DNA of 62,143 nucleotides, the filler included, from Asterionella formosa (taxonomy: Eukaryota): the NCBI GenBank assembly GCA_002256025.1. It is 29 parts of 29 records of this genome, joined end to end, with 100 filler letters (N's around TTAATTAATTAA, not from the genome) between each part and the next. Parts side by side here need not be neighbours in the genome. Positions count along the whole stretch, not along the records: positions 27,954 to 30,000 come from NKIB01000547.1; 28 more parts are not named here. One strand, given 5' to 3'. The notes beneath the pieces are model-generated. The model worked only from the letters and a program-made list of their open reading frames with translations, did not search any database and was not told the origin of the DNA. This document shows, in pieces, positions 1 through 62,143 of the stretch (position 1 is the stretch's first letter; every line of letters starts with the position of its first letter). A program made the translations under genes and the position numbers.

Positions 1-1660
1 GAAAAACAAATGATTGATAGCCTGCCTGACACAGAGCACGACACATTTCATTCTTCCCAAGGTTCAACCCTGCCCTGCCAAAAACAGTTTGATTGTCCGT
101 AGGAAAAGAACAAGGTTCACAGAGTAAGTTCATGACTTGACCACTGTTCCAATTCCAAACGGAACAAGAAAGAGGAAGAACGAAATGGAGGTAGAGGAAC
201 TACAACAACAATCAAACATAGTTCAGAGCACAAGTCGAAGAACACGATGGTGCAGAGCAACAAGAGGAAGAACAACAACAATCTAACACATGACCTGTCT
301 CCATTTTCCAAAATATTAACTGCTTACCATATATTTCTCGAACTTTCAGATGCATCCTTTCTGTACTACTGACAAGGAATAACAAAATAATTGCCTGTCT
401 GTTTCTTCCAGACCCGGCCCGCAACAGAGTCCTTGTTGCTTTTCTGGAAGTGAAGAACATGATTCACAGAGTAAGATCATAGTAGCTGTTTAAACTCACA
501 CAAGACCTTTTTCTATTTCTTAACAAACAATGCATATTCAGTTCAAACGGAGGGCAAAGAACAATCAAGAGAAGGGTATACAGCCACAGTAACCACGATG
601 AACCACCAGCCAGCTCCTTGTTTCCAACAATAAGATCCAAAGGGATAACATCAGAAACAACAGATAGCGACAACGTCAATGACAACGACAACAATAAAAA
701 CAACCACAATGCATAATGCATTTTACCACGAAAGTGATAATTTGTTCCTTCACCACGTTCTAGCCAGTAGCTGTTTTCCATTAAAATAAACCTGGCGCGG
801 ACGCTCCTCCTCCTATACCTTTGCTTTGTACTAGCCATGTGTACATTCTACATAACAAAAAGCTGGCGCGCAGTTTATGCTTTGTCAGTATACTTTTTGG
901 CGAGCAATGCAGACCTCACGAAAATCTGACGAACTTGGTGAATCGTCACGATTTTCAACGTTGTGATTTGCAAAAGGTTAGTACCAGTAATGCCGCTAGA
1001 TTGCACTACATAGGATGTCTGAATTAATTCAACTATTTTTCCCACCTTTTCGGAGCATCTATAAGCAAAACTACCGCTACAATGAAGACTCCAACAGGGA
1101 AAATATCTAGCTGTAGCAAATCTATCGAATATGCGAGTTTTTTTACACAGAAATAGCTGTTGCATGTATTCGCGTTCATCTGATGATCATGTCATTGTAG
1201 TCGGCCTGAGTAGAAAATAAGAGCTGCAACCAAAGCTATTTCTTTTCGGAAAGGCTACAATTTGTCTACAATGATTATTTTATCAAATGAAATTCGGTTA
1301 ACAAATCAAATCAAAAGAAACGTTGGTAGATATGTTTTATATATACTGGCACCCGTAGCTAGTTCCATAGAAAAAGGAGTCGCATACCGGTACTATATTA
1401 GTGTTCATCGAATATCGTTGTAGTCAGCCGAAAATGAGAGGTATTTCCGAGATACTTCAAATAGTAAACAGTCATATCTCTAGCAAGTGGCTGGCCTTAG
1501 TGAAAGTAGCATTGGATGTATAGCTGTGCTAAATCGAATCGAATGAGATAATTTATTTTGCGGTTTTACAAATGATGGATCCAATATCTATATCGGCCGT
1601 TGTCTCTTTCTATTAAACAAATATCGGTACATAATCGCTATTTAATCGTGTTTTATCACC

Positions 1661-2056
1661 ATGAACGACGACGATTGCTGTTTGATACGTGGTAAGGGTC
1701 CATTTGTTTCCCTTCACCGTCATTACGCACATAGCCCCGAATGCGAAACAGCTGCTGAGTTGTTTCGTAAACCAGCAACTGGTACAGACGAAGGTCAGGA
1801 AGAATATGATGGATTTCATCAATCTCCACCATCACCTGCTGATGACTTTTCGTCGTCATTAAAGAAAAGGGCCAAAATTTGTCATGTTCAAACACTACAT
1901 TTTGGCGATCATACCAATATATATGACATTGATCAAAAAGAAGATGAAGAGAATACAAGCGAAATAGTGGTACAGGATGAAACCAATACTATTCCAGTCC
2001 TGAGCACCACAGGGATTAGGTTTTCCTCCGCCAATCCTGGTATACCATTCTCAGTT
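1661..2056 (+). CDS. 5'-partial ORF with degenerate C2HC-like zinc-finger N-terminus and acidic linker, possibly the start of a Plavaka/CMC-type transposon protein
   Basis: CCLIRGKGPFVSLHRHYAHSPEC resembles Cx2C-GK-F-SL-RH-SPxC; the ORF is open to the contig end. Confidence 0.3.
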
Positions 2057-2156
2057 NNNNNNNNNNNNNNNNNNNNNNNNNNNNNNNNNNNNNNNNNNNN
2101 TTAATTAATTAANNNNNNNNNNNNNNNNNNNNNNNNNNNNNNNNNNNNNNNNNNNN
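2057..2156. other. Artificial contig spacer N44-TTAATTAATTAA-N44 (first of 28; recurs every ~2.14-2.15 kb)
   Basis: An identical 100-nt linker with stops in all six frames separates 29 contigs of similar length. Confidence 0.99.
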
Positions 2157-4208
2157 AAAATATCAAGGGACTTTCTGCGATGTGTGACAGGCTTAATATC
2201 ACTATCGAATTTACTGCTCCACATACCCCACAGCAAAACGGTATGGTGGAACGCAAATTTGTGACTATTAGAGACAGAAGCGTTGCTGCAATGTTGAAGG
2301 CTAAATTTTCTGATGAGTCACAAGGACTCTTATGGGCAGAAAGTATCAACACACACACACGCCTCACAAATAGTGTATGCAACACAAATGACATGCAGAA
2401 AAGCCCAGATTGGATTTTCTATGGGAAGTGTCCCGAGATATATGATAATCTTGTTGAATTTGGAAGAATTGGTTGGGTAAAAATACCAGGAAAAATACCT
2501 AAACTTGAGGCTAAAGCTACTAAGTGTATAATGATTGGGTACTCTGACAACCATGCAGGGGACACATACAGAATGTACCGACCAGACACCCAGAAAGTGA
2601 TCAATACTAGGAACATCAAGTGGGGAGAGTGGCATGGGAAGTCCAATATGACAACAGATATGACCGTATATGACATCACAGAAAATGTCAAAATACCCCC
2701 AGCAATTGTGGTACCCCTACCAGTGTTTGGTGATGGAGCTAGTAGTACCCCAGCTACAACGATACCCCCCATTAAACCTCATGTGCATTTTGCCGACCCT
2801 GAAGCAGGGAGAGAGAATACAGATAGTGCTTCTAAAGACAGCAAATTGCAACGAGAAATGAGAAAATTGGACGGATGGACACAGATCCCCATGAAAAATG
2901 CTAGAAGAGCACTAATGATGGCGTCACCACCACCAAAACAACACGAAGAGGTTCTTACAACAATGGTCAATGAAAATGACAGAGTAGTTGAAATACATTG
3001 GATATATTCAACATCATTAGCATCTGATCCTGGAGAACCAAAAGGGTACAAACAAGCAATGACTGATCCTGAACGTGATAAGTGGATCGAGGCAATGAAA
3101 GTGGAAATTAACAATTTCTACAAACGCAAAGTGTGGGAGAAATTTCCAAGGAAAATGCTCAATGAACGCAAGATGCTAGGCAGTCGATGGGTGTTTAAGA
3201 AGAAGTCTGAACAAGACTTATCCATCCGCTATAAAGGACGAATTGTTGTGAAGGGATATGTACAAATCCCTGGCGTCGACTTCACAGAGTCATTTGCCCC
3301 AGTTGCAACCGATACAACAACAAGAACAGTTTTTGCAATCACACTCTATAATCACAGCAAGGATGTTAACGAACGATGGATTTGCGAAATTGTTGATGTG
3401 GAAGCGGCATTCCTAGAAGGTGATATGGACGAAGCAATCTATATTGGCTGGCCAGAAGGAATAGAAGAGCTTGGCTATGAGACAAAAGCCGACACCGAAA
3501 ATTATTGCATTTTGCTCAAAAAAGCGATGTATGGGACAGTTCAGGGAGCTTTGCAGTTTTTTAAGAAACTGGTTGAAAATTTGAAATTAGTTGGTCTGAC
3601 TCAATGTCAAGTGGACCCATGTATTTTCTATTTGAAACGGAATGGGAAATTAGTGTTACTAATTGCCTCACACGTTGACGACTGCGCTGTAGCCGGAAAG
3701 CCTAGTGATGTAGAGTGGTTCAAGAATGAGATAAAGAAATATTTCACAATTAAAGAACTTGGGCAATTGAAGAAACACCTGGGCGTGTGGTACAAATGGG
3801 GAGAGGATTCTACAGGACGCTACTTAGAGAGTAGTATGGAAAGTTTTGTCCAAAGTATGAAAGACGATTTCAAAGATATCTTTGGACATTTCCCAAAAGA
3901 TGCAGCAACTCCGGCTTTCCCAAGCACTACGCTGAGAAAGTCAACTGGGAATCCAGTGAAGCATAAAGAGTACCGATCTATGGTAGGCAAGCTACTATAC
4001 TACGTTAAAAAGATTGGTCCTGTTTGTTCCAACGCATGCCGAGAATTGTCACAACATTTGGATAATCCAGGTGATGAGCACTGGAACGCAGTAGAAAGAC
4101 TACTTGGGTATATTTGTGCTAAACCTGAAAATCGAAGATTGAAGTTGAGACCACCAAAGGAACTACGTGTACAAGATGTCGTTGACAGCTCTTTCGGCGA
4201 TAATCCTG
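2157..4208 (+). mobile_element. Ty1/copia LTR retrotransposon pol fragment (integrase core end, RT, start of RNase H), copy A, uninterrupted
   Basis: Integrase motifs HTPQQNGMVER and KCIMIGYS; RT motifs RWVFKKK-RYKGRIVVKGY-QIPGVDF, DVEAAFL, LKKAMYG, HVDD, YRSMVGKLLY; RNase H VDSSFGDNP. Domain order INT-RT-RH is copia. Confidence 0.97.
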
Positions 4209-4315
4209 NNNNNNNNNNNNNNNNNNNNNNNNNNNNNNNNNNNNNNNNNNNNTTAATTAATTAANNNNNNNNNNNNNNNNNNNNNNNNNNNNNNNNNNNN
4301 NNNNNNNNGCTTCTC

Positions 4316-4388
4316 AAAAAAATTGCGGGAATCGAACCACACAACTTGAAATCAAAGACAACGTGCCCAACCAACTGAGCCATTCCCC
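4316..4388 (-). ncRNA. tRNA-derived Pol III-like element (pseudo-tRNA or SINE head)
   Basis: Minus strand reads GGGGAA-TGGCTCAGTTGG (A box)...GGTTCGATTCCC (B box)-GCAA-TTTTTTT. The acceptor stem is not recoverable. Confidence 0.6.
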
Positions 4389-5429
4389 TGGCACTCCTAT
4401 AAAAGAGTGAAACCCATTCCCCCAACAATCCCAAACCCCAAATCAAACAAGATTCAGGGGGGTTACAAGAAAAACGTCTACAAATAGAAAACATCATATT
4501 TGTATGACGATGATCATCTGATCATAATGTTTCAATAGATCAATAATTATCATTGTAAACTAAATAGTAACCGCGACTAGTATGTAAATTCAGTTTTTAT
4601 GTGTATTGTTTCTATTATGTTCATGTCTTTAAGTTTCCTCGTAGGATGATGTACCAGCAAAAGTTATTTATTTTTTCGTTCATCATCGTCGTCAGTCGCT
4701 CTGTTTGCAATACAGAAGCAGCCATGAAGAAATCAGCAATGATAGTCTGAGCAATGTTTGTCTGATATCAGACTAAATGTGAAGAACATAGAAAAAATTG
4801 TAAGAATAAATATATAGGTGCATGTATTTATGTAATATTTACCATCAAACTACAATGACAATCAGCACTTGCTTGCTAAATCAATTGACATTCATTACAA
4901 GGTTGCAATCGAAGACCAAGGCACATCAATGTACCTGAGCCTTCATCTTGTTAACAATGTCTTCGATTGTTACTGGACCATTTTGATAGTACTAGCACTG
5001 CTGCTGTGGTGCTGGGCGGATTGAATTGGCCTGAGTCAGCAATGGCATGACATGGTAGTAAGCAAGCCAACATGTTCTGACAAGCTTGTTTTGAAAATGG
5101 TGATGATACTTTTTATTCTTGTGACATCATGATGAAACCACTTCTACTTGATGTTTATATGTAAATATACCAGATCTAAAAGTAAAAAAAATATTATTGT
5201 TACTTTGCAATGTTCAACTTCTTCATCTTGCAGAAAATCCTGGGTCACATTTCACCTATGCTCACCAAATAAAATTTGTAAACAAAATTTTGTAGTATGC
5301 TATTGCCAAAGACCTTGACAATTGTGGAGGTTGTGAAGAAAGTTGCACCACCTGGTCTTAGACCTGCTTCTTGTCTGCCTCACCACCCACCAGAACTCAA
5401 GGGACTAGATAAACAAAGCAGGTAGAGAC

Positions 5430-5482
5430 TTTTTTGCGGGAATCGAACCCGCCACCTAGCACAAGTCCAATGTGTGACCATG
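5430..5482 (-). ncRNA. tRNA-derived fragment with a perfect T-arm/B box
   Basis: Minus strand TGGTCA...GGTG-GCGGG-TTCGATT-CCCGC-AAAAAA; shares GTGGCGGGTTCGATTC with 12739-12801. Confidence 0.45.
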
Positions 5483-6460
5483 ATTGGTTAGGCCAAGAAC
5501 AACGAAGGAAATCATTTTGGATCAACAAATTGTTTCCTTTCTCTTGATTGCAGTGATGAAACGAAATTTATTCAGCTGTAAGAAGTGCGAAGAAATTAGA
5601 ATTCTTATTACTATCAAAATCAATTTCCCTTTTCATTGCAGCTACCACCAGTAGCTAGTTTGAATCATAGTAACATGGTGTTGCAAGTATTTTCTCTGCA
5701 TCCCCTGGCACATGGATTTGTCGTGATGTTGTGCACTTTGGTGTTCTTTATATCGTGGATTCCCAAATCCTTTCACATATCCTATCCCCGTAGTAGTCGT
5801 CTAGTCTATGTACAAAGTACGGAGTATAATTAATTGTCCTCTTGCTATGAAATATACTACATACTACATACGGTACCTGGTAGTATATCTTGAGCGTCCG
5901 TCCATCATGGTTGCAGGAGGAGATTGGGATGGAGCACATGCTGCGCGTAGATTCGCCATTAGGGATTCGGGCTAACCGTTTGATTCATTGGTTCACCACA
6001 CAATCTGGAGAAAGCACCGGGTACCGGTATTTTTGTACTGGGAGGGGGAAACTGGGTAAATGCAAAACATGCCACCTGCTGCAACTGCAACTGTTCCAGA
6101 CTTCTTGTTCTTCCACCGCCGCACCTGATGTATTGTATTTTTCATCCAGGCAGATTGGAGATTGTGGCATTTCAAATGTACGGGTGCGGGTAGTAATTTT
6201 ATATGTATCATAGGTATTACGTATCTTTGTACCTGGTACCTGGCACAGTACGTAGGCTAAACCATCCGCCTGCGGTAACAAGATCAGTTGTCCCGAAGGC
6301 GAAGATCTTCGTGTCGAACTTGCTTTAGCAAAAGTCACAAACGTTTATATTTTGCTCGTCNNNNNNNNNNNNNNNNNNNNNNNNNNNNNNNNNNNNNNNN
6401 NNNNTTAATTAATTAANNNNNNNNNNNNNNNNNNNNNNNNNNNNNNNNNNNNNNNNNNNN

Positions 6461-8512
6461 CAGGATTATCGCCGAAAGAGCTGTCAACGACATCTTGTAC
6501 ACGTAGTTCCTTTGGTGGTCTCAACTTCAATCTTCGATTTTCAGGTTTAGCACAAATATACCCAAGTAGTCTTTCTACTGCGTTCCAGTGCTCATCACCT
6601 GGATTATCCAAATGTTGTGACAATTCTCGGCATGCGTTGGAACAAACAGGACCAATCTTTTTAACGTAGTATAGTAGCTTGCCTACCATAGATCGGTACT
6701 CTTTATGCTTCACTGGATTCCCAGTTGACTTTCTCAGCGTAGTGCTTGGGAAAGCCGGAGTTGCTGCATCTTTTGGGAAATGTCCAAAGATATCTTTGAA
6801 ATCGTCTTTCATACTTTGGACAAAACTTTCCATACTACTCTCTAAGTAGCGTCCTGTAGAATCCTCTCCCCATTTGTACCACACGCCCAGGTGTTTCTTC
6901 AATTGCCCAAGTTCTTTAATTGTGAAATATTTCTTTATCTCATTCTTGAACCACTCTACATCACTAGGCTTTCCGGCTACAGCGCAGTCGTCAACGTGTG
7001 AGGCAATTAGTAACACTAATTTCCCATTCCGTTTCAAATAGAAAATACATGGGTCCACTTGACATTGAGTCAGACCAACTAATTTCAAATTTTCAACCAG
7101 TTTCTTAAAAAACTGCAAAGCTCCCTGAACTGTCCCATACATCGCTTTTTTGAGCAAAATGCAATAATTTTCGGTGTCGGCTTTTGTCTCATAGCCAAGC
7201 TCTTCTATTCCTTCTGGCCAGCCAATATAGATTGCTTCGTCCATATCACCTTCTAGGAATGCCGCTTCCACATCAACAATTTCGCAAATCCATCGTTCGT
7301 TAACATCCTTGCTGTGATTATAGAGTGTGATTGCAAAAACTGTTCTTGTTGTTGTATCGGTTGCAACTGGGGCAAATGACTCTGTGAAGTCGACGCCAGG
7401 GATTTGTACATATCCCTTCACAACAATTCGTCCTTTATAGCGGATGGATAAGTCTTGTTCAGACTTCTTCTTAAACACCCATCGACTGCCTAGCATCTTG
7501 CGTTCATTGAGCATTTTCCTTGGAAATTTCTCCCACACTTTGCGTTTGTAGAAATTGTTAATTTCCACTTTCATTGCCTCGATCCACTTATCACGTTCAG
7601 GATCAGTCATTGCTTGTTTGTACCCTTTTGGTTCTCCAGGATCAGATGCTAATGATGTTGAATATATCCAATGTATTTCAACTACTCTGTCATTTTCATT
7701 GACCATTGTTGTAAGAACCTCTTCGTGTTGTTTTGGTGGTGGTGATGCCATAATTAGTGCTCTTCTAGCATTTTTCATGGGGATCTGTGTCCATCCGTCC
7801 AATTTTCTCATTTCTCGTTGCAATTTGCTGTCTTTAGAAGCACTATCTGTATTCTCTCTCCCTGCTTCAGGGTCGGCAAAATGCACATGAGGTTTAATGG
7901 GGGGTATCGTTGTAGCTGGGGTACTACTAGCTCCATCACCAAACACTGGTAGGGGTACCACAATTGCTGGGGGTATTTTGACATTTTCTGTGATGTCATA
8001 TACGGTCATATCTGTTGTGATATTGGACTTCCCATGCCACTCTCCCCACTTGATGTTCCTAGTATTGATCACTTTCTGGGTGTCTGGTCGGTACATTCTG
8101 TATGTGTCCCCTGCATGGTTGTCAGAGTACCCAATCATTATACACTTAGTAGCTTTAGCCTCAAGTTTAGGTATTTTTCCTGGTATTTTTACCCAACCAA
8201 TTCTTCCAAATTCAACAAGATTATCATATATCTTGGGACACTTCCCATAGAAAATCCAATCTGGGCTTTTCTGCATGTCATTTGTGTTGCATACACTATT
8301 TGTGAGGCGCGTGTGTGTGTTGATACTTTCTGCCCATAAGAGTCCTTGTGACTCATCAGAAAATTTAGCCTTCAACATTGCAGCGACGCTTCTGTCTCTA
8401 ATAGTCACAAATTTGCGTTCCACCATACCGTTTTGCTGTGGGGTATGTGGAGCAGTAAATTCGATAGTGATATTAAGCCTGTCACACATCGCGGAAAGTC
8501 CCTTGATATTTT
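6461..8512 (-). mobile_element. Ty1/copia pol fragment, copy B
   Basis: Reverse complement of 2157-4208 with identical breakpoints and a few SNPs. Confidence 0.97.
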
Positions 8513-8612
8513 NNNNNNNNNNNNNNNNNNNNNNNNNNNNNNNNNNNNNNNNNNNNTTAATTAATTAANNNNNNNNNNNNNNNNNNNNNNNNNNNNNNNN
8601 NNNNNNNNNNNN

Positions 8613-10664
8613 CAGGATTATCGCCGAAAGAGCTGTCAACGACATCTTGTACACGTAGTTCCTTTGGTGGTCTCAACTTCAATCTTCGATTTTCAGGTTT
8701 AGCACAAATATACCCAAGTAGTCTTTCTACTGCGTTCCAGTGCTCATCACCTGGATTATCCAAATGTTGTGACAATTCTCGGCATGCGTTGGAACAAACA
8801 GGACCAATCTTTTTAACGTAGTATAGTAGCTTGCCTACCATAGATCGGTACTCTTTATGCTTCACTGGATTCCCAGTTGACTTTCTCAGCGTAGTGCTTG
8901 GGAAAGCCGGAGTTGCTGCATCTTTTGGGAAATGTCCAAAGATATCTTTGAAATCGTCTTTCATACTTTGGACAAAACTTTCCATACTACTCTCTAAGTA
9001 GCGTCCTGTAGAATCCTCTCCCCATTTGTACCACACGCCCAGGTGTTTCTTCAATTGCCCAAGTTCTTTAATTGTGAAATATTTCTTTATCTCATTCTTG
9101 AACCACTCTACATCACTAGGCTTTCCGGCTACAGCGCAGTCGTCAACGTGTGAGGCAATTAGTAACACTAATTTCCCATTCCGTTTCAAATAGAAAATAC
9201 ATGGGTCCACTTGACATTGAGTCAGACCAACTAATTTCAAATTTTCAACCAGTTTCTTAAAAAACTGCAAAGCTCCCTGAACTGTCCCATACATCGCTTT
9301 TTTGAGCAAAATGCAATAATTTTCGGTGTCGGCTTTTGTCTCATAGCCAAGCTCTTCTATTCCTTCTGGCCAGCCAATATAGATTGCTTCGTCCATATCA
9401 CCTTCTAGGAATGCCGCTTCCACATCAACAATTTCGCAAATCCATCGTTCGTTAACATCCTTGCTGTGATTATAGAGTGTGATTGCAAAAACTGTTCTTG
9501 TTGTTGTATCGGTTGCAACTGGGGCAAATGACTCTGTGAAGTCGACGCCAGGGATTTGTACATATCCCTTCACAACAATTCGTCCTTTATAGCGGATGGA
9601 TAAGTCTTGTTCAGACTTCTTCTTAAACACCCATCGACTGCCTAGCATCTTGCGTTCATTGAGCATTTTCCTTGGAAATTTCTCCCACACTTTGCGTTTG
9701 TAGAAATTGTTAATTTCCACTTTCATTGCCTCGATCCACTTATCACGTTCAGGATCAGTCATTGCTTGTTTGTACCCTTTTGGTTCTCCAGGATCAGATG
9801 CTAATGATGTTGAATATATCCAATGTATTTCAACTACTCTGTCATTTTCATTGACCATTGTTGTAAGAACCTCTTCGTGTTGTTTTGGTGGTGGTGACGC
9901 CATCATTAGTGCTCTTCTAGCATTTTTCATGGGGATCTGTGTCCATCCGTCCAATTTTCTCATTTCTCGTTGCAATTTGCTGTCTTTAGAAGCACTATCT
10001 GTATTCTCTCTCCCTGATTCAGGGTCGGCAAAATGCACATGAGGTTTAATGGGGGGTATCGTTGTAGCTGGGGTACTACTAGCTCCATCACCAAACACTG
10101 GTAGGGGTACCACAATTGCTGGGGGTATTTTGACATTTTCTGTGATGTCATATACGGTCATATCTGTTGTGATATTGGACTTCTCATGCCACTCTCCCCA
10201 CTTGATGTTCCTAGTATTGATCACTTTCTGGGTGTCTGGTCGGTACATTCTGTATGTGTCCCCTGCATGGTTGTCAGAGTACCCAATCATTATACACTTA
10301 GTAGCTTTAGCCTCAAATTTAGGTATTTTTCCTGGTATTTTTACCCAACCAATTCTTCCAAATTCAACAAGATTATCATATATCTCGGGACACTTCCCAT
10401 AGAAAATCCAATCTGGGCTTTTCTGCATGTCATTTGTGTTGCATACACTATTTGTGAGGCGCGTGTGTGTGTTGATACTTTCTGCCCATAAGAGTCCTTG
10501 TGACTCATCAGAAAATTTAGCCTTCAACATTGCAGCAACGCTTCTGTCTCTAATAGTCACAAATTTGCGTTCCACCATACCGTTTTGCTGTGGGGTATGT
10601 GGAGCAGTAAATTCGATAGTGATATTAAGCCTGTCACACATCGCAGAAAGTCCCTTGATATTTT
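8613..10664 (-). mobile_element. Ty1/copia pol fragment, copy C
   Basis: Same as copies A and B with a few private SNPs (PKFE, WHEK, PESG). Confidence 0.97.
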
Positions 10665-10859
10665 NNNNNNNNNNNNNNNNNNNNNNNNNNNNNNNNNNNN
10701 NNNNNNNNTTAATTAATTAANNNNNNNNNNNNNNNNNNNNNNNNNNNNNNNNNNNNNNNNNNNNCACACCGGCTTTGTCCCTGAAAATGCAATGGAATTG
10801 CCCCTTCCTCCTCAATTTCAACTTCCAAGTAAACATTCCCTAAACATGCGCGCATCCAA

Positions 10860-12738
10860 TCGAATTAGAACTCATGTTATTCCTTAACGAGAATTACCTA
10901 CCTTCCACCAGTTTACTTTGATCATCTAATGAAATGGCTGTTCAAGGCCAAAGCAATGAAATATTTTGATGGAAGCAAGGTATCAAGCTCCATCCTACCA
11001 GACTTTGAAAAAACACATGGATATTTCATTTCCACCAACATTAGCTGGTGGTCAACTGTTGACCAAACAAATACAGATTGATAACAATTCAAACATGATC
11101 ATCCCAAGCACACTCCATTATTTCGAACCATTACAGCTCATGGCAGGTTTGTTACGTGATTCTGATATCATGCAACATTTTGTAGGTCACCCACAAGTGA
11201 AACTTACAACTTGTGGAGAACCCATGCACATAGGACGAAGTAACTTCCGCGACTTGGTTTGAAATGCATTCAACAATTCTCCTGCATCAGAAAATGGAGT
11301 GTTGAAGGCAAGACAGAGTGTTTATTTGTTGCCCTAGCAGTTTTCAGTGATGGGATGGTTCACCTATTGATAAACAAATGAAACATTCCGAGCATCTGCC
11401 CGTTTTTGTTGACAATGTTAAACTTAATGTTAGAAGGAAGGAAAAACGTTGATGGATGGCAATTGGTATCTCTTTTGCCAGACTCCTACATTGAAGTCAG
11501 TGATCTGGAGAAACAAATAATTAATAAGTTGCTTATCTGGTGACGACTTGTCCTTATGTCGACTCATATTACGCCATTCTGTTACAGGATTTCTATTGTC
11601 GCCTTTCGAAAAGCGATCCAAACAAGTCATACGATTTTTGGGTTCATGGTCTTGGTATGACAAAAGTTAATTTCCAGATTGGAATGATCATTGGTGATAC
11701 AGAAGAGCACAACAAAATTTGTGGTTTCAGGGGTGGTAATGGATTATATCGACGATATGTTTGTCGTGATTGCCTGGTTGCAACTGAAGATGCTGATAAT
11801 CCCGATATTGGATGTGAACGTTGTAAAGTGTCTGAAGCTAAAAAGTTTTTAAAACAAATTCCTTGACAAAAATGTATATCCCGATGGAAAATTACCATGT
11901 ATCCCACCTGAGTATTGTGTCTCCCAATCTAATGGCAAATACGCAACATCAAACGAGTGGTGCCGCGTTATATCGCATAATCCTATTATGCCTGCACTAA
12001 TAAATCATTTTTTCGGTGGTGACTTAGAAGGATTATTTGGTGTAACTCCATTTGAGGTTCTTCATCAATTACTACTTGGAATATTTAAGTACATCTAAGT
12101 ACATTTTGGAATCATTGTACAATTACCAGACTATCCCTGAAGAATGGACATGTTTTTTTAAAGAAAGAAAATCTCCAGATATTCCAGAGAACATCTCTGA
12201 TCAGAAACGTATCACTGAAACAACAGACACTGATTTTCTTGATCAAGAGCAACTGAAGAAACGGGCAAAGACCAAAAAGGAGCGACACACGTACCAGTTA
12301 CCAAAAATATCGAATCTACACTGGCAAAAATCAAGACCCAACACTTGTACCAGCACCAGAAATGTATTTTCGAAACTTTACTAAACTTCGAACAAAGTGG
12401 CTGCTAGATATGTCATATCAATAGTCATTTGGAAAGCAAGGCAAAGCGATCGTGATATTCCAAAATTGTCATACAGATCTGGGATGACAGCTTTGTCAAA
12501 AATGTCAGGGCAAGGCAAGAAATTCCCGGATTATGTCTGTCAACTATTTTTTCAATGGGTGGAATGATGGGTTCAGAGAACATGCACCTAGAAAAGGATT
12601 TCACATTGCTGTTATGGTTATGTATATCTATCAATGACACTTTATTCATACCGCAGTATACATCAACATGTATTGATATTTTAGAGGAAAGGGTTAAGAG
12701 ATTTATGTCAGTTACTAAGATTATGATTGGTCCCCAAC
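10860..12738 (+). pseudogene. Degenerate Plavaka-type (CMC-related) transposase
   Basis: Across frameshifts: LAVFSDG...HLPVF-LTMLNL (~11335-11430), IGMIIGDTEEHNKICG...CRDC (~11680-11775), FFGGDLEGLFGVTPFEVLHQLLLGIFKY (~12009-12093). The last matches the Plavaka PDxLHQLxxGxFK motif. Confidence 0.75.
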
Positions 12739-12812
12739 GGGGGAATGGCTTAGTGGTCAGCATACCCACTGTGGTGGCGGGTTCGATTCTTGCATTCTCC
12801 ACCTGTCTTTTT
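12739..12812 (+). ncRNA. tRNA-like element with shortened anticodon/variable region, abutting the Plavaka reading frame
   Basis: GGGGGAA-TGGCTTAGTGG (A box)...GCGGG-TTCGATT-CTTGC (T arm)-ATTCTCC-A, then TTTTT. The acceptor stem can pair (GGGGAAT/ATTCTCC); length is only ~63 nt. Confidence 0.6.
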
Positions 12813-12915
12813 CATNNNNNNNNNNNNNNNNNNNNNNNNNNNNNNNNNNNNNNNNNNNNTTAATTAATTAANNNNNNNNNNNNNNNNNNNNNNNNNNNNN
12901 NNNNNNNNNNNNNNN

Positions 12916-14083
12916 CTCAATGCAATTAATGATTGTGGCACTGCTGTTGACTTCATTTGTGGTGGCTTCACATCAAAACTTCAAGTTTGGACATTGGAGT
13001 GAACAAGCCCTTTAAGGGTTTTGTTACTAGGGATGATGCCTAGTATGAGGACTGGATGGTCACCCATCCTCATGGTATGAAGGTGAAGCAACAGGATATC
13101 GCTCAGTGGGTTTGGACAGATTGGGAGAGGGTTTCACAATCGACAATTTTGAACACTTGGAATGCGCTTGGTTACAGTTCAAGTGATGGGTGACTCGATT
13201 TTATTCAAAAAGTTTAACATGTGACTAGAAATATAACTTTATTTTCTGCTGTTAAAGCATGATTTGTAGAAACAATTCAATAGTATCAATGTTCAATAGC
13301 TAAAATCGAAATTTATGATTCCATTTTTGTGTTGAAGCTAGTAGTAGGACTACAAATGATGTGAATCATTATGCATGCTTAAGGAAATGATTCTAGAGTC
13401 TATTTACTGTTCTACAATGTTATATATAATATATAGTATAGAATGCATTTCTATCATATCATTATTGGCTGAGGACTGCTACAACAAATGAACACCTGGC
13501 CTTGAATATCCTCCATCAAGCGAAATGAAGCCATTCTGGCATTACTCTTGCTCTTCTTTCTCATCATAGAATTTTCATTTTCATCACACATTTCTAGAAC
13601 AACCTGTGCAAACTTGCTTGTTGATGTAGAGGCAGTTGTTTTTCTGCCCAGAAACCCAGCAGTACAAAGTTCCATGCCATCCTTGATGAGGACAGCTTTG
13701 GTTGTCTCCAATGGCTTGCCCAATTCATCCTCCACAGCAGCTAGCTTGAACCTTATCACATCATCAGCCTGAACTGCCTTCCCAGCCAAAGCATTCATGT
13801 TACTCACCACACCATGAGGACCCATTGTTGGAAGCATTCAGTCAAAGCAACTCCCCATCCTGGTGGCCATTGATTGTTGTTGATCTTGTTGTTGACATGA
13901 TTAAGAAATAGAATGCATTGGTAGTACCATTAATACTGGCAGTTTATATTGGTAGCATCATTCAATTTCCGCAAAAATCAGAATTATAGCATGTTACTTT
14001 GTCTGTGTCTAGACAATTATTTGAGGGTTTTGTGCCACCCAGAAAAAAATGTGCAGGGGTCCAGGACAATGAAGGATACGGTA
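12916..14083 (+). mobile_element. Right half of a pogo-like (Tc1/mariner superfamily) DNA transposon: transposase 3' end, convergent accessory ORF, right TIR and TA
   Basis: AINDCGTAVDFICGGFTSKLQV-LDIGVNKPFK...DIAQWVW-W---S--TILNTW (DDE_1 C-terminus, frameshift and stop, ends 13193). TIR GGGGTCCAGGACAATGAAGGATACGG at 14056-14081 is followed by TA. Confidence 0.85.
13454..13870 (-). pseudogene. Small accessory gene inside the pogo element, HIRAN-like by inference, frameshifted at its 5' end
   Basis: DGELL*LNASNNG...HEC-GKAVQADDVIRFKL...KAVLIKDGMELCTAGFLGR...KFAQVVLE...MASFRLMEDIQ. The KAV...GFL-R pattern recalls HIRAN (AIxV...xGYxPR). Confidence 0.5.
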
Positions 14084-15379
14084 GAAGATGTAATGAATAT
14101 AAATGTATGTACGTCAGAAATAGTCAGTTGGGGAATGGGAGAAAGTCATACATACAGGAGCCGTGTACAATCCATGGTACCTGTAATATTTCTTTGTGTA
14201 ACGCGCTGGCAAATCACGGGGTGCTTGCCCTTTTCTGCCAGATGGCAAGTAGTTAGCGAATTCTTTAGTGTTCCAATACCACTTTTTGATTAAGCCTCCC
14301 TTTAAACTGGTAGAATATGATTGGATGAGTACCGGTTCATGCAAAAGGATGCATGTTTTAGTCGTACAAAGGTTCTCTTTTCGACCCGAATCGGTATTAG
14401 AGTTCTTCTATTTAGGCCAAACGACTCCCGAGCTTGTTGTGGTTGTTGTTTTCGATTGAACATGTGGATATGCATGTACCTCGTGTCCTCCAAAGCTTCC
14501 GTTAAGGAGAATGGACGGGATGGTATTTAAAACTTTTCGGGAGCTCGATAAAAATTTTGATACCAATTGTCCAACCGGAACTTGGCGCTGATGAGTGAGT
14601 TGGTGAGTCAATAGGTGACGAGTCAGAATTTTACTGAAATGACCCCATCCAGCAATGCCTGCATTGAGTTAACATTTTTCTTTCTCTTTTTTTCGTCAGC
14701 AATTGTGCCACGTATAACTGCTATATAGTCGGAGAAATTAATTTGTAAAGATTTCATTCGTCAGAAAAAACATCGTTTGACGGAGTAATTTATTATTGAG
14801 CTTGATTAAAAGAGGCGGCTATATTGTCTTAAAATTATCAGCTCCTTTCTTATTCGCATTCCCAATCGTCCCTCCATTGCGTCCTCCATGATTGCTTCAG
14901 AAGCCACTGTCCCTATCCTAGGCACTCAAACAAAAATGCACCAAACTCCTGTCAAGACCTTATCCNNNNNNNNNNNNNNNNNNNNNNNNNNNNNNNNNNN
15001 NNNNNNNNNTTAATTAATTAANNNNNNNNNNNNNNNNNNNNNNNNNNNNNNNNNNNNNNNNNNNNCTCTATCCCAGGGGTGTATCAGATATCTGGAAACA
15101 GAAAAATGCTAGATACCACAAGGTATTTGATCTATTCCTTTTTTCAATCTGCATGCACCACGTGGTATGAGCAATTTGATCTTGACTATCCAAACTGTCG
15201 CAATAGTATTTAGAAACGATAACAAATGAAGCTTGCCGTACATTTCTAATTCAGCAAATCGCAATAGTTTAGAGGATTCTAGATTACCTGGTATCAGTAG
15301 ACTGGGGTGCAAATATAGTGTTTACTATGGAATATGTACTGTTGGTATAATGTACCCGCGAAACTACTGTTATATATTC

Positions 15380-15672
15380 TTCAAATTCTGAAGCGCTGGT
15401 CAACAATAAGATTTCCAAGATATTGTGCCAGTGCTATCATTTTTGACCAGGCTCAAAACGCTATTTGGCTTGTCAAGAGTTCGAAACTTTCTTGGGAATT
15501 GTTCCATTGAGATTATTGTTGCCCAGTTCAAGCTTATAATTGGCTCAAACAACATTGAATAGTATTATCCATTATGACAAGTTGTTGGTGCCAGTGAAAC
15601 GATTTTCGTCCAGATACAAACCCTTAAGATTTGTCAAGAATCCGATTTCCATGGGATTGCTACCAGCGAGGA
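15380..15672 (-). pseudogene. Leucine-rich-repeat (plant-type LRR) gene fragment
   Basis: LAGSNPMEIGFLTNLKGLYLDENRFTGT, LKLGNNNLNGTIPKK and VLSLVKNDSTGTI in shifting frames. Confidence 0.65.
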
Positions 15673-15816
15673 TGTGCCCTACAATTGCTAGGATTAAAGT
15701 AGGCACTTGCTGTCCTACGATTGTCAGGATTAAAGTAGTTGCTCGTTTGCTATTGTCAAGATTAAAGTAGGTACTTGTTGCCCTATAATTGTCAGGATTA
15801 AAGAAGGTGCTTGTTG
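15673..15816. repeat. Imperfect tandem repeat, 4 copies of ~32-40 bp (core ATTGTCAGGATTAAAGTAG)
   Basis: Visible directly; it abuts the LRR fragment. Confidence 0.8.
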
Positions 15817-16900
15817 AATGGGAACACACGTTTCATAGGTGACATAAAATACCCGTGTACCGGCAGTATACATATTGAGTACCGGTAAGTCTCTACGTTA
15901 AGAGTTTAGAGTAAGAATCATTATATATACCGGTAGACTAACTAGTCTTTGTAGATGGGCCTCACATCACGTTTTTCAACATGATCCAAAAGAACGTGAA
16001 ATAGAGCGCAAAAGAACGCAGAAAACTTTTGCGGTCTTCTAAGGTATTGTCGTTCGAAGTGAAAATACCATTTATATATGATATCTTGCTCTGTGTTGGT
16101 ATCGATGTTCATCTTGCCCCTGGATGTTTAATGCCATTTTGGAGCTCAAACTCGCTTTGACGAAATGACCATCACGCGTACTTTTCAAGAAGGACGCGAA
16201 CTACGCCAAAGAACGCGAACTTCACAGAAGTTCTCGATCTTCGCAGTAGAACGCGCGACTAGAATTTCGAATGATGTATCGATAATGAACAACGAGGTCT
16301 GTACACGATACACATAAAGGAATTTTTCACATATGAATAGCGAGGAAGTACGGAGTTCCTGTACCTTCCCGGGATGTTCGTTTTGTTTCTTTGCTTTCTT
16401 GATAAAAATACTTTTTTGGTGCTCCATCAACTTCGGGTTTTACGGTACCAGGTACCAGGTACCTGCTACCAGTTATCATGTGAATCGCTCTCAGTATTAG
16501 GTCTGGCTTACACGTACTGTATCAATATGTGTTTTGAAAATTTATGGCTTTAAATAACCAGGTAACTTGGTATATATATATGATATAGCGAAACTATGCT
16601 ATATACTCTAAGTCATGTGTTCTCGTACTACTGGATCATGCATATGCATAGAGAGAGATATTTTTATATACCGGTATTCTAGCATCCCGGTTTGATAAGC
16701 ATGTTTATGTAGCAGGAGTACCGGTACACATGCATGCATGTTATAAAATCTATGTTCGCCGAAAATCGAGTTGTTCCAACTGCCAAAAAGATCGCTACGT
16801 CGGTTCATCAAGGATACCGGTAAGTAAATGGACAAAATCATGTGCTCACAAAATCATTTGAATCACGACCGATAAATTGATCCTTGTTTCTCCTAAAGAA

Positions 16901-17115
16901 ATGATAACGGTTACCAGGATTTTTTATTTCTACGTCGTGGGGATGGTTTGGCTGGGGATGGCATCGTATTTAAACTATACTGGTTTGTTGACACAAATGA
17001 AACTTTTGTCCTCACAAGATGACAATGATGACGCAGTATCGGCTGATACCGACATGATGTTGATGATGGTTCAAAAAGACATGAATGACAATGCATTGCT
17101 GCAAAACCTTGAACC
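16901..17115 (+). CDS. 5' end of a putative type II membrane protein (signal anchor), truncated by contig end
   Basis: MITVTRIFYFYVVGMVWLGMASYLNY hydrophobic segment followed by an acidic stem. Confidence 0.35.
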
Positions 17116-17215
17116 NNNNNNNNNNNNNNNNNNNNNNNNNNNNNNNNNNNNNNNNNNNNTTAATTAATTAANNNNNNNNNNNNNNNNNNNNNNNNNNNNN
17201 NNNNNNNNNNNNNNN

Positions 17216-17425
17216 CTTGGGTGTCTTGTGTGGCGGAAAAGAAAAGACAGGGATAGGACCCTCAAGTTGCTTTCCCTTGTACAAAAGTTTCAACGATGTT
17301 TCGTCTTGGATGATTAAGTTAGATCTTGCCAGAGCAACGAGGCGAGTTCCGGTCGTTTCTACTGTTACTTCCATCGTCACAACGTCGCCACGGTACAACA
17401 AATGAATGGGAAATGGTTCGGCCAT
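17216..17425 (-). CDS. N-terminal ubiquitin-like domain of a larger protein, truncated by contig end
   Basis: IHLLYRG-VVTMEV...SLKLLYKGKQL shows the beta-grasp UBL pattern. Confidence 0.65.
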
Positions 17426-18149
17426 TATTTAGATGGCTTGATTTATTCCGTTTCTTATTTCTAATGCAATCGAAATGTACCGGTAGTTTGACTAGTTTGA
17501 CTTGTTGGTGTTCCTCTTCGAAACGACCCCAAGCAATAAATATGCGAGGGGTTTCTTACCAGAGCCAGGGTGTAATTGGTATTGTTCATTTTTATTCGTA
17601 AGCATTCTTTATGTACGCACGACAACGAAAAAAAGGTACATTGGATGGTCCGGTACGGTAGTCGAGAGTTTTAGCTGAGCTTTTTCGCAAGTAAAAATAT
17701 TGTTTTGTCGGCTGACCTTCCTGGTACGGAGCAGCTAGGAAGATCCAGTCGCGAACATTTTATGCGCACTTTCCAGTTTCGACCCGATCTCAATGATTCA
17801 TCTTATGTCTGCCAGACGAGATAGGTCAGCTTTCGTTGGAAAAAATATTCCTTACGTAGTTTAGGAAGACGTTACTCATATTGACTGATAACAATTTTTA
17901 GAATCAGTCTCTGAAAATTACTGGGATTTGCTGACTGATGAACTTGTTGGTCAGCAAACCGTCTTCTAGCATCAGAATACAAATAGGAATCATGACTTGA
18001 ATTTGCTGACTACGACTAGAACTTGTGGATATGAATAGATTTTCTGAATGACCCTTATGCCTATGAATCATTTACATGAACAGACACAATGGGCCAATGT
18101 CAAAGCTACAGCACATGGATATTATGGCACGGAAATATTTGGAGCAACA

Positions 18150-18800
18150 TATTCCAGAAGCCACTCATCCTCCAAGAGTCCACAATTCTCAAAAAGGACA
18201 TACTTACATGGTCCTCCAATGCAAAGAGAAGCTGCAACCTTTGCATTAGGATAAGAAAGTTCGCTCCACATCAATGTTCCTATCAATTTATTTCTTTGTT
18301 CATTTCCAGCGCCCTCTGAAGTCTATACTGTCTCGCGAGCAGCCGCATCATCGTGAATATGTCGATGGATACTACTGTAGACTGTGTGTTCCAATTGGAC
18401 CACTATTTAATCTCTGGAACTCACCTTTTTTCATTCTTTCTCCTCCTTCAGGATCACATATGCCCATTTTTTTGCAACTAGCTAGTTATATTGGATTGTT
18501 GGTTTCAAGAGGGAAGACCCAGGGATTGTTTCCAGAGGATGCAACTCTTTCCATTGATTCCGTCTCAAGATGGATCGACACGGAAAGAATAACACAATAG
18601 AGCGGCGATATGGCTCCTAGGAGAATTTTTTGAGTGCCTCTCTCTCCTCTTTCACATTCTCCAACCAGCTGGCAGATCAGAGCAAACAAGGGGAAGCGCA
18701 CACAGGGCAGTACATTTTCTATGTTTTTGACAACAATCAACATAGAAAATGTACTCTACAAAAAAATTCTGCACGGTAAATTTTTGAGCTGGTACATACC
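18150..18800 (-). pseudogene. CryptonS-like tyrosine recombinase remnant, copy 1
   Basis: Manual translation through stops and frameshifts: FALICQL...NVKEEREA...ILLGA...YCVILSVSIHLE; GPIGTHSLQ*YPSTYSR*CGCSRDSIDFRGRWK...ID-(Y)ID...AKVAASLCIGGPCKY. This gives the HSxR, RGRW and catalytic Tyr region. Confidence 0.75.
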
Positions 18801-19453
18801 TCATCATACTGACCACATCAATATTTGTCAATACTGTGGAGGTATTTTCTGTCCTCTGTAGAAAACTACCAAGGCCTGCCAGAAAAAACTACCTTGGTAG
18901 AATTTCGGGACTACTATAAACATACTACATAATGTTATATCTATATACATGGTCACAGTCATCATCATGCCTGCTGCAACAGCCTACCTGGTACCAGGTG
19001 AGCATTCCTGCACATCGATACAGATATATATAGAGTTAGGGTTATATCAAATAAATCGGAATTCAATAGTAAGGGAACTCGACTAACACCCAATCTATGC
19101 TTTGATGTCAGTTCAGGAAATGACTTGTACATAAGGATTAATTAATAAGCTCATATATTCAATAAATACTACTACTTCTAGTTAGATACTTCACTTTGAA
19201 TTCAAAAAGAGTCGAATTAGAAGACAACAAACATGGCAATGTATTCAAGGGTTCCTGTGATTCCNNNNNNNNNNNNNNNNNNNNNNNNNNNNNNNNNNNN
19301 NNNNNNNNTTAATTAATTAANNNNNNNNNNNNNNNNNNNNNNNNNNNNNNNNNNNNNNNNNNNNCTTGATCGTGCAGTGAAGGAGGGGACGAGGGAGATT
19401 GACAAGGTCGATGAACAAGGAGACAAGGGAGGAGGGGAGTCCGATAACTAACC

Positions 19454-19616
19454 TGACAAGCTCAAAAGGAGATTGGAAGGTGTGTTTGTTAAAAGATTGA
19501 TTAGATTAAGTTGATATAGAAGAACGATAATTTAAGCAAGATGCATAGGTACTGACAGACAAAGAGACACAGACATGTATTGACACGTCATGTAAAGAGG
19601 TGATTCATAGCTAACA
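19454..19616 (-). repeat. Putative copia LTR (~163 bp, TG...CA) flanked by a PPT upstream and a PBS-like motif downstream
   Basis: Minus strand ATGAGATGGGGGGA|TGTTAG...CTTGTCA|GGTTAGTTATCGG, followed by a pyrimidine-rich leader. Confidence 0.5.
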
Positions 19617-19929
19617 TCCCCCCATCTCATAACAAAATGAGATAAAATGAGTAGAATCAATAATTGTCAAAGAACTGCTGATTTGGCAGGGCGTGCGAGC
19701 GTGGCGACTGCACCATGACCTGCATCAATAAATTGATATCCCTCAAGGATGCCTTGGGTAGATTCATCAATATTTAATTTAATCCTCCTGTTGTCCTTCA
19801 AACCTGAACAAATTTTACGCTGAAGGTGATACCATTGTGGCAGCATTGATAAGTGGAAGTGACGAAATAGCTTTAATCCTATACATAGTCTCTACACATT
19901 ATATTTTTTGGTTTACTCTTCTTATCAGG

Positions 19930-21175
19930 ATGTTGTCTCGACAATCGACATACACCCGAACTACGAGCAACCACGGCCGTGCTACCCAACGCGCTCGTAC
20001 AACAAGAACAACAACACCACTTCTTGTACTCCCCGAGCACCCCCGATGTTCCACACGCCTTCATGGTACTTACCCACGTATCCCAGACGTTTCTCGTACC
20101 AGCCGACCGCATCTTTTCCGTGGTTCGGATCGCCAGCTGCCATCTTCACTCAAGACACTTGGAACCCCTACTGCAACATCACGTGTACACTCAGCGGCTC
20201 CTACTAATCCTATTATGCGTCAAGTCATACCTTACCCTACGATGATCAGCATACAATCTGACCCACTTCATGATCATATCACGACACGTGGTCAACGCCA
20301 TAATTCCTACCACGACCGTATGTCTCTTAAAGAGCGATTCAATACTGCCCCCCGCAGTCGAGTCTCTATGGCTCGCAACATACCTTTGGACGCCCGCTCT
20401 ACTTATAGTGGCCAGCAGTATGATACTCTTACAGATGGGAATACTGTTCACCAGATATGTCTCTTTCCTTGGTGTGGTGTCAAACATATCTGACCCTCGC
20501 TGTTATTGTATTTGTTTTGGTAGTAACCATAAAACTCCCGATTGTTGGCATCTCAATGGACTCTCAGACAACCGGAAAGAACTACTTGTCAAAGCACATT
20601 CTGCTAAAATTGCTCGGCTCCCTCCGTTTGATGCAACCCCTGGTCGACCTCCTTGCGAATCTCTTGGTCACTCTGGTCCACCAGGCACCCCTCCAGAAAA
20701 TACTCAACTCCTTACAGTTCAGGCTATTTCCACCATGCCTGAGGACAAAGATGCAGAACCTACACACCTTCAGTCTGTCATAGATGATATACATATAACA
20801 TCCAGAGAGAACATGTATAACAATGCACCATTTTCTCATCAATACAGCTGGGATGTCCCCGCTCCTCGATCCCCTGGGCCTTGTCATATTGACAATGATC
20901 AGGTTATCACATCTTCCCCAGTATATCATACAGGCATGGTCGCTTTCATTGCTCATATTCGTGATTCACACGAAATTCTTGATGACTTAGCTCTGGTAAA
21001 CTCTTATCCACTGAAGTTCTTAAACAAATCTCTTCCTCTCTACCGCACTCCTCCACTCCTCATCCACCACTGGTCTGGAGTTTGCTGCGAAACTCCATGA
21101 AGGTGAACATTTGATGCATGTGGACGCTGGAGCAAATGGGAATGTCACTTGCATGAGCAATGAATTACACAATGT
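19930..21175 (+). pseudogene. Degenerate LTR retrotransposon gag/protease region
   Basis: Zinc-knuckle-like CYCICFGSNHKTPDC (~20500-20545) and copia protease-like HVDAGANGNVT (~21117-21150), with frameshifts. Confidence 0.5.
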
Positions 21176-21512
21176 TGTGAGCTCCATTGTATCATCGTCA
21201 ATCTTGCAACACAAAATTATAAAATCGTGCTGAAAGGAAAACTTGCAATGACAATGATGGCCTCTGCATGGTAAGTTTGATATGGTTTTTCTTAGTTCTG
21301 AGCTTCTCCTTCTCTCAGCTCAACCTCCTTCCTAATTCATAGCCTCTTAGCTATGAGAGAATTTTCAAGATTCAACCAAGAATGGGTGCCGTTTTCAAAC
21401 CTTTATTGTCTTNNNNNNNNNNNNNNNNNNNNNNNNNNNNNNNNNNNNNNNNNNNNTTAATTAATTAANNNNNNNNNNNNNNNNNNNNNNNNNNNNNNNN
21501 NNNNNNNNNNNN

Positions 21513-22663
21513 CTCAATGCAATTAATGATTGTGGCACTGCTGTTGACTTCATTTGTGGTGGCTTCACATCAAAACTTCAAGTTTGGACATTGGAGTGAA
21601 CAAGCCCTTTAAGGGTTTTGTTACTAGGGATGATGCCTATTATGAGGACTGGATGGTCACCCATCCTCATGGTATGAAGGTGAAGCAACAGGATATCGCT
21701 CAGTGGGTCTGGACAGCTTGGGAGAGGGTTTCACAATCGACAATTTTGAACACTTGGAATGCGGTTGGTTACAGTTCAAGTGATGGGTGACTCTATTTTA
21801 TTCAAAAAGTGTAACATGTGGCTAGAAATATAACTTTATTTTCTGCTGTTAAAGCATGATTTGTAGAAACAATTCCATAGCATCAATGTTCAACAGCTAA
21901 AATCGAAATTTATGATTCCATTTTTGTGTTGAAGCTAGTAGTAGGACTTCAAATGATGTGAATCATTATGCATGCTTAAGGAAATGATTCTAAAGTCTAT
22001 TTACTGTTCTACAATGTTATATATAATATATAGTATAGAATGCATTTCTGTCAAATAATTATTGGCTGAGGACTGCTACAACAAATGTACTCCTGGCCTT
22101 GAATATCCTCCATCAAGTGAAATGAAGCCATTCTGGCATTTCTCTTGCTCTTCTTTCTCATCATAGAATTTTCATTTTCATCACACATTTCTAGAACAAC
22201 CTGTGCAAACTTATTGATGTAGCTAGAGGCAGTTGTTTTTCTGCCCAGAAACCCAGCAGTGCAAAGTTCCATGCCATCCTTGATGAGGACAGCTTTGATT
22301 TTGTCTCCAATGGCTTGCCCAATTCATCCTCCACAGCAGCTAGCTTGAACCTTATCACATCATCAGCCTGAACTGCCTTCCCAGCCTTCCAACCATGAGG
22401 ACCCATTGTTGGAAGCATTCAGTCAAAGCAACTCCCCATCCTGGTGGCCATTGATTGTTGTTGATCTTGTTGTTGACATGATTAAGAAATAGAATGCATT
22501 GGTAGTACCATTAATACTGGCAGTTTATATTGGTGGCATCATTCAATTTCCGCAAAAATCAGAATTATAGCATGTTACTTTGTCTGTCTCTAGACAATTA
22601 TTTGAGGGTTTTGTGCCACCCCAAAAAAATGTGCAGGGGTCCAGGACAATGAAGGATACGGTA
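21513..22663 (+). mobile_element. Second copy or haplotype of the pogo-like right half (transposase 3' end to 21790, accessory ORF ~22051-22450 on minus strand, TIR 22636-22661 plus TA)
   Basis: The whole contig 21513-23559 is colinear with 12916-14965, including the flank beyond the TIR, so this is an allelic or segmentally duplicated locus. Confidence 0.85.
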
Positions 22664-24220
22664 GAAGATGTAATGAATATAAATGTATGTACGTCAGAAA
22701 TCGTCAGTGGGGGAATGGTTGAAAGTCATACATACAGGAGCGGTGTACAATCCATGGTACCTGGTACCTGTAGTTAGTTTCGTGATTTCTAAAACAGCAA
22801 TATTTCTTTGTGTAACGCGCTGGCAAATCACGGGGTGCTTTGCCCTTTTCTGCCAGATGGCAAGTAGTTAGCGAATTCTTTAGTGTTCCAATACCACTTT
22901 TTGATTAAGCCTCCCTTTAAACTGGTAGAATATGATTGGATGAGTGCCGGTTCATGCAAAAGGATGCATGTTTTAGTCGTACAAAGGTTTTCTTTCGACC
23001 CGAATCGGTATTAGAGTTCTTCTATTTAGGCCAAACGACTCCCGAGCTTGTTGTGGTTGTTGTTTTCGATTGAACATGTGGATATGCATGTACCTCGTGT
23101 CCTCCAAAGCTACCGTTAAGGAGAATGGAAGGGATGGTATTTAAAACTTTTCTGGAGCTCGAAACAAATTTTGATACCAATTGTCCAACCGGAACTTGGC
23201 GCTGATGAGTGAGCTGGTGAGTCAATAGGTGACGAGTCAGAATTTTACTGAAATGACCCCATCCAGCAATGCCTGCATTGAGTTTATATTTTTCTTTCTC
23301 CTTTTTTCGTCAGCAATTGTGCCACGTATAACTGCTATATAGTCGGAGTATAATATTTGTAAAGAATTTCATTCGTCAGAAAAAACATCTTTAGCTTGAT
23401 TAAAAGAGGCGGCTATATTGTCTTAAAATTACCAGCTCCTTTCTTATTCGCATTCCCAATCGTCCCTCCATTGCGTCCTCCATGATTGCTTCAGAAGCCA
23501 CTGTCCCTATCCTAGGCACTCAAACAAAAATGCACCAAACTCCTGTCAAGACCTTATCCNNNNNNNNNNNNNNNNNNNNNNNNNNNNNNNNNNNNNNNNN
23601 NNNTTAATTAATTAANNNNNNNNNNNNNNNNNNNNNNNNNNNNNNNNNNNNNNNNNNNNGGTCCATTTGGTAGCTACCTCAGTGGATTGTAAGTGCACAT
23701 GATGGCTACACCAACCATTTTCTGATGATTGGGTTCAAAATACCACTTGCTACTACTTTTGTAATCCTTAGTGAAAAGGGATCGTTATTTTTCTGTGAAT
23801 GTTGATATGATGCTGCTCAAGTCTTTTCTTCATAAACTTTACTGATATTAGTTGAATGGCAATGATGTGTGATCGTAGATACCATATGAGCATGAGAAAA
23901 AGTAGCATATCGAAATGCATAGGCAATTTCAAGCTTTCGATGTCAATTTGTTCCGCGATCGAAGTCTCATGCTATTCTCACGCTAACAAAACGCAAGTGA
24001 ACCCTGCCAGTTAAAGATTATTTTGACGTTTAATAGAACAAATTCTACAGGTCAGTTCTACTACTGCAGCATCTCAGATTATATTGAATTACTGGTATGC
24101 TAAAATATGCATGTACATAAAGTATGATACGAAACAAACCCCTGATGTTCGTTACATGCTAAAACATGTAGAGAGGATCTGTCTCATTCATCGGGTCATT
24201 TGAAAAGAATTTCTAAACTG

Positions 24221-25358
24221 TCACTTGGAAACTCCTGTTTCGTCGCCACCACCCTCCTGAAAGTCTTTCCATTCATCAATGTCGATATCCTCAGTTACAA
24301 CAACTCCTTCCTCGAATTCCTCGTCATCATCAACATAATCATCGTCGTCCACAGTAGAATCATTATCAATCGCGCCTGCTGTGATGCCATCCTCCTCTTG
24401 CTCTTCGAACGTTTTTGATGATGCCAAATGTGTCTTTTCCACCATCTCAAGATCACGTCCAGAAATCGCAGGACCTAATACAGGTGGTGGAGCTGCCGAA
24501 GGAGGAGGTTTTTTCAACAATGGAACACTTGCCACAGGCACTTCTGTCACACCAGACTTGGGTGTCTTGACTTCTCGTTCCTTCACCGGCAGTCCCTTGA
24601 GTTGAATATGAATCTTCTCGCCCTCCTTGAGTGTCAGTGCCCCAAACCCATCCGAAAGCGAACTGTTGCTGCCACTACCACCACTATTGGAGTCTTCATA
24701 TTTGGCATGCAATTGTTCTGCCGCCCGTTCTCGTACCAACGACTGTTCATAATCTTGCAGTGCCATACGAAAGTTACTTGCATCATCACGTTCTCTGAAT
24801 CCCAAACCAAAGTGTGCTGACCGACCTTTGGATGGGTCTTCTATTCGAATGCAGAAGTACCTGGAACTATCTACAACGGCATCGCAAAAGTAACTCATGG
24901 GGTAGGTCGTTGATAAATCAATGTTGGCTTGAGCGAACAAGACAGGTTCGGTTGCACCTGGTGGTCCACCCTCTTTGGGTTTGAGCGCCATGAGAAGGAT
25001 GGTCAAGACATTATCTCGGCGTGCTACTGTCAATTCACATGTTTGCAAAGGGTTCGCCAAGTCCCAGTCATCAGCACTGAGAAAGACAGTTATCAAGTTA
25101 GTGTTAGTTACATTTAGAGAGTTAGGTAGTTACATTAAGAAAGTTAGTTAGTGCCGATATATTATAAATAAATATATTGCGGTATTACTACAGGTGAATA
25201 TATACAGCAATAAAAATCTATATATTATTTGCTGAAATAAAATAAACGTACCGATGACCTCCAGATGTCTTTAGCGAAGGAACTCGATACACAAATACTT
25301 CGTTGACGCTCAGAAGCGTTTGTTTCAAGACGACTTTGTCAGCAACGTCGGTAGACAT
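24221..25358 (-). CDS. NECAP: NECAP-like adaptin ear-binding coat-associated protein (PHear domain); exons 25358-25252 and 25076-24221
   Basis: MSTDVADK...EVFVYRVP...GHR|ADDWDL (GTACGT donor, CTCAG acceptor, 175-nt intron), VVDSSRYFCIRIED, GLGFRERDDASNF, LKEGEKIHI, C-terminal DEWKDF (WxxF). Confidence 0.93.
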
Positions 25359-25841
25359 GATACGCAGGAGCAACGAGAAAAAGCAAAAGAAGGAATAGAT
25401 AAGTCAATAATAACTTTACTCTATTGTTGCTGTAGCGGAGTGATGAAAATAAGGGCAGGGCGCACAAAGTCGAGTATGTGATGGATGGGGATTTCGGCCG
25501 AAAAGAGCATGCGCGCTGGCGGTAAAATAGATTAACCATCAAAACTTAAGATATTAACGTACAAGATATTACGTACAAATGTACAAAAGGCACCATGTAC
25601 AGCACCATACAATATGTAAACTATGTTCCATACAAAGCGTAAGGGCCTATCTTATCAGAGATTCAAATTACTTTTTGTTGTATATTCAGAAAAAAATGAA
25701 TCTTTANNNNNNNNNNNNNNNNNNNNNNNNNNNNNNNNNNNNNNNNNNNNTTAATTAATTAANNNNNNNNNNNNNNNNNNNNNNNNNNNNNNNNNNNNNN
25801 NNNNNNAAGAAATTTACTTAGGTCCATTATAAGGGAAATCT

Positions 25842-25933
25842 CTTCATTGTCCTGGGCCCCCCTTAAGTAAAATCAGTCAAATTCAGTCACGGCAGTGTAC
25901 ATTGGGGGGTCCAGGACAATGAAGTATACGGTA
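25842..25933. repeat. pogo-family TIR (25904-25931, followed by TA) with an internal inverted copy (25842-25862)
   Basis: GGGGGGTCCAGGACAATGAAGTATACGG|TA matches the TIR at 14056-14081; CTTCATTGTCCTGGGCCCCCC is its near reverse complement. Confidence 0.8.
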
Positions 25934-28537
25934 TATGTATATGGCTGGGTGCAATTTCTGGGGCCACGAGGTAAACCCCATTGGCCAAGTATAAGCAAAA
26001 CCCCTGACCCTATGTATATAATATTTTGCGCCTAAAAACCCTTCTTGTTAAAATCACATTGACCATGTTGGTATTATTCTGTTGGTTTATGTTAAAGTAT
26101 TACCTTTTTGATAGATCTATATCGTTAGACAAAGAAGACTATAGATAGTGACGTTCGTTTCTCTTTCCATTTCTATATTCTTATTGTGAGTTTACAAATC
26201 TAGTTTAGGTTGTTCTGTTTGAACAAACAAACAAACTATTCTCCAAATGCTGTTTGCATTTCTAGAAACATACAATCATAGATAGACCCATATCTATCTC
26301 ACACTTACTGATCATAGGTTTTTAAACATGATCATTCATTTTCAAACTATCGGTCTTCCGAAATAGCTTATTTTGTCTGGCTCATTATAGGCGGAGTAAC
26401 AACATAAAATGTGTGGTTGATGAGAGTTTGGTACATCAAATTTGACTCATTCGAATCGTTCGACTCGTTTGACTCAGAGTCATAACTACGTAGATAAGCT
26501 CACTTTAACAGGTTTGCACAACAATTTTACAACCTCCTGTGCCCCTTGATTTATCAACATAATCACCATGATCAGTGCTATCAGTTAAGGCATCAAGCGG
26601 CACCGGAGCACAAAATTTCGTTTCTATATAGGACCTATTTAGTGTTTAGCATGTCAAATCCATGCCTACATGACCAACCAATTCATGAGCAAATACTCTT
26701 GAGCTTGACAGTGGTGGACAGTCTGGAATTGAAAATGTACAGGGATGCATCAAATATGGTCCTATAGCAGATAGAATGAGGCTATTATAACAACGATTTC
26801 CCAACCATTACTGTGCAATGGACTTCAATTTCAAGTTCATCATGACTGAACTCAACCATGACAACAGCGAGATTGGATGATAAAAAAATAGTTAAATACA
26901 TACATAAAATTTCTTCATATTTATGTTATTTATGTACAAAATTTTACTTACATTAAAATTATGTTCCACTCCTGATAGCTACGGTGGCTAGTACCCAATG
27001 TAGTTTCAGGATGATGCACCCAAGAACCATGGGGTTATCTGTAGAGGTGCTTCTTGCTGAAGGCGATTCCCGCTCCAACTATTGTCTTGACATTCCGTTA
27101 CTTTTAAAGCAAATTTTTTTTATGGGCAATATGGGGCACATCGAAGTTTTTGGCATGAAAATTGCCGATTTTAGCATGACAGCCAAAATAACGGTAATAG
27201 TAGAAATGGCAAAACAAGCGTAAAAAATACAAGAATGATTGTAACATGCAACATCAATGAAAATTGAACATGATGTTTGGAGCAACCAAAGTATAAAATG
27301 CGATGTAATAAATAGCGTCCAAAATGAGAAACAGAAAATATTTTTGGGTTATTTTATTTGTAGCACTTACACAGGCATTATTTACTTTCCATCACACAAT
27401 CGAAGAGCGAAACAAAACAGACGAGAAAAAAAGCTGAACCCAATTGAGATCTGCATCATTATGGGCTGTAGCATAGATGATCCGGTTGCTGCAACAACCA
27501 TGAAAATCGCTGTAGTAGCCTGACACAAGTTGCAGTCCTCCTGCCCACAGTCATTCCTCCCACCAAACAACCCTCATAATTCCATTCCAATTTATTCTGA
27601 TTAAGTAGGATCTCCAGGCTGCTCAAGCACTATTGACTCCCTCTAGCTGAAAAAAAGCACAATGGTACTGGAAGATCTCACTGCCAAGAACCAACAACAC
27701 AAGGCATAATGATAATCACATCTACGATTTCATGAAGAAATACATTGTTAGCATAATACTACTTCTTTACATTGTAGCTTCAATGGCGATTTGATTGTTT
27801 GATTGATTGTCGACTAGAAATAGTTCAGCTTTACTTGTGAATACTATGACATANNNNNNNNNNNNNNNNNNNNNNNNNNNNNNNNNNNNNNNNNNNNTTA
27901 ATTAATTAANNNNNNNNNNNNNNNNNNNNNNNNNNNNNNNNNNNNNNNNNNNNGTATCCTCTTGCTTCACTTACCACAAATCAATGCAACTGATGCATAA
28001 GTCTGTAATAGTAACTTGTCAGTAAATTCTTGAATAAGTAAGTTTCGGGTATCCAATGTTGTTGAATAAAACTTACCGGTACATTTTTGTCATCTTAGCT
28101 AACTTTGAGAGAAGGTAAACGTTTTGTCAGCTTTGTTCCAACAGAAGTAAATAGGTCCAACGAGCGACAAGAGCACTTACGCAATTTGGTTTTGTTTTAC
28201 GTTGGTGCTCCCCAACAAGCGAAACGAGCTGTTGAATCAACTGAGAAAAAAGGAAATGTGCCTGCGTTTAGTTAACAATTTGTTGTTGTCCTGCCTCCCA
28301 ACGATTGTCATCCAAGTAGCTACCACATTGATGGCTTCATTACCTTAAACATTCTCCATCCTTCGAATGCGCAATGTGTCGAAGTCACAATGTTTTTTGT
28401 TATGTATTGTGAAAATTTTCTTTTCTCTTAATGTGCTTTACTACGACGTATCTTTTCATGAAGCAGCAGGCATTGTTTGTTAACATGACAGAACGATTTC
28501 AAAAATATATATGCCATGAATATAGAAATAAAATTTG

Positions 28538-28540
<3 letters not shown>

Positions 28541-28570
<30 letters not shown>
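28541..28570. repeat. (AT)15 microsatellite
   Basis: Visible directly. Confidence 0.95.
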
Positions 28571-28573
<3 letters not shown>

Positions 28574-28937
28574 CTAAGTGTTATACATTTATAAAATTCA
28601 AACGCGCTCTCGATATGGAACATCTGATATGGTTGAGATGATCATACTCGCATATACATAATTCGAAAATACTCAATGCACTACATGTCCATTGTTTTCC
28701 ACGACTACGTGTACCGGAATTGTTTCTGAAATTTGTTTGCATCGATATTTTCTACGTCCGTTGAAACTAATCATTTAGACCGTTAAATAGCCGCCAGGGT
28801 TTTGGTAGCAAATTGTTTAAGCCCCTTTTTTGGTCGGGAGCTCTTCATGTGTACCGGTACATCATACCGGTATGACAATAACAATATATCATATATATAT
28901 ACAGAGTACCAGTAGCAGGTAGTAAGTGATATACTGG

Positions 28938-29362
28938 GGGTAGTCGGAGTAGTAAACTAGCAACAGAACACCATATGTTCAGGACTGTTGCTACTGCAGT
29001 GGGACAGTAAATCATCATATTTTTAGGATCGTATGATCGTAAAAAACACCATATTTTTATGACTGTTGTAATTACATTGGGACAGTAAATTATCATAGTT
29101 TTAGGATCGTATGATCGTAAAACTAAAAACAAATAGAATACCATATGTTCATGACTGTTGCAATTACAGTGGGACAGTAAATCATCATAGTTTTAGGATT
29201 GTATGATCGTGAAACTGAAAAGCGGTACCGGTAGTTGGAGTAATAAGCAAGCAATAGAACACCATAGTACTAAATCATCATAGTTTTAGGATTGTATAAA
29301 TAGAACACCATATACATATGTCTATGACTGCTGCTACTACAGCGGGGCAGTACCGGTAAATG
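28938..29362. repeat. Degenerate tandem repeat, ~80-95 bp units (AACACCATATGTTCAGGACTGTTG...GGGACAGTAAATCATCATAGTTTTAGGATCGTATGATCGT)
   Basis: Three near-complete units plus partial ones are visible. Confidence 0.85.
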
Positions 29363-29369
29363 AATTTAA

Positions 29370-29741
29370 GATCATCGAACTTTAAGGAAGACAACGACAA
29401 CAGCTGGTCGTGTTGCTGGTCCACTTTTAATGGCCGAAGAAGGAAGCGACGAAAAGATCACCATTACGAGCGGAACGAGAGAAATCGCTTACGACGCCAA
29501 GTCTGGACGATTCTTTGAGAATAACTTGCAGGAAGAAGAATGCATTCCTGACGAGGAATACTGTGTCGTCGATCCGGAAAGTGGGGAACTCATTCGTCTC
29601 ACAGTAGCCGAAAAGGAGCGTATCTTTCTGGACGCGCTTCAGTCCTACTATGCCACTGGAAGGCAAATGCTCAAGGATGATGAGTTTGACCTATTGAAGG
29701 AAGATTTGCAATGGAACGGATCTGAGCATATATATAGCTAA
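29370..29741 (+). pseudogene. PGRL1: PGRL1 (PGR5-like 1) N-terminal fragment, truncated before the transmembrane domain
   Basis: EYCVVD...LTVAEKERIFLDALQSYY-TGRQMLKDDEFDLLKEDLQWNGS matches the PGRL1 pattern EFLQALQSFYY-GK---SNEEFDNLKEELMWEGS. Similarity stops at ~29725 with no GT donor; only part of the transit peptide is present. Confidence 0.75.
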
Positions 29742-30179
29742 AACAAGGAAAGACGACACGACAATTAACGTGATGACTGGTTGTTGAGGATACCGGTATG
29801 TGATATGCATCAATCCATATCACAAATCATATTATAGTGATGTACATATCAACACATCCGTATACTTAGATCATATCCACTGTATAATACTATCATATTA
29901 ACTGTTGACTTTAACTGTATATATTAAACGACAAACATATATATTAATTAACATACTTTATGATTGCTTGATTTATATTCTGTGATGTATCGATAACACT
30001 NNNNNNNNNNNNNNNNNNNNNNNNNNNNNNNNNNNNNNNNNNNNTTAATTAATTAANNNNNNNNNNNNNNNNNNNNNNNNNNNNNNNNNNNNNNNNNNNN
30101 GCTTCTGCTATATTCTACCGGTAGTTCGATTCTATTCTATTCATTGAACTCTAGTCGCATTGAATTCCTGGTAACAAGC

Positions 30180-31652
30180 ATGGGTCGCAAGAAACGAAAG
30201 AATGACGACTTAGATCCTCCCGTTGCGGCGTCCGGGGCAGAAACGGAAGCAGAGACTCGTGATGAGCTAATGGGGGCCATACAAATAATAAAACAAGAAT
30301 CGACTCCAGAGGAGCCACTCGCAGCAGCTACGAGTGTTTCTGATACTCCTGCTGTTGTCGCGGACGATGGAGACAAGAAAGAAGACGCTCCCGTCGCCAG
30401 TAATAGCTATGGCTTGCACGCCCACTCGGCTGACATTGTCGACGACGACGTTTACATCTCTGATGGATCAGAAGACGAGGCCGATATGGAAGCAGAAATC
30501 GTATTGGCTGGCTCGCGCATGGGGGTCATGAGACGAGGACTTCATCATCCATTGTTAGTGCAGCCCACTCGACAATGGAAACGAGAAGAGACCGCCCCCA
30601 GTGAAATGGCGGAAGATGCAGCAGCTGCTACCCAGGAAGACAACGATGATTTAGCACAACTTGATCCAGCGCAGCGAGCGGCAAGATTGTTGCAAGAAAA
30701 ACAAAGGAAACTACAAGAGGCCAAGGAAGCAGCCAGACGAATGGAATCCGAAGAGAATGCTGGGAGAGATCCGTGTCTATTTAGCAAAAGAACAGCATTT
30801 GACATTCGCATGGACCAGGTTGAAGACAAGCCATGGACTCGAGGTGACATTACAGATTTCTTCAATTACACACTAACCGAAGAAGATTGGATGGATTACA
30901 GTACACAGCAATTGGCCATTCGTCAGGAATTGACAGATGCCATTCGACAGCGACGCCCTCCAGATCCCAACATTGTTCCTGTTACCGCGAGGGCACCGGC
31001 GAAGCAGACACCAAAGGTAGCTCTTGCCGGTGAATCTGCGGAAGGTGGAGAAGATTCAGGTATGGGAGACGAGGATTCACCGGTCATTGGGCCTTACATG
31101 CCACAAGGAGGTATAAAAGAAGAAGAGCCTATATTGAAGGCAGAGGCGTTGGAAGAGGGAACGGACATCCAGCATTTAGGCAGTGGGGGCGCCTGGGGAG
31201 CTGGGGCGGCTCCTGGCTCGTTGTTAGCCAGATTGATTGAGGAACAAGAAAATAGGGGTCAGTCTCCAGTTTCGTCAATCGTGGAGCCGCCTCGTCAATA
31301 TGAAGAAGAATCCTATCACGAACCAGAACAGCAACACTATGGGCGTGTGCATGACGATCGTAGTGGATATGACAACTATGGTGGTGGCTACGACCGGTAT
31401 GGTGTGCAGCAACAGGCATATTTCGCTAGCCGAGGTGGATATGGAGTTCATAGTGATGGTGGTGACTACGAGGATAGAGCTTACAGTGGTCCTCCTCCTC
31501 ATTGGCCTGGCCATGGAGGTCGAGGAGGCCCACCTCCTTGGGCAGGACGAGGTGGTCGTGGACGCGGTCGGGGAGGTTATGGTAGTATGGACGAAGCCCA
31601 CTCTAGAAAGCGAAGCCACGATGACCATTATGGTGGTGGTGGGTGGAGGTGA
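30180..31652 (+). CDS. FIP1: FIP1-domain pre-mRNA 3'-end processing factor (490 aa, intronless, complete)
   Basis: Fip1 motif FDIRMDQVEDKPWTRGDITDFFNYTLTEEDWMDY, acidic N-terminus, RGG/Pro-rich C-terminus; the real ATG is at 30180. Confidence 0.92.
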   Translation: MGRKKRKNDDLDPPVAASGAETEAETRDELMGAIQIIKQESTPEEPLAAATSVSDTPAVVADDGDKKEDAPVASNSYGLHAHSADIVDDDVYISDGSEDEADMEAEIVLAGSRMGVMRRGLHHPLLVQPTRQWKREETAPSEMAEDAAAATQEDNDDLAQLDPAQRAARLLQEKQRKLQEAKEAARRMESEENAGRDPCLFSKRTAFDIRMDQVEDKPWTRGDITDFFNYTLTEEDWMDYSTQQLAIRQELTDAIRQRRPPDPNIVPVTARAPAKQTPKVALAGESAEGGEDSGMGDEDSPVIGPYMPQGGIKEEEPILKAEALEEGTDIQHLGSGGAWGAGAAPGSLLARLIEEQENRGQSPVSSIVEPPRQYEEESYHEPEQQHYGRVHDDRSGYDNYGGGYDRYGVQQQAYFASRGGYGVHSDGGDYEDRAYSGPPPHWPGHGGRGGPPPWAGRGGRGRGRGGYGSMDEAHSRKRSHDDHYGGGGWR

Positions 31653-31934
31653 TAATATACTTAATATTAACACGATTATTTCCCCAAACAATGCTTCATG
31701 CGTGAATTGTATTTTTTTGTTGTCGTAAGTAGTTATGCACACAAAAATCGATAAAACTTTTACTTCTTTCAATTCCTTAGACGTAGATGCCTGCTTTCTT
31801 GTGACATCTGCTGGGAAGATACTTATTTTGTAAGGTTGTTAGGGCTCTTCGCTATTCTTCTTGTCTACAGCGCATCCATCGAACAATGAGAAGGTAGAAG
31901 CGCGGCTCTTGATCTAGACCGCAATTCTCAGCAA

Positions 31935-32146
31935 GAACATACTTACATGGTCCTCCAACAATGCAAAGAGAATCTGCAACCTTTGCATCAGCCAGGATAA
32001 GGAAGCTCCATGTCTATGTAAGTATCAATTTGCTTCTTTGTTTGTTTCCAGCGCCCCCTGAAGTCAATATCATCTCGCAAGTAGCCACATTGTTGTGAAT
32101 ATGTTGACGGATATTTTCGTAGACTGCGTGTTCCACCATCAGACCA
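31935..32146 (-). pseudogene. CryptonS-like tyrosine recombinase remnant, copy 2
   Basis: GTRSLRKYPSTYSQQCGYLRDDIDFRGRWKQTKKQIDTYIDMELPYP-DAKVADSLCI-GGPCKY, homologous to 18200-18400. Confidence 0.75.
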
Positions 32147-33504
32147 NNNNNNNNNNNNNNNNNNNNNNNNNNNNNNNNNNNNNNNNNNNNTTAATTAATT
32201 AANNNNNNNNNNNNNNNNNNNNNNNNNNNNNNNNNNNNNNNNNNNNTCCCAGATCCCAGACCCTTCTTGAATTTCACTTGCTACAGAAAATGGAGAACGG
32301 CCGCCATGATCTGTTGATTGTTGCTGTATGGCTGGTGCCACTGACCAAGCAAAACCTCCAAAAATCTCAATGAGTTGCTTGTTTATTGACTTGAATGCAA
32401 AAGGGATCAAACCAGTGGAAAAAGCAAAAAGGGAACTAAAAATGCTATGCAAACATCGTCAGGACAATTGTGAAAGAGAAATGAAGGTTCTTGGACATCA
32501 GGACAATTGTGAAAGAGAAATGAAGGTTCTTGTTAGGAGAAGTAAAGTGATAATTGCTTCTGGTCTTGCTGGAACAAGAATGGATTGACCCAAACAAGCA
32601 ATGTTGACAAATAGGTACCTACCGGAAAAGGAAGCAATGCTTTCGGCATCATCAATCTATACACAAGCCTTCGCCACTTGACATCAATATACTAGCTACC
32701 TCGACTTCATCAATGAAGAAGTCAATGGGTGGAGCATGTGAGGAAAATCGGGGTTGAGGTTTTGTTGACGCCAACGTGCGTGGCTGAACTTGCAGATGAA
32801 GGCATTGAGTAACCTGGGCCTGTGAAAGCCAAAGGAAAAAGAAAAATCTATGACAAGGGTGGTGAGATAGTGTTGTAGGAGGGGGGAGCAAAAGTTATCA
32901 AAGCTGAACGCATTCAAAACTCGTATAGACAATAAATGGTGGCATAACCTTGGCTGCTATTGGCTGACAGATGCCAAGGCAAAGTCAATGTACAAAGACA
33001 ACGAGGGTGCAAAAAGACAGTCCCGTTTTAATCGACTGGTTGATACATAGTTTTGAGACTCACCATTCTGCAATGGGGTGGACTTTGATCATTGCTTTGT
33101 TCGAAGCACAATCAATTCGAATGCTATCCAGTGAAACAGCCAATGAAAACAATTGTGGCGAAAAAGCGCAGAACAGATCAAGAGATTTCATAGGAATTAA
33201 AATAACAGGGCATATATGATGCACTGCTCCTTGTGTAGACTAGCTATATTTGATCATTTCCATATTTCATACTATACAGGTGCAGCATGGATGATTCCTC
33301 CCGCCCTTTCATTAGATATGCAACCATGTTGCGATAATTCTACAGGACCTATAGGATTGGTAGTCTGGTGGTCATCATTTCCGCATTGTATATACCAGTA
33401 GGAGTCATGTATGCATGCATGCTGCGATAATTCTTACAAGACATAAAAATTTGGTAGCTTGGGGGCTATCACTTCTGTACTGTATACAGGGAGGAAGGGG
33501 TTGC

Positions 33505-34285
33505 ATGCATGAGCAACTACTCCGTATAAACTATGATCTTTAATCAATAATTTTTGATTCGTTTATCCTTTACCTTTGATCAAAAAATATTGATCATATG
33601 ATAAACGGTGTCGTTGATGAGAAAATGAAAGATCAAAATTTATTTTCAAGAATCAGGATTAATTGATCTTAGAAATATGATCAAATGATCCTAAACACAT
33701 GAGCATATTCAGTTTTCCGCTGCACTATTGTGGCATTCCCATGATAGAAGTAATTCCCAGCAAGTATACAGTACTACTGGTAGGCCATATGAATTTTGGT
33801 CAATATGTCTATATACATAAATGTGGGGCGGAATCAATTGATGGTAAGTCAAGAGCAAATGCCTTTCATGTTCCTTGTCATGCATCCACTTCCTGAAATG
33901 AAGGATCTCAAGCAACCCATGATGCGAAAAACTGAAGTGACAATAGAGCACAATGATACACCATGCGGCTAAGAATGAGTGAATATGACGGAGAAGGGCG
34001 GAATCAACAAGCTGTGCATAGTATCTCGGCCTGTAAAGAGCAATTTCCAGGATGATCAATTGCTGGGATTACAAATACGGAATGACTCATCCCCTTTCAG
34101 TGATTCAATAGCTCCTTTTCGATTCAGAGGCTGGCCAACCATCAATGTGGACAAAAGAAATCGGTAAGTGCTATCAGCCATCTTTGGATCAATCCACAAC
34201 TGTTAGAAAAACTGACACATATGTGTTGCTTCTCTCAGGATACTGGTAGTCAAACAGTATTTGTAAGTTACAAACAACAGCAGCA
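33505..34285. repeat. Dispersed repeat of unknown class with a GATC-rich segment; inverted homologue at ~35230-36445
   Basis: ATGCATGAGCAACTACTCC...GAGCATATTCAGTTTTCCGCTGCACTATTGTGG...GAATGACTC..CCCCTTTCAGTGATTCAATAGCTCC is present reverse-complemented in the next contig, which has an extra ~450 bp inside. Confidence 0.75.
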
Positions 34286-35229
34286 TTGTAGNNNNNNNNN
34301 NNNNNNNNNNNNNNNNNNNNNNNNNNNNNNNNNNNTTAATTAATTAANNNNNNNNNNNNNNNNNNNNNNNNNNNNNNNNNNNNNNNNNNNNGGGTCCGGT
34401 TGCCGCAGGACCTCATTGGTGAGGGCCCAGCCAGGGGGTCAGGTGGGGAGGGAGACTACGTCTGTAAATAAAAAATATCATGAAAATATGATCAAGGGTA
34501 TCGTACCCTAAGTGGCACAAGATTTTCACATATATGATAGTTTTTCGATCAAAAATATGATCAATGTATCATATAATTATGATCATGTAGTAAACTTTTA
34601 CCGAGCTTGAAGTAAGATGAGACTATCATAGTTATAATATCATTGCATCATATAATTAGTTTAACATGGTCATATGATGTGTATACTTTTGTCATACATC
34701 TATCTTAGCATGATCGTAATTCTCATCGATATCACTGTCTAAAATAGGATGAAATTGATCGATATTTAGAACTATATTTAGCTAAGAATGGATCTATGAT
34801 TCTATCATATCTTAATTGGCTACAGAATGTTCTACAATGCTCTCATCGCAATGATTGTTGGTGCCGCTTTCGCTTCCACTTCCACCTCCCCCTCCCCCAA
34901 TCCAATTCTGAAGGTTGTTGTACTGGTGGCCTTGCCGTTGTTACCCTGCTTGCTTTGTTCCATTTACTCCTGACGGATCTGAGTTTGCATTCACGCATTT
35001 TCCTATTACTATTTAATCCGTTTCGTTGTCCCAATCATACTAACAAAGAGAAGCAATTCATTGTTAGGCAGCTGTTCATGTTTTGCTTACATAACAACAT
35101 TCATTTCGCTTCTATCTTGCTTCACTTACCACAAATTGAGGAAGTAACTGATGCATATTTCTGTAGAAGAATGTGTCAGTCGAAGATTGAATGAGAAGCA
35201 AAGTATCGATCAATAAATGGGCTCCAACA

Positions 35230-36445
35230 CTGCTCTTTGTAACTTACAAATACTGTTTGTCTACCATTATTATCCTGAAAGAAGCAACTCATATGTGTCA
35301 GTTTTTCTAACAGTTGTAGATTGATCCAAAGATGGCTGATAGGCAGCACTTACCGATTTCTTTTGTCCACAACCATTTATGGTTGGCCACCAGTCACCAA
35401 ATCGAAAAGGAGCTATTGAATCACTGAAAGGGGACGAGTCATTCCGTATTTGTAATCCCAGCAATTGATCATCCTGGATATGCTCTTGACATGCTGTGAT
35501 GCTATGCACAGCTTGTTGATTCCGCCCTTCTCCGCCCATCATATTCACTCCTTCTTAGCCGCATGGTGTATTGTCACTTCAGTTTTTCGTTGCTTGAGAT
35601 CCTTCATTTCAGGAAGTGGATGCAGCATGACAAGGAACACGAAAGGCATTCGCTCTTGACTTCTTAGTACCATCAATTGATTCCGCCCTTCTCTTCTAAG
35701 CCGCAAGTATCGCTCATTGTGCTTTATTATCACTTTCGTTTTCCGCGTCATCATCTGTGTTAATCCTTCAATTCAGGAGCAAAGTGTATGCATGACAAGG
35801 AACATGAAAACATGATTTCAAATGTTTCAGCCATGAATACATATATATAAAGATTTATGAGAAGTTTGAATGTATATAAAGTTGAACATTTGCATAGTTT
35901 GAAACACCCTCATGATATGGCACATCCTGTGTATACTTTCATCAATTTTGATTATACATAATTCAAATATATACAATGCATGATGAGTTCATAGTTTTCC
36001 ACAACCTGTTGAGTATTTTCAATTTTTGTTGTGTCAATTCTTGTACCTACAAGTCATTGGCTGATTTAATTAAGCCCCTTAATAAACGGGAGTCATCACC
36101 AATTTTTCAAATGGTCGAAATCATACATTTATGTATATTGACATATTGACCAAAATTCATATGGCCTACCGGTAGTCCTGTATAATTGCTGGTAATTACT
36201 TCCATCATGGAAATACCACAATAGTGCAGCGGAAAACTGAATATGCTCATGTGTTTAGGATCATTTGATCATATTTTTAAGATCAATTGATCCTGATTCT
36301 TGAAAATAAATGTTGATTGTTCATTTTCTCATCAACGACACCGTTCATCATATGATCAATATGTTATGATCAAAGTTATAGGATAAACGAATCTAAATTC
36401 ATTGATTAAAGATCATAGTTTATACCGGAGTAGTTGCTCATGCAT
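35230..36445. repeat. Inverted homologue of 33505-34285
   Basis: Direct reverse-complement similarity; the ORF track shows the same peptide QDDQLLGLQIRNDSSPFSDSIAPFRF in both. Confidence 0.75.
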
Positions 36446-36545
36446 NNNNNNNNNNNNNNNNNNNNNNNNNNNNNNNNNNNNNNNNNNNNTTAATTAATTA
36501 ANNNNNNNNNNNNNNNNNNNNNNNNNNNNNNNNNNNNNNNNNNNN

Positions 36546-36774
36546 TCAGAGCATCATCATGCTTGCTGTTGAACAAAATCCAGAATGGACTTGATAATGG
36601 ATGCTGTAGTGCGTGGCGACGGATTTTGCCACTTCTTCTTCTGACCTCATCAACAGTCAAACTTTCCCTGAACGATGGCGTCCTATTTACTGGTGGATAG
36701 CACATTGCTAACAGTAGCAATGTGATCATAATGTCATCATCATCATCATCAGGAGATGAGATGAAAGTCGACAT
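36546..36774 (-). mobile_element. N-terminus of a PIF/Harbinger-type (DDE_Tnp_4) transposase, truncated by contig end
   Basis: RRRSGKIRRHALQHPLSSPFWILFNSKHDDAL resembles the stramenopile Harbinger N-terminal motif RIPR--L--P--SPW--LY-S--D-ALIT. A duplicated TATTATCAGAGCGC at ~36931 and ~37015 may mark the terminus. Confidence 0.6.
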
Positions 36775-38394
36775 GGTCAGTGACCGACGATGATGAATAT
36801 ATAGAACTCATGCATATAATGAACAAGAGGCGGCATAGCATACAAGAGGATGCATCGATATGAAAATTTAACTGTTGAAAATTAAAGTTAAAAATATATA
36901 TAATGTCAGAGAAGTAATCTAAAATATCTCTATTATCAGAGCGCAAGGACGATATTATGTAGCAGATCACCAGAATAATTTGTGTTAAAATACACACATG
37001 ATTTAATTATTTTTTATTATCAGAGCGCTCCCACTAATGTGTGATAATTATACCCGTACCTTCATACATATTCTCCAACAATGGATATGTATGTACCATC
37101 ATATGTAGATAACCGCTCAAAATTTACTTTTACACGCATACATTTTGAACCATGTACTTCAACATGCAGTTTCGATTCGTTCTGCTGGGGAACAATCCAA
37201 TAGCACTATAGATTTCAAACCCCCTAATACTAGACCTTTGTTGTCATTATTCAATTTCTTCAAAGGGTACTTCACCATGTCTTTTGTTAGCCACGTTATT
37301 GTGTCAACTTTGTCTGCTACTAATAATTTAGCTAGCAATAGCAAAACTTGGTAAAACAACTCCTCCACCGTTAGCCTTTCTAGCGTCTACTTCTCTGACA
37401 TTGTTGTTTAGAACAAGCTTTACTAAATCCTTATCTAGAGACTTACAAATCACTCTGTGCTTGCTCGAGGTTTGGTACTTCTTCGGTTCATTATACTAAG
37501 TCGTAAGATCCGGAGAAATGAAAATGTGGTATATTGTGATGGTCTCAAGAGCATTTCAGGATGCATCTATGTTGACAGTACAAAATCACTAAATTGCTAT
37601 GGTGCGAACTAGTGTGCATGTTTACATTGGGATGTCGCACACAATCGCGCCGTAATCCACCTCAAGAAAAGCGTTAAAGGAAGCTATTATAAGTTGGAGT
37701 ATTAAAACTTACGTAATATCGTATATGAATATATAATGTTGGCCCAGCTAAACGAGGTAATTTTATTTTCTTCCAATGTGCCTCACTCAACATTTTCGAA
37801 GTCGTTTATCTCACCAAATGGAGCACAACATCGATCAGGCGTTAAGACATCCTATATGTAGATGCGTGAAGCAAATGACTTGTTCATAGTAAATATTGTC
37901 GTATTGCTAAAATTGAAAAAGTTTGTAGTACAAAATGTAAGATTACCCCGTTATAGTGGTCTAAGGCAATTTTTGACTGGTACCGGTACTCATTATTCTT
38001 TAAAATTAGATTTTGATAATAATTAAATTTATTGGCCAGCGCGAAACCGTTAGAATTTTCTTAATGTCTAAGTAATATTACTGGGGAGTCGAATATGAGT
38101 GCTTGCCGGCGCCGCGAAATGACCGCAACTTGCTGGTACCAGGTACCTGGTACCGTACATAGGAATGTGTCCCAGCAGCATACGTACGTAGTGTCGTAGT
38201 GTCATCATCCAACCTGCCTTTTTATAGTGCGATCAATTTTGATTGATCCAATACATTCCATCTGTTGCGGACGACATTTACTACATGATGACAACAGCAA
38301 TTATGAAGATGGACGACACAAATCAGTGCTTTTAATCAGAATCCGGCACAACATCTTATGAGATATACCATCAGTTGAAGCACTGTAATAAGAA

Positions 38395-38590
38395 ATGGGA
38401 GCTGTTTGTTGTAAAGGCGAGCAGCGCAAGGTTCTGGAGGAGGAGATTTTGTATACGCGTCTGGTGCAAGATCAAAAAGGCCGTGATTTTGCAGATAGCT
38501 ACGAAGTTGTCAAGGTCATTGGAGTGGGGTCGATATCAAAAATTTCCCTTATTACACCAAAGAAAAAAATGGCCGACAGCCGGCGCCCTT
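38395..38590 (+). CDS. 5' end of a Ser/Thr protein kinase (CaMK/CDPK-like) with N-myristoylation/palmitoylation motif
   Basis: MGAVCCK N-terminus; YEVVKVIGVGSISKISLI is kinase subdomain I. Confidence 0.7.
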
Positions 38591-38690
38591 NNNNNNNNNN
38601 NNNNNNNNNNNNNNNNNNNNNNNNNNNNNNNNNNTTAATTAATTAANNNNNNNNNNNNNNNNNNNNNNNNNNNNNNNNNNNNNNNNNNNN

Positions 38691-40735
38691 GCAGGTGCTG
38701 GGCAATGCGGTTGAATGGTATAAATCCTTGGGATTTGTACACTGCAATCCTATTCCTTGGATGGACAGGATCAATCATCCTCTTGAACCCCTTCTTCATG
38801 ATGAGAGGAACAAGAACAATGGCGATGTTGATTCATACAATTATGGACCTGATATGCCAGAACCAGCAAACTTCGAGACCTTTCCTATCGTGCGTTTGCG
38901 AACAAATATAGCTGGGAGTCTTCTTTCAGCCACTCATTATGATCTTCTTGATCATCAATTGGAAGAGCAAGCCTATGTGTACTCGATGTTTCTTCCCATT
39001 GGGGGTTTCATCTACAAGCAACCAAAAGGTATGTTTGTTTACTATATATGCTGTATTCATATTCATTTGTTCATTCACACATTTCTATTTTTGCATTCAT
39101 CGCCTGACAGAGGTGATGAATGCGAAGGCAGCTATCAGGTCAGAGTATGCCCGCTTGGAAGCGCCTTCTTATGCGCTCGGAAAGCGTGCGAAGAGAAGCA
39201 CTTTGCAGAAGGCTGTTTCTATAGTTACAGCAGGATCAACACAGGCCCAATCCCGAGTGTTGCAGAAGATTGTTCCAAAGAAAGCTGCAAAGACGAGGAT
39301 GAAGGCTCCTCCGAGAACTGTTGCTGCAAAAGCTGTTGCACTCGAGCCTTCTGCCAAGGGAACTCCCAAGCATGATGCTACCAAAGCCATCACATCCAAG
39401 GCAGGTGCTTACAACGCTGCGAAGTCAACAGCCAGGAGCCGAGATGTTGCATCAATGCCTGTAACTAATCCTTACGAAGAATCTGAATCGGACTGCAAAG
39501 CAGCCGCGATTCCCAGCAAAAAAGTATCGAGACCAGACTCTAAAGCAGCTGCCATAAACAGGAAAAAAGTATCCAAACCGGATTCCAAATCAGCTGCCAC
39601 CTCAAGCAAATTGGTCTCCAAACCGGAGTCCCAACAAGTTGCTGTGCCAATAATCAAGAAACGATCGAAGGCTACCTGGCCCCCTTCTAGTTCTATTTTC
39701 AAGAAATCACGAATTTCTTCTAAGGACAGAGCAATGATGTGATTAGTCTAACAGATGATGATAGTAGTGAGTCAAAGGCAACTGCCTCAAAGAATGACCT
39801 CCTCCATTGTGTCAATCCTGAACTACGTTCTGTTGTCAATTTCGACAAAAGTAACCAGAATGTGATCAAGCTGGAACTCATCCTGTCCCACCATGGGATA
39901 AGGTCGAAACAATTTGACCTAGCAGGAACTCTTGCTTCACGCCGAGCAATTACCACTCAAAGGCTCAGCTCTCAAGGCAGTTTCAAGGGTGTCACTAACA
40001 AAGCAAATATTTCAAGCTTGTTCTATCAGGCTGATGCAGCCTACCACCAATTTCGTCAGAAGTGCTTGCATTATGCGGAACGCGTGTTTTCCCCATCGTC
40101 AAATGAAGATTTGACGAAAAATAATAGCAAGTCGCCTCTCACTGGGAAGAAGGGTGTGGAAGAGAGTGCAAAGTGGATGCACAGTTTTCAAGACCCTTCT
40201 TTTGGCGTTTCCAACAGGTTTGACTCCAAGAGAATTGTTGATGTTCAGGTCCTACCTGAACCACCTTTGACCAACATTTACAATGAGGGGCGTAAAAACT
40301 TCGAGCAAGAAACCTTGATTTTTTCCAAGGAAAAGAACATTGTAAAGGCCAAAGAAACTGTGGTCCCAACTCCACCAGCTTTGCTTAACAATATTTCTAG
40401 TCCAGTCAAAAACCCTGTTCACTTCAGATTTGACGGGAGCACCAAGAATTATGATTCAAATACTAATGATTCAGTTCTTGAATCAGCAGCTCAATCAGAG
40501 AAAAATGCGCGTAAGGATAACAGTGGCAATGCCACTTTGGTTTTTGTTCATCGACCACCTCCAGTATTAGACCCTGCCCTCAAACCTGTGGCCTTAACAA
40601 AGCACACAACCAAGGCTAATCGACAAGGCAAAGACGAAGAAGATATTTCCATCGCCTCAGAGGATGCCTCAGATGCTGGTCCTTCTTTGGAATTTCTCAA
40701 GTCTGTTGAAAAATCGAATATGAAGTTGCTTGGGA
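38691..40735 (+). pseudogene. Frameshifted copy of an unknown Lys/Ser/Ala-rich protein gene (intron 39029-39110)
   Basis: Paralogue of 55826-57865. A small insertion near 39728 (GGACAGAGCAATG vs GGACAATG) breaks the frame. Confidence 0.65.
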
Positions 40736-43199
40736 NNNNNNNNNNNNNNNNNNNNNNNNNNNNNNNNNNNNNNNNNNNNTTAATTAATTAANNNNNNNNN
40801 NNNNNNNNNNNNNNNNNNNNNNNNNNNNNNNNNNNAGAACCATCGTCTGATCATGGGCGGTAATGGATACTACCAGGTACCAGGTACACAGCCTGGTACT
40901 GCTAAGCATCACTAAATTCCTGCCGGCAGCCGGTTTGTAAACCAGTAGTACCTGGTAGTAAAGTGCTGCTGAAGGCAATACACGCCCGCGGTGGTCTCTT
41001 GCCTGCGAGTACACATGTATACTACGAGAAGGCAAGTAGCCGCCGAGAAGGGTATTGTTGAGGCAATTCCCGCTCTAGCTATCGTAGCGTCATTCGCTTA
41101 CCTACTGCCCACAAATTTAGCATAAATGTCAATTTTAGCATACTATTGCCCATCATATAAAATATATTTCGTATATTTCCTATCTTCACCTCGAAAATTG
41201 CCAAAGGTCCGATATTGCCCATCCTTAAAATACATTTTGTATATTTCCTATCTTCGTATTTTGGCATTACAATTTGCAGCAGTTGCCCCTCGGTTTTCCA
41301 GCCCTGGGATTGCCGAAATCGGCAATGGGTCTACTTAAAGAAACCATTTTATATACTATTCAGGTTTTCATAATTTATATCTGCTAGAATTCACCTCGTT
41401 TTTGTTCGTCTCCTGAAAAGTGGATTCCGGCAATTCACCTTTCACCATGCCGATTGTCGTCCATCATGACCGGTTTGAAGCGAAATCAGTTCTGTGATGA
41501 CGCCAGTAGCGATTCGTTGTCTAACGGATGTGGTTGGTTGTTGGATTGCTTGTCTTCTCGATTGATTCATATAGTCGCATCGTCCATATTTCGTCGGACA
41601 AACGATGAAATCGATACATTTGATGTTGGTGGCAAGTTTTTGCTCCGGTCATGCATGTGATGATGCTTAACGGATATTCTACCGGTACCAGTAGTCATCT
41701 AGCCTACATATGTACGTGGTACTAAAAACAACCATGCATGGTTTAAGCTAAACTTTAACGCTTACTTTGAACACGTTATAATATTATCTCTGTAGACTCG
41801 GCATTGTTTTTAGGAGACCAGAATGGTAAATTACCGGTATATCGTTCACATTTTCATTGATTTTACGTACAGTATGCCCGATTTCGTCCTCAATTATACT
41901 TCTCACTCTATCTTGCCTGCCTTTGCTCTATTCGGGCTTTCAATAGGCATCGTTCGTCTTTCTTTGATCCCATCATCTGCTGCTTGTTATGCTAGTTGAA
42001 GCGGATCGGTGAGTACAACAGTGAAATACTGAATGTGGATTGTAGATCGCATTTATCGATTTTCAGATTTGATTGCTTCCGTGGTTTGATTTGATCGCTT
42101 CCATCGTTGTTTATCGTTATGCACTGTCGTTTTGTTTCGATTGTACATATCTACATGCATAAGAACCAATGCACTTATCAATGACTACTCATTGAAGATG
42201 TGGTATTGTGCCGTTGTTGATCGTATTTGTTGATTTGTATAGTTGTTGACAATGATGTCAATATTGACGCCAAGCAATGCTTTTCTTGCTTGTACTAACG
42301 CGCTTTGCTACATTTCTACTACGAGTTCGTATCAGAAGCTACATGAATACTCAGCTAGAGAGAGTCAATAGTGCTGGAGCAGCGTGGCAATCACGCTTGC
42401 TCCTCAGAATGGAATGATCAGGGTTGCTTGTTTGGTGGGCGGAGAGGAATGACTATGGCGGAAATACTGCTACTGGTGTCAGGCTACTACAGTGATGCGC
42501 ATGGTTGCAGCAACCAGACCATTTACGCTACATAACGATGTAGGTCTACATTGGGTTCAGCTTTTTTTTCTTCTTTCGGTCTTCGACTGCATCTAAGCCG
42601 TGAAATACGCCACTTTTCGAAATTTCGTTGACGTAGGAGTGTGAATGTTGGGGTACTTGACATGAATTAATGCCACTCTTCCCATAAAAAAGGTTACTTT
42701 TAACGGTTTCATGTGAAGTTTTCACAATGAACTTTGAACTCAAGACTGAATTAGTTGATGTTTCAAATAATTCATTTCAAAGTTCAACTAATATCCCGCT
42801 CTTGTGGCTAATTCATTTACTACACTCATCTTTATTTGTGAAATAGTAAGGATATTTGTGGTGTCTTATTTCATGCATNNNNNNNNNNNNNNNNNNNNNN
42901 NNNNNNNNNNNNNNNNNNNNNNTTAATTAATTAANNNNNNNNNNNNNNNNNNNNNNNNNNNNNNNNNNNNNNNNNNNNTGAATGATGTGATTCCATTTGA
43001 AATATTTGAATCACTAGAAATTTGCGCATACATACATAGATTCTTTTTCGAATTCAATAAATAAATACATAAACATTCTCCATTGCTCAATGTTTATATA
43101 CCCTATCATACAATCAACATATATTTGTCAGACAAGTTGGCAGCATGGCAAATATTTTTGATGACTACCGGTAAGAAACAAAAAAAGCAACAATCAACC

Positions 43200-43668
43200 A
43201 TGAGCAAAATTACACATCAAAATAATGACAATGGGAATGACGAATTTAACTACAGTCATGAAAGTTGTGCATCCTACCTGCCAAGACCAGTTGATTGTAG
43301 AGTTGTATGTGGAGGGATGTGAGGATCACATCTTCTGCGAATGCTGCGATTTTTGCTGCCCTGAATGTCAGTGCCGATGGGATAAAGTCGAAGAGTTGGT
43401 GGAGAAGTTTCTGGAAGGTGAATCCATTCTTACCAGGTTGAAGGATGAAGATGTTACGGCATCAAGAGCCCGCAATCTTCTGTACAAGTTTCTAATCAGA
43501 GTTTTCAGTGGTCCATTGGGAAAAGGTGTTTGGATGCAACTTCCTGGCTGTTGTTTGAAGGGGGTTCGATCTCTTTTGAAGAACAAGGACCCAAACGAAG
43601 CAAGGTTACACTGGTTTCAAACCAACTTCCAAACATTCTAAATGTTCTAAATCTATTAGTGATTAGCG
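43200..43668 (+). pseudogene. Cys-rich KolX / P2X7-ballast-like small protein (two frameshifts)
   Basis: CEDHIFCECCDFCCPECQC...RARNLLYKFLIRVFSGPLGKGVWMQLPGCCLKGVRSLL...GYTGFK matches R---YR------G-LG---R--LP-C----IR--FP---Y-GF. Confidence 0.65.
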
Positions 43669-43848
43669 CTTTTACGATTTTCATTTATTTCATTAGTAAA
43701 TCAAGAACTTCAATCCACCTATATACAATGTTTCAAAACCTTCTAGAAGTGAGGTGGCATGAATGACAAATATATTTATATTTTTACACAATCTAACGAA
43801 TCAACCAGCCATAAAAAAAAGCAACACCAACTATTATAAGACAAAATC

Positions 43849-45020
43849 ATGCCACGTTCCAGTGGTAGCCGTCTCATTTCCGAAATTGGTGTTGGTGGTC
43901 AGCAAGGAGGACGAAATATAGCGTCCGATGAAAATCAAAATTGGTGGACCTCTAAGATGCCTTTTTGTCCCCCTACAACAACCACTTCACCAATTGAACT
44001 AGCAATCTCATCGTCACCAATTAACAGACGGCTCTCAACTGAACATGAATCATATAATCGACTATAATACATTGTCGAAATTTCTGCAGGAAGATATGTA
44101 TTGCAAAAGTTGTGTTAATAAATTTGTAAAAGAATATTGCAAACAATCACTTCGTGACTTTGTAACTTACTGTACATCAAATAGACAACAAAAGCTATCC
44201 ATTGAACAGCAATGTGAATTATTTCTGGAGCAGGATGTGCTTGACTTTCCGATTTCAACAATGAAACACCCGTTGATTGTTGTCTCTACCAAAAATTACG
44301 GCTTGGCAAGCGAATTCAAAGTCTCTTGTTTGACCTGTCAGAAACTGATTTCTAAACTCGAACCTGCAAGAAGCAACAGCAATGGAGACAGAAATGATGA
44401 GATAAGAAATAACGCAATAGAAGCAAAACACTTTTCTATCAACAAACAGTTTATTTTGGGTTGTCACAAAGCCGAAATGGGACCAGCAGATGCAGATATC
44501 ATCTGCTCCGCAATGAATCTTCCATGTACTAGTACCTTTGGATTTTGGTCTACGCAAGCAAGGTAACTTTGGTGCAGTAGAGGAACTGGTAGGAAACGCT
44601 GAAGTTACTGCAACCGCTCTTGCAATGAAAGAGGCATGTCAGGAGGAAATATATCTGACACTCAATGTGCATGAACGAGGAGACTGGGCTGACAAAGGAC
44701 GTGATTTTCAGTGGTGGAACAGTCTGACTGGTACGGATCGCTTGTCTGTACTGAATATGCCTTGACTCACTGTTAGTTTCGATATGGGCTGGCAGCAGCG
44801 GTCGAGCAGGAATAAGTACAACTCTGTAAGTGGACATGCTTTTTGTATTGGCGGCTTCACGAAAAAGATACTAGACTACAGAGTGAAATCTAAGGTCTGT
44901 AATGTGTGCAACAGGGCTATACGGTACAAGAAACCAATCAAGGAACATGTTTGTCCCAAGAATCATGTAACTGGTAGTTCGAAAGCAATGGAACCAGATG
45001 CTGGTGTGGAAATGATGATT
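43849..45020 (+). mobile_element. Mutator-like/Kolobok-type DDE transposase, N-terminal half with frameshifts
   Basis: CKSC...GLASEFKVSCLTC...SINKQFILG...MNLP; LTVSFDMGWQQRSS--KYNSVSGH---IG--TKKIL----KSKVC--C...HVCPKNH-TGSSKAME. Confidence 0.8.
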
Positions 45021-45120
45021 NNNNNNNNNNNNNNNNNNNNNNNNNNNNNNNNNNNNNNNNNNNNTTAATTAATTAANNNNNNNNNNNNNNNNNNNNNNNN
45101 NNNNNNNNNNNNNNNNNNNN

Positions 45121-45495
45121 ATAGTACTTTTAAAATACGTAAAAAAATTTAATAAATTACGTGAACCATATTATAGAATTACGTGAACAAAAATTTAAGG
45201 CAATGTGAACTGAATTACAGAATTAATTGAAGTATTTCAAATAATTACGTGAAGTATTTCAAATAATTATGTGAAGTATTTCAAATAATTATGTGAAGGT
45301 GATCACGTAATATAGTGATGATCAGGAATGCATGCATGATACTCTGATCAAATAAATAACGTGATGTATTCAGATAATATATAGATATATTCAAGTAAGC
45401 ATTTTGATGTATTCAACTAATTCATGTGATCCATTCAAAATCAACTAGGCTTATTTACGTGATGGTCACTTCACGTAATACGCGGCTTAGATGTG
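45121..45495 (-). repeat. Terminus of a CAC-starting (CMC/CACTA-like) DNA element with 22-bp subterminal tandem repeats
   Basis: Reverse complement begins CACATCTAAGCCGCGTATTACGTG; contains GAAGTATTTCAAATAATTAYGT repeats and many ACGTGA motifs. Confidence 0.7.
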
Positions 45496-45990
45496 AGACC
45501 AAAGATCAGGGCATATAGTTATCAGTTATCCATGGAACATTCCTCATTTAATTTATGTCGGAGCCTCTACCGGTACTTGTAATCCCTTCTATGTCGGAAA
45601 CCATCACTGAGAATGATCAAGCCAGTCTTACCAAACATACCGGTATGCACTTTGATGCTTAGGAATCAGGGAAAGATCGCTCTGGCTCACAACATAGAAA
45701 CAAACTGAAAACTTGGTGGAATATGAACATGAACCTACATGTCGATTTGTACGAAACCTTTTGATGGTCGTGTACTTGCAACAAAAAATAGCGAGACCTA
45801 CACCGACACCGAGAACGAGAACGAGACTGGCCAAGGCCAATGCCAATGGGTCTTGCAACGCACAACCAGGTGAAAAGACAAATATTTGTTGCTCCATCTC
45901 CACACTTTTCTTGGACTCTCACATGCCTCCTTCACGGCAATCCTTCAAACAATTCAATCAATCCCCTTGCTCTACTGTGACTGTGCACAA

Positions 45991-46053
45991 ATTCACATTC
46001 ACATTCACATTCACATTCACATTCACATTCACATTCACATTTACATTTACATT
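45991..46053. repeat. (ATTCAC)n hexanucleotide microsatellite, ~10 units
   Basis: Visible directly. Confidence 0.95.
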
Positions 46054-46811
46054 ACTTAGGCAAGGAACATTTCATTGCATTGCATTGTCTCACTGATTGA
46101 TTCGTTACCGACAAAAACACAAATGTCGACAGTTTTGACAATTTTGACAATTTTTCGCACAAACCAACAACTATCCTAGAAATGTTTGTTCAAGTACCGG
46201 TATAGATTTTCTGCAAACCAAACAACGCCCTACTGGTACTACCGGTACCAGCAAATATGCAGGAGGAGCTTCCATTTTAATGTCGTGGTGTTTCGCGTTC
46301 GCGAAATATAGTCGAGACTGAGACTGATAGTGAGACTGATCCATGGCGAAAGTTATCAGCTGGACCTTCTCAAAGGAATCTAGCCAAAGGAAAGATTCTG
46401 TAATGCCAAATGAAAAAGCAAAAATTGCAGGGAATAGGCGAACCCAAAGAAACTACCGGTATGAGCAACAAGAGGAGTTACACTACCGTTATGCGTAATG
46501 CGTAATGCGTTATGCAGTTGCCGCCAAGAATGTCTCCGATTCTTTCCTCGAGCATGGAAAGACTGCGGCCAAAAGCCAAAACTCAATCAAGATGAGCCCG
46601 CAAATGCAAATGTCCTCGTTGCTGAAATTTGCTTTGTATCTCAACGATTCATTCAAGAATTCAATATGACTGAAAACAGAACATGCAAGCAAGAAACAGG
46701 GTAGCTATTCGGAGATATCAATGGCTTTTGTTTGAAACCATTGTATTCATAGGAGGGGTTGTATGTTGTTTGAATTAAAATTACCGTTACATCAAGGGGA
46801 TCAGCTACTAC

Positions 46812-47162
46812 CACATCTAAGCCGCGTATTACGTGAAGTGACCATCACGTAAATAAGCCTAGTTGATTTTGAATGGATCACATGAATTAGTTGAATACAT
46901 CAAAATGCTTACTTGAATATATCTATATATTATCTGAATACATCACGTTATTTATTTGATCAGAGTATCATGCATGCATTCCTGATCATCACTATATTAC
47001 GTGATCACCTTCACATAATTATTTGAAATACTTCACATAATTATTTGAAATACTTCACATAATTATTTGAAATACTTTACATAATTATTTGAAATACTTC
47101 AATTAATTCTGTAATTCAGTTCACATTGTCTTAAATTTTTGTTCACGTAATTCTATAATATG
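46812..47162 (+). repeat. Second near-identical CAC-starting terminus, inverted relative to 45121-45495
   Basis: CACATCTAAGCCGCGTATTACG..., with one extra 22-bp unit. Confidence 0.75.
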
Positions 47163-47262
47163 NNNNNNNNNNNNNNNNNNNNNNNNNNNNNNNNNNNNNN
47201 NNNNNNTTAATTAATTAANNNNNNNNNNNNNNNNNNNNNNNNNNNNNNNNNNNNNNNNNNNN

Positions 47263-47382
47263 GTAGTTGAATTGAGGCGAGGTGGCGTTCAAGTTCGCAT
47301 CAGTCAAGTTTTGGATCACTTGACTATTGCTAGAACTGAAGCGGAAGGATGCCAAAATTAGCAAGGTCGCCGACAACTTCAT
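47263..47382 (-). CDS. 5' end of a secreted protein (signal peptide), truncated
   Basis: MKLSATLLILASFRFSSSNSQVIQNLT...NAT, with N-glycosylation sequons. Confidence 0.4.
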
Positions 47383-48463
47383 TGGAAGTTGAGGATCATT
47401 GCAGTAGAAGGATTGTTCTTTTATGAAACAAAAAAAATACTGCTTAATATTTAAGTCGGACGACATGGAAGCCCTCAACGCATGTCGGGTGTGCTATTCC
47501 CCAGCCATGCTGACGATCTGGATAGAATTTTTCATATTCGTCAACGGTTGCTTGTTCCGGTCTTCCCTGCCAGCTTGTTTTCACTTGGTTACTAAAAAAA
47601 CTCTCTCAATTTTTTGACTTTTTTCAGTGAATTCGGCGTTGCATAAAATCTACGCTGACGAGGCTTGTGCTTACACTTATATAATGCATATTTAACGCAG
47701 CATGTAGCGATATTTTTGTATGTGGTTCAAATTCATGCTATCCCTAACACCTTTGCCTCAAATTTCGACTGCTGATGGTAATTGTGGATTTGTATATGGT
47801 TCGCACCTGCAAGGATTTCGATAATTTAACCGCAAATTTAATGTCTGTAAACAATACTTTTCCTTTCTAACAAGTCTACCGGTAATACTTATGCTGTAGG
47901 TCATTACCTAGCCACCTTGAGCAACGGCGGTTATCTTTGATTCATGGTGTAAAGCAGGAATTTTTAAATATATTGACACATTCATGGCTTACCGGTACTC
48001 GTGCTTGTTCTCGTGCTCGTATTCGTATCACTTTGAGAGAAAAAGTGAAAAGTACGGTACCAATGTACTTAGGCCGTTGATATCGGTACCGGTAGGCCAA
48101 AACGCAAACCAAACAGTGTTTTGGTTTCGGTAACCCTAAAAAACAATGGTATCGGGAGGCAGTGGAAAACCCAACGCAAAAGCATTACGTTTAGGGGATT
48201 CCGTACCCATATCCCAATAGATACCCAAATGCATTACATTTAGGTTTTTTTTTCCAAAGTTACCAAAACGTATCCATCACATCTTTGCGTTTCTGGGATG
48301 TCCTGGCTGGTAATTTACACAAGAATTTAAGATTCTTTTCCATTGGGCCTCCATTAAAAACCTGTGGACTTCCGAAACAATGAATGTTTCTTACAGTATG
48401 CATCTGTTGATGAAACTTCGCAAGCTTCCATCCCTGAGAGGTTGTTGTTCTCGGGCATTCTTT

Positions 48464-48815
48464 TACATCTAAGCCGCGTATTACGTGAAGTGACCATCAC
48501 GTAAATAAGCCTAGTTGATTTTGAATGGATCACATGAATTAGTTGAATACATCAAAATGCTTACTTGAATATATCTATATATTATCTGAATACATCACAT
48601 TAATTATTTGATCAGAGTATCATGCATGCATTCCTGATCATCACTATATTACGTGATCACCTTCACATAATTCTTTGAAATACTTCACATAATTATTTGA
48701 AATACTTCAATTAATTCTGTAATTCAGTTCACATTGCCTTAAATTTTTGTTCACGTAATTCAATAATATGGTTCACGTAATTTATTAAATTTTTTACGTA
48801 TTTTAAAAGGACTAT
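48464..48815 (+). repeat. Third copy of the CAC-type terminus (TACATCTAAG...); element body probably continues to the contig end
   Basis: Near-identical to 46812-47162 and to the reverse complement of 45121-45495, with a different external flank. Confidence 0.75.
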
Positions 48816-49559
48816 CAAATAATGTTGATTACTAGTTCAACAACCGGTATTTCACATTACATGGGAAACAAATCTCGATATGCAATCAAACAAAGCAGTT
48901 CTTTCAGAATGGCATCTTCAGTCTTGAGAAGGCAGGCATTATGAGAAGTCTGTAAGACAAACAGAAGCCATGCATTCTGAATGAAAAAATCATTCATTCT
49001 TGAAGAGGCATTATTGCACGAAGTTGCAACATGAATGCATCACACACTGGCTTCCTTCTTGTCCTTGAAATGACTTGCTTCTTCATTGACCTGCAGAGAT
49101 TTTCATAACAACAGTGTGTCAGTAATGTATATGATAGAACTAGCAACAGCAGAAAGCAACACACAGTTCATTCCAGACCTCATTGTTCCTGCCTGTTGTC
49201 AACAACAATGCGTGAGCTGACAAGCCATACTAGCATTTAGGTACACAACAAGAACACACTCACCATTCAACTGCATTGCAGAGTTCTTTCATTTGAGTCG
49301 AGGANNNNNNNNNNNNNNNNNNNNNNNNNNNNNNNNNNNNNNNNNNNNTTAATTAATTAANNNNNNNNNNNNNNNNNNNNNNNNNNNNNNNNNNNNNNNN
49401 NNNNCGGAACAACAAAGAACGATAGAAGCTATCAAGATGGAACATGGAAGCCATCAAATCGGAAATTTGACAATCATAATATCTACAATCACATTCAGTG
49501 TTTCACTGTTGTACTCACCAATGGATGGATTGTATGGACCAATGCACAAACCCGGAAAA

Positions 49560-49975
49560 TCTGTAAGTTTTCTAGATAAGAACCGACAATCCAACAAATG
49601 CTAAAGAAAGGCCTAGACAATTCTGCAAGATGATGTATAGTACTAGCTAAAATCATGAGTTCTGACAATTGATCAATGGTTGCTTGGCAAAAAGAATCTA
49701 TAAGCATTCATCAGCAAATAAAAATTGAAATGAATGCTTAGGGATGATATTGCATGAATGATGGCGCATACTATGGTGGTCAGGGGCAGTATTCCTAAAG
49801 GTGCTTTTGCTGCAACAAATGCCAACAGCAACCCAAACTGGAAATATCTGCCCTATGCTATCTAAGCGATTAGTCCTAAACAAGTTCAGAAGTAACAAAT
49901 GGAGTAAAAAATGATTAAAACGCTTGGTTGAGCTAGGCTTGGAAAAGTGATGATTTGAGCCCTGTATGTAATTGT
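49560..49975 (+). pseudogene. Highly degenerate copia RT-like remnant
   Basis: Only EPT-QQMLK...W and LVELGLEK--FEPCM are recognisable. Confidence 0.25.
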
Positions 49976-50423
49976 GAACCTTTCTAGTAGTCTTCTTGCT
50001 TCATGTGCAAGACATCAAAATTATAAACCATTAGTTTCTTTATGTCTGGCAGGTTTTATGATGACTTTGAGACGAAGTATATATTACTCATGAGTTACTG
50101 GTTACTAGAGCACAAGTTCTACTTTCTTACTAGTAGTACAGGTGACCGTCTAACTATAAGAAAATCACTGTAGTATGATACCCTAGTAACTACATCAAGA
50201 TCAGACATTGTATTAAATGTTCTGAAGTTGTTAGGTCCTGTCTTTGTAAAAAATGTCTATAACTGATGAATCATATATCTGGGTTAGTTTACATAGCAGC
50301 ACTATCCTTCCTATATGTCAGATACATTCTTGAGCGATTAGCTAAGATTCTACCTTAGTAGAGCTCGTGGAATAGTCAACATTTGATATGAAAGTTGAAG
50401 CTACTTAAATGTCTTATGTATAC

Positions 50424-50705
50424 TTAGAAATGATTGCCAATAAATAAGATCAAAGATGACAATTTTTAGCTTTTTTGATCTGACTTTTAACATGAATAGA
50501 TCTTACTACTAAAAAATTACAGATCATACTTTGGTTAGAAACGATTGCCAATAAATAAGATCACAGATAACAATTTTTAGCTTTTTTGATCTTACTTTCA
50601 ACATGAATATATCTTACTACTAATCATACTTTCTGGTTAGATATGATTGCCAATAAATAAGATCACAAACAACTACTTTTAGCTCGTTTGATCTTACTTT
50701 TAACC
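50424..50705. repeat. Tandem repeat, 3 units of ~100-110 bp (TTAGAAAYGATTGCCAATAAATAAGATCA...TTTTAGCTTTTTTGATCTTACTTT)
   Basis: Visible directly. Confidence 0.9.
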
Positions 50706-50707
50706 TA

Positions 50708-50995
50708 AGTACGAGGTGACAATAGATATCAATGTCACCTTGTTTGTACGAGAACAACGTGTTCTTGCGTCCCCTCCATCATCAATAGACAATACCAATG
50801 TCGTCACCTTGTTGTCTGTACAAGAATGTGATGTAGCCTGAGTACGAGCGAGGTGACAATAGATACCAATGTCACCTTGTTTGTACGAGAAAGTGTTATT
50901 GCGTCCCCTTCATCACCAACAGATACCAATGCCAAATAATACGTGATATTGCGTACCCTCAATCACCTTTAGATACTGGTATACCAAAGTCACTC
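50708..50995. repeat. Nested repeat with internal palindrome GGTGACA-n-TGTCACC (two ~135-bp units built from sub-repeats)
   Basis: GAGGTGACAATAGATAYCAATGTCACCTTGTTTGTACGAGAA at ~50713 and ~50850. Confidence 0.8.
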
Positions 50996-51010
50996 CCTAA
51001 CCCTATTCCT

Positions 51011-51272
51011 ATCATGGGCATGATTCAAATTCAAATCAATTGTACACGTAGTACGTTTACATACAAATATCTCTGCAACATACCGGTATATAGGTGTCAC
51101 TATGATGGACATGATTTGAATTCAAATCAATTGTATGCATACTGGTACGTACGTTTACATGCAAAAATATGTGTGCTACATATATACCGGTAGGTATCCC
51201 GATGATGGGCATGATTAAAATTAAAATCAATCATGTACATACGATTACATACAAAAATATCTGTGCAACATA
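51011..51272. repeat. Tandem repeat, 3 units of ~90-100 bp (ATGGGCATGATTCAAATTCAAATCAATTGTA...TTACATACAAA.ATCT.TGCAACATA)
   Basis: Visible directly. Confidence 0.8.
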
Positions 51273-52262
51273 TTGGTGCTACCAGTACCAGGGTACCCCC
51301 CTGGTACCAGGTAGTACAATAGATGATACAATAGACAGTAGTACCTGGTACCAGTACTCACACACAAGTAGACTCGAACATGCATATTCATATATGAGTA
51401 TATCTATCATGTCTTCTAAACTATTGACCAAGACTGCTGTGTTCCNNNNNNNNNNNNNNNNNNNNNNNNNNNNNNNNNNNNNNNNNNNNTTAATTAATTA
51501 ANNNNNNNNNNNNNNNNNNNNNNNNNNNNNNNNNNNNNNNNNNNNAATCATTTGTCCAATACTAAGTAGCACAGCATCTGCCTGCAATTGACTTGCATGC
51601 AATCATTGTAGCAATTAAAACTATTTTCATTTTAGCTGTTATAGTCTATCATTTGGTGCAACCAATATGGTCAAGATGATGAATTGGTTGCCATTACTAC
51701 TACTCTTAACAACAATGCGAGAATTGAAAATGTCAACGAGAACAAGTCGAAAGTGTTTGTTTACGGGTTGATTGGCGAGATTGTCATGCTGAAGTGGACG
51801 AAACGGATATACTTTGTGCGCTGTGTGCGGAAACATTACGAGTTCGAATGGTTTCTTCTCTCCTGTAAACTCTGGATTGAATGATTATGAACAAAGGTTC
51901 ACTGCACATGACAATTACTCGAAGACATTAAGATCACTTGACCAACAAATTGAAGACGTTATCGCAAACATTCATTCCGCTTGTCATCGCTAGTATTTCG
52001 TTGTTGTTGCAAAAATCGGAGTGATGACGGATGGAAATGACGAGCCAAATTACATAACTTGAACTGGTACATTATCCTACCGAGAAATTCGAATACAGGA
52101 ATCAAATAGAAACAATACATATAATAATCAAATATATGTAGTCAAAAGGGTTACTATTTAAATTACAAAGGCATTTATCAAAATTATTAGATGGTATAAC
52201 GAAAAATTATGATCAGATGATCACAATCCTATGATGCATCATGGAAATATGATAGTTTTTAT

Positions 52263-53013
52263 TTGCAGACGCACGGAGTCCGCACGGGGACGCTCTCTCC
52301 TAGCCAAAAGCTCTGCCGACTTGGCAATGTGGAGGCCAGCCTACGCTCCGTGGATCAGACAATCTCCCTGCTGGGGCCCAATCACCACGACCCTCGGTTA
52401 CAACCCAATGGCAAGGTCATCTTTGCCCTCAAACAGCAGTTCCAGGCCTATTCCAAAGCCGATCCACCAGCCACTCAGGTCGACCCCCTCCCCCCTGGCC
52501 TCATTGAACTTGGGGTCCAACTTTGCCGGGCTAGCGCCACAGCCCGTGACCGCTGTATTGCCGACATGATTACTATTGATTTCTTCTTCCTCTGTCGGCC
52601 TGGTGAACACACCATTACATATGACAATGAACCCTTCAAACTCTCCAATGTCAATTTCTACCTACTTGATCAGCCATTCCCATTGGACTCCCCCCTTCTC
52701 CAACAGTCTGACTTCATGACCCTCACCTTTGATACCCAAAAAAACGGTACCAAAGGTCCGTGGAAAAATCGGGCATGATGGCTGCTCCACTTCCACAACC
52801 TTCTGCCCCATCCACGCAGTTGCCCTCTGGGTACAGCACTTGCTTGCCCATGGTGCATGCTCCCACCAACCCCTCTGTTCCTACTTTGATGACGCCGGCA
52901 ACAGGTTCGACTACATTGAATCCCGAGACATTACCACCATCCTACGCCTAGCTACCAACTACCCTAACAAAGTTGAGTGCCGCTCCCTCCGCACTAGTAG
53001 CGCTATGGCTCTG
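52263..53013 (+). pseudogene. DIRS/Ngaro-type tyrosine recombinase, N-terminal and central part
   Basis: DPRL...YSKADPP--QV-PLP, IADM----FFFLCRPGEHT, TLTFDTQKNG, FCPIHAV, RSLRTSSAMAL; one frameshift near 52757. Confidence 0.8.
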
Positions 53014-53299
53014 TAACACTAACCCTAACCCAAAATTACCCATAGCTGTGTACCCATGTACAATCTCCTTACCTACTCCTAGCACGTGACCACGTACAAT
53101 CTCCTTACCTACTCCTAGCACGTGACAAGACAAGGCCATGGAAAGGGCGACTTTAGTCGTCATAAATGCGAGCGTGGGTACACAGCTATGGGTAATTATG
53201 GCTTTACTAGGCCGAATCCGAGACCGGTATGCTGGTCTCGGCACCCATTTTTAGGCCATAGCAGTTGTGTTGGTTGGGTTGGGTAGGTGCATGGTGGCG

Positions 53300-53440
53300 A
53301 TTTCCTGAAGGAGCTGGTAATCGCCGCCCGCCAGCATGAGTTGAGAGAGGCCCGCCATAACAGGCAGGACGGGTCTCGACATGGAGGTAACGGATTATAG
53401 CATCAAAGCGATAGCGCCCAATTTTAGCTTGATGAGTAGG
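53300..53440 (-). pseudogene. C-terminal catalytic segment of the same recombinase type, on the opposite strand
   Basis: LIKL-IGRYRFDAIIRYLHVETRP...MLAGGDYQL matches the GRW-SD---RYLH motif carrying the catalytic Tyr. Confidence 0.7.
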
Positions 53441-53685
53441 CCGTTCACTCCCCTGGAAAACAGATGCCAGTTTGTCGCCCCATTTGATCATCCATATAAT
53501 GATTCCACCAAAACATTTATTTGATTACACTTCTACAATGAAGGAGATCCAGGAGACCCCAACGGATTCCTTGCTTTCTTATGCCNNNNNNNNNNNNNNN
53601 NNNNNNNNNNNNNNNNNNNNNNNNNNNNNTTAATTAATTAANNNNNNNNNNNNNNNNNNNNNNNNNNNNNNNNNNNNNNNNNNNN

Positions 53686-54221
53686 ATGGTGCAATTTTGG
53701 TTTCTCTAAGTAATAGCGGTGCAATCGGTGGTGCAATTGTGGTGCAAATGCCAATGGGCAGTTGAATTTACGAATAGTTTTCTCTTTTTCAACCCTGTTT
53801 GGGAAAAGTCCCAGTAGGTCTATGTTGGTGCAATGTGGTGCAGCGACAATATGACATCAGCAAGGAGTGCCTTAGTTAAAAATTCATTACCAGTAGTAAC
53901 CTATATATATGATACAAAATGCTTGCAATACTTTATTAGTACCAGTATGTCCCATTACATGTATGTACCGGGTAGCCTACGGCCGTTGGCTACTACAAAA
54001 TACATATCTTATATGAATCTGATCGTGATCCTATGTAGAAAATATCACTACGGTGGTGCAGGCCGTAGCACGGATTTTATATATGGGTAGTCTGATGGTG
54101 CAATTTTGGTTTCTCTAAGTAATAGCGGTGCAATCGGTGGTGCAATTGTGGTGCAAATGCCAATGGGCAGTTGAATTTACGAATAGTTTTCTCTTTTTCA
54201 ACCCTGTTTGGGAAAAGTCCC
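53686..54221. repeat. Exact 127-bp direct repeat (53686-53812 and 54095-54221; period 409 bp), rich in GGTGCAA motifs
   Basis: Visible directly; GGTGCA recurs about 10 times, like a subterminal repeat array. Confidence 0.85.
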
Positions 54222-54414
54222 GGTATATCATGTGATTTTACCTTGCATACTGAATACGTATGTATACTGACGACCGGTACCAGCTACCAGTACCAAGTAC
54301 CAGGTACCCAGTACGATGGTGTGTACACAATTTGAACAAAAGTTACCTACCAGTGCAACAACGCTCTACTGCTACATAAGGGCCGTTCTTATCATTCTGT
54401 TATTTGTTGTCATT

Positions 54415-54602
54415 GGTGTATCATCGCCGAAATATGATACAAAAATGGCGGTTTGGTTTTTTTTTGTGTATCACCAACGGTTTTTTTGGTCTGATCACCG
54501 GTGTATCATGGGTGTATCACTGATACAGTTTTTGGACCCCTGACCAATGCTGTATCACTGATCAAGCCGTTGATCACTGTGTATCACGTCCGTTGCCACT
54601 GA
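54415..54602. repeat. Cluster of TGTATCA/TGATAC motifs ending in a TIR-like TGATACAGTTTTTGGACCCC
   Basis: At least 8 motif copies in both orientations; likely a DNA transposon end. Confidence 0.5.
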
Positions 54603-54786
54603 TAAAATAACTGTAAATACGCAAGCACAACACTATTAAATATTGCGCCAACTATTTTTTGTTATATATATACTACGGTACTCTGTATACATTACCTTTC
54701 AGCTTCGTGAGTCATACAAGAATCAGTAGTCCGCTCATCTCTATACCAATCTTCCGACATCGACTATATCTCGATTAATTGGCGCA

Positions 54787-55725
54787 ATGAGCAGCAAAGT
54801 AGTGGGTACGGCTGAAACTTCTGATGCTGCCTCTATTCGCATTGATTCGGAAGAGAAGCAATGCGTTGTAGCTGATGAGGACGTCGAAGATATTGTTGAG
54901 TTGTCTACTGCTGATCCAACCGACATTGACGAGATGGTTCCTCCACCTGAAATGAAAATACCTCCAACTGCTGACACACTCGACATTGACGAGATGGATC
55001 CATCCGAAAATGTCGTACCTGCAACTACTACTGGTACACTTCTTGACATTAACGAGATTCTTGGTCCCCCTGAAAAGAGGAAACCCTTTCCCGGTTGGCT
55101 AGCCAATATTGATGAGTTCGTCAACTCGCTCATAGTACCAGATGACTTTATTCTGGATGAAAGTGGGCTGGGATTGATTCATATAAAAGGAATCGACATA
55201 AAACATATATCTGTCAAGGTACTTCGAAAAATTTGCGTGAGATTTAAAGTGTCAGGGTACAGGAATGGCAAGAAGGACTCCACTATTTCCTTAATTGTCC
55301 GTTTACTGAAAAGAGACTGGCTGGTTGGTCAACTATACCCCCCCACTCCTATGATCACTTATAATGAAGTGATTGGCATCCACAACAACAACAGGAACAA
55401 TGATGAATCTATTATTGAAGATGAAGAAAAGAGTTGTGGCAATGTTGATATGGACTCTGATTGTTCACAGAAAGGGAAGCCAGATGAAGCAGAAAAAGAC
55501 CCTGACTATGTTCTTAATTCGCAAAATAGCAGTGATGACGATGACAAATCATTGACTCTTCCTCCTCCTGTTGCAAAGAAGGCAACAAAAAAGAAAAAGG
55601 CTACAGTAGCAAAATCAACTCCTCCAAGCAGTGTTACATGTGCTAACACATATTTTCGTGTCATCAATGTGTACATGTGTGAGCAACACAGAAGTGATGT
55701 GTTGATGCTTGGTCAGCCTCCAACT
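54787..55725 (+). CDS. Putative transposon accessory DNA-binding protein with HEH (SAP/Rho-N-like) motif, 3'-truncated
   Basis: Acidic N-terminal repeats (DIDEM), LRKICVRFKVSGYRNGKKDSTISLI (HEH-like), NLS KKATKKKK, TYFRVINV motif; the ORF is open for 313 codons. Confidence 0.5.
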
Positions 55726-55825
55726 NNNNNNNNNNNNNNNNNNNNNNNNNNNNNNNNNNNNNNNNNNNNTTAATTAATTAANNNNNNNNNNNNNNNNNNN
55801 NNNNNNNNNNNNNNNNNNNNNNNNN

Positions 55826-57865
55826 TCCCAAGCAACTTCATATTCGATTTTTCAACAGACTTGAGAAATTCCAAAGAAGGACCAGCATCTGAGGCATCCT
55901 CTGAGGCGATGGAAATATCTTCTTCGTCTTTGCCTTGTCGATTAGCCTTGGTGGTGTGCTTTGTTAAGGCCACAGGTTTGAGGGCAGGGTCCATTACTGG
56001 AGGTGGTCGATGAACAAAAACCACAGTGGCATTGCCACTGTTATCCTTACGCGCATTTTTCTCTGATTGAGCTGCTGATTCAAGAACTGAATCATTAGTA
56101 TTTGAATCATAATTCTTGGTGCTCCGGTCAAATCTAAATTGAACATGATTTTTGACTGGACTAGAAATATTGTTAAGCAAAGCTGGTGGAGTTGGGACCA
56201 CAGCTTCTTTGGCCTTTACAATGTTCTTTTCCTTGGAAGAAATCAAGGTTTCTTGCTCGATGTTTTTACGCCCTTCATTGTTAATGTTGGTCAAAGGTGG
56301 TGAAGGTAAGACCTGAACATCAACAATTCTCTTGGAGTCAAACCTGTTGGAAACGCCAAAAGTAGGGTCTTGAAAACTGTGCATCCACTTTGCACTCTCT
56401 TCCACACCCTTGTTCCCAGTGAGAGACGACTTGCTATTATTTTTCGTCAAATCTTCATTTGACGATGGGGACAACACTCGTTCCGCATACTGCAAGCACT
56501 CCTGACGAAATTGGTGGTAGGCTGCATCAGCCTGATAGAGCAAGCTTGAAATATTTGCTGTGTTAGTGACACCCTTGAAACTGCCTTGAGAGCTGAGCCT
56601 TTGAGTGGTGATTGCTCGGCGTGAAGCAAGAGTTCCTGCTAGGTCAAATTGTTTCGACCTTATCCCATGGTGGGACAGGATGAGTTCCAGCTTGATCACA
56701 TTCTGGTTACTTTTGTCGAAATTGACAACAGAAGGTCGTTCAGGATTGACACAATGGAGGAGGTCATTCTTTGAGGCAGTTGCCTTTGACTCACTACTAT
56801 CATCATCTGTTAGACTAATCACATCATTGTCCTTGGAAGAAATTCGTGATTTCTTGGAAATAGAACTAGAAGGGGGCCAGGTAGCCTTCGATCGTTTCTT
56901 GATTATTGGCACAGCAACTTGTTGGGACTCCGGTTTGGAGACCAATTTGCTGGAGGTGGCAGCTGATTTGGAATCCGGTTTGGATACTTTTTTCCTGTTT
57001 ATGGCAGCTGGTTTAGAGTCTGGTTTCGATACTTTTTTGCTGGGAATCGCGGCTGGTTTGCAGTCCGATTCAGATTCTTCGTAAGGATTAGTTACAGGCA
57101 TTGATGCAACATCTCGGCTCCTGGCTGTTGACTTCGCAGCGTTGTAAGCACCTGCCTTGGATGTGATGGCTTTGGTAGCATCATGCTTGGGAGTAGCCTT
57201 GGCAGAAGGCTTGAGTGCAACAGCTTTTGCAGCAACAGCTCTTGGAAGAGTCTTCATCCTCGTCTTTGCAGCTTTCTTTGGAACACTCTTCTGCAACACT
57301 CGGGATTGGGCCTGTGTTGATCCTGCTGTAACTATAGAAGCAGCCTTTTGCAAAGTGCCTCTCCTCGCACGCTTTCCGAGCGCATAAGAAGGCGCTTCCA
57401 AGCGGGCATACTCTGATCTGATAGCTGCCTTCGCATTCATCACCTCTGTCAGGCGATGAATGCAAAAATAGAAATGTGTGAATGAATAAATGAATATGAA
57501 TACAGCATATAAAGTAAACGAACATACCTTTTGGTTGCTTGTAGATGAAACCCCCAATGGGAAGAAACATCGAGTACACATAGGCTTGCTCTTCCAATTG
57601 ATGATCAAGAAGATCATAATGAGTGGCTGAAAGAAGACTCCCAGTTATATTTGTTCGCAAACGCACGATAGGAAAGGTCTCGAAATTTGCTGGTTCTGGC
57701 ATATCAGGTCCATAATTGTATGAATCAACATCGCCATCGTTCTTGTTCCTCTCATCATGAAGAAGGTTTTCAAGAGGATGATTGATCCTGTCCATCCAAG
57801 GAATAGGATTGCAGTGTACAAATCCCAAGGATTTATACCACTCAACCGCATTGCCCAGCACCTGC
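55826..57865 (-). CDS. Internal part of an unknown Lys/Ser/Ala-rich protein; exons 57865-57528 and 57445-55826, open at both contig ends
   Basis: 82-nt GTATGT...CTGAC-AG intron joins ...GFIYKQPK|EVMNAKAAIR in frame. NAVEWYKSLGF recalls the GNAT motif A--FY-KLGF. Confidence 0.7.
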
Positions 57866-58213
57866 NNNNNNNNNNNNNNNNNNNNNNNNNNNNNNNNNNN
57901 NNNNNNNNNTTAATTAATTAANNNNNNNNNNNNNNNNNNNNNNNNNNNNNNNNNNNNNNNNNNNNTGCATCCAGAAGTAGGCAAGTTTCCAGTTGATGCC
58001 AACTAGATTGGTCACTGGTCAAATGTGTGCACGACAAGGTTCACCTGAATGCGAGTTCAAATTGAGCAAGTATCCATAACTGTTACTCATAGGTTATACA
58101 TGAGGAATGTTCAGCACGTTACCTTTTTAGCAGCAATAGAATACCCCGGTACCTGGTACCAGGGACATAGGAGTACCTGGTACTTGATTTCAGTTTCAAT
58201 TATGTGACAGTCG

Positions 58214-60004
58214 TGTTGAGGGGAACCTTATCGTGAATAAAGGTGAACTACAATATTATGACTATTCTATTGCTGTTCCAAGTACATCGTTGTTAGCACT
58301 CACGCATGTACCTAATCTGGTGGCTGCGCCGGTATGGTTCGTACGGCGCATGTATGGAGCATCATATGCAGATTTTAACACACCCTCACCAACAGATGCA
58401 GGCAGAAGAACAGGAGCGGGGGTGGAGATGATATCAGCATCGGAAGCCAAGCACGCATAATAGTTAGGAGGACTAGGGAGGGATGGAGGGCAATGGAGAT
58501 AGTGTGGGCGCATCAACATATGATGGGAAGCGGGATGATGTTTAGTGAAATAATCAGCACAATTCAAACTACCTTTTTTCCAGTATACAAGAAATTGGCC
58601 TTGGCGAACCCGATCGCGTACCCAGTAATAACGCATATCCATAGCTTTGGAGCGTTTTTGTCAGACAGTAACATTGGCGATGCCACTGGCAGTGCTATTA
58701 TCGGTGACAATACGGGTAGAAGGTTGGGGATGACCAAGCTCAGCAAGAATGGTGCGAATAGCATATGCCTCTTTGCCATTGTGGAATAAAGCAGCTAATT
58801 CGGCCTCAGCAGCACTTGATACAACCTCCTTAAGAATTTGACAGTGGACGTAAATAGCACCGTTAAGAGGAGGGATGGATGTAGTGAGGCTAGGTGGAGA
58901 CACGGGTTTACAGCTGAGAAAGTGAATGCTGGCAGCGCGGGAGCGACCACGTGTTTCAGAGAGATAGGAAGCATTGCTTTCAACATGGAGGACCATGTCA
59001 CTGGCAGTAAAGCAAAGTGTGGCCTCAGGATGCATGGCACAATAATTGAGAAGTTGAGTAATAGCAGTCAAGGTAGCCACAGTGGGGGTTGCTTGTTGTG
59101 TAGCCAATGTACCAAGGGCCGGCAACATAGTACAATCAATAGCACGGGCATAATACAATAAAGTACCAAGAATCTCTTGCACACGTGTTTTATCATGGAG
59201 GTCAAGGACAGGGGTGACATCAGAAACAACAAATTGCTGGCGAGCGCCATAACTAGGTGCAGTCCAGGCATGGGGGGCATGTTGTGGGTGTGTTGGAGTG
59301 GAGTGCGTGAAGCGTTGTAGAGCACGAACAATGTAACCAGGCATAGTGAGGTCAACTGTGCGATGTTCATAGTCCCACGTCAGTGTAAGGCCAATGTATC
59401 GAGAGCCAGTCCAATCAGTTGTGAGTCGGTATTTGGTACGTAAAGTGGTGAGGAGACGGTCCACGTCACTACGTTTGGTGTAACGTACACCAAAATCATC
59501 AACAACAAGCGTAAACATGAGATCACTGGTGGTATCCATCCATAGGCCAGGGGTGACTGGGCAGGGGAGGTAATGATGTGGTAGCAAGAACTGAGCAAGT
59601 TGATCATTGGCAAGTTTACCAGCTTGAGGCAGCCCATACATGCCACGACGGATTTCGGCATAGATGTGCCCATCAATGATTTTTGGAGCTAGGTTGTAGA
59701 GGGTTTGAATGTGTGGGGGAATCATCCATATAGGGATGCGCACGTATTCATACTCGGCAGGTGCAAGATGACTTTCCAGATAAAAATCAGATAAATCCAG
59801 AGTCATGAAGCGGCCACCGGGGGTACTGATGGTGCTGTTGAACAAACATTTTGCAGTAGTGAGATCAGCAGTCTTGGTGCTGACATTGCCAGTGTAAATG
59901 ACACGATCACCCCCAGCAGTCCAACGAACGCGTTGGGGAATGGTTTTTTCAGGGCGATCGGCACACACAATGCGGATGTAAGTGGCGCGTTTGTGTGAGG
60001 GCAT
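58214..60004 (-). mobile_element. Second Ty1/copia lineage (CoDi-type): RT, RNase H, PPT and ~167-bp 3' LTR (58214-58380); one frameshift near 58660
   Basis: RVRWTAGGDR, GMYGLPQAG, LVVDDFG, SSAAEAELAALF, TDNSTASG, RSKAMDMRYYWVRDR, ADYFTKHH; PPT GGTGAGGGTG|TGTTAAAA...CTCAACA. Confidence 0.93.
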
Positions 60005-60104
60005 NNNNNNNNNNNNNNNNNNNNNNNNNNNNNNNNNNNNNNNNNNNNTTAATTAATTAANNNNNNNNNNNNNNNNNNNNNNNNNNNNNNNNNNNNNNNN
60101 NNNN

Positions 60105-60700
60105 TGCAACATACTCAGGCGACGACGTGGGAACGTAAATGGAGGGAGGATGACCATGAGCGGCAAAGGAGTGGTGGTACAGGGCATCGCCGTGAGGAGG
60201 TGGCAGCGAATCGGGGCACCACAGTGGATCTCGATTGGCGTCGGGCGAGGTAGAGCGCATTATGAGAAATTAACCGGAAGGGATCAATAACCTGTCAGAG
60301 AGAGAGAGGGAGAGACGATCACTTACAATGCATCGACAGCGATCGATTGATAGAGAAAGTGAGTTTTAGAGTGAAAGAATTAGGGATACTACTGCTAGCT
60401 ACTGGGAAAGGCCTACTTGCGTATGTTCTAGTACGGGGTAACCGGTACTGACAATCATACTGATAAAATGTATATATATTCGTTCGTAGTCTAGTCTGAT
60501 ATATTATACCGGTATGCAAAACCGTTAAATGAATAACTGCATCACTTCGCAATGAACATATATCATAAATACGAGTATAATACAAAGCAATAAGAGGTAC
60601 CGGTACTCATATAATTACGGGGTATTCAACATTCCACCTCCCCCCCCTTCCAGCCCATAATCATGCTGAAACGACGCACGACGAAAGCTTGAAAGTGTAA
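60105..60700 (-). mobile_element. Copia junction: pol 3' tip, PPT, LTR (60293-60631), PBS-like motif, gag start (ATG 60260)
   Basis: Minus strand: F---RF-MIMGW, then AAGGGGGGGGAGGTGGAA|TGTTG...TGACA|GGTTATTGATCCC, then a Pro-rich ORF. Confidence 0.65.
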
Positions 60701-60833
60701 GCATTCGCTTCATCATCAATGAATTTATTCATTCGTGAACAATAAGGTAATCGTTGACAGGATAGCAAACGCAAGGATAATTGAATCACATCCATCCTAT
60801 TCAACGTCCGACCATCCACAACAGCCGTTCACG

Positions 60834-62143
60834 ATGAGCTTCCCTATCCTGAAATCTGCTGTTATGAATGATGGGTACGACTCAGAATCGACTGTTGCAG
60901 TAGTCCCATGTGGACGACCCCTTCATTTCTTAGAAGGAGAACTATTTGGAAGGGATGCCGAGGCGAGTGCTCTCATTGAAGCATACGAACGCCAAATATT
61001 TGCTACCGATCGAGAGCTTGCGTTGCTTACAGGAGCATCCGGCACCGGCAAGACGAGGTTAGCCCAGGTTTTACGAGATCATGTCGAAAAGAATGGGGGC
61101 ATGATGATCACAGGCAAATTCGATCAGCTCCAGTCGCCGAAGCCCTTTTCCGCTTTTGTCATGGCGTTTACTGATTTTTCCAATCAAATCATGCAAAAGG
61201 GCGATGACACTGTAGTTTGGGTACGGAATATGGTACTGGCGGGTGACAGTATCGACACCAAGCTTCTTATTGGCATGATCCCTGCGCTAGCCACAATTCT
61301 GAAAGAGTCGTCTAGAGACAGCTACAATCAAGAGCCTACGCAGCTACTCCCCGATCTCCAACGGCAGCGATTTTTAAACGTTTTTGCCGAATTTCTAAGT
61401 GTGATTTGCACTCGAGAATACCCTTGTGTCGTATTTCTTGATGATTTGCAGTGGGCTGATGTTGGGAGTCTGGCTCTCTTGAATAAACTTGTTAGCAAGT
61501 CTCAAAATAACCAAGGATCAATGATACTGGGTGCTTGCAGAGGAAACGAAGTTCAAATTGACGATCCATTAGCCGAGATGCTGAGATCCCTTGAAGACAC
61601 TAGTGATGTTCGAATTACGAATATCATGCTAAGGAACCTGAGCCAAGAATCGGTCAAAATATTTTTAGCCTTGAGCCTAGATCGAAACGAATCAATTTGC
61701 GAGACACTCAGTGGTATAGTCTATAACATTACGAACGGAAACATTTTCTTCACCAAGCAATACGTACAATCACTACACGCCGATGGAATCATATTCTTTG
61801 ACGAAACCAACAAGCAATGGACATGGAACGAAGAACGGTTGCAAAAATCTTCATGGACAAATACGGAGCTACTATACAGAACATGGCATGATCTAGCCCC
61901 AGAGCATCAAGACCTTTTGAAGGTGGCTTCCTCATTAGGTGGGGTATCTACTACGGAAACTTTGTGCTTGCTATTGCCTCAATTTATCGTGGAAACGGGT
62001 CTACAGAAAGCAATTAGTAGAGGCATCCTCGTGCCGATAACGGGTACATCCAAACACGATTCCTATCGCTTTGCTCATGATCAGCTTCAACAAGCTGCAT
62101 ATGATTTGATTCCAATCAAGGAAAAGAAGGAATTTCACTTATG
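60834..62143 (+). CDS. STAND-class AAA_16 P-loop ATPase (COG3899-like module), 3'-partial; absent from the ORF track
   Basis: Open for 436 codons: LFGRDAE, Walker A GASGTGKT, GKFDQ, Walker B VFLDDLQWAD, GACRGNEV, TNGNIFF, YRFAHDQLQQAAY. Confidence 0.93.
   Translation, partial: MSFPILKSAVMNDGYDSESTVAVVPCGRPLHFLEGELFGRDAEASALIEAYERQIFATDRELALLTGASGTGKTRLAQVLRDHVEKNGGMMITGKFDQLQSPKPFSAFVMAFTDFSNQIMQKGDDTVVWVRNMVLAGDSIDTKLLIGMIPALATILKESSRDSYNQEPTQLLPDLQRQRFLNVFAEFLSVICTREYPCVVFLDDLQWADVGSLALLNKLVSKSQNNQGSMILGACRGNEVQIDDPLAEMLRSLEDTSDVRITNIMLRNLSQESVKIFLALSLDRNESICETLSGIVYNITNGNIFFTKQYVQSLHADGIIFFDETNKQWTWNEERLQKSSWTNTELLYRTWHDLAPEHQDLLKVASSLGGVSTTETLCLLLPQFIVETGLQKAISRGILVPITGTSKHDSYRFAHDQLQQAAYDLIPIKEKKEFHL

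Follow-up and report, generated by a model that had tools for sequence, protein, structure and literature searches.

The palindrome TACCGGTA, in which CCGG stands between two TA dinucleotides, recurs at dispersed positions in small scaffolds of the diatom Asterionella formosa, and the question is how it came to be there. An earlier note on this DNA read the word as a footprint left at TA target sites by transposon excision. Our analysis supports that reading on three grounds, namely insertion at TA, polymorphism of the inserted bases, and a pogo element with termini CCG...CGG. We put at roughly 0.8 the probability that the TACCGGTA words are excision scars left by pogo-type cut-and-paste transposons that target TA and have these termini.

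The window, by which we mean the whole stretch of DNA analyzed (62,143 bases), consists of 29 scaffolds of 2039–2056 bp each, ordered by decreasing length, and is not one locus. Scaffolds are joined by N44-TTAATTAATTAA-N44 linkers carrying a six-frame stop (e.g. 2057–2156 and 4209–4308), and long ORFs that span linkers, those of 719 aa among them, are artefacts. Because the scaffolds sample the genome independently of one another, an enrichment of TACCGGTA across them carries more weight. The set is made up of unplaced small scaffolds, may be biased to repeats and haplotigs, and perhaps does not represent the genome. Gene content according to Pfam included Copia-type pol fragments, a Mutator fragment, NECAP/DUF1681, Fip1, and AAA_16, as would suit a diatom-like protist with many mobile elements.

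An exact count found 32 occurrences of TACCGGTA in the window, the same number and coordinates as an earlier hand count of about 32. The expectation was 0.25 by dinucleotide shuffle (shuffle maximum of 3, with 0/100 shuffles getting to 32) and 1.36 by an order-3 Markov model. These values lie on either side of the single occurrence previously estimated by chance and establish, within the window, enrichment over a Markov background. The top-ranked 8-mer was TTAATTAA, owing to the linkers; once this synthetic word was set aside, TACCGGTA was the top enriched 8-mer, and it was by far the most enriched among palindromic 8-mers. The enriched unit is the whole 8-mer, with T and A flanking 32 of the 41 ACCGGT words and 32 of the 98 CCGG words lying inside the motif. 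All 32 copies had distinct flanks with only a mild bias (A depleted at +1), and TACCGGTA therefore does not belong to a longer repeat. The figure of one scar per ~2 kb given in the earlier note stands as a mean, but a mean over unplaced small scaffolds, 15/29 of which contained TACCGGTA while 10/29 lacked scars of any type. Coordinates of the scars, chains, and element ends are given in Table 1.

Table 1 Positions of putative scars, stacked chains, and transposon ends in the window.
Feature	Position	Remarks
TACCGGTA scar	1385..1392	
Stacked scars	5869..5882	TACGGTACCTGGTA
TACCGGTA scar	6022..6029	
3' part of two-gene pogo element	12916..14083 (+)	Transposase C-terminus 12916–13187; second ORF 13928–13496 (minus strand); TIR 14056–14081 ends ATACGG, then TA
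TACCGGTA x2	15880..15935	48 bp apart
Stacked chain	16441..16461	TACGGTACCAGGTACCAGGTA
TACCGGTA x3	16669..16822	At 16669, 16719, 16815
TACCGGTA scar	17478..17485	
Second copy of same pogo end	21513..22663 (+)	Same insertion site; allele or paralogue, 93.6% identity
MITE end	25807..25933 (+)	Last 127 bp (incl. flanking TA) of 652-bp derivative; ends ATACGG, then TA
TACCGGTA scar	28074..28081	T for A at 28081 in many other-population contigs
TACCGGTA x2	28852..28872	13 bp apart; second (28865–28872) polymorphic
Tandem array, 78–92-bp units	28930..29375 (+)	Upstream of ORF 29370–29741
TACCGGTA scar	29226..29233	Empty counterpart is TA 28941–28942, array unit 1
TACCGGTA scar	29351..29358	Plain TA in three sister units
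TACCGGTA scar	29791..29798	
TACCGGTA scar	30116..30123	First ATG of Fip1-motif gene ~64 nt downstream
TACCGGTA scar	36167..36174	Paralogous copy near 33780 is TACTGGTA (CpG transition)
TACCGGTA scar	37981..37988	
Stacked chain	38137..38157	TACCAGGTACCTGGTACCGTA
Stacked chain	40871..40886	TACCAGGTACCAGGTA
TACCGGTA then deaminated form	41680..41693	TACCGGTACCAGTA
TACCGGTA scar	41832..41839	
TACCGGTA scar	43166..43173	
TACCGGTA x2	45568..45645	Within long-TIR element
TACCGGTA x3	46195..46461	At 46195, 46240, 46454
TACCGGTA x3	47877..48094	At 47877, 47990, 48087
TACCGGTA x2	51081..51196	At 51081, 51185
Stacked scars	51342..51356	TACCTGGTACCAGTA
TACCGGTA x2	60507..60605	Upstream of AAA_16 ORF (start 60723)

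Filled and empty versions of the same TA site lie side by side in the tandem array (TRF periods 78 and 92), in which TA was unscarred at 28941, 29008, 29086, and 29178 and scarred at 29226 and 29351. When the units were aligned, the GGGACAG-TA-AAT of three of them (TA at 29008, 29086, and 29178) corresponded to GGGGCAG-TA-CCGG-TA-AAT in the fifth, and GGGGG-TA-GTCGGAG (28941) corresponded to GCGG-TA-CCGG-TA-GTTGGAG (29226). The alignment thereby established the two filled and empty pairs previously picked out as genuine 6-bp insertions at TA. The flanks within the array hold no source from which the inserted CCGG could have been copied, and the four bases were therefore imported.

The scaffold with this array (27954–30000) occurs, partly or wholly, in 18 runs from 12 studies. 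For polymorphism, contigs of the runs X2, X6, X10, and X11 (four studies) were aligned to it at 90% likeness. At 28865, one contig each in X10 (depth 687/1655) and X11 (117/389) had an exact 6-letter gap, and loose ends reading catca-TA-TGACAATAA in X6 and X11 represent the empty site. At 29356, the end of one X10 contig reads GCGGGACA followed directly by GTAAATG, which is the unscarred version of 29351; the empty TA allele of that scar is thus probably carried by another freshwater population. In the array, at 28865, and at 29356, the inserted bases have TA on both sides and the empty site has a single TA. Polymorphism between TA and TACCGGTA, proposed earlier as a check of the scar reading, was accordingly seen at 28865 and probably at 29351, and, coming from short metagenome contigs only, it is real but thin. 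The remaining 4/6 scars of the scaffold showed no indel among the matches listed. As for 6-bp CCGGTA indels between paralogues, a second such check, the array unit pairs displayed them but no clean one was found across 11 aligned paralogous pairs, whose aligned regions held a single CCGG scar. Array joints and loose ends at 29129–29238 were also considered as empty sites and rejected, as they are changes in unit number. Within the ORF at 29370–29741 (probable coding; 29374–29575), CCGG was inserted behind 29521 in X2 (2 contigs) and an X11 contig (record 15) had 6 extra letters. Either an exon or an intron could have been scarred here.

The window also contains ends of a candidate source element. 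A 28-bp end, GGTCCAGGACAATGAAG(G/T)ATACGG followed by TA, was found at 14083 and 22663, in two copies of a single locus, and independently at 25933, which makes two independent loci. Scanning metagenomes with this 28-bp end yielded nine loci on eight contigs. One of these, L003, has the same TIR around an open 395-aa ORF that matched Pfam DDE_1 (PF03184, E = 3.1e-22, 79.4 bits vs a cut-off of 22) and, weakly, the N-terminal helix-turn-helix family CENP-B_N (19.7 bits, below the cut-off of 21.2). Besides the transposase, L003 has a convergent second ORF of 151 aa (L003:210-665). The two window copies (12916–14083 and 21513–22663) had 83% identity to L003 and kept the transposase C-terminus, the second ORF, and the TIR, with the second ORF at 13496–13928 (minus strand) sharing 71–76% identity with its L003 counterpart. 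The second ORF had no Pfam match. Among 94 window ORFs of at least 90 aa, Pfam returned no transposase match for the pogo remnant at E ≤0.01, and the remnant was recognized solely through comparison with L003. The pogo TIR ending in ATACGG-TA that the earlier note had pointed out is thus present at three places, with a DDE_1 parent in L003 and termini CCG...CGG. The DDE_1 domain, the TA duplication, and the short TIRs are all as in the pogo superfamily.

Three of the metagenome loci, L002, L007, and L008, contain a complete 652-bp non-coding element, TA-CCGTATACTTC...GAAGTATACGG-TA, with TIRs of ~30 bp, termini CCG...CGG, and TA on both sides in 3/3 complete copies. Copies of this derivative (L001, L002, L007, L008, and the window) had 99.4–100% mutual identity, and the window segment at 25807–25933 was 100% identical to the L002 copy. 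The derivative is a very young non-coding member of the pogo family. Such near-identity, together with the open transposase ORF, indicates recent mobility, and by these signs the pogo/MITE pair looks currently active. MITEs of the Stowaway/Emigrant type are mobilized by mariner- or pogo-like transposases, and the derivative resembles them in being short, homogeneous, TA-flanked, and non-coding, with TIRs common to an autonomous partner. The metagenome relatives (~16 kb, with L001 and L009 omitted as duplicates of L008) contained 8 TACCGGTA and 10 TACC(A/T)GGTA. Elements directly adjoin scars in L006, as element-TA-CCGG-TA, and in L004, as element-TA-CCG-TA. L001 and L008 were tried as a polymorphism pair and rejected, since they represent a single locus (99.8% identity) and differ by no internal indel. 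The two scaffold copies that carry the pogo ends differ at 14182 vs 22758–22800 by a complex 34-bp stretch starting in a TACCTGGTA/TACCTGTA word, where an excision may have been accompanied by deletion or filler.

The inner bases of the CCGG scars are the termini of this resident element, which is not the case for the CC(A/T)GG scars described below. In the contigs and loci covered, we saw no site with the element in one genome and a scar in another; from the matching termini we infer that the CCGG scars were produced when these elements excised, and we lean toward this pogo family as their main source. In the proposed mechanism, the element would insert at TA and duplicate it. At excision, cleavage of the non-transferred strand by the transposase would fall a few bases within the element, and each flank would keep TA and a short 3' overhang of element sequence. 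If the overhangs were 3 nt (CCG), their terminal CGs could pair and, after 1-nt fill-in on each strand, the host would join them as TA-CCGG-TA; if they were 2 nt (CC), fill-in and a blunt join would also yield TA-CCGG-TA. For termini CCG...CGG the predicted product is exactly TA-CCGG-TA, and because both overhang lengths give the same scar, the stagger is unreadable from it. The earlier suggestion that CC is retained from one end and GG from the other does predict CCGG, but is indistinguishable from 3-nt CCG overhangs annealed via CG. Scars would then build up in non-coding, CpG-rich DNA near genes, where their re-use as targets would produce stacked chains, while in CpG-poor DNA the central CpG would decay to give TACTGGTA/TACCAGTA.

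The same elements might have left these scars without transposase excision, by slippage or microhomology deletion between the terminal CGs or by aborted end-only integration. TACCGGTA is indeed the product expected of a deletion between the CG of each terminus, and excision is deduced here from sequence comparison. However, a 2-bp repeat over 648 bp is a poor slippage substrate from which a uniform product is unlikely, and the open transposase ORF and 99.4–100% identical copies speak for recent mobility. Moreover, experimental excision of Tc1/mariner and pogo elements leaves just such scars (PMC6943129, PMC9976928). We regard an origin without transposase excision as improbable.

Decay of the motif followed CpG content. 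The words TACTGGTA/TACCAGTA occurred 16 times in the window vs about 3.9 expected. Of the 24 one-letter neighbours of TACCGGTA, only the two CpG transitions were enriched (7 vs 2.1 and 9 vs 1.7 expected), and the 22 non-CpG neighbours were barely so (21 vs 16.9 expected). The scant enrichment of non-CpG neighbours fits either young scars or selection on the motif. The ratio of intact to deaminated scars was 6:11 where scaffold CpG o/e was <0.75 and 26:5 elsewhere (Fisher P = 0.0012), and the TACCGGTA at 36167 aligned with TACTGGTA in a paralogue. Judged by this pattern, TACTGGTA/TACCAGTA are CpG-deaminated scars.

Scars avoided coding DNA. None of the 32 TACCGGTA fell in likely coding regions, a set that holds 21% of window TA sites (P = 5e-4), which agrees with the earlier observation of none in intact CDSs; the same was true of all 17 TACC(A/T)GGTA. 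Scars per scaffold rose with CpG o/e calculated with scars excluded (Spearman 0.63, P = 2e-4), and the scars at 30116, 29351, and 29226 are ~60–200 nt upstream of a first ATG. In our reading, this location would result from elements entering and leaving gene-proximal DNA that is open and unmethylated, combined with purifying selection in exons. CpG depletion would here reflect methylation, the basis for which is the methylation of transposons in diatoms.

Such placement also raises the possibility that TACCGGTA is a selected palindromic cis-regulatory site for a dimeric transcription factor, enriched in promoters. Pairs of TACCGGTA 13–150 bp apart upstream of ORFs (e.g. 30116, 29351, 60598), the scarcely enriched non-CpG neighbours, and the concentration of scars on CpG-rich, gene-proximal scaffolds are all points in its favour. 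Promoter clustering had been named beforehand as an observation that would count against scars, and upstream clustering was indeed seen. Nevertheless, the motif originates as a 6-bp insertion that duplicates TA, its inner bases are the termini of a resident TA-targeting element, and the positional conservation of a binding site was not found, with presence or absence varying between populations, CpG decay in a paralogue and in CpG-poor scaffolds, and stacked chains that include CC(A/T)GG units. These features argue against a selected site and make it a very remote prospect as the origin of the motif, although some scars may have been co-opted later as regulatory sites.

The chains themselves bear on a further alternative. 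TACC(A/T)GGTA occurred 17 times in the window vs ~0.9 expected, and a search of the window for stacked chains yielded 8 matches with mixed CCGG, CCAGG, CCTGG, and CCG units. The flanks of TACC(A/T)GGTA had C at +1 in 79% and at +2 in 62% of 34 half-sites, a C-C bias explained by most of these scars sitting in chains. TA-flanked TIR pairs with CC(A/T)...GG ends were found neither in the window nor in the nine metagenome loci. Among the minor excision products to be expected, TACGGTA and TACCGTA together numbered 10, including 3 element junctions, and were not enriched in the window (expectation of 2.8 for TACGGTA alone), and TACCGCGGTA had 0 occurrences in the window. In principle, GGTACC-type microsatellites could have given rise to the words without transposons, through slippage or tandem duplication, as the strong flank bias, the predominance of chains among TACC(A/T)GGTA, and the 33 GGTACC in the window would suggest. 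That account is countered by the diverse flanks of the 32 TACCGGTA, by the lack of a local template for CCGG at 29351 and 28865, by the mixture of units within chains, which single-unit slippage would not generate, and by a count of 0 for GGTACCGGTACC in the window. GGTACC-like repeats may, by slippage, contribute to the CC(A/T)GG chains, but slippage cannot make CCGG at naive TA sites, and we give it hardly any credence as the origin of the words. An assembly or sequencing artefact, conceivable in a window of chained ~2 kb leftover scaffolds with synthetic linkers, can be dismissed, as scaffold 27954–30000 is present in runs of 12 studies, contigs of four other runs cover all 30 of its bins with 6-bp gaps only at 28865 among the matches listed, and the same words occur in metagenome contigs of other assemblies.

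Excision by a pogo-type transposase agrees with what has been described for related systems. In Tc1/mariner elements, transposase cleavage of the non-transferred strand falls a few nt inside the element and leaves 3' overhangs, and end joining yields a scar consisting of the first or last 2–4 element bases between TAs (PMC6943129). The diatom scar shares with these footprints, including the TAC(A/T)GTA scar of Sleeping Beauty, a TA on both sides and inner bases that are element termini, but it differs from the Sleeping Beauty scar in having 4 inner bases and forming a perfect palindrome (PMC6943129). The palindrome likely results from CCG overhangs self-annealing via CG. Tc1/mariner footprints come from assays, whereas the diatom scar is a natural k-mer excess of ~1 per 2 kb, recognized in DNA sequence only. 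Passer, a pogo element, leaves 0–4 bp at the donor site, and it has in common with the diatom family a DDE_1 transposase of ~400 aa, duplication of the TA target, and TIRs shorter than 30 bp; it is unlike the diatom family, which has a second convergent ORF and a 652-bp non-coding derivative (PMC9976928). Among rice DNA-transposon excisions, 8/94 were 'perfect', with a plain duplicated target site, and most had deletions or filler, in contrast to the one stereotyped product that predominates in the diatom (PMC4423477).

We found no account of excision footprints in diatoms in the open-access literature and bioRxiv preprints searched. Among the matches listed, TACCGGTA itself appeared in the open-access literature in primers or constructs only, for example as part of a primer in PMC1978519. 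The mechanism is textbook, but one stereotyped scar at ~1 per 2 kb in a diatom, accompanied by its pogo/MITE source, seems unreported. Donor-site scars are usually studied assay by assay and are messy in plants; here one stereotyped scar is frequent. The scars would document, in natural DNA, both cut-and-paste traffic and the way in which a diatom joins 3' overhangs, and excision, besides insertion, would steadily supply the neighbourhood of diatom genes with small indels, CpGs, and palindromes. The pogo/MITE pair is a candidate genetic tool, and the scars are usable as strain markers.

The density and uniformity of the scars might additionally be due to control of donor-site repair by the pogo family itself, a joint reading with the second ORF and a ratchet of re-insertion that we consider doubtful. 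The product of the conserved second ORF could bind the CCG overhangs and steer them toward a single microhomology join, and each scar would add two new TA targets to promoter DNA that is open and unmethylated. If this were true, a self-feeding ratchet would keep supplying diatom promoters with CpG-bearing palindromes on which regulation could draw.

Several other repeats were observed in the window. A long-TIR element at 45167–47162 had arms of ~290–330 bp that were 96% complementary and contained 22-bp tandem repeats; the 1.3 kb between the arms contained five TACCGGTA scars, and a third arm copy was located at 48465–48815 on the next scaffold. Three Copia-type pol fragments (2157–4208, 6461–8512, and 8613–10664, with rve_3, SH3_retrovirus, and RVT_2) shared 99.6–99.8% identity, each with its full 683 aa open, and the scaffold ends cut all three at the same points, as if a very young retrotransposon had interrupted the assembly. 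Two pairs of scaffolds matched over their whole length, 12916–14965 vs 21513–23559 at 93.6% identity and 38691–40735 vs 55826–57865 (reverse) at 97%, the latter encoding a long ORF without a Pfam family; both pairs are probably haplotigs or recent duplicates. A Mutator-like transposase fragment was present at 44003–44563 (PF20700, E = 4e-7). Lastly, a TA-flanked MITE-like element at 53035–53196 (154 bp without the TAs) had perfect 14-bp TIRs (CCCATAGCTGTGTA...), an internal direct repeat of ~45 bp, and a telomere-like upstream flank (AACCCTAACCC).
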